Origin: an uncultured virus (IMG/VR IMGVR_UViG_3300021964_000044) | Taxonomy: Duplodnaviria; Heunggongvirae; Uroviricota; Caudoviricetes | Length of the DNA stretch: 64,000 nt | Virus record (IMG/VR): IMGVR_UViG_3300021964_000044 | Reading direction: 5' to 3' (one strand) | Part shown: positions 1 through 64,000 of the stretch, one piece after another | Layout of the letters: every line of letters starts with the position of its first letter | How positions within the stretch are numbered: position 1 is the first letter of the stretch | Notes under the pieces: model-generated | What the model saw: the letters and a program-made list of their open reading frames with translations, nothing else | Told to the model about the DNA's origin: nothing | Databases searched by the model: none | Position numbers and translations under genes: made by a program

Positions 1-123
1 TCAATTCTTACTATGAAAGCGCTGATCGCACTGCAGGAAGCAATGGAGCGCATTGAAACCCTTGAAGCGTCTAACGCTGCACTTGAAGCTCGCCTAACCG
101 CACTTGAAGGAGGTGCATCATAA
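1..123 (+). CDS. 3' end of a tail fibre protein (coiled-coil tail typical of intramolecular chaperone / peptidase S74 domains); partial
   Basis: Frame 1 reads SILTMKALIALQEAMERIETLEASNAALEARLTALEGGAS*, the pattern that ends S74-chaperone tail fibres. Confidence 0.7.
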   Translation, partial: SILTMKALIALQEAMERIETLEASNAALEARLTALEGGAS

Positions 124-254
124 GCAATACTTACGTCTAGCTCTACTTAAACTAAAGCACCGTATAAATACATCGTCATAAAATGATAGTACAATTTGAG
201 CTAGACGCAAAAGACTAAATCCCTTAGAATAGATTTATCTAGAAGTAGTCAACT

Positions 255-752
255 GTGTCATACATCGGGAGACAACCAGCCCGTGGACAGAACCGAGAGA
301 TTGACGATGTCTCTGGTTCTTTTAACGGGATCTTAACCTCATTTAATTTAAGGGTGGGCGGCACGGCTGTTTACCCAGCAAGCACCAACCAGCTATTTGT
401 TTCGCTTGGTGGTGTAATGCAGAACCCAAGCACGGATTACACCGTGTCTGGCGACCAAATCACCTTCACTACCGCACCTGCATCAGGACTAGATTTCTTT
501 GCAGTGATGCAAGGAGATGCAGTTGATATTAATACACCAGCTGATGGAAGTGTTACATCAGCAAAGTTAGCATCAGATTTTACTGGTGCTACGGGTGGTT
601 CAGGGAACCATGTATTCCTTTTAAATGAGCAGAATGTAACTACAGATTATACGATTCCAGCGAATCGTAATGCAATGAGCGCTGGACCTATTACAATTGA
701 TGCAGGAGTCACTGTAACAATTCCTGCTACATCAACATGGGTCGTTGTTTGA
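255..752 (+). CDS. tail-fibre-associated structural protein
   Basis: MSYIGRQP N-terminus, GVMQNP..DYTVSG..ITFTTAP repeat unit, AMSAGPITI C-terminus typical of marine phage tail proteins. Confidence 0.7.
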   Translation: MSYIGRQPARGQNREIDDVSGSFNGILTSFNLRVGGTAVYPASTNQLFVSLGGVMQNPSTDYTVSGDQITFTTAPASGLDFFAVMQGDAVDINTPADGSVTSAKLASDFTGATGGSGNHVFLLNEQNVTTDYTIPANRNAMSAGPITIDAGVTVTIPATSTWVVV

Positions 753-760
753 GGTAAGTT

Positions 761-1285
761 ATGTCATTAACATTAGATGGTGGTACAGGTAACATTACAG
801 GGTTGAATGTAGAAGCGGGTAACTTACCTGCTGGAAATATCTTGCAGGTTGTTCAAGGGTCTACAGACGTCCGGGTACAGGTATCTACTACTACTTATAC
901 TCCAATAGGTCTTCAAGCAAGTATTACGCCGACATCAACTTCTAGCAAAATTTTGCTTTTAGTAAGCGTGCAGTATCAAGCTCAACAAACTGCAGAGTAT
1001 GCAGGACACGGTACTCGTGTTAAACGAGATTCAACTGTAATCAAAACGCCTATTCAAGGTGCTGCCGGTCCATACGAAGTTTGGCTACGAGCTACTGGCT
1101 CAACGGATGTGAATTATTACAACTCTCTTAATTATCAGATCCTAGACACACCTTCAACCACAAGTTCTATTACATATTCCGTTGAAGGTGCTTCATACAG
1201 TTCAGATGGTACTGTAAATTATCAGAGTCTAGGGAATGCTCAGAATCAAGTCTCAACTATTACTTTAATTGAGGTGGCAGGATGA
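761..1285 (+). CDS. tail fibre tip-like protein (paralog A)
   Basis: GNILQVV...ITPTSTSSKILL...TITLIEVA motif set; paralogous to 1647-2300. Confidence 0.7.
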   Translation: MSLTLDGGTGNITGLNVEAGNLPAGNILQVVQGSTDVRVQVSTTTYTPIGLQASITPTSTSSKILLLVSVQYQAQQTAEYAGHGTRVKRDSTVIKTPIQGAAGPYEVWLRATGSTDVNYYNSLNYQILDTPSTTSSITYSVEGASYSSDGTVNYQSLGNAQNQVSTITLIEVAG

Positions 1286-1650
1286 ATAATTACATTGATA
1301 CTGCGACAGCATTAAATTCGCTTTTCCCAAATTCTCAATTTTCAATCACCAATGGTGTAATTACCTGGCTTAGCCCAGACATCACTCAACCTACAGAAGC
1401 AGAAATCCAAGCAGAAATTGCACGTCTTGAAGCGGAGCAACCTTGGAAAGAACTACGCCAAAAACGTAACCGTTTGTTAGCTGAAACCGATTGGGTGTCA
1501 ATGAAAGCCCTGGATGCATCAACTGATGGTCTTGGTATTCAGCTTCCTCAAGTGTGGATGGATTATCGTCAAGCATTAAGAGATTTACCAGCAAATACAA
1601 CGGACCCAGCAAATCCAGATTGGCCCGTTAAACCAGGAGGTGAAGCATGA
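1282..1650 (+). CDS. tail fibre assembly chaperone-like protein (paralog A)
   Basis: LRQKRNRLLAETDW...YRQALRDLP...WPVKP motif; ATGA coupling. Confidence 0.75.
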   Translation: MNNYIDTATALNSLFPNSQFSITNGVITWLSPDITQPTEAEIQAEIARLEAEQPWKELRQKRNRLLAETDWVSMKALDASTDGLGIQLPQVWMDYRQALRDLPANTTDPANPDWPVKPGGEA

Positions 1651-2300
1651 GTATTAAGTTACCAGGAGCAACAAACGGTTCGGTTGAACTGGACGTTCCC
1701 GCCGCTATTGGGTCAGACGTAAGTTTGACTATTCCAGGTACTACAGGAACAGTGCTAGCTGCTCCAGGTAATACAAACATTACGGTTCCTAGCTCTGACG
1801 GCACGCTTGACCGCCTTGAGCGTGCTGGAAATATCTTGCAGGTTGTTAGTGTGACTAAAACTAATACATTTAGCGCTTCAAGCGGTGCTGTTGCTGATGT
1901 ACCTGGACTGCAACCAACGATTACGCCTACGTCTACTTCAAGTAAAATTTTAATTTTAACTGACGTAGCAATTGCTGCAGCAAGTGGTGGTCACAGAGCT
2001 GCCTGCCGTGTTATTCGACGAATTGGTGGCGTAGATTCAACAATTACAGAAGGAGATGCTAACGGTAGCAGAACGCGTACAATGTGGGCGTCACATTTGA
2101 CTCAATTAAATGGATTTATGCACCGAGCAAATATCCAACATTTAGACTCACCTAATAGCACAAATTCCATTACTTATGTGTTCCAACTTCAAAGGATAGA
2201 CCTTGGAACAATTACTGTAAATTTAGGGTATAACGATTCAGACACCTCGTCTCACGGTGCACCTATATCCAGTGTAACTTTACTGGAGGTAGCAGCATGA
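1647..2300 (+). CDS. tail fibre tip-like protein (paralog B)
   Basis: GNILQVV...ITPTSTSSKILI...SVTLLEVA. Confidence 0.7.
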   Translation: MSIKLPGATNGSVELDVPAAIGSDVSLTIPGTTGTVLAAPGNTNITVPSSDGTLDRLERAGNILQVVSVTKTNTFSASSGAVADVPGLQPTITPTSTSSKILILTDVAIAAASGGHRAACRVIRRIGGVDSTITEGDANGSRTRTMWASHLTQLNGFMHRANIQHLDSPNSTNSITYVFQLQRIDLGTITVNLGYNDSDTSSHGAPISSVTLLEVAA

Positions 2301-2623
2301 ACCACCTAGCTATTTTAAAAGTTCATCCTAATGCGGCTACTATTGATGACAGTGAAGGCGTCAAAGATGCCGACGGTAATCAAATCACCATTGATCAAAC
2401 CCTTGTAGACGCAGCCGCTGCTGAACTTCAGGTTGAGTACCAGTGGAACGAACTACGTCAAAAGCGTAACCGTCTAATCGCGGAAACCGATTACCTGGCG
2501 TTGTCTGACAGCACTCTGACTACTGAGATGGCTGCTTACCGCCAAGCCTTGCGGGATCTACCTGCAAACACTACTGACCCAACTAATCCTGTTTGGCCTG
2601 TTAAACCCGGAGGTGCATCATGA
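2297..2623 (+). CDS. tail fibre assembly chaperone-like protein (paralog B)
   Basis: LRQKRNRLIAETDY...YRQALRDLP...WPVKP. Confidence 0.75.
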   Translation: MNHLAILKVHPNAATIDDSEGVKDADGNQITIDQTLVDAAAAELQVEYQWNELRQKRNRLIAETDYLALSDSTLTTEMAAYRQALRDLPANTTDPTNPVWPVKPGGAS

Positions 2624-3753
2624 GCACAATTAAAGTAAACAATATTGTCCCACCTAATGTAGGTGAGGGTGTCACGATTGACGGCTTGCAGATGCCCACT
2701 GCTGGCCCGTTGAGCAACAGGAACCTCATCATCAATGGGGCTGTAGAAGTGAGCCAAAGAGGCACAGGATTTGTTGATGTGGTAGATACTGGCCCCGGCC
2801 ATTATATAGTTGACCGATTCAAGGCTTATCATTTTGCTGGAACTGCAGGCTCTTCAGTTATTGAACATAGTCACAGCACAGATGCACCAGATGGCTTTAA
2901 ACACAGTTATTTGGCTCGCGTAAAAACTACAGGAATGACAGCTTCCGATGGCTATACCTTGTTGGGACAAAATATTGAAGGCTACAATATAAATTCTTTA
3001 GACTGGGGCAGTGCCTCTGGCAAGTCCGCAACTTTATCATTTTGGGCAAAATCAAGTGAAATTGGTACGTTCTGTTTTGCTATTAGAAACGATGGAAGCT
3101 CACGTAGTTACGTTAAAACGTTTGACCTAGACGATACAAACTGGAATTTTGTTTCTTTCACAGTTCCTGCTGAAACCACAGGTACATGGAATAGTACCAA
3201 TGGCGTTGGCATGCAACTTACTTGGGGCCTTGATGTTGGAACTAATTACGAAGGCGCCGTAGAAACTTGGTTGACATCAAATGCCTTTACCGCTTCAGGC
3301 ATGACAAACACTTGGACTGATACTGTAAATAATACGTTTCAAATCACAGGCGTCCAACTAGAAGTAGGTTCCAAGGCTACCCCGTTTGAACACGAACTCT
3401 ACTCTCAGACCTTGGCTAAGTGTATGCGTTATTTCCAATATTTTGGTCAAACTCTTGCTTCTCCAGATGGCACTGACGATGGGTTTATGACTTTTGCCAA
3501 CTATACATCTGTAAATGCTTACGGGGGACAAAAATTTATAGTACCAATGCGAGCCCGTCCTACATTTGCCGGAAATAATCTGAATTATTACGCAAACGGT
3601 GGAGTGGATAACAGTGTTGCTGTAACTATGATTGGTGCTAGTTATAATTATGGTGAGCTGAGAGTTGGTGGAATAAGTGTTAACCAAGGTGGAGCTGGTT
3701 GGTTAAGAATTGAAGGTGTTGACGCCTTTATTAGTTTTTCTGCGGAGCTTTAA
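2620..3753 (+). CDS. tail fibre / carbohydrate-binding receptor-binding protein
   Basis: NRNLIING..VSQRG, TLSFWAKS, ITGVQLEVGSKATPFEH, C.RYFQ motifs of a common marine phage tail family. Confidence 0.75.
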   Translation: MSTIKVNNIVPPNVGEGVTIDGLQMPTAGPLSNRNLIINGAVEVSQRGTGFVDVVDTGPGHYIVDRFKAYHFAGTAGSSVIEHSHSTDAPDGFKHSYLARVKTTGMTASDGYTLLGQNIEGYNINSLDWGSASGKSATLSFWAKSSEIGTFCFAIRNDGSSRSYVKTFDLDDTNWNFVSFTVPAETTGTWNSTNGVGMQLTWGLDVGTNYEGAVETWLTSNAFTASGMTNTWTDTVNNTFQITGVQLEVGSKATPFEHELYSQTLAKCMRYFQYFGQTLASPDGTDDGFMTFANYTSVNAYGGQKFIVPMRARPTFAGNNLNYYANGGVDNSVAVTMIGASYNYGELRVGGISVNQGGAGWLRIEGVDAFISFSAEL

Positions 3754-3754
3754 A

Positions 3755-3943
3755 ATGACTGTATCTTATCAACTTATTGCAGGTATTACTGGAACAGTAA
3801 AAGCTGTTAAACGAACGGAACCCGATCAGATCGATCTTTGCATCCCGTTTGACCCCGATAACACCAACTACCAAGAATACCTAGCCTGGCTAGCCGAAGG
3901 CAACGAACCACTACCCGCTGATGAACCACCAGCAGCAGAGTAA
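3755..3943 (+). CDS. small tail-associated protein
   Basis: IPFDPDNTNYQEYLAWLAEGNEP motif usually found after this fibre family; ATG at 3755 chosen. Confidence 0.7.
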   Translation: MTVSYQLIAGITGTVKAVKRTEPDQIDLCIPFDPDNTNYQEYLAWLAEGNEPLPADEPPAAE

Positions 3944-4232
3944 ACCTTCTTGCACTTCCTGTATTTTAACGCTAGTGTTGACGCTCGTTAACACTGGCGT
4001 TTTAGCGTATTCTTTTTTTACATTTCCTAAAATTTTAAAAAAAGAGGTCAACGCAAGTAATGCTGCGGTGCAATTAGAAATAACAAAAATAATAAAGAAC
4101 GAGCTAGCTAGCACGGCTAATAAGTTATCAAAACACGTTGACAATAAATTTCAATACGATTTGGTTATGGCAATAAAAAAGCATAGTCCTAAGATTCCTA
4201 TAGAAACCGGTCCAGCGATTTTCCTTGACTAA
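3921..4232 (+). CDS. hypothetical membrane protein
   Basis: N-terminal hydrophobic segment, helical body, P..TGPA C-terminus as in cyanophage hypotheticals. Confidence 0.55.
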   Translation: MNHQQQSKPSCTSCILTLVLTLVNTGVLAYSFFTFPKILKKEVNASNAAVQLEITKIIKNELASTANKLSKHVDNKFQYDLVMAIKKHSPKIPIETGPAIFLD

Positions 4233-5056
4233 TGGCGCCCATAAAAGAGTTAAAAGATATTAATATTGAGATTTTTAAGACTATTGCAGATTCAGGCACG
4301 CAGATCCCTAAAACAAATCTGTTCCTAAGTCCCCCTATAACGGTTCAGTTAGGCGTTCCGATCATTGAGATGCCTGGGTGTGTCGAAACACATCGCAATG
4401 CTGGTTCATCAAAAACTGTGTTTAAAGACGATGATAATGGCACATTAATTTTATGTACCGGTGGAGTGCCTTCATACAATCCTTTGAACTTCACGCCTGA
4501 CGAATTTATTTATACTTCTCCGGCGAAAGTACCGCCTTATAGAAAACCTAAAGATGCGCCAACACAATCGTTGCCTATTGATGCAATCCCTCCTGAAGCT
4601 GCCCCATCAAGCGCCACAGTTGTAAAAGAGCCTGAAGCGATTGACTTTAATGTAAATCCAATCGAATGTCCCCCTACGAGTGGGTTAAAAATTGGACAGC
4701 GTACTGCTAATAAAGAGTTAATAGTTACAGGATATAAGTTGAATGGAGACGTCTGCGAAGCTATCACCGAACCTGTTCCAGCTATTCAAACAATCGCAGA
4801 AGAGTATTTACCTGCGCCAGGTGCTGTCACCACGACAGCTACTATTGCGCTGGTTGCGACCACTTCGGCATTACTTGCAAAACCGGCATCTGATTTAATT
4901 CTGAAGTTGATAAAGCCTGCTGTAAAGAAGGTGACGAAGAAAGTTGCTGCGCTTTCTGGGAAAGAGGTAATACGGGAATCTGTATCGCAGAGGATTGCTG
5001 CCCAGCGGGAGCGTAATCACGCTCTATTGGCGCTGAAACGGACCCTGAAGAGATAG
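4232..5056 (+). CDS. conserved cyanophage hypothetical protein with C-terminal hydrophobic and basic segment
   Basis: GVPIIEMPGCVETH, TTATIALVATTSALLAKP motifs. Confidence 0.7.
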   Translation: MAPIKELKDINIEIFKTIADSGTQIPKTNLFLSPPITVQLGVPIIEMPGCVETHRNAGSSKTVFKDDDNGTLILCTGGVPSYNPLNFTPDEFIYTSPAKVPPYRKPKDAPTQSLPIDAIPPEAAPSSATVVKEPEAIDFNVNPIECPPTSGLKIGQRTANKELIVTGYKLNGDVCEAITEPVPAIQTIAEEYLPAPGAVTTTATIALVATTSALLAKPASDLILKLIKPAVKKVTKKVAALSGKEVIRESVSQRIAAQRERNHALLALKRTLKR

Positions 5057-5843
5057 AGTGCTTGTGTGGACGAAGTGTGCTTTGAGGTTGGCGGACAACT
5101 ACGTCAGCGCAAACCTTGAAAAAAGGCGACTTTGGATGAAAAGTAATCCCTGCTTTAGCCAATTCACCACAGTTTTTTAGTCTTGCAATCTCAAAGTCAA
5201 GACGACGATTTGCAAGGATTTGTTTCTGTAAAGCTATTTGAGTGTCTGCAGCGCTTTTACATCTCGCTTGCAGGCCTCCGTCAAGAGGAATTGAAAGCGT
5301 GGCGGATAATCCTGCATTCCAACTGTAGTTACTTTTTTGTCCAGTCCTTACAGGGATTTCATAGAGAACTTTGCCAGGATTATCTAGAAGTCCGTCTTCA
5401 TTTAAATCACTGGTGTCGTAAACTGGGTCGTTGTAGTAGGGTTCGTACGGTTTTTGAAATGAACCTGTTCTTGTGAGATAGGGGGTAAAGTTAAGCGTTG
5501 GACCTTGGCACTGGATTCCGTTACCATAGGTGTTTGTGATGTAGGGTCCTTGAAGGACCTGAATAGCCTGATTAGTAACAGAACCGCTAGAGTTTGCCAC
5601 AGGAGCAGCAGTAGCACTGACACCCCCAACATCTGCAGCAAGACTTTGGCTAGGAAATAACGAAAAGACACCTATTGCGAAAAGATAGAAGTGCTTTCCG
5701 TGATGCTTTGGATCTCTGTTTTTCTTGTAATTATAGTCTGATTGGCTAGTCCTGGGCCTTGAAAGGTTTCCGTGAATTGAAAGGCTTGTCCAGGGTTGAC
5801 GATCGTCCAGCTTGGTTTCGTTGCCGAATTTAGAGTTGTCCAT
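4842..5843 (-). CDS. conserved cyanophage secreted protein; true start uncertain
   Basis: Signal-peptide-like KHFYLFAIGVFSLFPSQSLA followed by VGGVSATAAPVANSSGSVTNQAIQVLQGPY; nearest in-frame ATG is far upstream. Confidence 0.65.
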   Translation of the reverse strand: MDNSKFGNETKLDDRQPWTSLSIHGNLSRPRTSQSDYNYKKNRDPKHHGKHFYLFAIGVFSLFPSQSLAADVGGVSATAAPVANSSGSVTNQAIQVLQGPYITNTYGNGIQCQGPTLNFTPYLTRTGSFQKPYEPYYNDPVYDTSDLNEDGLLDNPGKVLYEIPVRTGQKSNYSWNAGLSATLSIPLDGGLQARCKSAADTQIALQKQILANRRLDFEIARLKNCGELAKAGITFHPKSPFFKVCADVVVRQPQSTLRPHKHSISSGSVSAPIERDYAPAGQQSSAIQIPVLPLSQKAQQLSSSPSLQQALSTSELNQMPVLQVMPKWSQPAQ

Positions 5844-6127
5844 GTACTGGAGATGCCGTTAACAGTGTTGCCTTCGGTGTTCTTCATTTGAGGCGCTAAA
5901 CTGCCCCCAGAATGTCGAACATTAGTTCCAGTTACAGAGTACTGATATCCAGTGTTGTAGTCAATCGAGTTTATAGTCTCGCTTACGACTGATGTTGTTT
6001 CAGTCCTTGACGTGAGGGAGCCTTGAGTAAAATTCGGCACAACAGGAACCCCATGGGCGGCTGTTGTGAAGCCGTGTACTAGCCCCAGGAGGAAACCGAG
6101 CCCGATCGCCTCTTGAAGTCTGGTCAT
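5672..6127 (-). CDS. conserved cyanophage secreted Thr/Ser-rich protein
   Basis: Signal peptide then VPVVPNFTQGS; FQFTETFQGPGL motif. Confidence 0.7.
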   Translation of the reverse strand: MTRLQEAIGLGFLLGLVHGFTTAAHGVPVVPNFTQGSLTSRTETTSVVSETINSIDYNTGYQYSVTGTNVRHSGGSLAPQMKNTEGNTVNGISSTWTTLNSATKPSWTIVNPGQAFQFTETFQGPGLANQTIITRKTEIQSITESTSIFSQ

Positions 6128-6619
6128 TTATTTCACCGTAATTTCGCTAACGAATTGGCCAGTAGCGGTAGTTCCTGCGCCACCGGCAGTGAGGCTTATG
6201 CCACCTGCTGAATCGATGGTGCCAGCAAGGCTGCCTGCATACCCGCCAGCCGTTGTAGTAGTGTTTCCAAGGGCCGGGAGACTGCCAACCGAACCGTTCG
6301 AAACGGTAGTAGCACTCGGTGTAGCGTCCCCTTCGATAAAAGATTCACTAAAAGTGAAGGCGTCTCCTGCGGTTGTAAGCTCACTGTCGAATGACGTGTA
6401 TCCAACAGCAGAACCTGCAGTCAGTGCGTCGAGTCCACCGAAATTGCCACCTGTAGTCACTTGGACATTATTGCCACTAACTGAATATGTACTACCAATG
6501 CGAGTTGCTTGGCTCGCTGCACCGTCAACTTGTAACTGTATAGATGTCTGCAACTTGTGAGTAATATCAGCCTTAGCAGGAGCAGCAATTAACACCAATA
6601 AAGGCAAAATTAACCACAT
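6128..6619 (-). CDS. conserved cyanophage secreted Gly/Thr/Ser-rich beta protein
   Basis: Sec signal ending AKA, then DITHKLQTSIQLQVDGA; C-terminal TATGQFVSEITV. Confidence 0.75.
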   Translation of the reverse strand: MWLILPLLVLIAAPAKADITHKLQTSIQLQVDGAASQATRIGSTYSVSGNNVQVTTGGNFGGLDALTAGSAVGYTSFDSELTTAGDAFTFSESFIEGDATPSATTVSNGSVGSLPALGNTTTTAGGYAGSLAGTIDSAGGISLTAGGAGTTATGQFVSEITVK

Positions 6620-6671
6620 TTGATTTCCCTATCGCTGTTAAAATTTTAGCACTTAGGACATATAGGTTAAA

Positions 6672-6935
6672 ATGTTTACTATGAAAGAAGATGACGATCA
6701 CGGTTTTTCATTAAAAGACATGTTGGCGACAATGGTGCCAGCAGGTGTATTGACTTGGGCTCTTGCGATGCTCACTGCAAGTTATATGGGAGCGGCAAAG
6801 ATCGATGCCGCATTTATTTCTTCCCTTGTCACTTCGGTCCTGGCTGTTTACGGTATAAGCCGGAAAGATGATAGTACAAAAGGGCCGAAAAAGATTATAG
6901 TTGATGATAAGAAACCTCCTACTCTTCCTAAGTGA
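6672..6935 (+). CDS. small two-TM protein, possible holin
   Basis: Two hydrophobic helices and a Lys-rich C-terminus; precedes a peptidase-like gene. Confidence 0.45.
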   Translation: MFTMKEDDDHGFSLKDMLATMVPAGVLTWALAMLTASYMGAAKIDAAFISSLVTSVLAVYGISRKDDSTKGPKKIIVDDKKPPTLPK

Positions 6936-7747
6936 TTGACTTAGAGATCGGATCCGTAGTCACAATAAAATCTGTACGTCACGACACACTTACCAAAGAG
7001 TGTGTGGAGGTAAAAAAGAACAGAAGAGAAGATAGAGCGCATGTTTACTTAAACAGAGTTTTTAAAAATTGTAAAATATTAGACAAAACGGAAGATCGCA
7101 CTAGAATTGATTTTGGTCTTGGCTCGTGGTGGATAAAGAATAAGGCTTGGGAGAAAGTTGTAGAGCAAAAAGATACGTACAAGTGCACAATTGAGGGGGA
7201 ATTGCACTATTTAAAAGGTTTTCCTTACTTCCCAAATAGGCCTGTATCAGAAGGTGCTAAGGGTAGGCATTATACGCAGGTGGCATGTATCGCCATGTGT
7301 CTTAAATACCTCAAATTAGGTGGAATTGAGACTTTCGAGGATTATGCGATTGTTGCGAAAAATTTTTACAACGGTCGGCATCACTATCACAACAAAAATA
7401 TTTGTAGAGAACTGGGGGTATCAGTTCAGCACTCGTGCAGCCTAGGACATGACGACATTGAAAACTATATTAATCAAGGTTTTCCAGTTCCCTGCGCAAT
7501 AGTTGCACGTGGACGGTGGGAGGACCCTCATGGATTAGCGTCCTATGTAGTTATTTATGGTTATGACGATAAAGATTGGCTTGTTATGGATCCCACTGGC
7601 GAGTTCAACATCGAAAGAGGGTTATGGTTGCGACAAGACGATGGATCAGGGAAAGAACTACGTCTAAATAAAGAGAAACTAGACAAGCGCTTGTTTCACG
7701 GTGGGGGATACGCAGCGTGGGGTTATATCGATTTTCAAGAATTGTGA
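6932..7747 (+). CDS. peptidase C39-like domain protein, catalytic residues appear substituted
   Basis: PYF...IAMCLKYL, INQGFPVP, VVIYGYD...WLVMDP.GE pattern of C39-like domains. Confidence 0.6.
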   Translation: MIDLEIGSVVTIKSVRHDTLTKECVEVKKNRREDRAHVYLNRVFKNCKILDKTEDRTRIDFGLGSWWIKNKAWEKVVEQKDTYKCTIEGELHYLKGFPYFPNRPVSEGAKGRHYTQVACIAMCLKYLKLGGIETFEDYAIVAKNFYNGRHHYHNKNICRELGVSVQHSCSLGHDDIENYINQGFPVPCAIVARGRWEDPHGLASYVVIYGYDDKDWLVMDPTGEFNIERGLWLRQDDGSGKELRLNKEKLDKRLFHGGGYAAWGYIDFQEL

Positions 7748-7775
7748 GCTATACTCAGTTCAAATCTACAGGACC

Positions 7776-7988
7776 ATGGAAGAGCTGATTCGCGACACTG
7801 AGGCAAAATTAAAAGAGCAGCAGACAATTCTCGCAGATAAAATTAGGGCCGCAGAAGACTCTCTAATGCGGGACAAAGAAATGTTTTTAAAAGTTACAGG
7901 TGCGCTGGAAGGGATCTCCATCTTAGAGCAACGCCTGAATGAGGAGGTTCAAGAAAATGAATCTTCTGTAAACATCGCTTTAGGATGA
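7776..7988 (+). CDS. hypothetical coiled-coil protein
   Basis: ORF with ATG 7776; KV.GALE.I motif; coupled to next gene. Confidence 0.6.
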   Translation: MEELIRDTEAKLKEQQTILADKIRAAEDSLMRDKEMFLKVTGALEGISILEQRLNEEVQENESSVNIALG

Positions 7989-8227
7989 AAGACATGCTCG
8001 GAGATCTTAATAAAGGGCGCTATAAGGCTTTAGAGTTGCTCGCCGAGCAGATGCGCTATCCTAGCCCTGATCTGTGTGTAAACGCGATATTCCTAGACAT
8101 TTCTGACGATGATTTAAACTGGGTTGTTAGTCGTGTCCACTACTATCTTTTGAAGATTTTAGAGGACGCTGAGTATGACCCAGCTGAGGACGAATCAGAT
8201 TTTGATTCGATAGGACTCACAGATTAA
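7985..8227 (+). CDS. hypothetical acidic protein
   Basis: 80-aa ORF, ATGA overlap. Confidence 0.6.
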   Translation: MKDMLGDLNKGRYKALELLAEQMRYPSPDLCVNAIFLDISDDDLNWVVSRVHYYLLKILEDAEYDPAEDESDFDSIGLTD

Positions 8228-8298
8228 GCCAGCTAACGGATTTGAACCGATGGCCTTCGCTTTACAAAAGCGCTGCTCTACCACTGAGCTAAGCTGGC
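8227..8298 (-). tRNA. trnT: tRNA-Thr(TGT)
   Basis: Cloverleaf GCCAGCT/AGCTGGC, anticodon loop TTTGTAA, GGTTCAAATCC T-arm; no encoded CCA. Confidence 0.95.
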
Positions 8299-8300
8299 AA

Positions 8301-8374
8301 TCGGGAATACAGGATTTGAACCTGTGGCATCCGCCTCCCAAAGACGGCGCTCTACCAAACTGAGCTAATTCCCG
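8301..8374 (-). tRNA. trnP: tRNA-Pro(TGG)
   Basis: CGGGAAT/ATTCCCG acceptor stem, loop TTTGGGA, GGTTCAAATCC. Confidence 0.95.
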
Positions 8375-8375
8375 A

Positions 8376-8448
8376 TGCTCCCTGAGGGGATCGAACCCAC
8401 CTTAGCCGAATTATGAGTTCGGAGCATTCACCAGATTGCTAAGGGAGC
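8376..8448 (-). tRNA. tRNA with CAT anticodon (Ile2 or elongator Met)
   Basis: GCTCCCT/AGGGAGC acceptor stem, CCGAA-CTCATAA-TTCGG anticodon arm; lacks the initiator GGG/CCC stem. Confidence 0.88.
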
Positions 8449-8459
8449 GTGCGTGTATT

Positions 8460-9119
8460 CTACAGCGCTTCCCAGAAATAAGGGTCTGTTACCCAATTTT
8501 CAATATTTCCTGAGCCTGGCGGAGTTTTGCTTACTACCATCAAGTCATAGGAAACTGAGTATCTGGGCTCCTCTCCGTAATAAGGAGTAACGGAGTGAGC
8601 AAACGCCCCTGGGAATAAGATAAGGCGATTCTTAACTGGACTTAACAGCACTTCTTTGTAGTTGATATCAGTATCTTCGAACACAATAGGCAGATAATCC
8701 ATGCAGTTATCGGATTCAAACTTTAAGCAACCGCTATTATTTAATGGCTCTGTTATATAAAAAACTGCACTGATAATAGCGTTCTTGTGTGCATGAGTAG
8801 GGATGTATCCTTCGTCTTCGCATATTGCTGGCCATGACTTTTCTGCGTAAATATTTACTTTATCCAGTGCTACGCCTATTTCCGAGAGGTACTCATTGCA
8901 GGCAATTCCAATTTGAGTATTTAACCATTTAAATTCTGGTTTTTTGTGTAGCAAAAATTCATCGCAAACATCCCCTGTAATGTTCGCCTGATGATCGCCT
9001 AATTCTTTAGATTTTATGTGAAAATTTTCAACAAATCTGAGCATTTCGCGCTCAACTTGAGCGGGAGGATCTAAATCCTCCATAAAAACTGGTGTGGCAA
9101 AAGCAGAAAAACAGGGCAT
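8460..9119 (-). CDS. 2OG-Fe(II) oxygenase (TIGR02466-like)
   Basis: HAHKNAIISAVFYI, LILFPGAFAHSV, RYSVSYD. Confidence 0.85.
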   Translation of the reverse strand: MPCFSAFATPVFMEDLDPPAQVEREMLRFVENFHIKSKELGDHQANITGDVCDEFLLHKKPEFKWLNTQIGIACNEYLSEIGVALDKVNIYAEKSWPAICEDEGYIPTHAHKNAIISAVFYITEPLNNSGCLKFESDNCMDYLPIVFEDTDINYKEVLLSPVKNRLILFPGAFAHSVTPYYGEEPRYSVSYDLMVVSKTPPGSGNIENWVTDPYFWEAL

Positions 9120-9135
9120 TTTGTAAGTGTTTACA

Positions 9136-9220
9136 TAGGAGCAGAGGGACTTGAACCCTCACGACCACGATGGTCTCAGGATTTTAAGTCCTGTGTGTCT
9201 ACCAATTCCACCATGCTCCC
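9136..9220 (-). tRNA. trnL: tRNA-Leu(TAA)
   Basis: GGTGGAATTGGTAGAC D-arm, CAGGA-CTTAAAA-TCCTG anticodon arm, long variable arm, GGTTCAAGTCC. Confidence 0.95.
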
Positions 9221-9250
9221 GGCGTTTGGAGCCTAGCGTAAAAGACAAGT

Positions 9251-9700
9251 GTGTGCACCCTACAGTTTTTTCAGCGGCAGAGATGCACAGTGTTTCATTG
9301 CGAACAGGATCTATTAGTTAATCTCATTGTTCTAAGCCCGAAACACGCACGTCGAAAATTCAGAAGTTATATCTTTGAAGCCTGGGATTGGAAATGTGCA
9401 TACTGTGAGCGCCAATTAAATTCAGATAACGCGACAATTGATCATATTTTGCCGAAGCACAAAGGCGGCCACAACGTAAGATCGAACATGTGCTGCTGTT
9501 GTAGCGGGTGTAACCGCGCCAAAGGTTCGACCTTGCTAGAAATTTGGTATAACGAGTCCCATCCTAAATATACAAAAGAAAGGTTTGATAAAATCAAAGG
9601 ATGGATGGAGCAAAAACCTTGTTCTATAAAGCTTCCAACCACGGAAGGATCTACGCCATACATTGACAATGACTGCTACATCAGCTGGATCGCAGCGTGA
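9251..9700 (+). CDS. HNH endonuclease (start may be GTG 9290)
   Basis: CAYC...TIDHILPK.KGG.N..SN...C..CN..KG. Confidence 0.9.
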   Translation: MCTLQFFQRQRCTVFHCEQDLLVNLIVLSPKHARRKFRSYIFEAWDWKCAYCERQLNSDNATIDHILPKHKGGHNVRSNMCCCCSGCNRAKGSTLLEIWYNESHPKYTKERFDKIKGWMEQKPCSIKLPTTEGSTPYIDNDCYISWIAA

Positions 9701-9836
9701 CCCTGAAGAGTTTTTAGCCGAGTATCTTGAAGGGCTTCAGGATTCGCGTGTTGAAGAAGATGGCAATTATGCTCTTTACGGGCGTTTGAGCGATAATATT
9801 GCCACAAAAGCCGCCACCGGTGTCTTGAGGGTATAA
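9669..9836 (+). CDS. hypothetical 55-aa protein
   Basis: Read manually: MTATSAGSQRDPEEFLAEYLEGL...GVLRV*; fills the gap between flanking genes. Confidence 0.55.
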   Translation: MTATSAGSQRDPEEFLAEYLEGLQDSRVEEDGNYALYGRLSDNIATKAATGVLRV

Positions 9837-9837
9837 G

Positions 9838-10125
9838 ATGGCTGATCGTGCAAAGGCAAAACGCTTAGCAAAAGAGCGCATGAAATGTAACAAGCCTAAG
9901 AAAACTCCAGGTCATAAGACTAAGTCACATGTCGTCAAAGCGTGTGAAGACGGCGAAGAAAAAATTATTCGTTTTGGTCAGCAAGGAGTTGAAGGCGCTG
10001 GCAAAAATCCCAAAACAGCAGAGGACAAGGCTCGGAAAAAATCTTATTACGCTCGGCACGACGCTCAGGATGCAGATCCAGACAAAATGTCAGCACGCTA
10101 CTGGGCGCATAAAGTTAAATGGTGA
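9838..10125 (+). CDS. conserved basic phage protein
   Basis: KSHVV...IIRFGQQG...RKKSYYARH...SARYWA.KVKW family pattern. Confidence 0.75.
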   Translation: MADRAKAKRLAKERMKCNKPKKTPGHKTKSHVVKACEDGEEKIIRFGQQGVEGAGKNPKTAEDKARKKSYYARHDAQDADPDKMSARYWAHKVKW

Positions 10126-10131
10126 TTTGAC

Positions 10132-10275
10132 ATGAAGGATAAAGTAAAAAAAGTTATGTCTGAATTCAAGGCAGGCGAGCTAAAGTCAAGCAGTGGCCAG
10201 AAGGTCACCAGCAAGAAACAAGCTTTAGCCATTGCATTAGCTATGCAACAGAAATCTCGAAGAAAAAAAGGTTAA
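10132..10275 (+). CDS. small basic protein, DUF6496-like
   Basis: Read manually: MKDKVKKVMSEFKAGELKSSSGQKVTSKKQALAIALAM... Confidence 0.75.
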   Translation: MKDKVKKVMSEFKAGELKSSSGQKVTSKKQALAIALAMQQKSRRKKG

Positions 10276-11069
10276 ATAAGTGGCCAACTTCGCCACCATT
10301 TGGTGACGATGTACTTCTCTCCGCTTTCTGGTGGCAGAGCTTCGTGAAGTGTTTTTCTGTTAATTTTTCCGTTTTTGCGCAGATTGTTCCAGGTAAGAAG
10401 TGTCCCTTGCTTGGGTTTAACTTTTAGGTTTAGGTGGCGGAAGAAGGTTTCCCCGCCTTTGTCTACGTCGTTGAGATAGATCATAGTAGTCCAGGTACGC
10501 TGCCCCATCCATTCGCAGTAACATTTGTAGTGGGGCGCCCAACGGTCAAAGAAATCCCAATGTTCTTTAAAGTATTGACCGACTTCGTATTTTTGTCCTT
10601 GTATAGCTTCCCCGAGGAACGGATCTAAGTCCATAAAGTTTGTAACTTTAATGTCTAGATCTTTAAAAACCTCATTGTCAAAGCGATTTAGGTCTGCCGA
10701 ACTACTGGTTCTGTATTCAGAAACCGTGCCCATATCCTGGGAATCAGAAACAGTCGATGGTACTAATCTTTGGTTAATTTCATCTATTAGAGCTTGACAC
10801 TCACCTGCATCAAGAAAGTTTTCTTTAACATAAACCTGTGTTCGGCGGAAAGGGAACTTGATTGAGCGTTCTTCCAAGCCTCTTTCGTAGAAGTGTCCGT
10901 AATCAATTTCTTTTGGTTCAGCGCGGAATGAGCATAACCGTATGGCTTGATTAATTTGTTCGTCCGACCAGTTGTAAAATTCTTTCGCTTCACGAGTCAA
11001 GCCTGGTTTGCTAACTCCTGAAGTTGCACGAACCATGAATTCTGAGAGATGGTCGGGATTTATATCCAT
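10272..11069 (-). CDS. prolyl 4-hydroxylase-like 2OG-Fe(II) oxygenase
   Basis: YEVGQYFKEHWD, RTWTTMIYLNDVDKGGET.F, TLHEALP...GEKYIVTKW; ATG 11069 chosen. Confidence 0.9.
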   Translation of the reverse strand: MDINPDHLSEFMVRATSGVSKPGLTREAKEFYNWSDEQINQAIRLCSFRAEPKEIDYGHFYERGLEERSIKFPFRRTQVYVKENFLDAGECQALIDEINQRLVPSTVSDSQDMGTVSEYRTSSSADLNRFDNEVFKDLDIKVTNFMDLDPFLGEAIQGQKYEVGQYFKEHWDFFDRWAPHYKCYCEWMGQRTWTTMIYLNDVDKGGETFFRHLNLKVKPKQGTLLTWNNLRKNGKINRKTLHEALPPESGEKYIVTKWWRSWPLI

Positions 11070-11113
11070 TGAGATACTTTTACTAGACTGTACATAGAGT
11101 GTACAGCAGTCTG

Positions 11114-11260
11114 ATGGAACCACTTGTCCTTTCGTTTGTATTTTTTGCTGCTTTTAGCTACGTTGCGAGTATCCATGCTTTGAAAAAAACTTACATTTGG
11201 GGCCAGTCCGCCGAAATCAGGATCAAGAAGAGTGAGCCTAGGCTCAAATTTTGGCGTTGA
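11114..11260 (+). CDS. hypothetical single-TM microprotein
   Basis: Read manually: MEPLVLSFVFFAAFSYVASIHALKK... Confidence 0.45.
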   Translation: MEPLVLSFVFFAAFSYVASIHALKKTYIWGQSAEIRIKKSEPRLKFWR

Positions 11261-11306
11261 CCATTAATTCAGCGCTGTTAAGATAGCTGTAAGGTTAAGG
11301 CTTACC

Positions 11307-11522
11307 ATGGATGCAATAGGGCTTCCGGTGGATGTGGAATTCCAGATTCACGCAGCATCACTAGCGATTCAAAACTTGGATCGCGAAGAGCTTGAAGAGG
11401 CATTTATTGAGATGCTGCACCAAAAAGCTCTAGATCGCCAGATGTTTCTCGGCGTTTTAAAAGATCACGGCATTGATGCCGATATCACCTTTAATTTCTC
11501 AACTATCGGACAAGTTTCCTAA
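11307..11522 (+). CDS. nblA: NblA-like phycobilisome degradation adaptor
   Basis: LPVDVEFQIHAASLAIQNLDREELEEAFIEMLHQ...MFLGVLK aligns by eye with the NblA pattern L.LEQQF....Q...MS.EQ....L..L..Q.......L.K. Confidence 0.6.
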   Translation: MDAIGLPVDVEFQIHAASLAIQNLDREELEEAFIEMLHQKALDRQMFLGVLKDHGIDADITFNFSTIGQVS

Positions 11523-11527
11523 GTACC

Positions 11528-11911
11528 ATGCCCGTTCGTACTATTCAAGGCACTCTTGACACTTTTTCAGTGGATGCCGGATCTGAGATCACTTATGAAG
11601 GTCCTACCAGTGCTGGAGACAAAGGCCTGAATATCCGTGGTTTCAAAGTAAACCCAACAAGCACTGGTGATTTGACAGTGACGATCGCTACCTCTTCAGG
11701 GGTAGAGTCGATTGAAATCTTCCAAGAAAGTAGTTACTCGGCAGGTAACGCACCCTCAGGCTATCAAAAGTTTTTCAACATTGCCAAAGCTGGCAAGGGC
11801 GGCGGCGCTGTTGGTGTATCCGTAACAAACGCTGCGGAGGATTACATTGTGCTGCTGACTTTAGACGGTTATTCTGAGGTGAGCTATACCGGTTCGGTTG
11901 ACGTCCCGTAA
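11528..11911 (+). CDS. hypothetical beta-rich protein, possibly structural
   Basis: 127-aa Gly/Ser/Thr-rich ORF. Confidence 0.55.
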   Translation: MPVRTIQGTLDTFSVDAGSEITYEGPTSAGDKGLNIRGFKVNPTSTGDLTVTIATSSGVESIEIFQESSYSAGNAPSGYQKFFNIAKAGKGGGAVGVSVTNAAEDYIVLLTLDGYSEVSYTGSVDVP

Positions 11912-12692
11912 GTACTCTAAAAGCCCCTCTTGGAAGGAATTTCCTTTCCTTAGCCAAAGAGGCATTAATCTGATAAAAGCATACACACAGCCCCGTACTG
12001 ACCTCAGTATGGGGCGTTTTGGTGCGTATAGGGATTATGGAGAAAGCACTTGGCGTATCGGATATGGCAGTAAAAATTTAGGCAAAAGGCCTGTATCAGG
12101 TTTAGATCGTATTACACGGGAAGAAGCCGAGGTTCAACTAATTGAAGACTTAAAAGAGTTTTCTATCGAAGTATCTCAATACGTTTATGTCCGTTTAAAT
12201 GAACACAAACGAGCTGCCATGCTTAGCTTTGCGCACAGTCTTGGTATTGGTGGATTTAAAAAAAGCAGGCTTTTACATCTAATTAATCGCCACGCGCCTA
12301 AGAATGCAATTATTTCTGAGTGGAGTCCTTATATCAATAAAATTTGGTTGTCTGGCGGCGATTTGATGCGAGATCGCCGTCGTGTAGAGCTAAACACGTA
12401 TCTAGCACCAGACAAAAAGATGCCTACTTTTGTCGAGCACGAGTGCATGACATCTATTTGTCTCCTTAACCTTGCAGATAGCTACAACGGGGCACCTAAT
12501 CAGATCAAAGCAGTTGAATACTTAGAGAAAAAGCTCAAGGAATGGGATCCATCTGGGCATGTGATTCGCCGTTTTTATCGTCTTTGGTGTGAGACTCCAG
12601 CTGGTCTAGGATCCGAGAGCCGAATGGAGGATATGTTTTTAGATAATCTATTGCATCAAGCAGAGCTAGCTCAGGAACATAATGACGAATAA
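11898..12692 (+). CDS. GH24 lysozyme-like protein with degenerate active site and a C-terminal cyanophage endolysin-associated helical domain
   Basis: SQRGINLIK, AYRD...W.IGYG, ITREEAE..L..DL, AMLSFAH.LG.G.F..S.LL..IN, RRRVE; C-terminal LLNLA..Y.G.P.Q..A..YL. Confidence 0.7.
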   Translation: MTSRKYSKSPSWKEFPFLSQRGINLIKAYTQPRTDLSMGRFGAYRDYGESTWRIGYGSKNLGKRPVSGLDRITREEAEVQLIEDLKEFSIEVSQYVYVRLNEHKRAAMLSFAHSLGIGGFKKSRLLHLINRHAPKNAIISEWSPYINKIWLSGGDLMRDRRRVELNTYLAPDKKMPTFVEHECMTSICLLNLADSYNGAPNQIKAVEYLEKKLKEWDPSGHVIRRFYRLWCETPAGLGSESRMEDMFLDNLLHQAELAQEHNDE

Positions 12693-12718
12693 ACTCGTCA
12701 TACTCCATAGGGCTTGAT

Positions 12719-13006
12719 TTATGAGGCTGCGACATCTTCTTTAGCTAGTGCGATTTTTAAAAGTACCAAATAACCAATCAGATCCATAATCACGTCTTCA
12801 TCGCAATCAAGGAGGTTATTGCCTGACTTGATTCTATTAAGCTTGTCGTCAATACGGACAAGAATTTGCTCAACTGAACTTGCTTTGCTGAAAATCCGTG
12901 CAGGCTCTAGCGCTGAATTGCCATACTTTGTGTTTTTATAAAGCAGAAGTTCTTTTACGTCATCACAAATTTTGCTTATTTGCAGTTGTGTTTCGGTAAG
13001 GGTCAT
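12719..13006 (-). CDS. DUF1599 / nucleotide-modification-associated domain 1 protein
   Basis: LL.KN.KYGNS, VRIDDKLNRI, ED...DLIGYL. Confidence 0.8.
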   Translation of the reverse strand: MTLTETQLQISKICDDVKELLLYKNTKYGNSALEPARIFSKASSVEQILVRIDDKLNRIKSGNNLLDCDEDVIMDLIGYLVLLKIALAKEDVAAS

Positions 13007-13018
13007 TAGAATAAAAAC

Positions 13019-13246
13019 ATGCAATACCAATCTAGCGCTTCTCACAAGGTAGACAACCGTTACCGAAATATGGAACGTGCTACCGATAATGATAGAGCGT
13101 TGACGTTTTTAAAATCTGCTTCAAAACGTATTCGTCAGCAGCAGAATCCAAATTTAGAAGGCGAACGTCGCATGGAAGATCGTTTTATATACGCTAATCC
13201 AGCGACAAATTTCGAAACTTTAGCTTCTTTCAGAAACATGTTCTGA
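13019..13246 (+). CDS. hypothetical protein
   Basis: 75-aa ORF with TTAGAAT 6 nt upstream. Confidence 0.55.
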   Translation: MQYQSSASHKVDNRYRNMERATDNDRALTFLKSASKRIRQQQNPNLEGERRMEDRFIYANPATNFETLASFRNMF

Positions 13247-13873
13247 TTAGTAGATTACTCTGCCGATGTTAGAAAATATATCAATAAACGCATCTGCTTG
13301 TTTAAATCCAAGTTCTAATCTCGGTAAATAGACAAAATAGCCCCAAAACATCGGATATTTATGTGCCCAAAAGCCTTTGCCGTGTATAAGACGTGCCCGT
13401 TCAGTTGGTATGCATACCGGGAAATCCCAGATATCTGGACAAAGCCTTAAAGTTTCAGGATTAGTCGAAAAAAATAAGGCTTCAGGTACGTTTCGGAGTT
13501 TCCATTCTTTGTATAGACGTTTAAACCATATGACAGACGGGGTTTTTGAACCTGGGCCGCCTCGAGGCGACCACACCCACTTACCGGGGCCTTTCTTATA
13601 AGAACACCGTCCGTATGTAGGAGGGAACAAGTAAGTTTTACCAAACCAAGGGGTTTCTACGTTCAGACCATCCTCTTTAATGGTATATGCTGTTTTGGCG
13701 CGAATAAATTCAAGATTTGCTCTATGTGTGGTACAAGGATCTAGATCTATATCACCTAATAAAGCATCTATGTAAGGTAGGTAATCGGCGGGAGTTATCC
13801 AATCGTTTTCAATATGGAAAATTTTTCCACGATTACGACTTCTTTCCCGCCAAGGACGCCACCTTTCCTTCAC
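13247..13873 (-). CDS. phage DNA N6-adenine methyltransferase-like protein with an atypical motif IV
   Basis: NDWITP, IDLDPC, EDGL...W.G.TYLFPPTY (NPPY expected). Confidence 0.65.
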   Translation of the reverse strand: MKERWRPWRERSRNRGKIFHIENDWITPADYLPYIDALLGDIDLDPCTTHRANLEFIRAKTAYTIKEDGLNVETPWFGKTYLFPPTYGRCSYKKGPGKWVWSPRGGPGSKTPSVIWFKRLYKEWKLRNVPEALFFSTNPETLRLCPDIWDFPVCIPTERARLIHGKGFWAHKYPMFWGYFVYLPRLELGFKQADAFIDIFSNIGRVIY

Positions 13874-14268
13874 AGCATCATGAAACCAGAGCCTTCAGTA
13901 TCGTGTTTGTAGTGCACCAGTGCAAGCTCTTTTGAATCTTGGATAAGAAAAAGTGATTCTTTCGCGGGATCAAGCGCTTCTGCGCGGCGAATTGCAGATT
14001 GAAAAACTTCTTCTAAAGCTTCGTTACCTTTATTGTCATCAAGCGCGTTGATAAGTGCTTCGACTGGTAAGTAGAACATGCTTTCTTTGTCATCTTCTTG
14101 AGGCCGGAACACCATTGCGCCTGGGCCTTCAATTTTGTAAAACTTGGAATAATACTCACACATGTCTGCACAAATCCTCTCGATTGAGAGCTTCATGAGT
14201 GTCTCTTCCATTTCTCCTGATGCGCCTTTCAGGAGGTGCGTGAGCATTTTGTTTCGACGGCTTGTCAT
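13870..14268 (-). CDS. hypothetical protein
   Basis: 132-aa ORF in minus-strand operon. Confidence 0.65.
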   Translation of the reverse strand: MTSRRNKMLTHLLKGASGEMEETLMKLSIERICADMCEYYSKFYKIEGPGAMVFRPQEDDKESMFYLPVEALINALDDNKGNEALEEVFQSAIRRAEALDPAKESLFLIQDSKELALVHYKHDTEGSGFMML

Positions 14269-14290
14269 GGTGTCTTGTGTTTCAGGAAGT

Positions 14291-14887
14291 TTAGCAAGGT
14301 TCAGGTGTAACCTCTTTAGCTGGCTCGTCTTTTAATTTTACAAAGTTCCCAAGCCCTGAACGCTTTAGGGTTTCCAGTAATTTGGGGAGCGGTTTATACA
14401 ACACGACAGCCTTCTGCATGTTACCTATTTTTTTAATTAATTTACCGTTTTCATCTCGCAATTTTGTCAATTCGCCTTGACGGATTAGGTACTCGGCTAC
14501 ACAACGATAGCGTCGTTTTTCGGCAAGATTTATTTCAGGATATCGATCACAAATGGTGCTGATCTTCATGTCGCTAAATGTTATGCGGATTTGGTCAGCC
14601 AGAGACAGGCCTAGCACAAGATCTGATGTGCTGGTCTCGTAGCTGCACACCAGCTCCAAGTATCTGCGAAGGTCTGCTGTTTCAAAGCTACCTGATGGCG
14701 GAATAAACATCTCGACCTGCTGCGCCAGAGACGGCACAAGCTTCTCTACGTAATTTTCAATTGTGACTGAGCTGATGTCCAGGTCGATGAATCTATAACT
14801 TTGGTAAGAGTTGCTCTTATCCTCATCAAGGACGAAATCAGTGTTCGTCAGTACATCTAACCAGTCTTCTCCTGTTTGGGAACTCAT
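14291..14887 (-). CDS. hypothetical protein, possible winged-helix
   Basis: 198-aa ORF; basic C-terminal region. Confidence 0.65.
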   Translation of the reverse strand: MSSQTGEDWLDVLTNTDFVLDEDKSNSYQSYRFIDLDISSVTIENYVEKLVPSLAQQVEMFIPPSGSFETADLRRYLELVCSYETSTSDLVLGLSLADQIRITFSDMKISTICDRYPEINLAEKRRYRCVAEYLIRQGELTKLRDENGKLIKKIGNMQKAVVLYKPLPKLLETLKRSGLGNFVKLKDEPAKEVTPEPC

Positions 14888-15291
14888 TCAGGATCGTTGG
14901 CTTGGTTTAGCATAGCTAGCTTTTTCGATTTGTCCCATTGACTTTTATGCTCGATCAGTAGAACAAGGATGTAATATCCTTCGATAGTTCTAAAGTGCTC
15001 TCGAAATTGAACGTGTTTTTGCCAGGACTTGCCGTAGAGCTCAGTGAGACGTTTTTTGCAGTTTTCAATAGAGCCTCCGTAATTTTCAGCTTCCCATAGT
15101 GCCTTCGCAAAGTTCTTTTGTTGATTGGTCAGTAAGCTAAGCAGCTCTTTAGTGGACAGCCCTGAGATTAAGTCGCTAAACTCTTGAAGGAATGGGTAAT
15201 TATTTTTATGCGCAGACCCCTTACTTACGCAGAACTGCTCTTGGTTTTGATCCTTATGCCTGTTGGCATCTATGGAGTCCAACATTTGCAC
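14884..15291 (-). CDS. hypothetical protein (start uncertain)
   Basis: ATGA-coupled to the next gene. Confidence 0.55.
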   Translation of the reverse strand: MQMLDSIDANRHKDQNQEQFCVSKGSAHKNNYPFLQEFSDLISGLSTKELLSLLTNQQKNFAKALWEAENYGGSIENCKKRLTELYGKSWQKHVQFREHFRTIEGYYILVLLIEHKSQWDKSKKLAMLNQANDPE

Positions 15292-15336
15292 GGGTTTATC
15301 ACCGATAGAATCAGTGTAGAAGTAAAGTTTAAGTAA
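15208..15336 (+). CDS. 42-aa single-TM microprotein with prepilin-like N-terminus
   Basis: Read manually: MRRPLTYAELLLVLILMPVGIYGVQHLHGFITDRISVEVKFK*; ends 4 nt before next ATG. Confidence 0.45.
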   Translation: MRRPLTYAELLLVLILMPVGIYGVQHLHGFITDRISVEVKFK

Positions 15337-15340
15337 AACA

Positions 15341-16099
15341 ATGGGCGGTAAGAAGCCAGATCCTCCGTCACCTGAAATAGTGATGCAGAAGCCTACTGCT
15401 CCTACGTTATTTCGTACAGTAGTCCCAGAAGAGAGCTATCAAGATGTAGCTAATTACGCAGGTCGCTTAAATCAGCAGTTGCGTTCTGCTCTACAGGAAC
15501 AATATAGGCAAGCCGGAACTTCTGCTGAGATCGGTGCGCGGCAACGTGGCATTGAAATGCAAGAAGCTGCAGATATTGCATCAAGTATGCCTACAGGCCG
15601 CGACCCAGGGTTTATGGGTGTTGCTTTGGATAAAGACGGCGGTGTAGATAATGCAGCCACTGCAAAAATGACGGGGGCAGGGGGGACTCAAGGTTCTGGT
15701 CAGTATTCACAAGCTAAGAAAGCAGCTGATTTACGTTTGGCTGATGCAAAAAAAGCCTATTCGAAAGCTAAAGCACGTATTGGCGAAAAAGATTATCTAC
15801 CTAAAACAAATCAAAAATTCTCTTGGGCAAAAGATCAAAGCTCTGTATTCGACCCTGCTGACCCTGCTGACCCTCAAGCGTCAAAAAGCGGAAAGAGCAA
15901 AGATAAAGATGGGGGCAAAAAAGAATTCAGCAGTAAAGATATAAAAAATCCATTTCTCGCACTGATAGACTATCAGCACCATGCTAAACGTGGAGCAAAA
16001 CCTGATTTCAGTGAAGTAATAGAGCGTTCAAATAACCCAGATAAACAAGACCGAGGTTATTTTGAGCGTATTACAGGCGGACGGGGTAAACCCGGATAA
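15341..16099 (+). CDS. low-complexity putative virion protein
   Basis: MGGKK N-terminus as in 60203; Ala/Gln/Lys-rich; DPA repeats. Confidence 0.6.
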   Translation: MGGKKPDPPSPEIVMQKPTAPTLFRTVVPEESYQDVANYAGRLNQQLRSALQEQYRQAGTSAEIGARQRGIEMQEAADIASSMPTGRDPGFMGVALDKDGGVDNAATAKMTGAGGTQGSGQYSQAKKAADLRLADAKKAYSKAKARIGEKDYLPKTNQKFSWAKDQSSVFDPADPADPQASKSGKSKDKDGGKKEFSSKDIKNPFLALIDYQHHAKRGAKPDFSEVIERSNNPDKQDRGYFERITGGRGKPG

Positions 16100-16124
16100 T
16101 CTAGGTTTTGATCTATAAAAAAAA

Positions 16125-16349
16125 TTATTCTTCTTCAATAGGGTGAATTGGATCTTCGGTTAAGTAGTTAGCCCTGGTTTGAATCCAGTCCTCGTAAATT
16201 TCATGTAAAATTACATACTCATCGGCGGGGATGACGGCTACAGTCTCATCCTCGTTTTCTATGAGATAGTGCTTTTTTAGAACAGATACATCGTCAAGAA
16301 TCTGTTCTAAATCAATTTCATATTTAGACACGACTATTGCGTCGATCAT
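16125..16349 (-). CDS. Phd/YefM-like antitoxin-fold protein
   Basis: I.VS.YE.DLEQILDDV.....YLI......AVIPADEY. Confidence 0.55.
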   Translation of the reverse strand: MIDAIVVSKYEIDLEQILDDVSVLKKHYLIENEDETVAVIPADEYVILHEIYEDWIQTRANYLTEDPIHPIEEE

Positions 16350-16390
16350 CTGACTGTTGCAAATGTACCTACGTTAACAGGATTCTATGT

Positions 16391-17065
16391 TTATGCAGCT
16401 AAAGAGCCGAAATCTAGCTGATCTGTCACAGCTTCACTGATTTGCCTAAAATTTAGACTGTCATCAAATGCTTCTGGCGTGAAACGCCAATCGAGGACAC
16501 TGACGGCTACTGATATAGAGTAAGTTGTCTCTAGATATCGAATATCATTTGTAATTAGAAACAAATAGTCTCCAGGTTCAAGCGCGGTTGTTGGATAGTC
16601 GGTGGCGGTTAAAGCATAATCATCGTTGTAGTCTATGGAGCTTGACGGGCTTGCGTATCCGCTATTATTAATAGGGAGCTCATCCCTGGTTCCGTCTTTA
16701 TTTAACTTATAGAACGCAAGTAGTGTGTTTTTATTGGTCTCTCTGGTGTATTCAGTTTGACTAAAATTTTGCGTAAACTGAATAGATCGGCGCTTGTTGA
16801 TTCGAATTTTATAAAAAGTGCTTTGGCGTCGCGACAAGCCGCCGTGGGAATTGCTTATTGTGATCGTGCGAAATACAGAAGAGAAATCGCCCAGATCAAC
16901 AGGGTTATAAAGGCTATCTCCAAGCTCCGCAGGGCGAGGATCAGATCCGTAGTAAGAGGTTGGGCCGTAAGCAGTCGGCCCAGTACCTCCAGTGGGATAA
17001 GATTGAACAGTCCCAAGGTTATAAAGACCAAGATTATTCGGGATTGTTGTTAGAAATCTCGCCAT
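16391..17065 (-). CDS. hypothetical beta-rich protein, probably structural
   Basis: 224-aa ORF, LEPGDYLFLI motif. Confidence 0.6.
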   Translation of the reverse strand: MARFLTTIPNNLGLYNLGTVQSYPTGGTGPTAYGPTSYYGSDPRPAELGDSLYNPVDLGDFSSVFRTITISNSHGGLSRRQSTFYKIRINKRRSIQFTQNFSQTEYTRETNKNTLLAFYKLNKDGTRDELPINNSGYASPSSSIDYNDDYALTATDYPTTALEPGDYLFLITNDIRYLETTYSISVAVSVLDWRFTPEAFDDSLNFRQISEAVTDQLDFGSLAA

Positions 17066-17387
17066 CTTTGAGCATTAATCCAGTGTAAAGACCGTTAGTC
17101 CGACCAGATTGTTGATACTTTTCTTCTATAATTATAGCCCTCTCAGAATAGAACCCTTCGTCTTCCATTGTTTGGCATGCTACGTAGTCAAGATTGTTGA
17201 TCATGCAGCGCAGATCAGACTCAGCCTCACCAAGCTCGCTCTGCCATTCTTCACCCCAATGGCTTTCAGCACCAATAACAATCAAGGCGCAATATTTACG
17301 ATTTGAAGGGTCAAGGTGATAGTTGCTTGGGATCACCATCGCCCGCTTGTGCGTTGGTTTTTTTGAAGTGCTCGAAGATGTTGCCAT
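17034..17387 (-). CDS. hypothetical phage protein
   Basis: Y..SGRTNGLYTGL motif common in cyanophage hypotheticals. Confidence 0.6.
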   Translation of the reverse strand: MATSSSTSKKPTHKRAMVIPSNYHLDPSNRKYCALIVIGAESHWGEEWQSELGEAESDLRCMINNLDYVACQTMEDEGFYSERAIIIEEKYQQSGRTNGLYTGLMLKDGEISNNNPE

Positions 17388-18453
17388 AGTTCAGTTGGAT
17401 GGTGTCGATTTTGAAAGGTGTGTCTACATCCTCAAGCCCTTGAGCATTTAAATGCTTAGGGTTGCAGCAGAATTTTTGACACGTGGATTGAGTGCTAATC
17501 CGGTGTTTCCCTGTGTAGCCACGACTAAGCCAGAATGCAACCCTCATTGCAGATTGTGACTTTCCTGAATGGAATGGGGAAGGACAATATGCAACCGATT
17601 CCAAACCGTTCTTCTTTGTCCCACCAAGCCATGGCCAGCACTCGTCTTCGCCCTTGATGTCTACTTGGTCCCAGAATCGCCTGACCTGCCAGTACCAACG
17701 GTAGTCAAATAGGGTGACGTCAACGGCGCAACGGCCTTTCTTCATCTCTGCGATGCAATCAAGGCATTCACCCATGTGCCCGAAATTGCCTTTGTGAGCC
17801 TTTTCGCCTTTCCGATGCCAGGGGCACTCTAATTCGTTGGTCACGTGATACTCAATTTGATATCGCCTCGCCTCCTCTGGGCAGGCTTTCATTACTTGAT
17901 TGAAGAACTGCTCTAGTTCTAAGAAATCTCTTTTAAGACTAGCTGATGGATCGTGCAGCTGCAAGTCATCAAAATTCCGACCACTCCTAATCCTGGTCAG
18001 CAGATGGTAAGGAATATTCAACTTTTCAGAAAGAGCTTTGCTAGTTACAGAGCAATCAGAGGTCTTAATTGTCTCAATCAGGTCTCGCCCTGGGATTTTG
18101 TCCAGCGCTCGGCCACGTTCATAGGCAACGTCTGATCTGGTGCCCCAGTAGTAGTGAGTTGGGTTTAGGCACCTGTCCGCCTTGCAGGTCCGATGTCTGA
18201 CCAGGACGGCCTTATCCTCCGCGCTGAAGCGCCCTGCAGCCGCGAGGAGGAGAGGGCGGGCGTCAAGTCCCGAGTAGTAAATGATCCGGCCTTTGGTCGT
18301 TTGGAACCCCGAGAAGACGCTGTGCCGCATCTTGCGAAGGTCCCAGCAGGATTCAAGGCCGACCGAAGACAGGAACACCTGAAATGCCTTCGCGAAGACC
18401 ACCGCATCCTTGTTGGTGAGGCCGGATTCCATGAAAAAGGTCAGTGAATCCAT
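17311..18453 (-). CDS. protein with two His-Me finger (homing-endonuclease zinc loop) domains and a central HTH-like segment
   Basis: CW...VRHRTC...RCLNPTHY.WGT; DECWPW.G...RVAFWL..G...C..FCCNPKHL. Confidence 0.7.
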   Translation of the reverse strand: MDSLTFFMESGLTNKDAVVFAKAFQVFLSSVGLESCWDLRKMRHSVFSGFQTTKGRIIYYSGLDARPLLLAAAGRFSAEDKAVLVRHRTCKADRCLNPTHYYWGTRSDVAYERGRALDKIPGRDLIETIKTSDCSVTSKALSEKLNIPYHLLTRIRSGRNFDDLQLHDPSASLKRDFLELEQFFNQVMKACPEEARRYQIEYHVTNELECPWHRKGEKAHKGNFGHMGECLDCIAEMKKGRCAVDVTLFDYRWYWQVRRFWDQVDIKGEDECWPWLGGTKKNGLESVAYCPSPFHSGKSQSAMRVAFWLSRGYTGKHRISTQSTCQKFCCNPKHLNAQGLEDVDTPFKIDTIQLNYGNIFEHFKKTNAQAGDGDPKQLSP

Positions 18454-18489
18454 GAGGGGTGGTGAGTGGATGGAGATTTTATAGGCTCA

Positions 18490-18718
18490 AAACCCAGTCA
18501 GGTCAAGGGGTTAGAGCGGATGTACACCAAAAGTTCAGAAAAAACCGCCCTTTTATTTACTTTCTTAGAAGAAGGGGGTGGGTACATGACTTTAAATCTC
18601 TTGTTTAACATCATGTACTCACCCCATCCTCCTATAGAAGGAATGAGATCGCCGTTTTTTTGGCGCATTTGGTGCCTGTTCCCTGGAATCCTAGTCACGT
18701 CAAGGGGTTTCAGGCGGA
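18490..18718. repeat. non-coding repeat complex, candidate replication origin
   Basis: Inverted repeat 18575-18589 / 18611-18625 flanked by two copies of CCYAGTCASGTCAAGGGGTT. Confidence 0.45.
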
Positions 18719-18771
18719 AAAATGCCAATTTCTGGCCGCCCCCTCACTAAAATATCGGTTAAATAGGCCCT

Positions 18772-18951
18772 TTATCGCCGAGATACTGTGTAATAGCGCT
18801 CTAATACATCCGCAAAGTTGATAGCACCGTCGAAATTTTGGACCATATGGCATACAGAACCAGAGGCGCTGCAAACTCGGTAATAACTGTGCTGGGGATT
18901 GTTGTTGACCTCAACCGTAGTCCCACCTGGAAAAGTTCTAATCAGGGTCAT
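18772..18951 (-). CDS. hypothetical 59-aa protein
   Basis: Read manually: MTLIRTFPGGTTVEVNNNPQHSYYRVCSASGSVCHMV... Confidence 0.55.
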   Translation of the reverse strand: MTLIRTFPGGTTVEVNNNPQHSYYRVCSASGSVCHMVQNFDGAINFADVLERYYTVSRR

Positions 18952-19000
18952 AAGTTTATGGGTCGATGTTACTATTGTAGAAAGGGTTGTTTTATAAAGA

Positions 19001-20350
19001 ATGGCTGATTTTCCATTCCAATTACCTCCTAAAGGCGGATCGTCGGCTGGTTCTACTCAGGCGCGTACTCAACGTTTTATGCGTAATTTAAATTTACGTG
19101 CTCAGCAGCAAAGCGTTTTTTCGCAGGCTTTGGCTGACATGATCCAGAGTGGTCAGTCAGCAGGACCTTCACAGTCCGCATTAGACGCACGTCGCGCCGC
19201 TGCTTTAAACCGCCTGACAGGAGCAGGGCGAGGTGTACAAGGTCCCAGTCCATTCCGTTGGGCACAAGGCTCTCGTCCAGCTGGTTATCTACCGACGAGC
19301 ACAACCGGTTCCGCTATGGTGCCGACAACAGGATCGCAGTTAGCACGATCTGGCACAAGCGGTTTCAGAGGAGCTGCGAGTGGTGGACTAAAAGGTCTCG
19401 CAAGCCGAGGTGCTGGCCCTTTACTTAACACTGGCTTGGTTGCATTAGATGTTTATGATGCGACGCAAACAGGAAGAGATCCTTTAAGGGCGGGAGTCAG
19501 GGGCGCGACGACAGTTCTTGGCGGCTTAGGTGCAGGTGCTCTTGGCGGTGCTGCAGGGTTACCGACGACAGGTCCAGGTGCTATTCCCGCTGCAATAGCG
19601 AGTTACACAGCAGGTTCGTTGGGTACAGGAGCGCTTTTTGATCAAATTTGGCCTGAAAATACTCCAATGAACGACACAACAAGATACGCACGTCAACCTG
19701 GATTTATTGGCCCAGTTCCTCAGCCAGCCCCTGGTTTTATTGGACCTATGCCCGAGCCTCAACAAACCACTGGAGCTTGGACAATTGACGGCTATGACCC
19801 TAACGCGCCTCGCTCTCAAAGAGAGAGGTCTTCACTTCCTAGGCGTGCGCCTGTAAATCGTGAGCCTCAAATAAGCGAAAGCGAGCTCAGGGCTCGATCT
19901 GTCCGTAGTGATTACGATAAAATCCGCGCTGCCGAGAATCTGACAGATCCTCAAAAGAGCGCAATCGGATTGGAAATGTGGCGCCGTGAGAACCCTAAAC
20001 TTGCTGAACGCTTAGATGAGAAGACGTTTGGTGACCGTGTCCCAGGTAAAGCAGGGTATAACCCGCTGATGCAGGATACTTTTGGGTATCAGTCAGAGCC
20101 TGCTGTGCGTCAGCCACTTGAAGGCGAGGAAATCATTAACGCTGTCAATGCAAACAAGGAAGCAGAACTTCGCGAACGCTTTACGGCTCCTGAAGGCGCT
20201 GATCAACCTAAATTTGTGATTGAAGAAGTGCTGCAACCTGCCGCAAAAGACGAAAAATCCGCTAGAGCAAAACTGCTGCAGCGTGCTTTGACCCGCAGGA
20301 TCCTGGACGATCAGGATTTCCCTGCAAATGCTCCAAAAATTTCTTTCTAA
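19001..20350 (+). CDS. putative internal virion protein with Gly-rich hydrophobic segment
   Basis: GGLGAGALGGAAG glycine-zipper, PGFIGP repeat, low complexity. Confidence 0.6.
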   Translation: MADFPFQLPPKGGSSAGSTQARTQRFMRNLNLRAQQQSVFSQALADMIQSGQSAGPSQSALDARRAAALNRLTGAGRGVQGPSPFRWAQGSRPAGYLPTSTTGSAMVPTTGSQLARSGTSGFRGAASGGLKGLASRGAGPLLNTGLVALDVYDATQTGRDPLRAGVRGATTVLGGLGAGALGGAAGLPTTGPGAIPAAIASYTAGSLGTGALFDQIWPENTPMNDTTRYARQPGFIGPVPQPAPGFIGPMPEPQQTTGAWTIDGYDPNAPRSQRERSSLPRRAPVNREPQISESELRARSVRSDYDKIRAAENLTDPQKSAIGLEMWRRENPKLAERLDEKTFGDRVPGKAGYNPLMQDTFGYQSEPAVRQPLEGEEIINAVNANKEAELRERFTAPEGADQPKFVIEEVLQPAAKDEKSARAKLLQRALTRRILDDQDFPANAPKISF

Positions 20351-20352
20351 AA

Positions 20353-20775
20353 ATGTACAACCCCTCTGGATTTGACGCTCAGGGTCTGGATATGAATTCA
20401 GACTTGGGCGACCCTCGCCGACAAGAACGCCTTCCTGGTGGATATGCCACCCAAGGTCAGGCTGTAAGTGCACCTTATGCGGAGGCAAACATGCGTGCAG
20501 CCGAGAAAACTAACCCAATGAACGCTGCTTCACAGGAGCCAGGTAAAGCTTTTCTTGATGCTTACATTCAGAATGCTGGAATGGAGCAGGGGCAGACTGC
20601 CTTTAACATTTTCGATTTGTTTGGTGGTGGGACCAAAAAAGGACTTGAAGCTGGCGATGCTGCGCGACGTGGTGAAGGACCTGAATATGATGCAGAAGGC
20701 AGCAGGTTTGTTGGAGGCATGCTTAATAGAAACCGGGCCACTCAGGAAGCAATTCGCCGATCAAGGGGGAAATAA
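20353..20775 (+). CDS. putative virion protein
   Basis: 140-aa Gly/Ala/Gln-rich ORF. Confidence 0.6.
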   Translation: MYNPSGFDAQGLDMNSDLGDPRRQERLPGGYATQGQAVSAPYAEANMRAAEKTNPMNAASQEPGKAFLDAYIQNAGMEQGQTAFNIFDLFGGGTKKGLEAGDAARRGEGPEYDAEGSRFVGGMLNRNRATQEAIRRSRGK

Positions 20776-20780
20776 TTATC

Positions 20781-21110
20781 ATGGGTGACACAGATTTCCC
20801 AACAGTGATGGCGAATGGACCCAGCGGGTTCCTTCAGACATATGTCCGAGGAATGCGAGAGCACGAGCAAGCTGGTACGGACATTCCTGACTTCCGTGTG
20901 CAACAAGAATATGCACAAGAGGGAGGCGGCCCTTTAATTGAAGGCACTCAGATCTCAGCAGACCCTAGTTTTGATCTGATGGGTCCTGATATCGATAGTC
21001 CTGAAGTAGATAATTGGATTAGGAACTCTCGTCCACAACCCAGATTAAATATGGACCGCCTGAACGAAAATATCAGACGAGTCCGCTCATCCTTACCAAG
21101 GCGAGTTTAG
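20781..21110 (+). CDS. putative virion protein
   Basis: 109-aa ORF in the same operon. Confidence 0.6.
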   Translation: MGDTDFPTVMANGPSGFLQTYVRGMREHEQAGTDIPDFRVQQEYAQEGGGPLIEGTQISADPSFDLMGPDIDSPEVDNWIRNSRPQPRLNMDRLNENIRRVRSSLPRRV

Positions 21111-21271
21111 TCTTTTTTATCGAATAGGTTGATATCAGGGATCCCTGAATAGGGATCCTTTTTGCCTTCACAGATTGCATTTGCTCTTTTGTAGTAATCG
21201 TTGTCTGTGCAGCCGTTTTTTTCCATATAATCTTTAATCTTTTTCCAATTCTCCCGTTGATGCTTGTCCAT
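21107..21271 (-). CDS. small cyanophage hypothetical protein
   Basis: Read manually: MDKHQRENWKKIKDYMEKNGCTDNDYYKRANAICEGKKDP... Confidence 0.65.
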   Translation of the reverse strand: MDKHQRENWKKIKDYMEKNGCTDNDYYKRANAICEGKKDPYSGIPDINLFDKKD

Positions 21272-23861
21272 GGGGTTTCATACTGACGTTTTCGGGAAGA
21301 ATTGTCGGCATATTCCTGAACTTGTCGTCTGCATTTCGCAGAGCTATGCCCTTGATGAAAGGCTTACCTAGTTTGGTGAACTGTCTTACTTTGTTGATGC
21401 CGAGTTGGTTTCTGCAGCAGTCAAGCAAGAGTGCGATGAATCGCTTTTGACCGACAGGTTTCGACCCTGTATCTTCACAATAAGACGCATAAGACGCATA
21501 AAGGTGGAAATTACTATTACAATATCTTTCTTGAGCATCTTTGGCGGCGGGAATTTTCTTACCCACCGGGGTAACAACATTCTCATCAGCCACTACTTCT
21601 GATTGAAGCCATTCGACGAGATTATTGCTGTTGAGCATGATCTCGTTACGGACGCGCTTGAGAGAGGGGACTTTCTCATACGTATCGAGGAGATACTCAC
21701 GCATTTCCTGGTCAGTCATTTGGAGAACCCAGTTAACTAAGCCGGGTAAACAATCCTTCCATAAGCCCCTTACGTCTCCGTTGTCGATTTTGATCATCTC
21801 TTTAGCCTCTGAGTTCTTGCTATAAAGGGGGCGATTGAACTCAATGGTGAGACGACGGCGAGTCAGACCTGAGGTGTTATCAGTTGTCTGAATTGGCTCG
21901 TTAGCACAGACCATGACCATACCGGTGTAGACGAAAGGCTCGCCAACGTTTTTATTTTTCTCTTCAAATCGGAGATTGTCACCGCCAGTCAGCGCTTTGA
22001 AGATCTGAGCAGAACCGCCATAACGTTCAGAGTCGTTGATGAGAGTCAGGCGTTTGCCTTTGATGGAGGCAACTTCAAATCGAGACTGCTCAAGCTGATT
22101 GAGCGTGGTGCTGGCGTAGTTGCGGATTCCGACCAGAGCGCAGCAAAGGTTGGCAAAGGTCGACTTCCCGCGACCACCTGGACCGATCACCTCAAGAAAA
22201 CGTTGAATTTCGTGACCTTGACCAATAAGGCAAGCCTTCAGCCACGCACGAAGGACTTGAACACGCTCCATATCACCGTATTGAGTGCGTGTCAGCCACT
22301 CAATGATCGGACCAGGATCAGCATGAGGATCGTAATCAAAATCCAATCCCCAGGTCATGTAGTGCTCTCGGCTGTGCTCGAGAAACTCACCAGTAGAGAT
22401 CTCTAGAACACCGTTAGCAAAGGCAAGGCGATCATCATCGTCGTCCCAATAGGTGTGGGTAATGTACGCCTGAGTCAGGCTGACAACATCTGAGATCAGA
22501 TGCGAGGTAAATCCGCCTGGCGTCGGAATGTTCTCGCGCAGGAACAGGTCTTGTACGAAGTGCTTGTACTCGTTTTTATACTCTTCTCTACGCCAAACGC
22601 CTTTGTTGCTTTGATAGAACATAAAGGTGTCGAAACGCGGGTCATAACGCCATCCACACTGAATCACCATTTCGGTGACGTGTTCCGCGAGTACAGATGC
22701 AGGGGGAGTTCGGGGTTGCTTTTTCGAATCCTTACCCCGCGAATTCACCTCATCACGAATCCCTGGATCAGGGAATCCCATGATGTCACCTAATATGTTT
22801 TGAAAAACCTCGGCTTCTGGCATGTCGTCAGCGCTATCGTTGAAATATTCTTGAGCTTTCTTGACAAGAGTCTCAGGAGACTCAACAACAAAATTCCCAA
22901 GTTCTATATATCCATCTTCCTTCGCCTTAGCCCTGAGATGGTGCAAACCACATGCGCCTTCTGGGGCAGGGCCACCTTCAATACGCTCAAAAGATTTCCA
23001 CTTCTGCTCGCAAACACCGTCTTCAAAGTTGGGGGCTTGGGCAGACCACTCAATCCAATCTCCCAGAAGCTGATCATCAACTTGATGGAGACACATTCCA
23101 ACAGCTAGCCACTCCTCGTAGTCGCAGGCGCGTTCAGGGTTTAGGTGCGCAAGGTAGATACGAGCTTCAGCAATCGACTCTTCATGCTGATAAGTGGAAC
23201 CCTCTTCGTAGCTGAGGCTTATTCTCTGGGTGACTACACCGTTTGTGACCGGCTTTCGATACTTATTGGTAGGAAACGCCTTCTGAATCGCTGCATAGAG
23301 CCACTCAGGGAGCTCAGGGGGGTTCTTAGCAAACTCGAAACCACCGTGATGTGTCGTGAAATAGCCTTCTGTGTCGGGGTGGCTGCCCATGATGGCGCCT
23401 TGCCTGGACCGGAAGAGAATTTCGAATGACGGAACCCCGATCTTGATGGTTGCCTTATCGGGTAAAAGGCTGATTTTTGAATTAGGGATGCGGTACAGCA
23501 TGCGCTGTCGCCCTGGTTTCCCTGACGAGATTGTTAGAGTCTCAGGGAAGATCGCATCAATCGTGCCTCCCGCCAGTTCTTCCAGTGCTGGGATGGCATC
23601 TGGTCCATCAATGTCTACCCAAACAAGGCCACCTGCATTTGACCATTGACCAGAAATCAGACCGACACCAGTAGCCCTACCCTCCTCAAGTTCAGCCTTA
23701 ATCTCTTCAATAGAGAAAGGCTGTGAAGTCCAACCAGGGGTGTAAGCACGTTTATCCCTTAAAGGCGTAAGAGCCCAGTCTTTGGGGATTAGATCGAGCC
23801 GGATTTCACCTGGGTCAATGTGTTGGCGAGGGCGCTTGGGGTCGGTAGGTCCGTTGGTCAC
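21234..23861 (-). CDS. primase-polymerase / PriCT-2 / D5-like SF3 helicase
   Basis: N-terminal W.LTPL..KR, VWVDIDG, GSHP; DYEEWLAVGMCLH (PriCT-2); GPGGRGKST Walker A, KALTGGD..RFEEK, RRRLTIEF. Confidence 0.93.
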   Translation of the reverse strand: MTNGPTDPKRPRQHIDPGEIRLDLIPKDWALTPLRDKRAYTPGWTSQPFSIEEIKAELEEGRATGVGLISGQWSNAGGLVWVDIDGPDAIPALEELAGGTIDAIFPETLTISSGKPGRQRMLYRIPNSKISLLPDKATIKIGVPSFEILFRSRQGAIMGSHPDTEGYFTTHHGGFEFAKNPPELPEWLYAAIQKAFPTNKYRKPVTNGVVTQRISLSYEEGSTYQHEESIAEARIYLAHLNPERACDYEEWLAVGMCLHQVDDQLLGDWIEWSAQAPNFEDGVCEQKWKSFERIEGGPAPEGACGLHHLRAKAKEDGYIELGNFVVESPETLVKKAQEYFNDSADDMPEAEVFQNILGDIMGFPDPGIRDEVNSRGKDSKKQPRTPPASVLAEHVTEMVIQCGWRYDPRFDTFMFYQSNKGVWRREEYKNEYKHFVQDLFLRENIPTPGGFTSHLISDVVSLTQAYITHTYWDDDDDRLAFANGVLEISTGEFLEHSREHYMTWGLDFDYDPHADPGPIIEWLTRTQYGDMERVQVLRAWLKACLIGQGHEIQRFLEVIGPGGRGKSTFANLCCALVGIRNYASTTLNQLEQSRFEVASIKGKRLTLINDSERYGGSAQIFKALTGGDNLRFEEKNKNVGEPFVYTGMVMVCANEPIQTTDNTSGLTRRRLTIEFNRPLYSKNSEAKEMIKIDNGDVRGLWKDCLPGLVNWVLQMTDQEMREYLLDTYEKVPSLKRVRNEIMLNSNNLVEWLQSEVVADENVVTPVGKKIPAAKDAQERYCNSNFHLYASYASYCEDTGSKPVGQKRFIALLLDCCRNQLGINKVRQFTKLGKPFIKGIALRNADDKFRNMPTILPENVSMKPHGQASTGELEKD

Positions 23862-24011
23862 TTATTCCTATAGCAGAGTTTTGTTTAGGCCAGACAGAGG
23901 GTATATACGATCAGGCCTCTTGAGAACCCCCGAATCTGAACGGAATCGGTGGTTTATGCATCTAATAATTTAGAGTAGATGCATTTGCCCTTGACTAGCG
24001 CCCTTTTGGTG

Positions 24012-24830
24012 CTACTGGTCGGCGTCGACTGCCTCCATCTCCAGTTCTTCAGCAGCTTTCTTTGCGGGCAAGATCTCCGAGTAGTACTTATTAACCTCTT
24101 TAAGCCAAAGGTTTTTGTACTTTTCTATCGTCTGACCTTGCACAGCGAACACCTGAGAGGCTTCGCGTGTAGCCACAAAGATCATCAGAAGTTCGGGCGT
24201 GATGTTGCAGGTGTGTTCAAGTCCAAGTGCGTATGCGCCCATCTGCAACATGCATTTTTTGTATTTCATGAAGCCTGCTCGCTTCATCCCATACTGGTTT
24301 TTAGGGGTTTCAGACCCTGGCCACTTGCTGAAATAAGGTCCGTTGCTGGTCTTAAGGTCACCCAGAACGATCTTTCCTTTGTATTCACAAACGATGTCAG
24401 GAGCACCTGCCCATCCCCAAGTCTGACCTTCTTCTACTCCAGGATGCCAAACTCTACTGATGCCGTCGCTACCGACACACCAAGGATATGCGTCGCCGAC
24501 TGGGTTTTCAGCCCAGATGACCCTACCAAGTTTTGACAGGTTATCAGGGAGACCGTCCCAAAATGCTGCAATTTCGGGATCATCGATTTGAGGATTCTTG
24601 TTAATGCCTAGGAGGTATTCCTCCATCAAGCTGTGGACTTTAGTTCCACGGGCAGCTGCAGCTTCGCGGCCACCTGGATTTTTTTTAGCCCAGCGTTCTA
24701 GTGCGGCTTTATTACCTGATGTTGCCGACAGAATCGTAGTGACGGAGGGGAGATCACCGTGTGGTGTACGGTAATGACGAGATCCACCAATCGTGAGGCG
24801 TGTATCACCTTCAGATTTATAGTCGATCAA
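24012..24830 (-). CDS. PD-(D/E)XK exonuclease
   Basis: LPSVTTIL, ARGTKVH..ME, WAGAPD, GDLKTS, LQMGAY. Confidence 0.88.
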   Translation of the reverse strand: MIDYKSEGDTRLTIGGSRHYRTPHGDLPSVTTILSATSGNKAALERWAKKNPGGREAAAARGTKVHSLMEEYLLGINKNPQIDDPEIAAFWDGLPDNLSKLGRVIWAENPVGDAYPWCVGSDGISRVWHPGVEEGQTWGWAGAPDIVCEYKGKIVLGDLKTSNGPYFSKWPGSETPKNQYGMKRAGFMKYKKCMLQMGAYALGLEHTCNITPELLMIFVATREASQVFAVQGQTIEKYKNLWLKEVNKYYSEILPAKKAAEELEMEAVDADQ

Positions 24831-24882
24831 CGTAGTTATGCGGATCCATGGAGGATACCGCCACTAAATCTAGAGTTTCGCC

Positions 24883-25188
24883 TCAATCATGTTCGATTTC
24901 AGGCGGCCTCTCCGTGAAGCAATCTTCAATATTAGCGGCGAATTGCATAGATTGGTAATCACCAACGTGCTTTTGAATCCGTGAGTGGATATCAAATGCT
25001 GATTTGATCGCGTCTTCAGGGTTAATAAGCAGCTTCGAGTTCGCTAACAAGCCAGCTGTCAGAATGGTTATGGCGAGTTCTTGCGGGTTCGCGGTAAACG
25101 CACGCAAAGACTTTCCATTGTCCGTGAATGACGACAAAAGAAAGTTGATGATCTCAAGATTTCTTTCAGCATTGGACTCTTCGCTCAC
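24883..25188 (-). CDS. hypothetical protein
   Basis: 101-aa ORF, coupled to upstream gene. Confidence 0.6.
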   Translation of the reverse strand: MSEESNAERNLEIINFLLSSFTDNGKSLRAFTANPQELAITILTAGLLANSKLLINPEDAIKSAFDIHSRIQKHVGDYQSMQFAANIEDCFTERPPEIEHD

Positions 25189-25445
25189 GCTTGATCCTCC
25201 TGGTCCTTGACCTCGTAAAGGGTGATTGTTTGGCGTTTGATGACGGGAACTAGGATTCCTTCATCTTTAAGCGCTTGAATGCGGCGTTGAATTGTCCTGT
25301 GGTTCCTTGCGAATTTCTTTACAACGTCAGTTAAAGGGATCAAGACGTATCTTGTCCCTTTGTAATCCGTTGAGATTTCAAGTAAGTACTCATGGATGCT
25401 CATAGCGAGGTCATCCATGAGGTTTGTCATTACAGGTCGCGCCAC
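25185..25445 (-). CDS. winged helix-turn-helix DNA-binding protein
   Basis: LTDVVKKFARNHRTIQRRIQALKDEGIL. Confidence 0.7.
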   Translation of the reverse strand: MARPVMTNLMDDLAMSIHEYLLEISTDYKGTRYVLIPLTDVVKKFARNHRTIQRRIQALKDEGILVPVIKRQTITLYEVKDQEDQA

Positions 25446-25455
25446 TGTCGCCGTT

Positions 25456-25722
25456 TTAGCTTAGTTTAGATTCTACGGGACTATTACTTTTAGAGTCTGA
25501 AGACTCTTTCAAATGTTCCTGATACTTCTGAACACCTGATTTTGCTGTTTGCAAGTCCATTGTCCAGCAGAGTTCCCAATCGTGCGCTTTACTTGGGAAC
25601 TTATAGAGGATGTGCCCAGTGTTCCCGTGCTTAAGGCTTTTGATCTCAAAGCCCTCATACGTAATCGGCTCTAAGATCTCGGACTTAGTACCACGGTACT
25701 TAAATTTTTTAGCTTGCCTCAT
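25456..25722 (-). CDS. hypothetical protein
   Basis: 88-aa ORF in operon. Confidence 0.6.
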   Translation of the reverse strand: MRQAKKFKYRGTKSEILEPITYEGFEIKSLKHGNTGHILYKFPSKAHDWELCWTMDLQTAKSGVQKYQEHLKESSDSKSNSPVESKLS

Positions 25723-25769
25723 TGCTTTGAGTGCAACAACAGAACAAGCTTAATGACCCTAATCCAGGA

Positions 25770-25949
25770 TCAATCAAATAAAGTGTTCAACGCTTTTTTG
25801 CGTATAGCGGCCCTAAGCTGTGGCTCCTTTTCTGCAGTTAAGTGCATAGACGACACGTAACAGCACTCCGTGAAACCATCTTCTGTCAGACAGACCTTGC
25901 AGCAGCTGTCTTCAAGAACCGTGATTTCCAGACCGTTTCCACTGCTCAT
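25770..25949 (-). CDS. hypothetical 59-aa Cys-rich protein
   Basis: Read manually: MSSGNGLEITVLEDSCCKVCLTEDGFTECCYVSSMHL... Confidence 0.55.
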   Translation of the reverse strand: MSSGNGLEITVLEDSCCKVCLTEDGFTECCYVSSMHLTAEKEPQLRAAIRKKALNTLFD

Positions 25950-26082
25950 AATTAGACCTTTGTTTTTCTAGCTCGATCAACCTTTTGTTGTAGACATTAC
26001 TTACCCAACTGAGTTCAGCCTGCTGCACTTTCGCGGCGGCTTCGATCATGTCGTGATAGCTTTGGCGACGTTTTTGGTTCAT
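25912..26082 (-). CDS. hypothetical 56-aa protein
   Basis: Read manually: MNQKRRQSYHDMIEAAAK...; ATGA-coupled to upstream gene. Confidence 0.5.
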   Translation of the reverse strand: MNQKRRQSYHDMIEAAAKVQQAELSWVSNVYNKRLIELEKQRSNYEQWKRSGNHGS

Positions 26083-26324
26083 GGTGCCTCAATTTTAACT
26101 AAAAGAAATTCGTGATCCCCAGTTTCGAACCGCTCCAGGTCATCACCATTTTCCCAACCCAGTTGTTGAAGAAGTTCTTCTGGGAAGAGTATGGGGGCAT
26201 CGTCTTCAATGGTGACGACCCAGGTTTTGGTTGAAGGTTTGTCGAAATCGTATTCATCTTTTAGTTCTGCTTCGAGAACGTCGACCGTGTTTAGAGAGTG
26301 GTGATAGCAACGCAGGTAAGGCAA
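26079..26324 (-). CDS. AbrB/MazE-like protein
   Basis: VTIEDD..ILFPEELLQQLGWENGD.L. Confidence 0.65.
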   Translation of the reverse strand: MPYLRCYHHSLNTVDVLEAELKDEYDFDKPSTKTWVVTIEDDAPILFPEELLQQLGWENGDDLERFETGDHEFLLVKIEAP

Positions 26325-26381
26325 GAAGTGCTTTTGATTACAGGCATAGGCTACCTAACCCCTTAGGTGCAGCAAGTCGTT

Positions 26382-26984
26382 TTAGACACCCTTTTGCAAA
26401 CGTTTACGTAAGCCGTAGGCCATTGAGACTCGTCGGACCAACCGAGCAGAATCTGGCGCCGCTTCCGGGTTCTCCATTAGCGTCTGCCGAAGCTCCTCTT
26501 TGTCGGCATAGGTGTCTTCTTTTCGCTTGTAGACGTGACCGTCCCTGGAGCACTCCACTGTGACAGTTTTCTTAAGTCCGAACCGTTGTTTATCCCTGTC
26601 TGTCCAATCGTTGAAGTTGTCGATTACCTTGGGCAGCACAGGCTTGATTGTTGCTTGATACTTAACACCTGTAGGCTTTGAGCTGATCAAATTTTGTTGA
26701 TAAGCCAGCTTAATGATGTTAATAATGCTGTTACGCTTGCTTTTCCAATAAGAAACGTTTTCTCTCAGCTCATCAAGTTCCTTTGTGAATTGGTTGATGC
26801 AGTTGTCGCATTCTTTTATAACGCTGATAATTGCATCAAATTTATAGGCTTCCCTGCTTTTGAGATCGTGCCACATCTGCGCGAGCTCAGTCTTTTCGTC
26901 TTGATCTATATCAGGTGAGTCCAAAAGCGATTCAAGCTCTTGGACTTCCTCAAGGATCTCCTGGTAAGACTTGGGGTCAGCCAT
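26382..26984 (-). CDS. Siphovirus Gp157-like protein
   Basis: Acidic N-terminus, K.DAI..VI, coiled coil, DKEELRQ.L...ARLV. Confidence 0.65.
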   Translation of the reverse strand: MADPKSYQEILEEVQELESLLDSPDIDQDEKTELAQMWHDLKSREAYKFDAIISVIKECDNCINQFTKELDELRENVSYWKSKRNSIINIIKLAYQQNLISSKPTGVKYQATIKPVLPKVIDNFNDWTDRDKQRFGLKKTVTVECSRDGHVYKRKEDTYADKEELRQTLMENPEAAPDSARLVRRVSMAYGLRKRLQKGV

Positions 26985-26989
26985 CAGGT

Positions 26990-27127
26990 TTACTTGCCCT
27001 GACCGCGATAAGGCTTCTCGCCTCTGACCTTGAAGGAGCCGCGCTTTCGGCGCCCTTCACCGATGGACGTCTTCTTAGGTGTCGACTCGATGGTTTTGGC
27101 GCCGGTTAAAGACTTTTTGAGTGCCAT
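26990..27127 (-). CDS. small basic cyanophage protein
   Basis: ES.PKKT..G.G...K.YRGQGK; ATG 27127 chosen. Confidence 0.65.
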   Translation of the reverse strand: MALKKSLTGAKTIESTPKKTSIGEGRRKRGSFKVRGEKPYRGQGK

Positions 27128-27260
27128 GGGATGTGCGTATCGAACAGAGTTTAGATAGAAACCCCACCGTGTCAATAAAGAAGATTTAATTAAGAATTTG
27201 TACTGTATTCAAGTAAACATATTTTTTCCTAAGTTAGAATAGAAATTATGCATCTTCGCA

Positions 27261-27515
27261 ATGTCAGAGTTTGAGTTTATAGAAATCCCTCTCGAAGAGC
27301 TGGACATCAAGCCAACCATGGAGGATGAATTTCTAGAAGCTCGCTTATCGGCAGAAATCGATAAGGTCTCTGATCCAGAAGAACTGAAAGAGGCAGCCAA
27401 AAAACTTCTCAAAATATCCATCCTTCGGCAAGGGGCTATTAGAGGGCTTTGCAAACGGTTGCTTCAATATGAAACCGCCGCATTCCAAATCTACAACACT
27501 GATGAAACCTCTTAA
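27261..27515 (+). CDS. nblA: NblA-like protein (marine Synechococcus / cyanophage type)
   Basis: PTMEDEFLEARLSAEIDKVSDPEELKEAAKKLLK....RQGAI resembles the marine NblA pattern T..Q.FE.ER..R.ID...D...L......LL. Confidence 0.6.
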   Translation: MSEFEFIEIPLEELDIKPTMEDEFLEARLSAEIDKVSDPEELKEAAKKLLKISILRQGAIRGLCKRLLQYETAAFQIYNTDETS

Positions 27516-27636
27516 GCACACCAAAAAACTGGCTAAAATCCATACAAAAGCGCAACTCTGCATCACTAGAGAAGACGCTCAGAAGTATATAAAAAAGGCT
27601 GATAAGTTGCAGTCTAAATTAAGTCAGAAAGGCTGA
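27502..27636 (+). CDS. small basic hypothetical protein
   Basis: Read manually: MKPLKHTKKLAKIHTKAQLCITREDAQKYIKKA... Confidence 0.5.
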   Translation: MKPLKHTKKLAKIHTKAQLCITREDAQKYIKKADKLQSKLSQKG

Positions 27637-27637
27637 G

Positions 27638-27976
27638 TTACTTGTTGAACCCAAAGTCACCACGCTGCATTTCAGGACGCTCTTCACGTTTCTTTTGAGA
27701 GCGTCCGACTGCCTGACGGGCTCGCTCGCGGTTGAACATCTCTGGTCGACGCTGCTCTTGCTGTGGCTGCGGCGTTGTGTCTTGTTGCTGCTCAGGCTCT
27801 TCACGTTCACGTGATGGCATTCTGCGCTCTTGTGACTCTAAGCGTGCCTGCTTGTATTCATTCTGCATCCGATCCTCGTCGGGACGAGGTACTGAGGGTT
27901 TACGCACTGCACCTTGTGCCTCTACGCCGCGTGTTTCACGTCCTGGCGAGGTTCTATTTTTAGGAGATGAACCCAT
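27638..27976 (-). CDS. disordered Arg/Glu/Gln-rich hypothetical protein
   Basis: 112-aa ORF with TTAAAAT box upstream. Confidence 0.55.
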   Translation of the reverse strand: MGSSPKNRTSPGRETRGVEAQGAVRKPSVPRPDEDRMQNEYKQARLESQERRMPSREREEPEQQQDTTPQPQQEQRRPEMFNRERARQAVGRSQKKREERPEMQRGDFGFNK

Positions 27977-28021
27977 TTTTCGTCCACTTTTAAATATATT
28001 TTAAAACAGACAATTGTGCAT

Positions 28022-28048
28022 AAAAAAGCCGGGTTTCTCAGGCCCGGC
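28022..28048 (-). terminator. intrinsic terminator
   Basis: GCCGGG...CCCGGC followed by T6 on the minus strand. Confidence 0.75.
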
Positions 28049-28090
28049 GTGTGTCCACTCGTCTGCGGTCTTCAAATGACCAATCTGATT

Positions 28091-29026
28091 TTACTGCAGA
28101 CCTCCAGCGATTGCACCAGTTTCATCGCGGGATGAAAGCATTGCACGGATACCGCCAGATTCAGGTGCCGGAAGGGTCAGGTTCGCCATGTCAACACCTG
28201 GGGCAATGGCGTTGATGCCGATTTCCTTCTCGCACTGCTTGAAGAACTTGGCGCAGTAAACCTCCATTGTGACGGTCTGGTGAACGTCCTCGATGAAGTC
28301 AATGTCTTCAGCACTCTGAGGGAAGAACTCCTCAAGGGTGTCAGGAGTTGGTTCAATCCAGGACTTGGGTACTGCAATAGGAGATTTCTTGGTCTCGCCG
28401 TACATCACCGTTCCGAATGTCGGGGTGAAGATGGCGGCTGCAGCCTGCTTAGGATCGAAACCAGTGGCACTCTTCAGATCGTACTTTTCACTGAAAGCAC
28501 CTTCGAGTTGCTCAAGGAAGCGGTTGTACGCAGACACGAATTCCTTAGATGCTCCGCCATGCAGGGACAGGATCAAAGGTTTTTTGTGAACAGCTTTACC
28601 AGCTTTGTTGACCAGATAAGTCAGCACCAGGCGGCGACGCTTGTAAGGGCAGGGCTGGCTGGGGTTCTGGTCAGCCCAGTCGTCGTACAGGTAGCTATCA
28701 GCAGGGTAGGTGCCGACAATCTCCCCTTTGTTGGCAGAGTTTTCGATAAATGTGGTGTCTTTGGGGTTGCCACCGTGAATCACCAGGAGACGAGGGGTCT
28801 TGAAAAAGATGCCTTTCTCAGTGTCTCCGGTGTTAAAGACGTGTTCGTAATCAAACTCTGCGCCGGTGAAGTCGGATTCGCTGCCGGTGAAGCCGCAACG
28901 GTCGAGAGCATTTTGCTTGATGAAGAGCCCTGGTTTGGACTTTTCATTCAGGATCTGTGCGATGGCGAGTTCACGCATCACACCTTGGTACTTTTCGGTG
29001 TTCAGGTAACGGTCAAGAACTGACAT
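28091..29026 (-). CDS. DUF5895-like protein (cyanobacterial replication/recombination-associated)
   Basis: AQILNE...GLFI, F.TPRLLVI, H.KPL.LSL.G.A, AIFTPT; located next to SSB; ATG 29026 chosen. Confidence 0.6.
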   Translation of the reverse strand: MSVLDRYLNTEKYQGVMRELAIAQILNEKSKPGLFIKQNALDRCGFTGSESDFTGAEFDYEHVFNTGDTEKGIFFKTPRLLVIHGGNPKDTTFIENSANKGEIVGTYPADSYLYDDWADQNPSQPCPYKRRRLVLTYLVNKAGKAVHKKPLILSLHGGASKEFVSAYNRFLEQLEGAFSEKYDLKSATGFDPKQAAAAIFTPTFGTVMYGETKKSPIAVPKSWIEPTPDTLEEFFPQSAEDIDFIEDVHQTVTMEVYCAKFFKQCEKEIGINAIAPGVDMANLTLPAPESGGIRAMLSSRDETGAIAGGLQ

Positions 29027-29118
29027 AAGCTTCAGTAGGTACAAATGAGAAAGGCCCCAGTTGGACTGAGACCTCACTCCCGCAACCAAGGTAGCGGGTC
29101 TGTGCTTTGCTAGCTATG

Positions 29119-29802
29119 TCAAAAGGGAATGTTGTCAGGTTCTGGCGCAGTTGGAGCCACCTGCACTTCTGGTAGCTTTTGCTGCAGCTGAATCGACGGC
29201 TCCTTCTCTTTGTTTTTACCGAAGAATTGGTAGTGACCTGCCCGTGTGCGGACTTTATATGAGGCGTTAATTCCGTTAGAACCTTCCCAAGTGTCATAAC
29301 GGAGCGTCCCGCAAGCTACCGCCTGGCGACCCTTGAAAGCGTGTTTACGTAAGCGAGCTGCATCATCACCCCATGCCTCGAGCTTGAAACCGACGCTGTC
29401 GTCCCAGTCATGTTTCAGTAGCTTCTGCTTTGGGGCGTTGCATAGGATGCCACAAGAAAACAGATCCTCACGCTTTTCCTCTGCGATGTAGCCGATGCCA
29501 CCTGCAATGGTCACGTTGTTCAGGATTAACTCCTTGTGCACCACCTGTAGGGGCAATGTGGGTGCTACATACATGCGCTGCTCCTCTTTATTTGGATACA
29601 GACGCCCTGTGAATAGAATCTGAGTTCCCTCTTTGAAAGCATCAGGGACGAAAGTGTCGCCTGCTGCGCGAGTGGGGATCAGGTAAACGGGGGCTGGAGT
29701 CGCGTTGCTGTTTTGAACTGGAATAGTGAGCTTTAGGCAGTTGATTCCGGATTCAGTGGTGCCCTTTGCGACAAAAGTACCGCTTGCTTGGATTAGGTTC
29801 AT
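29119..29802 (-). CDS. ssb: single-stranded DNA-binding protein with two OB folds
   Basis: N.VTIAG.IG, LEAWG..A, KG.Q....G.LRYDTW, acidic C-terminal PDNIPF. Confidence 0.8.
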   Translation of the reverse strand: MNLIQASGTFVAKGTTESGINCLKLTIPVQNSNATPAPVYLIPTRAAGDTFVPDAFKEGTQILFTGRLYPNKEEQRMYVAPTLPLQVVHKELILNNVTIAGGIGYIAEEKREDLFSCGILCNAPKQKLLKHDWDDSVGFKLEAWGDDAARLRKHAFKGRQAVACGTLRYDTWEGSNGINASYKVRTRAGHYQFFGKNKEKEPSIQLQQKLPEVQVAPTAPEPDNIPF

Positions 29803-30266
29803 TCTGGTGAATTGGGGTCAATGATTTCATAGCCGACTCCTGCTTCGTTCAGGAGCCCCGCAGCTAGACGAAAGTTGTCGAGCCAGCGGTCAGGGATGAT
29901 GTTGCGAGCTGAAATAACGACGGTTGAAATACCAGCGTTAATAAGTACAGAAGCGCAGCGACTGCATGGACTGAAAGTGATGTACGCAGTAGAGCCAGCA
30001 GTACTGACACCGTGAAGGGCAGCATTTGTAACTGCATTGACTTCAGCATGGACCGTCATCTCGTATTTGGTCGAACGGTCTTCGAGGCGGGTTAGGTCAT
30101 CACTGATGCCTGCCGGGAAACCGTTGTAGCCCATGCTGACGACTTTCTTGTCTTTGACAAGGATGCAGCCGACTTTTGTGCTGGGATCCTTGCTCCACTT
30201 GGCAACCTCATGGGCAAGGCAAAGAAAGCGCACATCCCATTTTTCTTGTTTGAGTGGATTGGTCAT
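29799..30266 (-). CDS. dCMP deaminase
   Basis: SKDPSTKVGC, GYNGFP, HAEVNA, PCSRC. Confidence 0.93.
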   Translation of the reverse strand: MTNPLKQEKWDVRFLCLAHEVAKWSKDPSTKVGCILVKDKKVVSMGYNGFPAGISDDLTRLEDRSTKYEMTVHAEVNAVTNAALHGVSTAGSTAYITFSPCSRCASVLINAGISTVVISARNIIPDRWLDNFRLAAGLLNEAGVGYEIIDPNSPE

Positions 30267-30436
30267 GCAGCGTGTCCTGAACCTAAGTTCTTTTCAATGC
30301 GCTTTTTGATCTCCTCTTGGAGCTCATTAAGCCGTGCGTTCCAGATTTCAATCCACTCCTCTAGGTCCTGATGCATCTGCACCAGCTCCAGGTAGTCGAA
30401 TTTGTCAAGTGATTCATTGATGCTGCTTTTTGGCAT
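30263..30436 (-). CDS. hypothetical 57-aa coiled-coil protein
   Basis: Read manually: MPKSSINESLDKFDYLELVQMH...; ATGA coupling. Confidence 0.55.
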   Translation of the reverse strand: MPKSSINESLDKFDYLELVQMHQDLEEWIEIWNARLNELQEEIKKRIEKNLGSGHAA

Positions 30437-30553
30437 GGGTGTCTTGGACTCCGTGTAAATGTAGTTTTAATCCGCCGGGTGACAAGCGCCAGTAACAATA
30501 AGAGACCTTGCAAGGTTTTCACAACTTAAAATGTTTTTTATTGCTTAAGAACC

Positions 30554-30760
30554 GTGACCCGATTTGCTGGCATCTTCAAGCCTTCCCAGGAAAGGCGTGA
30601 TAATTCACTTGTAGCCGCTTATACCGATAAAGATCTTGCTGAAGACAAGCAACTTCTCGATTATGTAAGGCAAATGCCAGCCACACCTCGGACTGAGAAA
30701 GCTATTAACGATCTTATTGACCGTATAAACGGTGTTTCAGGTTCTCGCGACGGTTATTAA
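30554..30760 (+). CDS. hypothetical protein
   Basis: 68-aa ORF with TTAAAAT box upstream. Confidence 0.5.
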   Translation: MTRFAGIFKPSQERRDNSLVAAYTDKDLAEDKQLLDYVRQMPATPRTEKAINDLIDRINGVSGSRDGY

Positions 30761-32604
30761 TGCGTCTCCATCCAGTTGGCGCCAGCCTTTGCCTCGCCTG
30801 TCAGGGGGCACTTTAGCTTGAAGTAGTCGCCTGCCTTCTCAAAGGATGCAATTGCAAGCTTCTTATAATGCCCGACAAGGTTCGGACGCACAAGAGCCTG
30901 GATCTCATCGTGGACATGGGCCACGAAGGCATAGTCCTCTCCCCATTTGAGCCCTAATTTTTGCAAATCCTCATACAGAAAGCATGTAGCCTTTTTTACT
31001 GAAATGGCGCCAGTCGACTGAAGAAGCTGGTTCAATGCCGAGTGCTTCGATCGAATCTGGAGCTTTCTGCCATCGATCCCGACGAGATAGCCTTTAGTAG
31101 TGATCCGTTCATCAATTTTATCTTTCAACTGTTTAATGGCTGGCAGGTTTTTGTAGAAGGTCTCAATAGTTTTTTTGCCCAGTCCAGTCTGTTGCCATTC
31201 GTTCAGAGATGGATTGATTACACTGCCGACCTTCTTTGAACCTGCCCCGTAAAGTAGTGCATAAATTAGGCGCTTGCTTAAGTCCCTGGTAGCTTTGGGT
31301 ATTTCTCCTTCGCCGTCAAAGATTCCAAATAACTTTGCGTTGTAGGTGTGGATGTCAAATCCATCTGTGCTTACTAGCCGAGCGTATTCTCCATCGTCGA
31401 AGTGAGCAAGCCATGCACCAAGAGCCCTAAGCTCAAGCCCACTGGCGTCAGCACCGACAAGAAGCCAACCCACAGGAGCAGCGAATAAGGCTCTACATTC
31501 CGCGCCATAAGCGTGCCCGACACTCGGAATTTGCGCCATGTTTGGGCGTCGATGGCTTGCTCGTCCACTGATACAGGCGTTGGTAATGACTGTCCCGTGG
31601 ATTCGGCTATCTTCATAAATCTGACAATGTTTTAGCCACGCTTCTTTGCCTTCAGCAATTTGACCAAGGCGTTTGTTGAGAAGTTGGTATTCAGCCAGTA
31701 GCCCAGCCTCCGGGTACTTCTCACCGAGAACTTCAAGAATGTCATCATCCAGTTTTTTGTTACCTTTTTCGGTTTCGTTGAAGACAATTTCAGGGTAACG
31801 TTCCTCCAGTCGCTCAGCTGTCTGCTTCCGCGAAGCGGGATTAAATATAGTGATCTTGTCTTTAAGAGGTTTGCCTGTTTTAGCGGAGATTCGCTTTTCA
31901 ACAAGAGGTGGAAATACCGCCTGGAGCTGATCGTGGAGTTCAGCCCTCCTTGTTTTGAGGGTGTTGACCAGTGCGTAGGCAGCTTGTTCATTGAAAGGAA
32001 ACCCAAACGATTCCATCATTGTCATAATACAAGCAAAATCATGCTCGAGATTATGACAACGTTCGTCTAAATCTTGGGTCAAGAAATACTCATAAAGGGC
32101 AAGAGAAACGAGAGTATCACCCTCGCAATACGTCTGCATGTCTTTAGACCAGGCACCCCATGGGTCTGCTGATTCCGGTAGTTTTGTTTTGCTTTCTTCC
32201 AGGAACTTGATCTTCTGTACACCGAGTCGCTCTCCCCAAGCTGCTAATGAGTGTTTTCCTCTGTACTTGCTATCAATGTGCGTGTACTTTTTATCATCAA
32301 CCAGTTCTAGCTCAGGAGCCAATACTCTGCTGACAATCAATGTATCGTAAAGCTTGCACTCCTGTTTTATTCTGAAATCTGGGTGAACCTTTGCCAAGGC
32401 CCTCATGTCAAAATTTATAATATTATGCCCAATGAGTAAGTCAGCTTGAGAAAGTAACTCCAGCCCTTCTTGTATGGAGGAGTAGCCAGTAGCGTTGCAG
32501 CAGCTGGTAATCTTTCCAGTGTCAACATCACGGATGACCAGTGAGTGGATACGGTCCAACACGGGTAGCAGCCCGTTTGTCTCACAGTCAAATACGAGTC
32601 TCAT
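30757..32604 (-). CDS. polA: family A DNA polymerase, T7-like, with 3'-5' exonuclease
   Basis: VFDCET exo I, GHNIINFD exo II, HSLAAWG, DASGLELR motif A, KRLIYALLYG motif B (Tyr at the 762-equivalent), VHDE motif C. Confidence 0.96.
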   Translation of the reverse strand: MRLVFDCETNGLLPVLDRIHSLVIRDVDTGKITSCCNATGYSSIQEGLELLSQADLLIGHNIINFDMRALAKVHPDFRIKQECKLYDTLIVSRVLAPELELVDDKKYTHIDSKYRGKHSLAAWGERLGVQKIKFLEESKTKLPESADPWGAWSKDMQTYCEGDTLVSLALYEYFLTQDLDERCHNLEHDFACIMTMMESFGFPFNEQAAYALVNTLKTRRAELHDQLQAVFPPLVEKRISAKTGKPLKDKITIFNPASRKQTAERLEERYPEIVFNETEKGNKKLDDDILEVLGEKYPEAGLLAEYQLLNKRLGQIAEGKEAWLKHCQIYEDSRIHGTVITNACISGRASHRRPNMAQIPSVGHAYGAECRALFAAPVGWLLVGADASGLELRALGAWLAHFDDGEYARLVSTDGFDIHTYNAKLFGIFDGEGEIPKATRDLSKRLIYALLYGAGSKKVGSVINPSLNEWQQTGLGKKTIETFYKNLPAIKQLKDKIDERITTKGYLVGIDGRKLQIRSKHSALNQLLQSTGAISVKKATCFLYEDLQKLGLKWGEDYAFVAHVHDEIQALVRPNLVGHYKKLAIASFEKAGDYFKLKCPLTGEAKAGANWMETH

Positions 32605-32616
32605 AGCGAGATTTGA

Positions 32617-32850
32617 TCAGAAGAAGCGCTTATAAAGCGTTGCGATATTCACGATATATACATCATCAATAAAACCAGCAGTTTTTAACCTTTCTTGAAT
32701 ATTTTTCATTTCAGTCAGATCGCCTAGACAGATGGCCCTATTCAGGTTAGTGGTGCTGTCAGCAGGGATAAGCTCCACCGAAGTCTTGTCTCCGGTATAA
32801 GACAGCACATTTTGATTGTCGAAGTCACAGAAGACAAACCCCGAGAGCAT
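32617..32850 (-). CDS. hypothetical protein
   Basis: 77-aa ORF in operon. Confidence 0.6.
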   Translation of the reverse strand: MLSGFVFCDFDNQNVLSYTGDKTSVELIPADSTTNLNRAICLGDLTEMKNIQERLKTAGFIDDVYIVNIATLYKRFF

Positions 32851-32851
32851 T

Positions 32852-33160
32852 TCAACCTCCCTGCTGGTTGTTTGAAGGAATTGCTCGCATCATGAAGATG
32901 TCTAGCGCAATGTGCAGGAACAGTGGCACCATCTCAAAAGCTTTAGGAGGCAGTCCTCCAAACAATGCATCAAGCTTCTCGTTCAGATCAGTCCTGTGCA
33001 TTTCTTCAAACTCAATAGCCAGCATCTGAGCTACATTTAGAATGAAATCAGATGGCTCTTCGTCTTGGTGTTTGAGCTGTTCCATCAGATTCCATAATTC
33101 AGGATCCCTTTGGATCATCGTTAGTAGCTCTTCCACGATGTCATTACGAGTACGCCGCAA
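32852..33160 (-). CDS. hypothetical protein
   Basis: 102-aa acidic helical ORF. Confidence 0.6.
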   Translation of the reverse strand: MRRTRNDIVEELLTMIQRDPELWNLMEQLKHQDEEPSDFILNVAQMLAIEFEEMHRTDLNEKLDALFGGLPPKAFEMVPLFLHIALDIFMMRAIPSNNQQGG

Positions 33161-33740
33161 GTTTACAAGCTCTACATTTGATGTAGATGGTCAGCTTTGC
33201 AAGGTATTTCTTGAACCTTGGGCACAAGAGCCTACCGGCTTTTGGGTTTGGAATGTTGGTTTTGCTATCGGCAAATCAAAACGCCAACTCAATGATTGGT
33301 ATAGGCAACGCAAGAATAAAAGAGGCCGTTCTATTCGAGGTAAGTTAGTTGGCAGATCAGGGCTTAAAGCGGTTCGAAGAGGCTTTGAGGAAGTTCAACG
33401 CCTCCGGTGGAATATTCCCGCTGGTGATACTATTTTGCTTGATTGCACTTCAGCTGATCCAGATCGGCAATTCCATGCGTGGACCCGCTGGAGTAACAAG
33501 TACCCAGACTTCATCGCAGACTCAGTAAATAAGGAGTTTTACTGGACAAGACCGCCATACCCGACAGACGAAGTATGGCAGCACTGTCATGTCATTCCGA
33601 TTGTTCCTACGGACCTTCGTAAGAGCACGGTGGATCAACATTATTTTGCTTGCTTTCGTATTCGCTTAAAGCATCCAGATAATCCTCCATCCAGTGACCG
33701 AATAACTGGTCTATTACACCTGGCTCAAGCCAGTGAGTGA
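33138..33740 (+). CDS. hypothetical Trp-rich protein
   Basis: ATG 33138 chosen; long ORF opposite to its neighbours. Confidence 0.55.
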   Translation: MSLRVRRKFTSSTFDVDGQLCKVFLEPWAQEPTGFWVWNVGFAIGKSKRQLNDWYRQRKNKRGRSIRGKLVGRSGLKAVRRGFEEVQRLRWNIPAGDTILLDCTSADPDRQFHAWTRWSNKYPDFIADSVNKEFYWTRPPYPTDEVWQHCHVIPIVPTDLRKSTVDQHYFACFRIRLKHPDNPPSSDRITGLLHLAQASE

Positions 33741-33879
33741 TGGCGTGGATTGCTGCTTTGAGTGCCTGCTCGTTTTCTTTGGAGTCTTCCTCAATCAGTT
33801 TGAGGATTGTCAGCTCTAACCACCGATTTGGATCTTTAAGTGGGTTGACTTGCTTCATTCCATGTTTATAACGATGCAT
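33607..33879 (-). CDS. hypothetical protein
   Basis: 90-aa ORF. Confidence 0.5.
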   Translation of the reverse strand: MHRYKHGMKQVNPLKDPNRWLELTILKLIEEDSKENEQALKAAIHAITHWLEPGVIDQLFGHWMEDYLDALSEYESKQNNVDPPCSYEGP

Positions 33880-34085
33880 TTCAGTTTACCTTTTTTGTCT
33901 CTGATTTCGTAAACTTGAAATTCCCCATCACCGACTTCCGTGTCGAAAGACGTGTACAGGTTGCAACGAGGGAGTCGTACTTTGCCAGTCTCAGCAGATT
34001 TGAGATGGCACGGGTCCAACACAGAAAGCGAGCCGGAATCACTGCACACTGAGCCGATTAGTTTTGGCTGAGGGGAGTAAATCAC
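33855..34085 (-). CDS. hypothetical protein
   Basis: IG.V..DSG.L...DPC...GDGEF.VY motif of a recurring phage family. Confidence 0.6.
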   Translation of the reverse strand: MIYSPQPKLIGSVCSDSGSLSVLDPCHLKSAETGKVRLPRCNLYTSFDTEVGDGEFQVYEIRDKKGKLKCIVINME

Positions 34086-34279
34086 CGTGCATGCAAATTA
34101 ACATTGTTAGGTCTATTATACTACTGGGGCCGGAGAAGAACAGCGGCAGGCCCTGGGGAGGTGTGGTTTTTGCTGTTTCCCACACCTGGAAACTGAACAA
34201 CCTTGCCAGCATCGCTATTGGTGAGGTTGCACCCCATTTTCTTTAGATTTATTTAATGTTAAGTGTTACATCATAAACG

Positions 34280-34307
34280 GTAGTAAATACTACTAAATTC
34301 GTAGGAT
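34280..34307 (+). promoter_or_regulatory. NtcA-type box with downstream -10 element
   Basis: GTA-GTAAATAC-TAC at 34280-34293; TAGGAT at 34302-34307. Confidence 0.55.
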
Positions 34308-34331
34308 TGTTGGTGTAAATGGGTAACCATT

Positions 34332-34493
34332 ATGACTCAACTCGTCTATCGCGGCAACTCTTACTTCAAAGAAGAACAGTCAGAAATCGATCGTCAAGAT
34401 TGGAATCACCGCCATCGCCCCTCTCTTTGGCTTACTTATCGCTGTAAAAAGTACCGACCTTTTCAAGTGGGCGGCCAGGTGAAGGGCGTTTGA
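34332..34493 (+). CDS. DUF4278-like microprotein (53 aa)
   Basis: Read manually: MTQLVYRGNSY...WLTYRCKKYRP; two L.YRG..Y-type repeats. Confidence 0.75.
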   Translation: MTQLVYRGNSYFKEEQSEIDRQDWNHRHRPSLWLTYRCKKYRPFQVGGQVKGV

Positions 34494-35025
34494 AACTGAA
34501 AGACAGTACGATCCGCGTCCTGTCGCCGTAATTCCATAGTTCGTGTTCTTTTCTCTCATCAAAGACGAAAGAATCTCCTTCCTCCCAGGTGTAAAACTCG
34601 TCTTCAATGCGCATGCCGCAATGACGGAGTCCACCTGGGAATCTTGTGTCGGCTTTTGCGCCTTTTTTTGGGACAATTAATCCGAGGTGCCCGCTGTAAT
34701 TCTCCGTATTCGCGCTGGAGTGCGCCTGAATGTGAGTACCGACTGCCATTGATGAGAAGTAAGCCGATGATAGATCAGGAACCTGCTCCAGAAATTTTGT
34801 TGTTTTTGGGCATTTATCGCAGTTTGGCTGCCATTTAACACCTGCGATGAACAGTCGGAACACATCCCACTCGCCTTTATAGCTGCCTTTACTTGCAGCA
34901 GGAGTGAAGTAAGCAATGTCGTTTACGGTCTCGTTGTACAGGATAGTGATGACCTCTTCTCGAATAGCACGATAGTTTTCCTCCAAGATCTCTAGGAAAG
35001 GGAAAATATCGCGCTGCTCGTTCAT
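34432..35025 (-). CDS. aspartyl/asparaginyl beta-hydroxylase family 2OG oxygenase
   Basis: LEENY..IREE, CPKT...L, FS.M..GTHI.AH, HLGLIVP, W.EG...VFD...HE.WN.GD..RIVL. Confidence 0.88.
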   Translation of the reverse strand: MNEQRDIFPFLEILEENYRAIREEVITILYNETVNDIAYFTPAASKGSYKGEWDVFRLFIAGVKWQPNCDKCPKTTKFLEQVPDLSSAYFSSMAVGTHIQAHSSANTENYSGHLGLIVPKKGAKADTRFPGGLRHCGMRIEDEFYTWEEGDSFVFDERKEHELWNYGDRTRIVLSFSFKRPSPGRPLEKVGTFYSDK

Positions 35026-35081
35026 TTCGCTTATGAGAGTGATGTCATTCTAGACTCAGAGTTACGTTATATCTACGCCCG

Positions 35082-35315
35082 ATGCAGCGCTTACTCAACA
35101 TTCTCACCCTCATCAACACCGCTTGCGTAGGCATTGTTGTTGCAGGATCTGTATATATGTATCAAAATAAGGACGCAATCCGCGAATCTGTCCAAACGGT
35201 GATAGTAGAAGAGCTGAAAGAATCTGTAGGGGATTTGGTCAAAGAATCTCTTCCGGTTCCAGGGGTTCCTTCAAGCACTTCATTACCGAAAGGAATTCCT
35301 GCTCTACCTCTATGA
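35082..35315 (+). CDS. hypothetical single-TM protein
   Basis: N-terminal TM, Pro-rich tail; similar architecture to 3921-4232. Confidence 0.65.
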   Translation: MQRLLNILTLINTACVGIVVAGSVYMYQNKDAIRESVQTVIVEELKESVGDLVKESLPVPGVPSSTSLPKGIPALPL

Positions 35316-35968
35316 AAAAACTTTTACTCTCAGCATTAGCAGCCTCTGCGTTTTGTTTGCCAGTCTTCGCGCAAGAAAGAGTAAAAACCTGGCGCAGCTA
35401 CGATTCGATGGGCTGCATGATGTTGCGAGAGTGCACCGAATATACGACCGAAGTGCTGTCATGGCGTGACCTTGGGGGCAATTATGAGTTATGGAAAGGT
35501 GAACTCGATGTCATTTTGTCGTCCCTTAAGAGCCTTGGAGTAGGTGTTTTCGTTGCTGATGAGCGTTATTTCCTCCGCGACGTACGTGGTCTTTACGATG
35601 TAAAGGGTAATAACTTCTTTTTAAACCGTTCTTATCTGTATCAACCGACGAAAATGATGCAGGTGATCCGGCATGAAGGCTGGCACGTTGCACAGGATTG
35701 CATGGCAGGAACGCTTGACAACACCTTCACTGCCCTTATTCATGCTGAAGAGACAGTGCCTGATTGGATCCGTAGAGGGGCGGAGCGTACGTACCCGACC
35801 ACAATGGTCCCATTCGAAGCCGAGGCAATGTGGTCAATGTACTCAAGCACCCGTACTAAGGAAGCCTTAGCTGTTTGTGCAAGTCAAAAGAAAATGTGGG
35901 AAGTGTTTGAACCCACTCCCATGACAGGAGAATGGCTGATGGAGAAAGGGTTTATGCCTAAGCCCTGA
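35312..35968 (+). CDS. secreted HExxH zinc metallopeptidase-like cyanophage protein
   Basis: Signal peptide, MGCMMLREC, RHEGWHVAQDCMAG, E.EA. Confidence 0.75.
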   Translation: MKKLLLSALAASAFCLPVFAQERVKTWRSYDSMGCMMLRECTEYTTEVLSWRDLGGNYELWKGELDVILSSLKSLGVGVFVADERYFLRDVRGLYDVKGNNFFLNRSYLYQPTKMMQVIRHEGWHVAQDCMAGTLDNTFTALIHAEETVPDWIRRGAERTYPTTMVPFEAEAMWSMYSSTRTKEALAVCASQKKMWEVFEPTPMTGEWLMEKGFMPKP

Positions 35969-36176
35969 TCTGATCGCAGAGTTTTTCGTTCCGAATAATG
36001 TTTTGAACGAGGTCATCCCGCTTTCTTTTGTTTTCGGGGCGGGAGAAATAAGGGTCGTTGTAGATCGTGGAGATGATTTCATCCACTTCATCACAACGGC
36101 TCTGCGGAGGCTTGTCTGTAGTCATTGCACTAACTGCAAAAAAAGATACGAGTAAAGGGGAAAAAATCTTAAACAT
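35958..36176 (-). CDS. hypothetical protein
   Basis: 72-aa ORF with signal-like N-terminus. Confidence 0.4.
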   Translation of the reverse strand: MFKIFSPLLVSFFAVSAMTTDKPPQSRCDEVDEIISTIYNDPYFSRPENKRKRDDLVQNIIRNEKLCDQIRA

Positions 36177-36244
36177 TTGCGATTTATTCTCTTATACTTA
36201 TGATACGCCTCGTCAATTAGGCGCATTCTTAATGTTTTTTTCAC

Positions 36245-37324
36245 ATGGTCTCTTCCGTTCAGCCTCGTATTGAGGCGTCCGGCTGGGAGCAGTTCTGTGA
36301 ATGGGTGACTTCAACTAACAACCGGCTTTATGTCGGCTGGTTTGGCGTACTCATGATCCCGACGCTGCTTGCCGCCGCTATTTGCTTTACAGTGGCTTTT
36401 ATTGCCGCGCCTCCCGTCGACATTGACGGGATCCGTGAACCTGTTGCTGGAGCCCTGCTCTATGGAAACAACATCATTTCAGGAGCAGTTGTACCTAGCT
36501 CCAACGCAATCGGACTCCATCTCTACCCAATTTGGGAAGCTGCAAGCCTTGATGAATGGCTGTACAACGGCGGACCCTACCAGCTCGTTGTATTCCACTT
36601 CCTTATTGGTATCTTTGCTTACCTGGGACGTGAATGGGAACTTAGCTATCGATTAGGCATGCGCCCCTGGATCTGCGTTGCTTACAGCGCACCTGTGGCT
36701 GCTGCTTCTGCAGTGTTCCTGGTCTACCCCTTCGGTCAGGGTTCTTTCTCTGACGGCATGCCCCTGGGCATCTCTGGCACCTTCAACTTCATGCTGGTGT
36801 TCCAGGCCGAGCACAACATCCTGATGCACCCATTCCACATGCTGGGCGTGGCAGGTGTTTTCGGCGGCAGCTTGTTCTCCGCCATGCACGGTTCCCTGGT
36901 GACCTCCTCCCTGGTGCGTGAAACCACCGAGAGCGAGTCCCAGAACTACGGCTACAAGTTCGGCCAAGAGGAAGAGACCTACAACATCGTGGCTGCCCAC
37001 GGTTACTTCGGTCGCCTGATCTTCCAATATGCAAGTTTTAACAATTCTCGTAGCCTTCACTTTTTTCTGGCTGCTTGGCCTGTTGCTGGCATCTGGTTCA
37101 CTGCTCTTGGCGTGTCTACTATGGCCTTTAACCTTAATGGTTTCAATTTCAATCAGAGTGTTGTTGATTCTCAAAGCCGCGTCATCAACACTTGGGGTGA
37201 CATCCTCAATCGAGCCAATCTCGGAATGGAAGTCATGCATGAACGAAATGCTCACAACTTCCCCTTGGATCTTGCCGCCGCTGAATCCACGCAAGTGGCT
37301 CTAACTGCTCCAAGTATTGGCTAA
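36245..37324 (+). CDS. psbA: photosystem II D1 protein
   Basis: Unmistakable D1 sequence [14 protein letters not shown]...[13 protein letters not shown]; no intron. Confidence 0.99.
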
Positions 37325-37412
37325 CTTCTAAACCCAAACAATACTTAAAATTGGTCAACCTTTAATAAGAAATTTTCTTATTAAAACAAACCAGTTAAAC
37401 TTTAATAGACTA

Positions 37413-37436
37413 GGGGGACCTCGGTCCCTCTTTTTT
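37413..37436 (+). terminator. intrinsic terminator after psbA
   Basis: GGGGGACC-TC-GGTCCCTC followed by T6. Confidence 0.75.
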
Positions 37437-37614
37437 AATGGAAACGTGCTAAGAGAAATGATCACCTTGCTGGCCAAGTTAGTGGTTACAGCTTTTACAG
37501 TTTTTATCCTCCTGTGTATCAGTTTTCAATAGGTGTCAGTATCCGTACTGTCTACACGTTGCTTTTTGATTTAGCAGTGTTAATTTTTTAATGTCCTTCT
37601 TATTTTTAAAGACG

Positions 37615-37971
37615 ATGTTTAAGAAAGCTCTCGGCACGCTGGCCGTTCTTGTTGCCGGTAGCCCCGCTGCTTTTGCTGGCCCTTATGTGAATGTGGAGTC
37701 CAATCTCGGTTGGGCTGGAAATACCTACGGTGGTGCTATTCATGAGGCACATGTAGGCTGGGAAGGCACTAACGGTGACGCTTCTTACTACATTCAGGGC
37801 GGCCCTGCTTACCTGGCTCCTAATGGTGCAGATGGTGAGTTTGAGTTCTCTGCCAAAGCAGGTGGTGGCATTGGTGTGACCGAAAACGTTTCTGTGTATG
37901 GTGAGCTCAGCATGCTGACCGGCGAGACGAATGGTTATGGCGCCAAAGCAGGTGTGAAGTACACCTTCTGA
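37615..37971 (+). CDS. small outer-membrane beta-barrel-like protein of picocyanobacterial type
   Basis: Signal peptide ending AFA, GPYVNVE, HVGWEG, terminal GVKYTF beta-signal. Confidence 0.75.
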   Translation: MFKKALGTLAVLVAGSPAAFAGPYVNVESNLGWAGNTYGGAIHEAHVGWEGTNGDASYYIQGGPAYLAPNGADGEFEFSAKAGGGIGVTENVSVYGELSMLTGETNGYGAKAGVKYTF

Positions 37972-37990
37972 TAACTAGATAACACGATGG

Positions 37991-38017
37991 CCTGGGTGTT
38001 AATCACCCAGGTTTTTT
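37991..38017 (+). terminator. intrinsic terminator
   Basis: CCTGGGTG-TTAAT-CACCCAGG followed by T6. Confidence 0.85.
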
Positions 38018-38044
38018 AATGTTTGTGCAGATTAAAATTGATGC

Positions 38045-38290
38045 ATGGCACAAGACGATAAGAAATACACCAAACCAGGGGTGCGGGAGCGTCTGAAGGA
38101 CCGTATTAAAGCTGGTTCAAAGGGAGGCAAGCCTGGTCAATGGTCAGCACGCAAGGCCCAGATGTTGGCCAAAGCCTACAAAGAGAAGGGTGGCGGCTAT
38201 AAAGGTGGCAAGAGTGAGAAACAAAAAGATCTGAAACGTTGGGGTAAAGAGAAGTGGATGACTCGTGAAGAGTACGAAAAAAAGAAGTGA
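38045..38290 (+). CDS. DUF5872-like protein, N-terminal half
   Basis: YTKP..RERLK..I.AG.KGGKPGQWSARKAQ.LA..Y...GGGY. Confidence 0.75.
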   Translation: MAQDDKKYTKPGVRERLKDRIKAGSKGGKPGQWSARKAQMLAKAYKEKGGGYKGGKSEKQKDLKRWGKEKWMTREEYEKKK

Positions 38291-38318
38291 TTTAAACTAG
38301 AAATAACGCGGAAAGATT

Positions 38319-38663
38319 ATGGCAACTACTTACTTTCAAGACACTATTTTTGATTTCAGTCCAACGCTAAGTGCTCCTGGCTTGGGAAGTCTTTTGCAGG
38401 TTGCCGTAAACAATACTTTCCGCACAACTGACTATACTCTCATTGTTAACGTTACTAATATCAATACGAACGTTATTGTTCAGCTCGACGGGAGCATTGA
38501 TGGGACTAATTTTGCACAGATCATTGGTCCTCAAACTATTACGACCAATGGTCCTAAAGTTTTCAGTGTTTCAGGGCGTCCAGTGAAGTGGGTGCGTCCT
38601 CGATTTGTTTCTGAAACCGGTGGCACTTCTGCATTAGTTACCTTTAACGTTGCTGCAGCCTGA
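38319..38663 (+). CDS. hypothetical beta-sandwich structural protein
   Basis: V.LDGSIDGTNF, WVRPRF pattern. Confidence 0.6.
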   Translation: MATTYFQDTIFDFSPTLSAPGLGSLLQVAVNNTFRTTDYTLIVNVTNINTNVIVQLDGSIDGTNFAQIIGPQTITTNGPKVFSVSGRPVKWVRPRFVSETGGTSALVTFNVAAA

Positions 38664-39532
38664 TGGAGTTTTTACGTATGGCTGGAGATGCCTGGAAGAA
38701 GGCAGATAAGGCCCTGGGAGGCTGGCTCCCTGGTGGCGGCACTGCGTCTCCAGTTACTGCGGCTAGTCAAAGAGCTCAGCGTGATTACAACGAGAAGATT
38801 CGTCGTCGTGTTGAGATGAGAGATGCACCTGTTGGAACGCCTGGCCGTTTTGCTGGTGAAGGTCAAGTCATGAATGCGCTCCGAGCGACTACAAGAGCAG
38901 GTGCAAATCCAATAGGTCTTGCGCTTGGAAACACCGAAGATGTAAGAAAACTTGCAACACATTATCAACAAAATCCTGCTCAACAAAATGAGTATGATCT
39001 CAATACCAATATGATGCTGCGTTACTTATCAGGAACTGGCGCAGAAGGAATGAGAGTTTCTCCTGAAGTCGGCAGGCAGATCTATTCTGATATACGTGAA
39101 CAAGAAGAGAAATTCCAAGATCCTCAGTATAGGGACGCAGTGATTAATCAAAGCGCTGTTCCGTACATAAAAGAAAATTTACTTAAAGGTAAGACAGGTG
39201 TTTATTACGGGGGCTCTACAGAAGCGGTCGCTCCTGCTAGATCTTTGTTACCTACAGATGTAGGACAACGTTGGCAGTTAGCCAGGTCATTAGGTTCGTA
39301 TTGGTCAGAACCTATGGCTGGTAGTGAAGGAAGGAGGATTGAGGATAGGTACAATTTCCCTTATGCTCCTTCAAGCAAAGAGGGGTCTAAAGGTGAATCA
39401 GAAGGTACTTTCTTCGTTCCTACAGGCCCAGCAAATGTTGGGCGCCGTTTAGTTCAACAAGGTTTTGGTACGCCTTTTGGCTACACCATGGACGTTCAGC
39501 CTAGTGGGGAGGTAACAGTTCGTGGCAGATAA
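38663..39532 (+). CDS. putative virion protein
   Basis: ADKALGGWLPGGGT N-terminal motif; 289 aa. Confidence 0.55.
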   Translation: MEFLRMAGDAWKKADKALGGWLPGGGTASPVTAASQRAQRDYNEKIRRRVEMRDAPVGTPGRFAGEGQVMNALRATTRAGANPIGLALGNTEDVRKLATHYQQNPAQQNEYDLNTNMMLRYLSGTGAEGMRVSPEVGRQIYSDIREQEEKFQDPQYRDAVINQSAVPYIKENLLKGKTGVYYGGSTEAVAPARSLLPTDVGQRWQLARSLGSYWSEPMAGSEGRRIEDRYNFPYAPSSKEGSKGESEGTFFVPTGPANVGRRLVQQGFGTPFGYTMDVQPSGEVTVRGR

Positions 39533-39731
39533 AGCAATTGAAAGGGGGAGGACAGAGCGTTACCTCCCTGAGAAAGCCTGGGCCAAGCTGAGTAAAGAAG
39601 AGCGTCGTGAGACCGACGAAAAGAAGAAGGCAGCTAGTCGTGAAGGCAAACAGTTTGTTCCTAACACTGAGCGTGCAAAGAAAGCACGCAAGGCGGTTAG
39701 TAAGGCTGAGAAACGTAAAATGAATAGATGA
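39522..39731 (+). CDS. DUF5872-like protein, C-terminal half
   Basis: RYLPEKAW.KLS.EER.ETD.KK...SR.GKQFVPNT. Confidence 0.7.
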   Translation: MADKAIERGRTERYLPEKAWAKLSKEERRETDEKKKAASREGKQFVPNTERAKKARKAVSKAEKRKMNR

Positions 39732-39732
39732 G

Positions 39733-40347
39733 GTGAATATGATTCCGTTATTTATTGGCGACAGCATTGCTGAAGGTTATCGCAACCAGGGTGAGGGAAC
39801 CACACTCGTCGGGGCTTCCCCTAGCAAAGTGCTTAATTTCCTGCAACAGGATTTAGCGCGTGATCCGGATGCTTACCGGGGGCGCTTAATCAATCTATCT
39901 ACAGGTGTCAGTAATAATCCAACTGATTTGTCATCTATCCAAAAGCAATTTGAGTTGCTCTCTAAAACGGGAGCCGTTGTAAATGTGCTCGGTGCCGCCA
40001 AAGGAACCTACGACCCACAGAACCGGCAGTTACAGCAACTGTCTGATCAGTTTGGACTGCGATTTTTAGGCGGCTTTGATCCTGGTCAAGATCGTGTGCA
40101 CCCTCTATCTTATAGTTCTTACAACGGCATTGATCTTTCTACGCCTTTTACTGCAACTTCAGACCAGCGAGATGATCAGCCAATTGGAGACAGCACGCAG
40201 CAAAAGGTTGAAAAAGTTCTAGCAAAGTACAAGGGCATTGCTGGAGAACTCAACAAGAGTACAGGTGAATTTACTGAGCGTGGGTGGACGCCTGAAGAGG
40301 CGAAGCGTTACGACTACTATAAAAAATTAAAAGAATCAAACAGGTAG
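39733..40347 (+). CDS. SGNH/GDSL-like hydrolase domain protein
   Basis: FIGDSIA (block I), STGVSNN (block III), DRVHP (block V). Confidence 0.7.
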   Translation: MNMIPLFIGDSIAEGYRNQGEGTTLVGASPSKVLNFLQQDLARDPDAYRGRLINLSTGVSNNPTDLSSIQKQFELLSKTGAVVNVLGAAKGTYDPQNRQLQQLSDQFGLRFLGGFDPGQDRVHPLSYSSYNGIDLSTPFTATSDQRDDQPIGDSTQQKVEKVLAKYKGIAGELNKSTGEFTERGWTPEEAKRYDYYKKLKESNR

Positions 40348-40382
40348 TGTTGGTAAAGTAATTAAAGTAACGAGCTGTACAT

Positions 40383-40700
40383 ATGCTGTCGACAGAGTAT
40401 CGTCTTCGTCTGGAGTTTATCTGCAATCGGATTGCAAAGGGAGAAGAGGTCAAGCTTGACGATATGATTTGGGCTGACAAGTTGGGGAAGGCGAATCGAT
40501 CTGCTGGCGAGATGCTACGTAAAGCCCGTCGTCATGCAAACAACCCTGAGATGATCGAGGGTTCAATGGACGACTTCCTTAACCAACTTGACATTGGTGA
40601 CCCGGATCCTACTCGGCATACGACTGGGTTCAAGAGTGCCGACGAAATTGTGGAATGGTTTCAGCAGGATAAGCCCAACGATTGGCGCCAACGTGACTGA
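40383..40700 (+). CDS. conserved cyanophage hypothetical protein
   Basis: MLST.YRLRLE.IC..I...EEV.L.DMIWA.KL; DWRQRD. Confidence 0.75.
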   Translation: MLSTEYRLRLEFICNRIAKGEEVKLDDMIWADKLGKANRSAGEMLRKARRHANNPEMIEGSMDDFLNQLDIGDPDPTRHTTGFKSADEIVEWFQQDKPNDWRQRD

Positions 40701-40780
40701 AAAGCCGAAAATCAATCCAGTTATTGTTCTTTTCATCTACTTAATTATTCTCTTCTGTCTTAACAATTTTTAGCTGTAAA

Positions 40781-40846
40781 TTTTCTTTAATATTATTTAC
40801 ATTGCATGTACGATTTGCCATGCTTTGCAAATAATATTAAAGAAAA
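40781..40846. repeat. perfect 18-bp AT-rich inverted repeat
   Basis: TTTTCTTTAATATTATTT (40781-40798) / AAATAATATTAAAGAAAA (40829-40846). Confidence 0.85.
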
Positions 40847-40856
40847 ACTTAGCTCA

Positions 40857-41021
40857 CTATTTTATCAACTTTTCGATCTTGTCTAGGACCATGCCAAGGT
40901 CTTCGTAGTCGCGTGTGAATGAGTTATTCCAGGCGAGCTTGTCCTTTGCGCTTTGAACTGCTGTATAAATCACCTCAAGCTCATCTTCCGAGAGGCAGAT
41001 GTCTTCGCATTTGAGTGCCAT
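40857..41021 (-). CDS. hypothetical 54-aa protein
   Basis: Read manually: MALKCEDICLSEDELEVIYTAVQ... Confidence 0.5.
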   Translation of the reverse strand: MALKCEDICLSEDELEVIYTAVQSAKDKLAWNNSFTRDYEDLGMVLDKIEKLIK

Positions 41022-41079
41022 TGTTCTTGTTCCTGATTGATCCTTAACTATTATAGTTTTGTCAGCGTTTACAGACAGT

Positions 41080-41121
41080 AAAAATCGACACTAATTACAG
41101 AAATCTGTAATCAATGCCGAT
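41080..41121 (-). terminator. long-stem terminator
   Basis: ATCGGCATTGATTACAG / CTGTAATTAGTGTCGAT 17-bp stem with GU pairs, then a T run. Confidence 0.7.
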
Positions 41122-41138
41122 CTGATTTGGTGAGTTGA

Positions 41139-41396
41139 TTAGGCGTCAGGGGCTTGCTGGCTTGCGATCATCTCCTGGTAGGAGTTAATGACATCACGGG
41201 TCCACAGTGCGTTTGCAACAGCTTGCATTTCAGCGCACTCACCAGTCATGTCAGAGCCAGGGGTCTTGACGTGGCGGTGGTAAGTACGACCCACCTCAAC
41301 GCCGTCCTTTTCAACGATGTCAGCACGACGGCATTGAAGGATATTGTAAGGAGGGATAATTTCAATTTTGTGTTCGTGTCGTTCGGTAAAAGCCAT
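41139..41396 (-). CDS. tail-fibre-associated small protein
   Basis: KIEI......Q.R....V.KDGVE..RTYHRHV..PG...A.ALWT; typical partner of the upstream fibre gene. Confidence 0.65.
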   Translation of the reverse strand: MAFTERHEHKIEIIPPYNILQCRRADIVEKDGVEVGRTYHRHVKTPGSDMTGECAEMQAVANALWTRDVINSYQEMIASQQAPDA

Positions 41397-41451
41397 TAAG
41401 GGAATCCTCCAGATTCAATAGGTTTAGGCTTAGTTTTGAGCCGTTGCGGGC

Positions 41452-42075
41452 TTAGTCAACATTATAAAAACCAGTGACGTAGAGGACGTTGTCATTAGCG
41501 GTAGTATCAAGGTCAGTTACCTTGCTGGGAAGAGTTGATCCACTTACTGATGTCCGGTAATACAATGTTGCCGCCGCCAAACCATCAGTCCTGACTAGAA
41601 TAGCTGAGGGGATTTCGCCTGCCCACGCTGAAACAAAACCTACCGTTAAAGCGGCGCCTTGAGTAGTAGTAATCGGCGTAAATGGTAAACCACCAACATA
41701 TAGATTACCTGATGCCGTACCAACGGTTATAGCATCAGTTCTCAGATAAATTCTGACATAACAAACATCCCCAATTTTTGTATACTTTCCAGAAGTTCCG
41801 GGGTCATAAGTTATAGATGTAAATGCACCGTCTGCTGGTTCATATATTGGCGTAAATGTACCCTCCTCATAATCATCCAGCAGCTCACTGGTTACATTGC
41901 CAGAGCCATCAGGAGTAGCACTAAAGTCAATACCGCTGTTGTTTGCAAGCACTAAGTTGCCTGCACTAATACTTAAATTACCGCTTCCATCTAACGTTGC
42001 ATTGTTTGCACCGTTCTTTAATGCAGTTGGGCCTTCAACTGATACGTCAAATAGCTGACATTTAGTTTGACTCAT
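41452..42075 (-). CDS. tail fibre-like protein
   Basis: GIDFSAT...SELLDDYEEGTFTP, YTKIG.V, GLPF. Confidence 0.75.
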   Translation of the reverse strand: MSQTKCQLFDVSVEGPTALKNGANNATLDGSGNLSISAGNLVLANNSGIDFSATPDGSGNVTSELLDDYEEGTFTPIYEPADGAFTSITYDPGTSGKYTKIGDVCYVRIYLRTDAITVGTASGNLYVGGLPFTPITTTQGAALTVGFVSAWAGEIPSAILVRTDGLAAATLYYRTSVSGSTLPSKVTDLDTTANDNVLYVTGFYNVD

Positions 42076-42120
42076 CTTCTACTTAACCTTTAATACTTTT
42101 AATTTTAGATCAAAGAAGTA

Positions 42121-42315
42121 TTATACGTAATCAACAGTTTCTTTCATGAACTCATTCAACCCTCTGGAGAAGCAGAGGCTTATGAAAGCTGCCTGTGTGG
42201 TCCCTTTTGGAAGCCTGCCGCTTTCACAGAGAGAATCGAGTGTCGATGCCAGCAAAAGCTTTTCACCACTGCTTTTAATCAATGGGAAATATTTTTGCAT
42301 TGAGTCGTCCGCCAT
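42121..42315 (-). CDS. hypothetical protein
   Basis: 64-aa ORF with TTAGAAT box upstream. Confidence 0.5.
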   Translation of the reverse strand: MADDSMQKYFPLIKSSGEKLLLASTLDSLCESGRLPKGTTQAAFISLCFSRGLNEFMKETVDYV

Positions 42316-42361
42316 AGTTATTCTGCGACTTCAACATATTCTAAGTCGATGTGCCTAAGCC

Positions 42362-42613
42362 TCAGGAATCACCGTCAAACAATAGGAATTTTTTAACATC
42401 TTTATCCTTAGCCTCGATCAAGTTAGCGATCATCTTGAGCTTCTTTTCAGCGTTCAAAGCCCTGGTGCTCCAGTAGACAAGGTGCCGATTGGTTTTATCT
42501 AACTCTGTCTCTAAAGCGGTTTGGAATAAAGCGGAGGGACTGATCTGCACTTCAGACTCCTTCCACTTTGTATGTAATGCTTCAGGGACCGAGACACTGA
42601 GTACAACTGCCAC
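42362..42613 (-). CDS. ribbon-helix-helix (CcdA-like) protein with coiled coil
   Basis: LSVSVPEALH..WK......SPSALFQTALE.EL. Confidence 0.55.
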   Translation of the reverse strand: MAVVLSVSVPEALHTKWKESEVQISPSALFQTALETELDKTNRHLVYWSTRALNAEKKLKMIANLIEAKDKDVKKFLLFDGDS

Positions 42614-42673
42614 TACACAAAAAAAATGCTATCCATAAGATAGCATGTCACATTTAATTTTATTCTGTTGTAG

Positions 42674-42877
42674 TCATCTACTGTTTTTCAAACCTGGCGC
42701 CATAAGCTCAGCGACTGGAGTCATTGGCATCGGTTCACTGACACAGAGAGTGCTCGCCATCCTGACAGTATTCGCAAAATCTTCCGCATGGTCTAGGGTC
42801 GGAAAATGTGCAGCGTGGGCATCGTGATCCACGTGGTAGATCAGGACGACCCAAGACGAGACTGGGAATGAAGACAT
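42674..42877 (-). CDS. hypothetical protein
   Basis: 67-aa ORF. Confidence 0.5.
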   Translation of the reverse strand: MSSFPVSSWVVLIYHVDHDAHAAHFPTLDHAEDFANTVRMASTLCVSEPMPMTPVAELMAPGLKNSR

Positions 42878-42950
42878 CGGGTTAATCAGAACTCACGTAG
42901 GGTAGCTAAACCGTAAGGCTTGTCCTGACTTTTGAAACTATTTAATAGTT

Positions 42951-43151
42951 TTACCCTACGACGAATGGACCTGACTTATAGAACACGTCAGGGTTTCGGC
43001 GAACTAGATCGTCGGCTTCTTCGTGGTTCGTGACCTTAATCACTTCTGGACGACCTGCTGTCGCTCTAGTCAAAACCGCCCATCCGAGATTGATTGCGGT
43101 GCCTTGCTCGTCTACTCCAACCATGGTAGATATTTTTCTCGCGTATTTCAT
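42951..43151 (-). CDS. hypothetical protein
   Basis: ATG 43151 chosen; 66 aa. Confidence 0.5.
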   Translation of the reverse strand: MKYARKISTMVGVDEQGTAINLGWAVLTRATAGRPEVIKVTNHEEADDLVRRNPDVFYKSGPFVVG

Positions 43152-43194
43152 TATGCGGTGAATAAATCTGCACTGTGCATGGCGTTGTCCCAAC

Positions 43195-43243
43195 AAAAAA
43201 CCATTGCTACAACTGAAGTCTGAGCACTTCAGAGTAACAATGG
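43195..43243 (-). terminator. long-stem terminator
   Basis: CCATTGTTAC.CTGAAGT / ACTTCAG..GTAGCAATGG followed by T6. Confidence 0.7.
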
Positions 43244-43277
43244 CTTTGAGGTTGATCCTAGAAAAATTCTTAAGGAT

Positions 43278-43511
43278 TTAGAAGAGGGGGTCGTCCAGGG
43301 TTATCGGGTCGATGGCTAGGGAATCGTCTACGATTCGGACAGGACTTCCGAGGAGCATTGATGCTGCCACAGCCTGTGCAAGGTACTGCTGTTGCTTTAC
43401 AGGGTCAACAGGGCCGCCGCTGAGGAGTTGTCCTGCTGCAGCTTGCTGCATGTTGAGGAGCTGCTGACGAGGGGTAAACAAACCCATGACGAATAGGGTA
43501 TGGAACACCAC
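43278..43511 (-). CDS. hypothetical protein
   Basis: Gln/Ala-rich ORF. Confidence 0.5.
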   Translation of the reverse strand: MVFHTLFVMGLFTPRQQLLNMQQAAAGQLLSGGPVDPVKQQQYLAQAVAASMLLGSPVRIVDDSLAIDPITLDDPLF

Positions 43512-43789
43512 TACGATACATCAGCTGGGTCGAACCTGTCGCGATCGTGGTACTGCGGCAACAAATATTCAGGGACGAATGAGTATTTGATGCTGTCGAT
43601 CAGCTCTAAGGATTGGTCCATGGCCAGCTCCTGCTCACCGTGGATAGTGTCGAGGAAGATTGGATCGTCCATCAAGTCTTCCAAGCAACGGTATGCCGTT
43701 TCCAACGTTTCGACAATGTGTTGATAGCGCTTATCGATATCGGTGGAGTCCATCATGGATTTGATGTATGCAGTGTGGAGGTTTGCCAC
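43511..43789 (-). CDS. hypothetical acidic protein
   Basis: 92-aa ORF. Confidence 0.6.
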   Translation of the reverse strand: MANLHTAYIKSMMDSTDIDKRYQHIVETLETAYRCLEDLMDDPIFLDTIHGEQELAMDQSLELIDSIKYSFVPEYLLPQYHDRDRFDPADVS

Positions 43790-43801
43790 AGATATTTTAA
43801 T

Positions 43802-44107
43802 TTAGTTATCTTTGTCAGCATGCCAAGGAGCACTTATTTCCAGGGTATAACCTATGACAGTTCCTGTTTCGGGATCTTCTTCAATGAATTCACGTGTTAT
43901 CGGGTCTGGCATCCCCTCATTTAGGTTTAAATCTCCGATCTGTGCATCAACTTTCGCCATGGTCCTTTCGGTACGCCATTCGACCCAATCAACAAACGAG
44001 TGACTTCGAATCATTTCCACGATGCGGTTGTACTCCCACCTTGGATCAGCGTGGATCATCCAGTCAGTCACTTCATAGGCAATAGCATTCCAAACGTTGT
44101 AGTCCAT
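43802..44107 (-). CDS. hypothetical protein
   Basis: ATG 44107 chosen (MDYNVWN...). Confidence 0.55.
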   Translation of the reverse strand: MDYNVWNAIAYEVTDWMIHADPRWEYNRIVEMIRSHSFVDWVEWRTERTMAKVDAQIGDLNLNEGMPDPITREFIEEDPETGTVIGYTLEISAPWHADKDN

Positions 44108-44177
44108 GGCACAAACTTCAGATACATATCCATTCTCGTACGGATATTCTGTATAGTAGATAAAAATTTCTTTTACC

Positions 44178-44294
44178 ATGCCCTGGATCCACAAGAACGG
44201 TAAGTCTTCACCTGACAAACGCTTTAAAAATTTTAAATCTCAAGCTAAGACCAACGGCGCCAAGAAATCTGGACAGACACGCAAGAAAAAATAA
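44178..44294 (+). CDS. small basic protein (38 aa)
   Basis: Read manually: MPWIHKNGKSSPDKRFKNFKSQAK... Confidence 0.5.
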   Translation: MPWIHKNGKSSPDKRFKNFKSQAKTNGAKKSGQTRKKK

Positions 44295-44334
44295 ACTGTA
44301 TCGGCATGAACTCCCGGAAAATTTTATTAGATCC

Positions 44335-44362
44335 TATAATTTTTGTATAAACAACTACAAAA
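44335..44362 (+). promoter_or_regulatory. -10 box immediately followed by a consensus NtcA box
   Basis: TATAAT at 44335-44340; TTTT-GTA-TAAACAAC-TAC-AAAA at 44341-44362. Confidence 0.7.
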
Positions 44363-44369
44363 TATACAA

Positions 44370-44507
44370 ATGAAACCGGCATTCATTCAATACATCCAAG
44401 CTCAGAAGAAGCGCGAGGCTCGCAAAGCTCTTCAATACACCCATGCTGTCCGTCAGGATGCAATAGAAGGTCGCAAAATTGCATGTACCCTTGTCGAGTG
44501 CAAGTAA
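44370..44507 (+). CDS. 45-aa basic helical microprotein behind an NtcA box
   Basis: Read manually: MKPAFIQYIQAQKKREARKALQYTHAVRQDAIEGRKIACTLVECK*. Confidence 0.6.
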   Translation: MKPAFIQYIQAQKKREARKALQYTHAVRQDAIEGRKIACTLVECK

Positions 44508-44521
44508 TTTCACTCGCCTAA

Positions 44522-45082
44522 ATGCGTGCAAAGATTGACTTTGAGCAGAAACTCAGAGAGAGGGCTGCAGTCATTGCGAACACTGTGATCAGTCAGCAGG
44601 ATTTTTACAGTTCTCCTGACTGCAGCTACAACCAGAAACAATTACTTGAGACGATGGTAGGGGCCGCCCTGTGGTACTTACCCCAGTCAAATGAGCTGTG
44701 GACGGGCTGCATTTCTGTTGGTGCAGTGAAAGAGTTTGTCAATAGCAGTGAACCGAAGTCCGTCAAGCTGACAAAAGATCACCACTATCCTCGCAAGGTT
44801 TCTGCTGCTGAGCTGTTTTCTCTCGACTGGCGGAAGATCGAGGATCCTGTGGCGGAAGTTCATAACCGTTACGTTGAAAGATATGGGCAGTACAACTATG
44901 TTCTCCCTCTAGAGAATAAAAAGCTGGTCAAGTACCAGAAGACAAACACGTTTATTTCCCCAGAGGAATCCTATCGTCAAGCAGGGATAAAGCTTTTACC
45001 TTTGACTGCAGAGCAGCTATCGGATCTGCGCACTGGTAACAGATATTTTGCTGCAGAATTAATTGTTACGCACACTTCTTAA
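44522..45082 (+). CDS. hypothetical protein, possible HNH-like nuclease
   Basis: TKDHHYPRK, EN.KL, Y..AGI.L. Confidence 0.55.
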   Translation: MRAKIDFEQKLRERAAVIANTVISQQDFYSSPDCSYNQKQLLETMVGAALWYLPQSNELWTGCISVGAVKEFVNSSEPKSVKLTKDHHYPRKVSAAELFSLDWRKIEDPVAEVHNRYVERYGQYNYVLPLENKKLVKYQKTNTFISPEESYRQAGIKLLPLTAEQLSDLRTGNRYFAAELIVTHTS

Positions 45083-45120
45083 AACTTGTAGTACACTCAG
45101 GCTGCCTTTTACTTTTACCA

Positions 45121-45315
45121 ATGGCAGCCCAGGTTAATTTTGAAGTTGTACGCGACGAAGACTTAGATCTTTACCGTGGTGAAATGACTGTGACAGTTCC
45201 TCCCATTTCCGTCGTCAGGTACAAAGCTGATCGGAGTGACTTTCAGTATGAGATGCGTAATGCTGTGACTGAAATTGTCGGCGAGGTCGTCGAGAAGGCT
45301 ATGAAGAACTGGTGA
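45121..45315 (+). CDS. hypothetical protein
   Basis: 64-aa ORF. Confidence 0.6.
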   Translation: MAAQVNFEVVRDEDLDLYRGEMTVTVPPISVVRYKADRSDFQYEMRNAVTEIVGEVVEKAMKNW

Positions 45316-45418
45316 TCTGACGGATCACCTGTGAACAACAAGTGAGTTTGTGGATCAAGGACCGAGCTTCCTGATCCACACGCCCCCTTAAAACGAAAGT
45401 AAAACGGCAGATCAGAAA

Positions 45419-45517
45419 TTAAATTCCGTCGTTCTTTAAGATAAGAATGATGAACCAGAGCGTAGCGGCGAGGATTATTGTTAAGCCGCCAATGATTCCG
45501 AGTGGGAGGTCTGACAT
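45419..45517 (-). CDS. 32-aa single-TM microprotein
   Basis: Read manually: MSDLPLGIIGGLTIILAATLWFIILILKNDGI*. Confidence 0.5.
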   Translation of the reverse strand: MSDLPLGIIGGLTIILAATLWFIILILKNDGI

Positions 45518-45885
45518 TTTAGTCTGAAGTAAGAGCAGCCATCTGCATCCTCTGTGCCAAATTCAGGAAGTTCAAAGCTGCAATTTTCATTCACATTGTA
45601 TTCGCAGTTGTGACAATTTCTGGAGGATTTGACAGGTATTCCAGACAATTTGTCCATGTAATCTTTAAGCTTGTTTAGTATCCTCTCGTTCTCAATAGCT
45701 TGCCTAAAGAATGCTTCGCTTACTTCATATCGTGTGAAACGGTGTGAGCATTTGCTGCATTCGTAACGCCTGCATGTCGAGTTTGACATTGTATTGCGTT
45801 GGCTTGAGAGTACTTTCAAACCACGACCACGACAACTAGGACAAGTTCCTGAGTTGAGATTCATTGGATTCATTTGAGTGAGCAT
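45481..45885 (-). CDS. NrdR-like zinc-ribbon protein with a second Cys cluster
   Basis: CPSC....LKVLSS.......RRYECSKCSHRFT.YE; C..C.....C. Confidence 0.7.
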   Translation of the reverse strand: MLTQMNPMNLNSGTCPSCRGRGLKVLSSQRNTMSNSTCRRYECSKCSHRFTRYEVSEAFFRQAIENERILNKLKDYMDKLSGIPVKSSRNCHNCEYNVNENCSFELPEFGTEDADGCSYFRLKCQTSHSESLAA

Positions 45886-45917
45886 TGAAGAGACGAGAGA
45901 ATAGCTAAACTTAGGTC

Positions 45918-46008
45918 GTTGTTTATTTAAAGTATCGATCGTCCGCTAATGAGGGCTAAGCGGTAAGGTGGCGTCAGGTGCGCGAGCCGGTCATCAGCCC
46001 TCAACAAC
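45918..46008 (+). ncRNA. candidate structured ncRNA with a pseudoknot
   Basis: Four complementary pairings in 91 nt of intergenic DNA plus an upstream CTAAACT box; strand inferred from GU pairs. Confidence 0.4.
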
Positions 46009-46202
46009 TATGTGATGTATGGCCAGGAGACTTGTACGTCTAGTTGCCATAGATCAGGATCAATGGGATTGAGAAGAATGTGGTCTCGCAGGCGTTCTTT
46101 CATTTCCTGAGTAGAAACACCAACGCTGCTAGCAGTGACAGCAACGTTGGCTTGACCTCTATAAAGCGTGTGGAGCGCTTCTTCTATGGACGAAGGCTTC
46201 AT
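46008..46202 (-). CDS. small HTH-like cyanophage protein
   Basis: AL..LY.G..NV...A...GVS..EMK; ATG 46202 chosen. Confidence 0.6.
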   Translation of the reverse strand: MKPSSIEEALHTLYRGQANVAVTASSVGVSTQEMKERLRDHILLNPIDPDLWQLDVQVSWPYIT

Positions 46203-46852
46203 TGACCTTGAGGCTCGCAGAAGAAAGCTTCGTAGATACAAGGAAATTCATTTAGGAAAATATCTTTCACCGCATTGGCGACGATCCTATGTTCGTATTG
46301 TGTTTCCTTTGAAGCGCGAACATCGATGTAGAAAAGCCAGTCACGGAGTGTGCCGGACATATACATTGTTGTCGGAGAGCATAATGGCAAGATTGAACGC
46401 GCACATTCTTTAGCTATTCCTGCCTCTAACATGCTTTCATATAATTTATAACCTTCATCAAAATGTTTTTGAATCATATTCTGAAACTCTGTAACTAGAT
46501 CTTCGTTAAGATCATCGAAAGAGTTTTGTCGGTTCTTAAAGTCAGCCCTCCTTAAGTTAGGCACTTTCGCTCTAGGTGCAACTGCATAGCGCTGGCTATA
46601 TTCTTGATAATGGAAAGCCCTATGGCGTATTATTTGAGCGCTAATTTCGCGTGTTGTTTCTATCTTCACGCACATGTTGGCCATCTCAAAAGGAGACCAA
46701 TGTCTGTGTTCAATCAGATAACGGGTTAACTTAGGCGCCGTTTTGTGATTGCCTTGATTCTTAGGGTTGCTCACTCTGGCCATGTCGACCAGCCTGAGCT
46801 CAGCCTCAGGAGTAACCCACTCCAATGTGACATTAAGTTCCTTCAATTTCAT
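46199..46852 (-). CDS. thyX: flavin-dependent thymidylate synthase
   Basis: HWSPFE, QIIRHR.......SQRY, GIAKECAR.ILP, TQ.EHR. Confidence 0.96.
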   Translation of the reverse strand: MKLKELNVTLEWVTPEAELRLVDMARVSNPKNQGNHKTAPKLTRYLIEHRHWSPFEMANMCVKIETTREISAQIIRHRAFHYQEYSQRYAVAPRAKVPNLRRADFKNRQNSFDDLNEDLVTEFQNMIQKHFDEGYKLYESMLEAGIAKECARSILPLCSPTTMYMSGTLRDWLFYIDVRASKETQYEHRIVANAVKDIFLNEFPCIYEAFFCEPQGQ

Positions 46853-47460
46853 TCTCCTACGGCGAGACGGCTTGCCTTGGTGTGCTTATCGAGTTCATGC
46901 TCATGAATGATCCGGCTATCTTGAACCCATTCAGGAGCAGTTCTTCCATCCCACTTTACTTGAAAAAATGTGCGCAATGCATATCCTGCCTTTGCTCTAC
47001 GGCTTAAGATTTTACGTTTCTCGACACCAATGAGTACACCGTGCTTCAGATTGTTGGGAGCTGCTCCTAAAGCAAGGGCACTCTTTACACCAGGGCGTTC
47101 GCAAACACGCTCACCGATCTCGAAAACTCGTGTTGATTTTGTCATGGGTTTGATAGTTTTGGTTTCTTCTAAAGGTTGAATGAAGTTTGTAAGTTCATGT
47201 TCGTGGATCAGCCTGGCGGAATGAATCCAGCGAGTTGATTGATGTCCGTCGAAACGAACTTCGTATTGGATTCTGATGGAGGTGCCTGAGGCGGTGCGTT
47301 TGTCACGTTGTTTGATGACGCGGTGCCCAAGCACAACCCCTTTGCGAATGCTCAGTGTTCTGGATTGATCACTATGAAGCGATGGCAACGCAGATGAATT
47401 GTTCATCGGGCGTTCACAGATGCGGTCACCTGGAACGTACTTGATGTTGAGAGGTGACAT
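46849..47460 (-). CDS. protein with two tandem SH3/KOW-like repeats
   Basis: GDRICERP...EVRFDG...IHEHEL and GERVCERP...QVKWDG...IHEHEL. Confidence 0.65.
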   Translation of the reverse strand: MSPLNIKYVPGDRICERPMNNSSALPSLHSDQSRTLSIRKGVVLGHRVIKQRDKRTASGTSIRIQYEVRFDGHQSTRWIHSARLIHEHELTNFIQPLEETKTIKPMTKSTRVFEIGERVCERPGVKSALALGAAPNNLKHGVLIGVEKRKILSRRAKAGYALRTFFQVKWDGRTAPEWVQDSRIIHEHELDKHTKASRLAVGE

Positions 47461-47487
47461 TGATCTGTGGCTTGCTTCTATGAAATG

Positions 47488-47751
47488 CTATTCATTGTTT
47501 GTGTCTTTGAGAAGATGTTCGTAACCTGGCGGTGGCTTGATGATGTAGTTAGCAGCTAGGTTGTCGAATTCAATTTTGAAGATCTGGGTTGGATCTCGTT
47601 TGAGCTTTAGAACCCACCGTGGTTGCCCCAGTAAACCACCTCCTTCCATTGGTGGGATCAAGGCGAGGATTGTGAATCGCTCGCCATCACACTGGCGTAT
47701 TGCAGTGCAACCCATGAAGTCAGCTGTGGGGATCTCGAAGAGTTCAGCCAT
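47488..47751 (-). CDS. hypothetical protein
   Basis: ATG 47751 directly after the upstream stop. Confidence 0.55.
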   Translation of the reverse strand: MAELFEIPTADFMGCTAIRQCDGERFTILALIPPMEGGGLLGQPRWVLKLKRDPTQIFKIEFDNLAANYIIKPPPGYEHLLKDTNNE

Positions 47752-47752
47752 G

Positions 47753-48244
47753 TCAGAAAGGGATTCTTTGGTCAATACGTGAACTTTGACCAAGGGAATT
47801 GAAGGCTTGTTCCAGCCTCTCAGCTCTTTCCTCTTTGACAACGTGAGTCCTAGGAGGCGTGCCTGTCTGCCTGGCAGCAGCTTCCACGAATGCTTGCTCG
47901 AAGTCTCGCATCGGATCAATGTGCGCAATCTGTTTAAGGTGATTGACCATTGCCTTCGAGGCCCCAACTTGAGCAGAGATGTTTCCCGCTTCTTTAGCAT
48001 CCATACGATCCTGCTGGAGACAAGCAAGAACTTGAGCAAACATGAACGCACGATCCTGTGGAGCAACAGACTCAACGAGAAGCTGCCGTCCTTCACGTAC
48101 GTAGCTCCTGGCTTGTTGAGGCGACACTCCATATTTCTGAGCCAGAGTCTTGACAACGCTTCGCCCTGGCCACCCCTCCGATAGAAGATTGGCTGCTTCT
48201 TCTTGTCGTTCGAGAAGTTGTTCATTGGTTGAGCGGATAGTCAT
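47753..48244 (-). CDS. HTH-containing phage protein
   Basis: LL.EG......V..LAQKYGVS.QQARSYV; ATG 48244. Confidence 0.65.
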   Translation of the reverse strand: MTIRSTNEQLLERQEEAANLLSEGWPGRSVVKTLAQKYGVSPQQARSYVREGRQLLVESVAPQDRAFMFAQVLACLQQDRMDAKEAGNISAQVGASKAMVNHLKQIAHIDPMRDFEQAFVEAAARQTGTPPRTHVVKEERAERLEQAFNSLGQSSRIDQRIPF

Positions 48245-48474
48245 AGTTTTAAGGGCAGAGGTTGTAGGTCTTGAACTTCCCAATCAGTTTTACCAACTTG
48301 TTTGAGATAGCCTTTGTGAATTGAAATGCGCTTGGGGTCAGCTGAATTGCGAACGAGAGCGGTCAGCTTTGCTGTGGCTTCTGGCCAAGAGAAGGCACTG
48401 TCCACAAGGTTGTCGTCGTAGTGAAGTTGCCAGACGATGTGACGCCAGCTGGTGATCTCTCGGATTGGTTTCAT
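48241..48474 (-). CDS. hypothetical protein
   Basis: 77-aa ORF coupled on both sides. Confidence 0.55.
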   Translation of the reverse strand: MKPIREITSWRHIVWQLHYDDNLVDSAFSWPEATAKLTALVRNSADPKRISIHKGYLKQVGKTDWEVQDLQPLPLKL

Positions 48475-48944
48475 TTAGCAGGGCGGCCTTCGATGTAGGC
48501 CTTGATGGTTGGTGTTGCAGAGCCGTCGAATTGCTCTGCCTTTTGATCCACCTTGAGGTGCTCCAGCTTGATCTTTAGATCGTTGCTGTACTCCCAGCTA
48601 GTCCGCATCCGCAGCTTGATGACATAAGAGCCATCAGTCGTAGCCATGCTGTCCAGTTCATGCACCTGGAGGTGTCGTGTAAGACGAGTCTTGATCGGAT
48701 CCATCTGTTCAGACAGCGCTGCGATCTTCAACTGAAGAGTGCGGTAAGCCTCGATGTCTGCTTGGATTGGATCGACGGCGACTGGGCTTACTTCCTTCTC
48801 GGCTGTTGCTGCTGCTGCTTTAGCAGCGGCTGCCTTCTCCGCATTGCTGGGGCGGCCACGGCGACGCTTTGTCACTGTGGTTTGGATAGCTGTAGGAGGG
48901 AGGTTGTTCTTAGCTGTTCTAAGAGCAGTGGATTGAATGGTCAT
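48471..48944 (-). CDS. AT-hook plus coiled-coil protein
   Basis: KRRRGRPS AT-hook; heptad segment; ATG 48944 chosen. Confidence 0.6.
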   Translation of the reverse strand: MTIQSTALRTAKNNLPPTAIQTTVTKRRRGRPSNAEKAAAAKAAAATAEKEVSPVAVDPIQADIEAYRTLQLKIAALSEQMDPIKTRLTRHLQVHELDSMATTDGSYVIKLRMRTSWEYSNDLKIKLEHLKVDQKAEQFDGSATPTIKAYIEGRPAK

Positions 48945-48991
48945 GGTGATGAAGGTTGAGAGAGTGGAGGGATACCTATATATGTGGTGGG

Positions 48992-49035
48992 TATATATAG
49001 GCTTGCGTAGTGGTGGAGTCTTCTCTTGAGTTGAT
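48992..49035. repeat. 44-bp intergenic repeat, copy 1
   Basis: 36/44 identical to 49876-49919 by manual alignment. Confidence 0.75.
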
Positions 49036-49229
49036 TCTCTTTGAGAAGCTGGTTGCAAGACTAGGAAGTCTGGATAGTTTGATTAGGAAGTGTTCATAGG
49101 TTGTCACTTGTTTGGATTGAAAGGGTTTAGTTCTGTGGCGTCAGCATTCCTGTTGATGCTGGGCTGCTTTGCTGTTGCTGCTGGCAATGTGTTGACTGCT
49201 CAGACAGCATGCAAGGCACCTGATACCTA

Positions 49230-49424
49230 TCAGGAAATGTGAGACACTTCTTCTTGCAAAAGGTTCTCAATAGCCGGGAGGAGGGTGTTCTCGATCACTT
49301 CCAGCTGTGCATCAGTTAGGTCTTTCGTCTCGTTGTGGTTCTGAAGGAGACGCTTGGTGCGCTTCTCGAAGAAGTACAGAAGCGTCATCATGTCCATCGT
49401 GTGGATGTTGTAAGAGCTGATCAT
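49230..49424 (-). CDS. hypothetical protein
   Basis: 64-aa ORF, C/T/A-rich leader. Confidence 0.55.
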   Translation of the reverse strand: MISSYNIHTMDMMTLLYFFEKRTKRLLQNHNETKDLTDAQLEVIENTLLPAIENLLQEEVSHIS

Positions 49425-49444
49425 GAGAGGAAAGGGTGAGTGGA

Positions 49445-49810
49445 TTAGATGAGAGCTAAGAGTCTGAGCCAGCTGTCCGGGTGATCGTGTTCTACCTCGT
49501 CAAAGCATGGGGTGTAGCAAGGTTCGTTATCGAACAGCCACGCTTCACCTTCACCTTGGGTAGGAACTTCATACCAGCCTTCGAGTGCTGCTCGCTCAGG
49601 CTCTGAATAGTTGCCTCCCGTTGGCACCCAGTAGAGCCTCAGGAAGCCGTTGTCATCCTTGTAGACATCATTAGCCTTCTGGGTAACGCGAGGCATTACA
49701 GAGGGGTCGTAGGTCACAGGGACTTCGATTTGCTGGTCGGCCTCTTCCTGGCTGTTGAGGGGTATATAGGATATTTCTTCGGCAAGGAGTCGTTGTTCTG
49801 GAGTGAGCAT
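49445..49810 (-). CDS. hypothetical early protein
   Basis: TP..DEVEHDHPDSWL.LL.LI C-terminal motif of cyanophage early genes. Confidence 0.65.
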   Translation of the reverse strand: MLTPEQRLLAEEISYIPLNSQEEADQQIEVPVTYDPSVMPRVTQKANDVYKDDNGFLRLYWVPTGGNYSEPERAALEGWYEVPTQGEGEAWLFDNEPCYTPCFDEVEHDHPDSWLRLLALI

Positions 49811-49875
49811 GGTGAGAGTCTGTGAGTGGAGTGATGGAGTTGGTTCCTCTGTTGAGGTTGCATAGATTGTCTGTC

Positions 49876-49919
49876 TATATATGGGCTTGCGTGGTGGCGG
49901 TCACTTCTCCTGAGTGGAT
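49876..49919. repeat. 44-bp intergenic repeat, copy 2
   Basis: See copy 1. Confidence 0.75.
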
Positions 49920-49932
49920 CTTTAGATTGTCT

Positions 49933-50154
49933 TTATGATTCCCAGGTGTACTTCATGTTCCCGATCGTATTCCCATTGCTGTCCTTGATTACTGTTGTTA
50001 AGTCATTGATCGATCGATACTCTCCCTGCGCTGTCTCCATCTGATCCTGGATAACAGCCTTCAAATAACTGAGGACGTTATCAATCTCCTGGAACACTTC
50101 GTAGTCTGAGTCACCGAAGGATGCGTTCTCTGTGTCGAATAAAATGCTGATCAT
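49933..50154 (-). CDS. hypothetical early protein
   Basis: I.F.TENASF...I.DSNGNTIG motif of a recurring phage family. Confidence 0.65.
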   Translation of the reverse strand: MISILFDTENASFGDSDYEVFQEIDNVLSYLKAVIQDQMETAQGEYRSINDLTTVIKDSNGNTIGNMKYTWES

Positions 50155-50193
50155 GATAAAGAAAGTGACGAGTGAGTGAAACAGCCGGAAGAA

Positions 50194-50346
50194 TTAATGT
50201 GAAGTGAAAGTTAACTTCTTCTCGATCTTCTCTTTCTCTGCCCGCAACCTCAGAACGGTGCCGCTGTCCAACTTCTTATCAGGGTTGAGCAGCTCCTCGA
50301 TCAGTGCCAACTTCTCCTGGAGCTTCGAGTGCATTGATTTGGCCAT
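50194..50346 (-). CDS. hypothetical 50-aa protein
   Basis: ATG 50346 chosen. Confidence 0.5.
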   Translation of the reverse strand: MAKSMHSKLQEKLALIEELLNPDKKLDSGTVLRLRAEKEKIEKKLTFTSH

Positions 50347-50439
50347 GGGTTTCGAGCGGTGACGGTGGGACAGGGATAGACAGAACGTAGAAAGAGAAGG
50401 CGATGCTGGTGGTGGCCAGGAGTAAAGGAGCAACGCCCC

Positions 50440-50676
50440 TCAAGAGGCCAACCACATCCTTTCTTCGTCGCTTTCTGTAGCTTTGGGTCGGAAGCATGCT
50501 TGGAGATCCGTTGGTAGCTGTGATCGGGTGTTGCTGTAGCCATCCTTCTGTAACTCCAGAAGGTTGAGGTTGTTTCCCTCGCTATCAACTTGATTGGCGA
50601 GGGATCGGGCGAAAGCTCCTCTCTTCAAAGGCTTGTATGTCCTCTTCTTAGATGGATCTTTCTTGCGGCGGGCCAT
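50440..50676 (-). CDS. hypothetical basic protein
   Basis: ATG 50676 chosen (MARRKK...). Confidence 0.55.
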   Translation of the reverse strand: MARRKKDPSKKRTYKPLKRGAFARSLANQVDSEGNNLNLLELQKDGYSNTRSQLPTDLQACFRPKATESDEERMWLAS

Positions 50677-50745
50677 GTGTTGCGGTGTGGTCGCGTTGAT
50701 GGTGGCCCAGGCTGTCCAGACGTGCAACGGCCAGGGTTGGGAGCC

Positions 50746-50907
50746 TTAACCGTTTGTCGCACTTAGCCTGATCTGCTCCAACTGGAAGTCAGGCAACGTC
50801 TCAGCCAGGTGGTTGAGGCAGTCATCCCTATCCACACACTCGGTGATGGTGGTGAATAGGAACTTGTCTGGGTTGTCTTTGCGGGACAGGATGCAATCGA
50901 ATGTCAT
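50746..50907 (-). CDS. hypothetical 53-aa protein
   Basis: Read manually: MTFDCILSRKDNPDKFLFTTITEC...; ATGA coupling. Confidence 0.55.
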   Translation of the reverse strand: MTFDCILSRKDNPDKFLFTTITECVDRDDCLNHLAETLPDFQLEQIRLSATNG

Positions 50908-51161
50908 TGGTCTAAGGGTTGGGAGGATGAAGGGGATCGTTGAAACGGGAAGGTAGGGACTACGCGGAACTGGTGAACGTAAGCATCAATCGCTGCTCTC
51001 TTGTAGTCCTTGAGTGTTAGGAATGGGCCGATGCGTTTGTCTGTGTAGTTGACAAAGCGTTCGTACTTTCGTCTTGCGTCGTTGAAGATGCTGCAGGGGC
51101 TCCCACCCGTGGCTCTGAAGAGCTCGTGTGCATCGATGACTGACATCTTTGGAACTTTCAT
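50904..51161 (-). CDS. hypothetical protein
   Basis: 85-aa ORF. Confidence 0.55.
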   Translation of the reverse strand: MKVPKMSVIDAHELFRATGGSPCSIFNDARRKYERFVNYTDKRIGPFLTLKDYKRAAIDAYVHQFRVVPTFPFQRSPSSSQPLDQ

Positions 51162-51183
51162 GGGTTGGTCAGGGTGTGTGTGG

Positions 51184-51279
51184 TTAGCCGCCTTCAGCGA
51201 ATGTGATCAGGATCAGAACAGACATCAGGATCCCTGGCAGTAGCAAAAGGATCAGAAGTCCGAGGTCATGGAGAGTCAT
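51184..51279 (-). CDS. 31-aa single-TM microprotein, Norf4-like
   Basis: Read manually: MTLHDLGLLILLLLPGILMSVLILITFAEGG*; ATGA-coupled to the upstream gene. Confidence 0.65.
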   Translation of the reverse strand: MTLHDLGLLILLLLPGILMSVLILITFAEGG

Positions 51280-52055
51280 CGACCAGTGAGCTGTGGTGTG
51301 GAGCTGCGAGTCACCTGACGGTTGACTGAGGTGGAGCGGCCAGCGGCTTGACCAGCACGGGTGCCATTGCCTCCGAAGGTTTGACCGGAGCCAGAGCGAA
51401 GGCGTGGGTAGCGCTGCTTCACCAGGGCGTCGACTGCCTGTTGTTCGATGGTGTCCCGCTTCACCAGGGCCAGCCCACCTGTCACCCCTTGGGCTTGAGG
51501 TTGCTCTTTACGGCTTGCCATCTTCTGCTCCTGCAGCTTGTCTCGGATCGCGTTGGCGAATCCCTTGCGGAAGTTGAGACGGAAGGAGCGGGAGCTGTGA
51601 CCCTCAGCAACTGACTTAGCTTTGGCCTCGTCAGCCAGACGCTCCATCACTTCCTTTAGATAGGTGAAGTACAGCTCGATCTGAATGCGGTTGCCCTTGG
51701 TGGCCTGGATCTCGATGACGCTGGAGTTGTATCGATAGCCATCCATGCCCAGCTTGAAGCCGTCCTCCCGGCGGATACCCCGCTGGACTGTGCGTCCGTT
51801 GAAGTGGCGGGCTACGGCATTGAGCAGGCTCCAGTCAGCATGATCGACACGGTTGAAAGGAGTGCCCATCACCCAGAAGGTGGCCTCGTCACGCTCCGGA
51901 TCGAAGTCAGGGTTGATGTCCTCTGGAGCCAGTCCGTGCTCACGGCAGAGACGCTCAACAAAGGCGGCGGCGTTGGCAGCCTCCCCGGCGTTGTCAGACT
52001 GCTGCATGCGGAGCAGCTTGGCGATCTTGGCCTTGATGCTTGCGGTGTCGGTCAT
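51276..52055 (-). CDS. DUF2786 domain protein
   Basis: KIAKLLR...S.N.GEAA.A......L...HGL; SFR..F..GF; G..AG. Confidence 0.8.
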   Translation of the reverse strand: MTDTASIKAKIAKLLRMQQSDNAGEAANAAAFVERLCREHGLAPEDINPDFDPERDEATFWVMGTPFNRVDHADWSLLNAVARHFNGRTVQRGIRREDGFKLGMDGYRYNSSVIEIQATKGNRIQIELYFTYLKEVMERLADEAKAKSVAEGHSSRSFRLNFRKGFANAIRDKLQEQKMASRKEQPQAQGVTGGLALVKRDTIEQQAVDALVKQRYPRLRSGSGQTFGGNGTRAGQAAGRSTSVNRQVTRSSTPQLTGR

Positions 52056-52089
52056 GAGAGTGAGAGCGAGTGGAGGTGGTGGGAGAGAG

Positions 52090-52332
52090 TCAGCACTGAT
52101 GCCAGTCGTAGGGTGCGTCGATGTCATCAACACACCAGGCCCAGGTCTCTAGGCATTCCTTGTTCCTGTCGAACAGCCGCATCTCGTCGCAGCTGCTGGC
52201 CTCAACCTCGCGGTCAAGGTCGATGCACTTCTTGATGTAGGCCTGGGCGTCAGCCACCTGGGCGAAGTGCTCAGTGTGGACTGGCTGGTAGTGGTAGAAG
52301 CTGTGCTGGTTGTAGAGAGTGACGGTGTACAT
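52090..52332 (-). CDS. hypothetical early protein
   Basis: 80-aa ORF with host-like codons. Confidence 0.6.
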   Translation of the reverse strand: MYTVTLYNQHSFYHYQPVHTEHFAQVADAQAYIKKCIDLDREVEASSCDEMRLFDRNKECLETWAWCVDDIDAPYDWHQC

Positions 52333-52374
52333 GGCGGAGTCAGACGGGTGAGTGTGTGGTGGAGGGGAGGCCCC

Positions 52375-52587
52375 TCACTTGGTGCGCTGGAGGTTGTGCA
52401 CGTTGGCACCGCCCATAAAGCAGCCATCAGGGCCAGCGAAGTCCCATTGGATGGTGGCCAGCTCACCCGTCAGCTTGGTGATGACCCCTCGAGCTTGGGG
52501 AGTCCAGCCGGTGTGCGCACCGATAAGGCGGCAGAACTTGGAGCTGTAACGGACGCGGTCGCCTGCTTTGAAAGATGTCTGAGCCAT
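52375..52587 (-). CDS. small SH3-like early protein
   Basis: FKAGDRVRY...RGVI......ATIQWD...NL. Confidence 0.65.
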   Translation of the reverse strand: MAQTSFKAGDRVRYSSKFCRLIGAHTGWTPQARGVITKLTGELATIQWDFAGPDGCFMGGANVHNLQRTK

Positions 52588-53176
52588 GGTGCTGATCCTG
52601 CTAGGTGGATTGTTCTTCGGGTTCGCTTCCGATCCCGTTGGAACAACAATACACGATCGGCGAGCTTGTTTCGGGCTTTCCTGCCATTCTCGGCTGGATC
52701 GTTACACTCTGTTGTATTAAGTGCAGCGCTCTGTTCCCCATACAAGGCCTTGCACAGGCCCATCAGGCTGCCCTAGTGTCACCCCTGCATGCCTGAGCAT
52801 CGGACCCCGCCCCTGGCCCCCTGACCCCCTCTCAAAGGCCAAATCAATTTCCACAGGTCACTTACGCGAGACCAGAAGGGCCCCAATTTTGACGGGGAAC
52901 CTGGCCGCCCGGCCTTCCTTTCCCCAGAAAAAGCCCCCATTAAGGGGAAAAAAGGGCACAAAACGGGCAAAATGTCAATATTTCGTTACATTTCGGTGAC
53001 AATTGACAAAATTACCCCGGTGTGATCCACTCCGGGACCTCCCTTCACCCCCTGGGCACCCCTTCCCCTGTCCAGAACGTGTCCAAACCCCTGGCCAACC
53101 CCCGAGATCGGGCATCCTGACTGGGTTCCTGGCCTTGCGTACCTGCTTTTGAGGCAGATACGCGGCAGATGGACAC

Positions 53177-53198
53177 AAAAAAAGGGGCTCGAGGCCCC
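53177..53198 (-). terminator. intrinsic terminator
   Basis: GGGGC-CTCGA-GCCCC followed by T7. Confidence 0.75.
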
Positions 53199-53229
53199 CT
53201 GAGACTAAGTTTGGACGGGTGAGACACCC

Positions 53230-53433
53230 CTAGAGGCGCTCGGTGAGCTCGAATTGATCTTTCCAAAGTGGCCCATGGTCTCCGAACGGTTGAGAATCAA
53301 AGACCCGGAGATCAAACCCACTATTTGATGCAAACTCGGCGAGAATCACGCTTAAGTTGTTGAGATCCTCCCGGCCTCCGGTAGTTTGAATCCTAATCTT
53401 TCGCGCTTTCAGGTTGCGGCGGGGGTCTGGCAT
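53230..53433 (-). CDS. hypothetical protein
   Basis: ATG 53433 chosen; lies between two terminators. Confidence 0.45.
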   Translation of the reverse strand: MPDPRRNLKARKIRIQTTGGREDLNNLSVILAEFASNSGFDLRVFDSQPFGDHGPLWKDQFELTERL

Positions 53434-53455
53434 GGTCTCAGCAGATAAAAAGAGC

Positions 53456-53478
53456 AAAAAAACGGGTGATCTCACCCC
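53456..53478 (-). terminator. intrinsic terminator
   Basis: GGGTGA-GA-TCACCC, G, then T7 right after the 53479 stop. Confidence 0.65.
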
Positions 53479-53718
53479 CTAGGGGAAAACGAGATCAGCT
53501 ATGGCTTGAACAGTGGCGGCGCTTTCCTCAGCCTCGGCGATCTGATCCTCTAGGTCAGCGATGGCTGCCCGGAGCCTGTAGGTTTGCCAGCCGGTGGCCA
53601 GGTCCTCAGCCTCTTTCAGCCTGTCCAGCATGTCGCGGGCGTCTTCTAGGGTCTCGCCCTCCCACGTTTCGTAGGTTTGGTCAAATTCATCGCAGTCTGT
53701 CAGGGTGAAGCGTGCCAT
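53479..53718 (-). CDS. acidic early protein
   Basis: 79 aa, strongly Asp/Glu-rich. Confidence 0.65.
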   Translation of the reverse strand: MARFTLTDCDEFDQTYETWEGETLEDARDMLDRLKEAEDLATGWQTYRLRAAIADLEDQIAEAEESAATVQAIADLVFP

Positions 53719-53765
53719 GGTGCTAGGTGTGGTGGTGGTTTGCAGTGGTGGGAGCCCCGAAGGGC

Positions 53766-54605
53766 TCAGGCGATACAGAAGGCGCGGCGTTGTTCTTCAG
53801 TCTGGCCAGGGGTGCGCTTGATACGAAGGAGAACCACGTGGGTGCGCCCTGCAGTATCACCGGGTCGCCAGTCGGTAACGTCGCCGTCGAGTGTAGGGAA
53901 GGTTTGGCCGTCGATTGTCACCGTTTCAGGCAGGGCCGCGCTACGTGGCAGGGTGATGGCGGCGGCGTAGTTCAGCCCCAGCTCGGAGGCCTTAGCTAGC
54001 GTGTCGAATTTGGAGCCGTGCGACAGGGTGAGATGGTATCCCTGACGGGCTGCCGCTTTCCAGTCCCGGTCAATCCGTTTGGTGTAGTCGTATGGCTTGA
54101 GAGACGGAACCACAGCCCGTAGAAGGCTGAACAAAGACCACGTGCCCACGGGCAGGGTGAAGCCAAAGGCCTGGCCAACGTACCCAGCAAGATCGCTGTC
54201 TACTTCTACGGTTTCACTCTCCCATGCGAAGTCTGACGTGCCGTTAAGGCGGAGACCCAGGGTGGGGGAGTCCTCATGCTTACCGGCGAAGCGCAGGACC
54301 TCGAGCAAGAGAAGCCGCTTGAATGCGCGGGGGTGATCGTAGAAAGCCAACGACCGCAGCTTGCGGCGCTGGAGCTTGCCCTTGAGATAGGCAGGGTTAC
54401 CGGCCCGGTTCAGGCAGACCGCCTGGCAGGAGCCAGCGGCAACACAGGACCCCAGCCACATAGGGGTGAGATGTAGCACAGCCGTAGGGGCGATGCTTTC
54501 AGACTTCAGAACCTTAGGGTTGGTCAGCGTTAGAACGTTTGAACTGGTGAACCCGTACTGGGCCCGGAGCTCCCGGAGGTCGGCGGGAAGGGTGGCGCGT
54601 GGCAT
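53766..54605 (-). CDS. GP88-like protein with a Cx5Cx3C cluster
   Basis: NPKV.KS, C.AAGSC...CLN.AG, RLNGTSD, YDYTK, YHLT.S, DGD..D.R..D. Confidence 0.75.
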   Translation of the reverse strand: MPRATLPADLRELRAQYGFTSSNVLTLTNPKVLKSESIAPTAVLHLTPMWLGSCVAAGSCQAVCLNRAGNPAYLKGKLQRRKLRSLAFYDHPRAFKRLLLLEVLRFAGKHEDSPTLGLRLNGTSDFAWESETVEVDSDLAGYVGQAFGFTLPVGTWSLFSLLRAVVPSLKPYDYTKRIDRDWKAAARQGYHLTLSHGSKFDTLAKASELGLNYAAAITLPRSAALPETVTIDGQTFPTLDGDVTDWRPGDTAGRTHVVLLRIKRTPGQTEEQRRAFCIA

Positions 54606-54640
54606 GGTGAGAACGTGCTAGGTGTTCAGATGAGAGGGGA

Positions 54641-54829
54641 TCAGATCCGGCCCATGGCCAGATCATCCATGAATTCTTCCAACTTATCAGCCGGGAGAAA
54701 GGAGGCCATCCGGTCCAAGAGCCCCTGAGGGTCGTACCCGTGCTCAAAGCATAGGCCGCAGAAGTCCTCCCTGATGTCAGCGGATGGTAGCCCCTGGTCA
54801 GCATAGGGCTGGTCTGGTGTGAATGCCAT
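54641..54829 (-). CDS. first gene of the early transcript, acidic hypothetical protein
   Basis: ATG 54829 chosen (MAFTPDQ...), downstream of the predicted promoter. Confidence 0.6.
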   Translation of the reverse strand: MAFTPDQPYADQGLPSADIREDFCGLCFEHGYDPQGLLDRMASFLPADKLEEFMDDLAMGRI

Positions 54830-54895
54830 TGATTGAACCGGCTTGCTAGGTGCCGGGTGAAACGACGAAAGCGGCGCAGTGCTGCCGCTGAATCC

Positions 54896-54925
54896 ATCAT
54901 GCACACAACATCGGGCAAACGTCAA
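54896..54925 (-). promoter_or_regulatory. sigma70-like early promoter
   Basis: TTGACG-N18-CATGAT on the minus strand. Confidence 0.55.
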
Positions 54926-55185
54926 GCGATTCGCCCATATAGATAGATATACCGTGCTTTGTAACTGATTGTTAAGCGCTTAATGAACGGATTGTTACAA
55001 CGTTACGGATTGTTACATGAAGCTTCTTTTTTTCCTCTAACGTAAACTTTTGTGACAGGGGCGCCAGATGTCTCTCCAAATTATTACCCCAATTTGACCC
55101 CAATATAGGGCTTTTAGGGGTCGGCGGCAAGAGGGATGTTCACAGGAATTAAACTTGGTTATATCGTGATAAAGATGGAATAGTT

Positions 55186-56553
55186 ATGCCTGTATCTCCG
55201 GCAGACTTTGAGTTTTACTCCCGCGTTACTGGGCAACCAATTCCGCGAGATCCGGCTGCTCGTATGCAGATGGCGCCACAGGTGTATGCGATGCGACGTG
55301 GCCCGCTAAGTGGAATTAAAGATCGCCTCGGCGGTGCTGTTCGTGGCGCAATCCTGGGTGGAGCTGCTGTTGGTGCTGCTTCTCTTTTATTGCGTGATTT
55401 GAATGACGGTCAGAGTGGCGAAGTCAATACACCTGGCGAAAACTACGGTCAAAAGAGCGTTCCTACGCAAACTAACGTTGCTAAAGATATTGCCGAGTCT
55501 GTAAAAACAGAAGAAATTGCTGCTGAGGGTGTTTCTGTTACCCAGGCGAACGAATTAGCTTCTCGTCAGTCAGTTACTCCTGATTATGACGATCCTTCAG
55601 GCATGGAGTTGGTCGGTGGCGCTGCTTCCCCAGCCGAAGTTGCTGCTTTTCGCGATTCTCTTTCTCACCAGACAGCAGCTGAGCCTGTTGTAATGGCTGA
55701 ACCTGCGCCTTCGACTGTTCGTGAGAAAACAAGTGATTTGATCGGTCGTGTTTTTGGCACAGCAGAGCAGGCACCTAGTCAATTAGCTCAATACGGTGCA
55801 TTGAATCCTCAAGAGCAAGAGATTCGTGATTTGATGACTGCTTATGAGTCAGCAGAAGGACAAGCACTTGCTGGACAGGACCAAAGCATCAGCCCTTTCC
55901 AAGTCGGTGGCGCAATGCCCTCTTTGATGGAGCAAAACAAGCCTGTGCGTGAACTTCAAAAGTCCATGCCTGGTGCATCTAAAGAAGAAATGATTAGTGC
56001 GATGAATGCGCCTGCTGGTCCTGGTGGTGTGCGCATGCAGCTGCCTAGCACAAGTGGTAATCCTGCTTCCGTGGAATTTTTTCCAGAGGCTCGTGGTGAA
56101 GGCGGGATCAGTGCTGCAAAAGTACAATTCCGCCCTGGTGGAGAGACTTACACATATGAAGCTTCTCCAGAAGGTGTTGCTCGCTTACAGGGTGTTCAAT
56201 CAGGTGCCGAGAAAGTTAAGTCCGGTAAGAGTTTTCTGCACGATGCTATCAGTAAGGGCCAGCTGGTGAATCCAGTTGATGCATTGCTGAAATCTGAATC
56301 TGCCCCTGAGTCTGCCCCTGAGTCTGCTCCTCAGTCTGCCCCTGTCCAAACAGCTGCTCCTGAAAAGGTAACTCTTGGAGATGTGGGTAAGCAGTTTACT
56401 CGTGCTGTTGGTTCTACTGTCCAGGGCCTTCTTGGCAAAGCGTCGGCTCGTCGTAAAGAGCAAGAGGTTGATGCCCAGATTCGTCAAGCTCACGGTAATG
56501 TCACCGACCCAGAGCAGATTAGCCAGCTCCGTGATTATTACATGAATAAGTGA
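55186..56553 (+). CDS. putative internal virion protein
   Basis: 455 aa, low complexity, one Gly/Ala hydrophobic stretch, ESAP repeats. Confidence 0.65.
   Translation: MPVSPADFEFYSRVTGQPIPRDPAARMQMAPQVYAMRRGPLSGIKDRLGGAVRGAILGGAAVGAASLLLRDLNDGQSGEVNTPGENYGQKSVPTQTNVAKDIAESVKTEEIAAEGVSVTQANELASRQSVTPDYDDPSGMELVGGAASPAEVAAFRDSLSHQTAAEPVVMAEPAPSTVREKTSDLIGRVFGTAEQAPSQLAQYGALNPQEQEIRDLMTAYESAEGQALAGQDQSISPFQVGGAMPSLMEQNKPVRELQKSMPGASKEEMISAMNAPAGPGGVRMQLPSTSGNPASVEFFPEARGEGGISAAKVQFRPGGETYTYEASPEGVARLQGVQSGAEKVKSGKSFLHDAISKGQLVNPVDALLKSESAPESAPESAPQSAPVQTAAPEKVTLGDVGKQFTRAVGSTVQGLLGKASARRKEQEVDAQIRQAHGNVTDPEQISQLRDYYMNK
56296..56343 (+). repeat. 12-nt coding tandem repeat x4 ([EQ]SAP)
   Basis: GAGTCTGCCCCT-like units. 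Confidence 0.85.
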
Positions 56554-56585
56554 GGAGTAATATATTCATAGCAAACTAAACAGTC

Positions 56586-56981
56586 ATGACTTTTCTGGAA
56601 CCAATCATCGCCGCGATTCTCGGATCAGCTGCTACAGCCCTGGCGGTGTATTTGAAAGGTAACCTTACTGCAAGAGCTGTGTTGAAGTACGGTCCTTTGG
56701 TTCAAAAAGCGTATGACATTATCGACCCGGTTCTGGATAAAAACCTGCACAACTGGGACGGGTCGAAAGTAGATAAAGCGTTTGAACTTGCTGTCGAATC
56801 TGTTTCCGATGGCTCACTTACGCCAAATGAAATTAAGAAGCTGGCTATCCACATGGCTGCATCTTGGTTGCCTCAGGTTGCTGCCGACAAGGTCCGCAAA
56901 CTTGAGATTGACGGCACACCTCTTGAGCAACGTATGCTCGCTGAAGAAATCACCGTTAAGGTGAATACCCAATCCGCTTGA
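56586..56981 (+). CDS. hypothetical protein with N-terminal TM segment
   Basis: IIAAILGSAATALAVYL. Confidence 0.65.
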   Translation: MTFLEPIIAAILGSAATALAVYLKGNLTARAVLKYGPLVQKAYDIIDPVLDKNLHNWDGSKVDKAFELAVESVSDGSLTPNEIKKLAIHMAASWLPQVAADKVRKLEIDGTPLEQRMLAEEITVKVNTQSA

Positions 56982-56985
56982 AGAT

Positions 56986-57435
56986 ATGCCCTCCGCAAAT
57001 TTTAGAAAGAATTTAAGGGACGAAAAGTTCGCAGAAGGGGTCAGCCCGTATTCCGGCACCCTTGGCCCCAACCCGACTGCAGACCGCTCTAAAGGTTTTG
57101 CTAAAGAACTGAATAGGACCAACGTTCATGCTGACACTTTTGATAGCGATGGACGTACATTTTGGCAGGAAGCTCCTTTCGCGCAACAGCGGCTTGATAT
57201 GGCTTCGATGAATCCAAATCCTAATTTTGCCGATCCTTCGGATAACGGGTTTGCGTTTCAATTTTTACAAAGTTATCGTCAAGGTGTGCAGCGTGGGTTG
57301 ATTGAACCTGAGCGTGAGGTTCGTCCGGATAACTTAGCTAGAATGACTACAGAGTATGCAAACCAGGCTTCAATGCAGAGTGATCCAAACACTGCTGGAG
57401 TTTTCCCTGGACAAAGTGGTACGAGGATCTCTTAA
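56986..57435 (+). CDS. putative virion protein
   Basis: 149-aa ORF in late operon. Confidence 0.6.
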   Translation: MPSANFRKNLRDEKFAEGVSPYSGTLGPNPTADRSKGFAKELNRTNVHADTFDSDGRTFWQEAPFAQQRLDMASMNPNPNFADPSDNGFAFQFLQSYRQGVQRGLIEPEREVRPDNLARMTTEYANQASMQSDPNTAGVFPGQSGTRIS

Positions 57436-58124
57436 TGAACACAGCAGTACGTTCAGCCGGAGCTGAATTAGCAAAGTATTTTTTACAAAATCCTCAAGGT
57501 CGTCAAGATCTTAAGAAAGGTGCCAGTTTTGCTGTTGAAGGCATGAAGAAAACTGGTCAAGCTCTCAGCGGATTAGGTCAAGCAGCTGGACGTGTTGCTG
57601 AAGAGGCTGTTCTTACTGGCGCACCCGCTGCACGTGAGTTTGCTGGTAAGTTTGCAGCTAATCGTGGCTTGCTTGGTGATGTCGCCCGAGCAGCTTCCAA
57701 AGTAACTGATGACCAGATCATTGGTGCTGCGATTGGCGCTGGAAAGATTGCAGAGCCTGTTTCTAAGGGTGTGGCTGTTCTGGGCACAAGTGCTTTAGTT
57801 GGTGGCGCACTTTCTAAGCCAGATTCTTACTACTCACTTCCGATGCAGGAGATGGCTGCACGTGAAGCTGCTGCATATGGTTTAGTTGATGCAAAGCTTG
57901 CGGCGGATACTGAACGTCAATTAGGAAACTCTCGTCTGGCCCAAGAGAAGTTTGAGCAATCTCTCTATCTGCAGAATCAGCGTCAACAACATGAGATGAT
58001 GATGGCGTCCGCACGTCAAGAGGCGCGTACCCCACGGAATCAGCCTATGTACGGTTCGGGTTTATTTGATCCGATGGCCCTCGCACAGATGTCTTTTGGT
58101 GGCGACGTTCAACAATACCGCTAA
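57435..58124 (+). CDS. putative internal virion protein
   Basis: Ala/Gly-rich with Gln-rich helical C-terminus. Confidence 0.65.
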   Translation: MNTAVRSAGAELAKYFLQNPQGRQDLKKGASFAVEGMKKTGQALSGLGQAAGRVAEEAVLTGAPAAREFAGKFAANRGLLGDVARAASKVTDDQIIGAAIGAGKIAEPVSKGVAVLGTSALVGGALSKPDSYYSLPMQEMAAREAAAYGLVDAKLAADTERQLGNSRLAQEKFEQSLYLQNQRQQHEMMMASARQEARTPRNQPMYGSGLFDPMALAQMSFGGDVQQYR

Positions 58125-58164
58125 TCCATAGCACGTATAATTAATATCAAGATAGTTAACTAAC

Positions 58165-58743
58165 ATGGGCGCTTCTAAATCTACTAATAAATTTGCTGGT
58201 CTGGGCAATACAAACTATGGCCAACTTTCTGGACCCTCGCCTTCGTTCGGAAGTGCCCCCAGTTTAAACGTTGCGGAGAAAGTTTCCTCTCCAATGAACA
58301 ATCCTTTTTCAGGAAAAGCAACTTCTGGCAATGTGGGTTTTCTGCAGGGTGCTAAGGCAAATATTGATTACGGTCAGATGGAAAATAAAAAGCCATCTTG
58401 GCAGGAGGGTGCAACATATCTCGGTAACCGTTTGCAGGATTTAGGCGGGGTCGGCGGTCAACTTGGCGCTGCTCAGCGTAGGGCTGGTGAGATTAACCAA
58501 GGGTACGGTAATTTCGGCGGGCGTTCTGAGCAAGTGGGTGACGGCATGTATATGTACACCCCTGATCGTATGGGACCAATGGTAATCGGTGGTGGGGCAG
58601 CTCCTCAAGAACGGAGCACTGGTCAACGTATTGCAGGTGCTGCTGGCGGTGCATTGTCAGGCGCTGCTGCAGGATCTACGTTTGGTCCCGTCGGGACCGC
58701 TGTTGGTGGCGCCATCGGCGGACTTGGTGGTCTCTTTGGTTGA
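58165..58743 (+). CDS. glycine-zipper putative ejection protein
   Basis: C-terminal GAAGGALSGAAAGSTFGPVGTAVGGAIGGLGGLFG. Confidence 0.65.
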   Translation: MGASKSTNKFAGLGNTNYGQLSGPSPSFGSAPSLNVAEKVSSPMNNPFSGKATSGNVGFLQGAKANIDYGQMENKKPSWQEGATYLGNRLQDLGGVGGQLGAAQRRAGEINQGYGNFGGRSEQVGDGMYMYTPDRMGPMVIGGGAAPQERSTGQRIAGAAGGALSGAAAGSTFGPVGTAVGGAIGGLGGLFG

Positions 58744-58789
58744 GGAGTTTAGTTCATTTAAAATAATTACCATAAGAAGATAAAAAATT

Positions 58790-59563
58790 ATGGCTGTCGG
58801 TCAGTTAGCAGTAGCCTTGCCAAGGGTTGGAAGAATGGCTATGCAGGCGCTTCCGTATGTTATTGGCGGTAGTGCAGCATATAGGCCTTTAATGGAAGGT
58901 CGCCCATTAGAAGCAGCTATTCAGGGCGGATTAGGTTTTATTGGTGGTAAAGGTGTTCAAGGACCTCTTACGGGTTTAACTCAGCGGGCGATGTCACAAG
59001 GTCCTCGCCTTGCAGGGCTTGCAGGACAACCGCAACTTGCTGGAGCTGTTACTAGAGGTCTTGGACTTGCAGTTCCTGCAGCCGCAATTGCATTAACCCC
59101 TAAAATTGCAGGTGCTTTAGTACCTGGTGCATCAGGTGCTGTACAACAAGGTCTAGGTGGTGCTGCACAACTTGGTGCAGGCGCTCTTGGTTACCAGGCT
59201 CCAGGTGCTCCTCAATACGGCGGCGCTCCGTATAACGCCACTGACATGTACGGCAATATCACTCCATCAGGCTTACCTACTGAAGTACTCGGTGCTCCTG
59301 GAATGGGTCGTCGTTTGGAGCAGCTTAAATCCGCTGAAACTGCGCGTGATGCGATGCGTTTGCTTAATCCCGAGATTTATGCGGCAGGTGAAGCTCGTGA
59401 AAAACAGAATTTCGCACGTCAAATGGCCGCAGCTGGTATCCGCCAGAACATCGCAACCCGCGCTGCAATGCTTCAAAATGCACAGGCAGCTGGTTTAAAT
59501 ATGGGTCTGACTGCAGCTCAACAAGCAGGTAATGCTTTGACGTCCCAATACCAATATCAGTGA
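58790..59563 (+). CDS. putative internal virion / pilot protein
   Basis: Gly/Ala-rich hydrophobic N-half, Gln/Ala helical C-half. Confidence 0.65.
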   Translation: MAVGQLAVALPRVGRMAMQALPYVIGGSAAYRPLMEGRPLEAAIQGGLGFIGGKGVQGPLTGLTQRAMSQGPRLAGLAGQPQLAGAVTRGLGLAVPAAAIALTPKIAGALVPGASGAVQQGLGGAAQLGAGALGYQAPGAPQYGGAPYNATDMYGNITPSGLPTEVLGAPGMGRRLEQLKSAETARDAMRLLNPEIYAAGEAREKQNFARQMAAAGIRQNIATRAAMLQNAQAAGLNMGLTAAQQAGNALTSQYQYQ

Positions 59564-59564
59564 T

Positions 59565-60164
59565 ATGGCAAATAATCCATATAACGTCCCCTTCTCTGCT
59601 GGTTTCTTAGATACCGGTTTTGGAGGTGGGCGTATCACCAAGAGTAACCCAAGTTTTGTGAAGGCTCTCCTTGACACTGATTTAGGGGCTTTTGAACCTA
59701 AGTCTTCGGATAGCGAGAAGTCTTACGAAACACCTGACACGCCTGATTACAAATCCGATCCTATTGGCGATTACATAGAGCGTCTTCCTGACATTTATGG
59801 AAAGATCGCTCCTATTCAAGCTGAGCTTCAACGTCAAGCAAGTGAATTAGCTCTTCAGCAAGGTATTCGCCAAACTGCAGCTCTCTATCCATATTTAAGT
59901 GCAGCTGGAGCTGAATCGACTGAGCGTGCTCTTGACGCTAGTAAGCGATTCTTGGCGCGTAAGATGCAAGAGCAACGCGGAATTGAAGCTTTCCGTCAAA
60001 CGTTGCCGACTACTCAGCAAGACATCATGTCTGCCAAGCAACGGCAACAATCAGCTGCTTCTACTGATTTTTACAACGAGGCTGCTGCCATGGCGTTGGC
60101 TTCAAATGCAGCACAAAATTTTGCTGAGACAGGTTTAGGCAAGTATCGTTACATTGGTTCTTGA
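59565..60164 (+). CDS. putative internal virion protein
   Basis: Gln/Ala-rich helical protein. Confidence 0.6.
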   Translation: MANNPYNVPFSAGFLDTGFGGGRITKSNPSFVKALLDTDLGAFEPKSSDSEKSYETPDTPDYKSDPIGDYIERLPDIYGKIAPIQAELQRQASELALQQGIRQTAALYPYLSAAGAESTERALDASKRFLARKMQEQRGIEAFRQTLPTTQQDIMSAKQRQQSAASTDFYNEAAAMALASNAAQNFAETGLGKYRYIGS

Positions 60165-60202
60165 TAAAGCCGAATTAAAATACTGAAATCAGGAGAAACT
60201 TT

Positions 60203-60856
60203 ATGGGCGGCGGTCAAAAGAAGCAGAAAAAGACAAAAATTAAATACGTAAAAGCGCCTCCGCCGCCGAAGGTACAAAAGACTCCTACTCAGAGTCTGCG
60301 GACTCAGGTTGCTTTGGCAGAGACAGCTGGCATCCAGTCGCGTCTTAATATGACCACTCAGGCGAATCTGGACCGTACTAATAAAGAATTCTTCACGGGT
60401 CAGAACATTCGCCAGCTTCAGGCTGCGGGTGCTCAGGATCGTTTGACCATCGGAGCACAGTCTGATGCTGCTGTCCGGCAAACTCGTGTCGGCGGGCAGG
60501 AAGAGAGGGCAACGATTGGTGCTCGTGGGCTCCAAGAGCGTTTAACTATCGGTGAGTCTGGACGTCAGCAGCGTCTAGGTCTTGAAACCGCTGGTCAGCA
60601 GGAGCGACTTAATATTGGTACTCGTGGGGTTGAAGAGCGGCTGACTCAGGCCCAAGGGGGGCAGATCGAAACTGGTTTGATCCAGACCCGTGGTCAAGAA
60701 CAACGTGCAGGCATTCGCACGACCGGCGAAGAAGAACGCGCCACTGTTTCTCGTACAGCGCAAGAACAACGTGCAACCCAGTTGCAATCAGAGATGTTCC
60801 GGCGCTATAAAGAGAACAGAGATTACGAGCAGGCTCAGAGCCAGTACAGGGTATGA
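60203..60856 (+). CDS. hendecad-repeat coiled-coil putative ejection protein
   Basis: About ten 11-aa repeats of type QERLTIGxxGx. Confidence 0.7.
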   Translation: MGGGQKKQKKTKIKYVKAPPPPKVQKTPTQSLRTQVALAETAGIQSRLNMTTQANLDRTNKEFFTGQNIRQLQAAGAQDRLTIGAQSDAAVRQTRVGGQEERATIGARGLQERLTIGESGRQQRLGLETAGQQERLNIGTRGVEERLTQAQGGQIETGLIQTRGQEQRAGIRTTGEEERATVSRTAQEQRATQLQSEMFRRYKENRDYEQAQSQYRV

Positions 60857-61338
60857 CGGATTGGATTTGCGAACTGACCGACAAAGAACGTGAATCCTTT
60901 CTAACCTTCGCAAAACAATCCTCAAGCCCGATTCAGATCTACCTGTATTCCCGTTTCATGGGATATACGGGTAGCATCGTCGATTGCGATGAGTGGGTCA
61001 AAAGCAAGTTCAAGAAAAGAAATTTCGTAGCTTTGCTTGAGATGGAGATCGACTCCATGCAACAAGATATTGCGAAACTGCGAGATGCCATTGATATGGG
61101 CATTGTCAAGCAAGACATGGGTGCTTCTCGCATCGCGATGATGCAAAAAGAACTTCGAGGTTCGATTAAACAATTAAATGATGAAAAAGTTCTTCTTGAC
61201 AAGCAAGGCTTGATTCTTGCTGGTGCCGATCGCGCTATTCGAGAGATGCTTTTGATTTTCCGCGATGACCCGATTGAAGGCCCACTGCAAGAAGCGTCGA
61301 TGGGCGTCTGGACAAAGATTTTCCAAGAAGAATCTTAG
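60853..61338 (+). CDS. possible terminase small subunit
   Basis: 161-aa helical protein directly upstream of the large terminase; positional inference only. Confidence 0.4.
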   Translation: MTDWICELTDKERESFLTFAKQSSSPIQIYLYSRFMGYTGSIVDCDEWVKSKFKKRNFVALLEMEIDSMQQDIAKLRDAIDMGIVKQDMGASRIAMMQKELRGSIKQLNDEKVLLDKQGLILAGADRAIREMLLIFRDDPIEGPLQEASMGVWTKIFQEES

Positions 61339-61362
61339 TGATTGTTACGCTATGCTTTGAGC

Positions 61363-62886
61363 ATGGCAGGAACAAGTCTTCATAGCGTATATCGTCGATC
61401 TGCACGTGCAGCAGCACAACAAAGAATTGTCAAAAAGACAACTTCTGTAGATGTAGCACGCGCACGAACTGATTTTGCATATTTTTGTGATGTGGTTGGA
61501 GATAAACCTCCTGCTACGCACCATAAAGAATGGCATCAATACCTGTGCACAGGGGATGATTCAGAATGTCTTGTTGGTATCGGTGGACCCAATATTGATA
61601 TTCTTGCTCCACGAGGTAGTGCTAAATCAACTATTCTTGGTTTATACACGGCTTGGGCTGTTGGTGTTCACGCGGTACACAAGAAACCGCTGAAAGTTCT
61701 CTATATTTCATATACGGTTGACGTTGCTCGTCCGAAGAGCGCAGCGATTAAGCGCATTATTGAGGAGAGTAAAACGTATCGAGAGATCTTTCCAATGGTG
61801 AAGATTGCTAAGGGAATTAACTCTAACGAGTACTGGAGCATTGACTGGAAATTTGCAGGGATTAAATCGACTGGTGAAGAAGAATTCACTGTTTGTTGTG
61901 CTGGTCTCAAAGGTGCTGTGACCTCTAAACGTTCCCATCTCTGTATTATTGATGACGCCATCAAATCTGCGGACGACATTAAGAACAGGGATATCCGCCA
62001 GGCGATGGAGGACAACTGGAACTCAGTTATTGTTCCCACTATGTTTGAAGGTGGGCGTGCCATTTGCTTGGGAACCCGTTTCCGTCACGACGATATTCAC
62101 AACAGCACGTTCACTCCGGCCAACAGTTGGGTCCAGATCGTTCAGTCAGCGATCACAGTGGATGAGCATGGGGACGAGATTTCTTACTGGCCAGAAATGT
62201 GGTCTTTGGATTACTTGCGTGATCGGCGTCGTCAAGCCCCTGTCGCGTTTAGCTTCCAGTATCAGAACCAGATTGTTCAGACGAGTGAGTTGTCCCTATC
62301 ACCTGAGCTAATTGTCAAAGGAAATATTGCCACAGAATTCGACACCTTAGGGGTGGGAGTGGACCTTTCGGCTGGTGTTCGGGAAAAGAACGATTACACC
62401 GTTTTCGTGATGGGTGGTCGTATTGGCGGCAAGATTCATATTATCGATTGCAAGCGTCTCCGCATTATGGGCAATTTGGAAAAACTCGAGGCTCTGATGG
62501 AGATGATGGATGAATGGGGCGTTTGCTACAAAGATGGCGATAAGTATTTCCCTTCTGGTACAGGCATTGAGATTTGGTCAGAAGCCGTGGCGTATCAGGC
62601 GTCCTTGGAGGCAGACTTCAAACGTATTTGTCTTGGGGAGCACGGCCTCTATAACATGCATTGGCATCCCATCAAAGGATTTCGCGGGGACAAAGTTGCC
62701 CGGTTCAGGGGAATTATGGGTCTTTTTGAGCAGCATAAAATCACGTTTAATAAGTATCGAAAAATGAAAGAGCTTACAGATGAGATCGTGAACTTTGGTG
62801 TAAGCTCTCACGATGACTGTGTCGACGCTCTTGTCTGGCTCTGCAATGGTTTGATGACCCGAGGGAAACTAGAGTTAGAGTATTGA
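61363..62886 (+). CDS. terL: terminase large subunit
   Basis: APRGSAKST Walker A, CIIDD Walker B, GTRF..DD, GVDLS...NDYT nuclease, HDDCVDA. Confidence 0.93.
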   Translation: MAGTSLHSVYRRSARAAAQQRIVKKTTSVDVARARTDFAYFCDVVGDKPPATHHKEWHQYLCTGDDSECLVGIGGPNIDILAPRGSAKSTILGLYTAWAVGVHAVHKKPLKVLYISYTVDVARPKSAAIKRIIEESKTYREIFPMVKIAKGINSNEYWSIDWKFAGIKSTGEEEFTVCCAGLKGAVTSKRSHLCIIDDAIKSADDIKNRDIRQAMEDNWNSVIVPTMFEGGRAICLGTRFRHDDIHNSTFTPANSWVQIVQSAITVDEHGDEISYWPEMWSLDYLRDRRRQAPVAFSFQYQNQIVQTSELSLSPELIVKGNIATEFDTLGVGVDLSAGVREKNDYTVFVMGGRIGGKIHIIDCKRLRIMGNLEKLEALMEMMDEWGVCYKDGDKYFPSGTGIEIWSEAVAYQASLEADFKRICLGEHGLYNMHWHPIKGFRGDKVARFRGIMGLFEQHKITFNKYRKMKELTDEIVNFGVSSHDDCVDALVWLCNGLMTRGKLELEY

Positions 62887-62914
62887 CGATTTAAACTAAA
62901 GGTATCCACATACG

Positions 62915-63097
62915 ATGTCACCTAGTTATTTCGTGGTAGAGCTTGAGCAAGATGCTTACGGTTCTGCTATCCTCCCGCTCCCTGATGAGCTCTGTCATGA
63001 CATGGCTCTTCAACCTAATGAACGCTTCGATGTTGAAGTCGAAGAGGGCACGATCGTTTTCAAACGCCTGGAGGCTGGGTACGATATTGATCAGTAA
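62915..63097 (+). CDS. AbrB/MazE-like protein
   Basis: GSAILPLPDEL...M.L.....FDVEVE.G.IVF. Confidence 0.7.
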   Translation: MSPSYFVVELEQDAYGSAILPLPDELCHDMALQPNERFDVEVEEGTIVFKRLEAGYDIDQ

Positions 63098-63111
63098 ACT
63101 ACTTAATCAGA

Positions 63112-64000
63112 ATGGGCGATAGTGCGAAATCCCAAATTGAGGATATGCTCAAGGCGGTAGTCACCCGCAGTAGTGACGGTCCAGCGGACACGATGCTGAT
63201 TAACGCGCATCTGTCCCAGATGAAGATGTTCGGTATCCGCCAGGGTGTTGAGTTTTATCCCGCGCAAGACAACTTAGGGACACAGCGATACGACTTCATT
63301 CAACAAGTAATCCGTTTTAATAAGCTCGATGCACGCCTGGATTCCATTTGGGATCGATTTTTGGCATACGGCAAAGGGTTGTTTTATATCCGACCCACGC
63401 AGAAAACGTATCGTCTGTACTGGTTTGACAAAGATGCGTATCGGACTTATTACTCTCCAGAAGGTGACCTTGAAGAAGTCCTGATCATCTACCCGTATAA
63501 GGTAAAGTCCTCTAAGGGTTTCCAAGGCGTCGGCTTAAATACGGATAAGCGTTACATGCGTCTGCGCATTACCGCTAGTGAGATTGAGGAATACCATAGC
63601 GAAAAAGAGATTGGGTTCGATGACGTGTCAATGGACATGCCATTCACTCAAAAGAAAGTGGTTGCCAACAGTATGGAGTTCATTCCATGCGTGGAGGTGC
63701 TGAACAACCCTGACGCCTTTGGCACTGAAGGCAGTGGTGAGTTTGAGTGGGTTGCTAACCAGATCATTGCTCACGATGAGATGGTAAAGAACATTCGTGC
63801 CAACCTTTCGTTCTTTGGCAATCCAACCCTCCTGTCATCCCGTCCTAAACAGGACATCGTGGAGACAAACCAAGATGAGACCAGCCAGCGGCCAAGTATT
63901 TCGAGTCAATCTGGTTTCCAATCCGACTTCTTCCTGTCTAGCTCAACCTTTAAGCAGGACAACGTAACTCGTGCTCCTGCTGGGTATAACGGTCGCCCTG
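63112..64000 (+). CDS. probable portal protein, 5' part (runs off the window)
   Basis: Frame opening MGDSAKSQIEDML...; IPCVEV.N...G.GEF and FFGNP motifs further on; follows terL. Confidence 0.65.
   Translation, partial: MGDSAKSQIEDMLKAVVTRSSDGPADTMLINAHLSQMKMFGIRQGVEFYPAQDNLGTQRYDFIQQVIRFNKLDARLDSIWDRFLAYGKGLFYIRPTQKTYRLYWFDKDAYRTYYSPEGDLEEVLIIYPYKVKSSKGFQGVGLNTDKRYMRLRITASEIEEYHSEKEIGFDDVSMDMPFTQKKVVANSMEFIPCVEVLNNPDAFGTEGSGEFEWVANQIIAHDEMVKNIRANLSFFGNPTLLSSRPKQDIVETNQDETSQRPSISSQSGFQSDFFLSSSTFKQDNVTRAPAGYNGRP

Follow-up and report, generated by a model that had tools for sequence, protein, structure and literature searches.

The nut boxB of phage lambda is a small hairpin on the early transcripts, located behind the early promoters, and its fixed loop is read by the small basic N protein. 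A lambda-type nut site comprises a five-base GNRA-like loop on a 5-bp stem with boxA a few bases upstream, and there is one such site per early operon. Phage N4 uses hairpin promoters with a 3-nt loop and a 5-7-bp stem, which require a giant virion RNA polymerase. The coat-protein operators of MS2 and PP7 are hairpins in the initiation region; it is the loop letters and the shape that are recognised, not the stem letters, and the outcome is translational repression. In the sections of PMC3014915 drawn on here, RegB and RegA of phage T4 target the places at which translation of numerous early mRNAs is initiated, and T4 gp43 has as its operator a hairpin adjoining the ribosome site. A further element of T4-type phages, the PeSL cassette, is described in the part of PMC2839356 used here as a strong sigma-70-like promoter combined with a terminator stem-loop.

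The window, by which we mean the whole 64-kb stretch of DNA that was analysed, is an S-EIV1-like Synechococcus phage and carries psbA. Its early cluster, and those of about two dozen uncultured relatives, bear a 13-nt box with the consensus CC-ACYUAGNAM-GG and the core CACCTAGCA. The loop has 9 nt, rarely 8 nt (consensus ACYUAGNAM), and the bases that flank it covary as a stem of 2-5 bp. It is conserved and structured, is confined to one strand and accompanies the start codons of early genes. We tentatively regard it as a translational operator that would act at the level of the mRNA, where translation of the earliest genes is initiated, and would be read by a sequence-specific trans factor.

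As with lambda boxB, the box is a small fixed-loop hairpin on early transcripts just behind early promoters, but its loop has 8-9 nt, it has no boxA and there are many copies per operon, each tied to a start codon. The N4 promoters are likewise short covarying hairpins with fixed loop letters ahead of early genes; they differ from the box in loop size, and no RNA polymerase domain was found among the window ORFs, none of which exceeds 875 aa. With the MS2 and PP7 operators the box shares a hairpin at the initiation region in which loop rather than stem letters are fixed, whereas in MS2 and PP7 the start codon lies within the hairpin, the loop has 4-6 nt, one base is bulged out and a single gene is controlled.

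T4 RegB and RegA resemble the putative reader of the box in that a single phage-encoded factor ends expression of many early cistrons through their initiation regions; the RegB target in intergenic initiation regions, GGAG/U (PMC3014915, sections drawn on), also recalls the box, many copies of which close at the corresponding position with GGA and then U or G. RegA sites, however, are A+U-rich and unstructured, and RegB needs a short motif together with S1 (same sections of PMC3014915), whereas the box is a C-rich 13-mer with a covarying stem. The gp43 operator of T4 and RB69 is a small hairpin with a sequence-specific loop that adjoins and overlaps the ribosome's binding site and to which a phage protein binds, and its loop letters differ among related phages, as do the loop alleles here; it is a single autoregulatory site for one gene (PMC3014915, as above), whereas each box-bearing locus has 3-8 copies ahead of unrelated genes. 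Like the box, PeSL cassettes are short regulatory units repeated among small, non-essential early genes of a mosaic region, and they are units at which genes are gained and lost (PMC2839356, the part used here), as may also happen at the box. Unlike them, the box shows no sigma-70 or -35/-10 features and its neighbouring hairpins mostly lack U runs.

Box copies in the window

The core CACCTAGCA occurs four times in the 64 kb, always on the minus (gene) strand (4/4), where 0.38 matches are expected, and none of 100 dinucleotide shuffles of the window reached four. The four minus-strand positions listed in the earlier note (54844-54852, 54616-54624, 53721-53729 and 52599-52607) are all exact matches. 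The ATGs assigned to them there (54829, 54605, 53718 and 52587) lie 14, 10, 2 and 11 nt past the motif, respectively, and the ORFs that these open align at their N-termini with homologues of relatives. When one mismatch is tolerated, the rest of the window shows no enrichment of the 8-mer (39 found vs 44.5 expected). An exact reverse-complement copy of the loop is absent from the window, and a trans RNA bearing the antisense of the loop was rejected for this reason. The features of the early locus are collected in Table 1.

Table 1 Features of the early locus (window coordinates)
Feature	Position	Strand	Details
Sigma-70-like early promoter	54896..54925	-	TTGACG, 18-nt spacer, CATGAT
Stable hairpin near predicted 5′ end of gene 1 leader	54870..54889	-	folding
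Copy 1 of box	54838..54856	-	stem CCGGC/GCCGG, loop ACCTAGCAA; in the gene 1 leader (5′)
Early gene 1 (62 aa)	54641..54829	-	headed by copy 1
Copy 2 of box	54611..54627	-	stem GAAC/GTTC, loop ACCTAGCAC; junction of gene 1/gene 2
Early gene 2 (279 aa, Pfam GP88 family)	53766..54605	-	headed by copy 2
Copy 3 of box	53721..53729	-	bare motif without stem, 2 nt 5′ of gene 3 ATG
Early gene 3 (79 aa)	53479..53718	-	headed by copy 3
Intrinsic-terminator-like hairpin and T run after gene 3	53464..53477	-	
g4 (67 aa)	53230..53433	-	own box absent; between two terminators
Intrinsic-terminator-like hairpin and T run after g4	53182..53200	-	
Stable hairpin immediately 5′ of copy 4	52611..52645	-	folding
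Copy 4 of box	52595..52610	-	stem ATCC/GGAT, loop ACCTAGCA; second early operon's leader
Early gene 5 (70 aa)	52375..52587	-	headed by copy 4

Folding bore out the three different stems proposed for copies 1, 2 and 4 and gave none for copy 3. Copy 1 has a 9-nt loop (-8.5 kcal/mol), keeps its stem in the minimum-energy fold of the leader and scores 24.0 bits in the covariance model described below. The stem of copy 4 (8-nt loop, -3.0 kcal/mol, 17.6 bits) is also part of the minimum-energy fold; that of copy 2 (9-nt loop, -1.8 kcal/mol, 22.9 bits) is missing from the minimum-energy fold of the longer context. At the gene 1/gene 2 junction of relatives there is a hairpin with another stem and another loop. 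Copy 3 is a weak match to the model (13.9 bits) and the motif was not found at the orthologous junctions of L083-L085. The earlier statement that these leaders lack a Shine-Dalgarno sequence needs a small correction, since copy 4 has a 3′ arm that reads AGGA, 8 nt before the ATG. Copies 1 and 2 retain a stem with an arm that is not Shine-Dalgarno-like.

Copy 1 is 44 nt downstream of the sigma-70-like -10 hexamer and would thus lie within a host-made transcript. By eye, the promoter hexamers are conserved and their spacer is variable in L083-L085, and the stable hairpin at 54870-54889 has a counterpart in relatives. A promoter scan located hexamers at 54896-54925 and within the divergent region only, with none at the boxes. 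The two clear terminators of the window flank g4, not the boxes.

Distribution and stem pairing in relatives

A loose regular expression for the loop proved too noisy and a covariance model seeded with 29 box copies was used in its place. An anchor from the divergent promoter region recovered few relatives and some chance matches; 13 new contigs outside the seed were retrieved via g4. Enrichment of the motif in the leaders of related phages, which the earlier note had set as a check, was found: in these 13 contigs (116,583 bases, both strands) the model located 56 further copies, 56/56 on the gene strand. Among the 86 distinct copies thus collected across 24 genomes or contigs, which are not phylogenetically independent, C8, C10 and U12 are each present in 86/86, G14 in 85/86, A9 in 83/86 and A16 in 79/86, and the flanks of the box, including those upstream, hold nearly no information. 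The ORFs that follow are mostly unrelated to each other. In whole records the matches form a single promoter-proximal cluster of roughly 2-3 kb on a single strand (for example at 33905-35885 of a 72-kb contig), and later genes of the same early operon have CA-rich leaders instead of the box.

The suggestion that this is not a described element stands. Rfam release 15 gave no match for 52300-55200 at E up to 5, and at gathering scores the whole window yielded four tRNAs and nothing else; a description of the box was not found in the literature searched. When the covariance model was run on five picocyanobacterial genomes (about 13 Mb), nine matches were returned at E 1.5-4.9, the best with 18.2 bits at E 1.5. 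A host-type element was rejected on this basis.

Compensatory stem changes, the covariation in relatives that had likewise been named as a check, are present. In a flank-permutation test the summed stem length was 96 against 58.9 +/- 4.5, and 0/20,000 permutations were as high. We note that alignment A4 had been fitted to the covariance model. In the independent set the covariation score was 0.176 vs 0.070, with 0/500 shuffles as high, and at stem pair 2 four of the five cases that are not C-G are still standard pairs. An unbiased mutual-information scan (20 x 105 column pairs) placed stem pairs 2 and 3 in the top two ranks. The same scan revealed no partner for the loop, and a pseudoknot involving it was rejected on that basis. 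Mimicry of a tRNA anticodon arm was rejected by eye, because the stem register yields a 9-nt loop. At stem pair 3, C-A is not depleted (20 observed vs 17.1 expected) and other mismatches are (15 vs 36); such a pattern could equally arise if the complementary strand folds or if the copies fall into two sub-classes.

The stems are short, with at most 2 bp in 41/86 copies. About half of the copies have just the two invariant C-G pairs, for which the word hairpin overstates the structure, and since window copy 3 has no pair at all, a pre-formed hairpin is not universal. Most stems appear too weak on their own, as the energies of copies 2 and 4 illustrate, which fits a ligand-stabilised structure. 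As in an operator, sequence-specific single-stranded letters are carried on a helix that tolerates compensatory change. The putative protein-bound RNA operator put forward in the earlier note is thus partly supported, through its fixed loop on variable stems, the enrichment and the compensatory changes; it was overcalled as a hairpin for the copies with two C-G pairs.

Base-pair covariation is not expected of a duplex promoter, and this bears on an alternative that we consider improbable, in which the box would work at the DNA level. It would then be an unusual promoter or, with the upstream hairpins, a cassette-boundary signal with a putative RNA-polymerase specificity, and might also provide micro-homology for PeSL-like cassette swaps. 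The fixed distance to the start codon would suit such a role, as would the unrelated small genes behind the box with a GC hairpin ahead of each, and the triloop hairpin that relatives have some 20 nt upstream of their boxes (the window has no such hairpin). Metagenome contigs also break or join exactly at box joints: one skips 54607-54830 (gene 1 and leader 2), and loose contig ends fall at 53729, the first base of copy 3, and at 54638/54640, all of these resting on single low-depth contigs at an 80% likeness threshold among the DNA contigs of four runs, which cover the stretch in part. No RNA run was found to contain the phage. The box is however unlike a sigma-70 promoter, its TAGNAM hexamer having no final T, and in the leaders where it sits, a host-type promoter is already present 40-60 nt upstream of it. 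By eye, most of the GC hairpins upstream of boxes in relatives have no T/U run, and the genes therefore look polycistronic. No polymerase domain was found among the window ORFs, and a search for T7-type polymerase (PF00940) gave no match in five box-bearing records (0/5; a weak result, the records being incomplete and the search having no positive control).

Placement at start codons and proposed mode of action

In the independent set, an ORF of at least 35 aa follows 49/51 distinct copies. The first base of the 3′ arm lies exactly 10 nt from the start codon in 23 of these 49 and 9-12 nt from it in 35, such that the arm overlaps or abuts the ribosome-binding region. In relatives this arm is often GGA or GGAG, at Shine-Dalgarno spacing. 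Initiation led by Shine-Dalgarno pairing is largely missing in picocyanobacteria and their phages; here a Shine-Dalgarno-like 4-mer precedes 24 of 100 phage ORFs, and of the 19 ORFs in the early block just 2 have one.

The spacing of the arm, its frequent GGA or GGAG and the rarity of Shine-Dalgarno use would all be accommodated by a ribosome-site design that acts purely in cis, the box being sufficient by itself for initiation in hosts with little use of Shine-Dalgarno pairing. The weak hairpin might mask a weak GGA/GGAG site and so tune its yield, or offer a short helix where the Shine-Dalgarno duplex docks; the host ribosome or protein S1 would read the loop directly with no phage factor involved. 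Translation of the earliest genes precedes any phage protein, and with a stable hairpin always just upstream the box could insulate the start site. A cis-only design nevertheless leaves unexplained the eight near-invariant loop positions across diverged phages, and the covariance model finds no such element in the five host-type genomes. Window copies 1 and 2, moreover, keep a stem with no Shine-Dalgarno-like arm. Complementarity between the box and 16S rRNA, the latter taken from a Synechococcus genome reached through the phage psbA, is at the level of chance (best 7 nt; 840/2000 shuffled 13-mers reach at least 7 nt). We judge the cis-only design to be rather unlikely.

The 7-nt match, which extends to 9 nt for one loop variant, falls at 16S positions 766-775, which we take to be base-paired inside rRNA helices. 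Pairing with 16S rRNA as an initiation enhancer was rejected, given the chance-level match and the paired state of this site. As a separate observation, some leaders resemble the 16S 3′ tail by eye.

At the junctions the stop codon is succeeded by a GC hairpin that has no U run, then by a C-rich spacer, the box and the AUG, and the identical unit is found behind promoters and behind upstream genes. This arrangement could punctuate the transcript for processing or stability: a host or phage endoribonuclease would cut at or beside the box, the upstream cistron gaining a protective 3′ hairpin and the downstream one its own short leader. T4 RegB cuts GGAG/U in early initiation regions (PMC3014915, in the sections drawn on), and the GGA with U or G at the end of many boxes would be in keeping with such a cut. 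On the other hand, cutting inside the box would give leaders of merely about 10 nt, and the tight spacing to the AUG is needless for mere punctuation. We find this explanation very unlikely in its own right; it merges with the operator reading if the nuclease is phage-encoded and inactivating.

Among the processes named in the earlier note (translational control, processing and boxB-like antitermination), the first fits best, given the Shine-Dalgarno distance of the 3′ arm and the many unrelated cistrons that the box precedes. Antitermination fits worst, since a locus may hold up to eight copies and every one of them is closely tied to a start codon. A nut-like hairpin would load a phage protein on RNA polymerase for read-through of the terminators flanking g4 and of others further downstream. 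Each of the two early operons does have a box in its leader (copies 1 and 4), upstream of two terminator-like sites, and g4 has a basic N-terminus and a weak fold likeness to NusE/S10 (TM 0.60, E 0.08), a match which falls in the chance range. The 9-nt loop is not a GNRA-like pentaloop, and a conserved boxA-like partner is missing: the window has a single boxA-like string, ahead of g4, and relatives have not retained it. Antitermination appears to us highly improbable.

The data thus establish the element itself, its conservation and pairing, its set position ahead of start codons, its confinement to the early cluster and its co-occurrence with g4; action at the RNA level, binding by a factor and the direction of control are inferred. 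In the translational operator that we prefer, the portable 13-nt box would fold on the mRNA into a short hairpin with a sequence-fixed loop, and would mark the first few cistrons behind each host-type early promoter of the S-EIV1-like cyanophage clade, whatever product these encode. A trans factor would recognise the loop and clamp the weak stem over the ribosome-binding region, or cut there. The immediate-early proteins would in this way be controlled as one group and, most plausibly, shut off after they have acted. The reader is more likely to be phage-encoded than host-encoded, because the box is missing from the five host-type genomes searched and travels with g4. As a 13-nt tag on exactly the earliest, mostly uncharacterised host-takeover genes of cyanophages, the box offers a handle for spotting immediate-early genes in metagenomic cyanophages, and for pulling down its reading factor and examining post-transcriptional early shut-off outside the T4 model. 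If portable, it could become a small expression-control part for Synechococcus.

g4 as a candidate reader

The g4 protein has a basic N-terminus and a predicted beta-alpha-beta-beta fold, and its gene has its own, different leader. The box is present in 13/13 new g4-bearing contigs, g4 is present in 6/6 box-bearing loci that reach far enough, and it is missing in 5/5 box-less relatives, four of which are complete or at least 98% complete; this co-occurrence is confounded, as g4 and the boxes share a module and a lineage and are only 1-4 kb apart, and the 13 contigs were found via g4. The structure model is confident (pLDDT 81) and its fold matches are generic only, the best being a dodecin at a Foldseek E of 0.035, with VIA Z values of at most 6.4; the modelled fold thus offers no functional lead. 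A protein Atlas search with g4 gave no match and a word-based homologue search returned two proteins. No homologue of RegA or RegB was detected among the early ORFs with Pfam or PHROGs.

It is conceivable, if doubtful, that the box is the operator of a phage-encoded post-transcriptional regulator, with g4 as the candidate, which would bind or cut every immediate-early start site and so time the switch from early to middle expression. The g4 system would then be a cyanophage counterpart of T4 RegA/RegB that uses a hairpin operator, and the loop alleles (UAG vs UCG) would be expected to track the g4 subtypes. These subtypes differ in an N-terminal extension and an internal insertion, which are present or absent.

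A structured, sequence-specific leader element

The motif CACCTAGCA occurs four times in the window, on the minus strand only (0.38 copies expected; none of 100 shuffles gave four), and each copy precedes an early ATG, as the earlier note had claimed. The N-termini of the ORFs behind them agree with those of homologues in related contigs. Perfect inverted repeats of 4–5 bp, each of different sequence, flank three copies; the claimed constant loop on differing stems, with a fourth copy weak or stemless, therefore stands. By predicted stem energy only copy 1 is stable by itself, copies 2 and 4 being marginal. The −10 hexamer of a sigma-70-like promoter lies 44 nt upstream of copy 1; its hexamers are conserved in relatives, its spacer is not, which places copy 1 within a host-made leader.

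Coordinates of the leader element (box) and of other features in the window and related records
Feature	Position	Strand	Remarks
Box copy 1, gene 1	54838..54856	−	ATG 54829; motif to ATG 14 nt; stem −8.5 kcal/mol
Box copy 2, gene 2	54611..54627	−	ATG 54605; 10 nt; −1.8 kcal/mol
Box copy 3, gene 3	53721..53729	−	ATG 53718; 2 nt; stem absent
Box copy 4, gene 5	52595..52610	−	ATG 52587; 11 nt; −3.0 kcal/mol
g4	53230-53433	−	67 aa
boxA-like string	53436-53462		between first terminator and g4 start codon
Non-coding stretch	52588-53229		640 nt, between g4 and gene 5
GTAACAATCCGT-like words	54960-55020		upstream of early promoter
Divergent control region	~54,900-55,190		structural genes rightwards, long series of small genes leftwards
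G+C-rich block	48000-55000		leftward, promoter-proximal
Large terminase	61342-62886
psbA	36245-37324
tRNA cluster	8227-9220		four genes: Thr, Pro, Met, Leu
S-EIVl (L002) 17-nt strings	3754-3791, 3460-3497	−	between early genes
L214 second hairpin	4890-4915
L106 g4-type leader	~5800-5826

The exact 9-mer is absent from the three relatives whose gene 2 is closest (~90% protein identity). At the same two junctions these carry hairpins with stems GATC/GATC, AAACC/GGTTT and TGATC/GATCG and the loop ACTTCGCA or a near variant; the window's loop sits on still other stems in further relatives with a G+C-rich early block. A covariance model built from an alignment of 29 copies and run on 613 kb of phage DNA gave 37 matches with E no higher than 10; three were weak outsiders, and the rest were essentially these leaders. 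On 13 contigs outside the seed, retrieved via a different gene (g4), it gave 56 matches in 116,583 bases, all 56 on the gene strand, which bears out the proposed enrichment in leaders of related phages. In whole records the matches are confined to one cluster and one strand.

The 86 distinct copies give CC-ACYUAGNAM-GG as consensus. In it C8, C10 and U12 are invariant, G14 (85/86), A9 (83/86), A16 (79/86), G18 (78/86) and A13 (77/86) nearly so, and the flanking bases are almost without information content. When flanks were permuted, the observed summed stem length of 96 (permuted, 58.9 ± 4.5) was reached in none of 20,000 permutations. The stem also covaries in the independent set (score 0.176 vs 0.070, reached by none of 500 shuffles), where four of five deviations from C-G at stem pair 2 remain standard pairs; a blind mutual-information scan of some 2,000 column pairs ranked stem pairs 2 and 3 highest. 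Two contiguous pairs were counted in 29 copies, three in 16, four in 19, five in 10 and fewer than two in 12, some zero counts being copies with an 8-nt loop shifted by one column in the alignment. The box is thus a structured, sequence-specific leader element, and that part of the earlier reading as a protein-bound RNA operator holds; the reader and the effect are still inferred.

Placement and possible function

Of 49 independent copies, 23 have the first base of the 3′ arm exactly 10 nt upstream of the start codon and 35 have it 9–12 nt upstream, which is Shine-Dalgarno territory. Among relatives this arm is frequently GGA or GGAG; in the window only copy 4 has such an arm (AGGA, at an SD-like position), so the claim that no leader has a Shine-Dalgarno sequence needs a small correction at copy 4. 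An SD-like 4-mer at −22 to −5 precedes only 24 of 100 greedy ORF calls; of the 19 in the early block only 2 have one, and many leaders there are CA-rich and terminate in ACC before the ATG. A ribosome-site design acting purely in cis would share this placement and is a possible but unlikely explanation. We tentatively favour, at rather less than an even chance, a shared translational operator on early mRNAs, because four features combine: a single-stranded loop of fixed letters, a helix tolerant of compensatory change and too weak to stand alone, fixed placement over the ribosome-binding region, and restriction to first cistrons behind early promoters. Genes further along the same operons have CA-rich leaders instead; those headed by the box are mostly unrelated small ORFs.

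Negative control is the simplest logic, since the box is specific to the phage and translation of the earliest genes must precede any phage protein. A factor made later would close or cut the start sites carrying the box. RegA and RegB play a comparable shut-off role on T4 early mRNAs, and the T4 gp43 hairpin operator resembles the box in architecture (PMC3014915).

A stable hairpin always lies directly upstream of the box, either the leader's 5′ hairpin or a GC hairpin past the preceding stop codon, mostly without a U run; that the box is RNA punctuation seems improbable. In contigs L203-L214 many boxes have a second small hairpin ~15–30 nt upstream, between GC hairpin and box, whose GAUUC-type loop is conserved and whose stems covary (e.g. 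GAGGGA/TCCCTC, CTGG/CCAG); it is absent from the window.

Metagenome contigs show genes gained and lost exactly at these joints, which lends some weight to reading the box as an unusual promoter or cassette boundary. One contig omits 54607-54830 (gene 1 and leader 2), one loose end begins at 53729, the first base of copy 3, and runs on into a different gene, and two loose ends at 54638-54640 substitute sequence after the gene 1 stop codon; all of these are single contigs of low depth. An RNA role better accommodates base-pair covariation, an arm resembling a Shine-Dalgarno sequence and host-type promoters upstream, and we consider an unusual promoter or boundary box rather unlikely. No RNA polymerase gene was found among the window's ORFs, nor in a search of relatives run without a positive control.

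The box matches no Rfam family and does not resemble a sigma-70 promoter. A host element was rejected (best match in five picocyanobacterial genomes 18.2 bits, E 1.5), as was pairing with rRNA: complementarity to a Synechococcus 16S rRNA reaches at most 7 nt (9 nt with one variant), 42% of shuffled boxes match equally well, and the matched site is, on inspection, base-paired within the rRNA. We regard the box as a newly described, sharply bounded cis element belonging to a general type that is already known; it marks the immediate-early genes of a cyanophage lineage that is widespread and little understood, and it lends itself to direct tests.

A candidate reader and other control sequences

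As a lead only, g4 is a candidate reader of the box. Its N-terminus is basic, and for its beta-alpha-beta-beta fold, predicted with confidence, structure matches gave no functional clue. Boxes are present in 13 of 13 newly found g4-bearing contigs (themselves retrieved through g4), g4 in 6 of 6 box-bearing loci extending far enough, and g4 is absent from 5 of 5 box-less relatives, among them S-EIVl and three records of 98% completeness or more, a co-occurrence confounded by linkage and resting on few independent events. Each of the two loop alleles, UAG and UCG, accompanies its own g4 subtype, the subtypes being distinguished by indels. The gene has no box of its own and is flanked by two predicted terminators; the string before it resembles boxA, the antitermination word in operons for ribosomal RNA, and is not conserved in relatives. 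Antitermination is a very improbable role for the box.

Homologues of g4 in L096, L205, L207-L209 and L212-L214 have another conserved leader of ~25 nt adjoining the start codon, with two CCTTAAC-like half-repeats; it also adjoins the start codons of a few other genes and occurs in L106. This distinct leader alongside the box indicates several leader classes in this phage group. In the cultured relative S-EIVl, where the box is absent, a hairpin comes after each of two copies of a 17-nt string; the two hairpins share their 7-nt loop and differ in their 7-bp stems, the same design principle in different letters. The stretch between g4 and gene 5, conserved in relatives, contains an imperfect hairpin of 10 bp, recurring GTAAC-type words and hexamers like those of promoters, and probably controls the second early operon. 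The repeated GTAACAATCCGT-like words, with related words in relatives, may be operators for a DNA-binding regulator.

Genome setting

The window is a cyanophage. Its large terminase shares 64% identity with that of Synechococcus phage S-EIVl (KJ410740), whose divergent layout it shares, and it encodes psbA, a family A DNA polymerase, a primase-helicase and thyX. A marine Synechococcus genome encodes a psbA protein 92% identical to the window's. G+C is 53–58% in the leftward block and 41–52% in the remainder; early modules of box-bearing relatives are also G+C-rich, whereas early regions of box-less relatives are A+T-rich. This contrast suggests a separate evolutionary origin of the early module. 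Near-identical pieces of the window were found in contigs from four studies, three labelled estuary and one marine.
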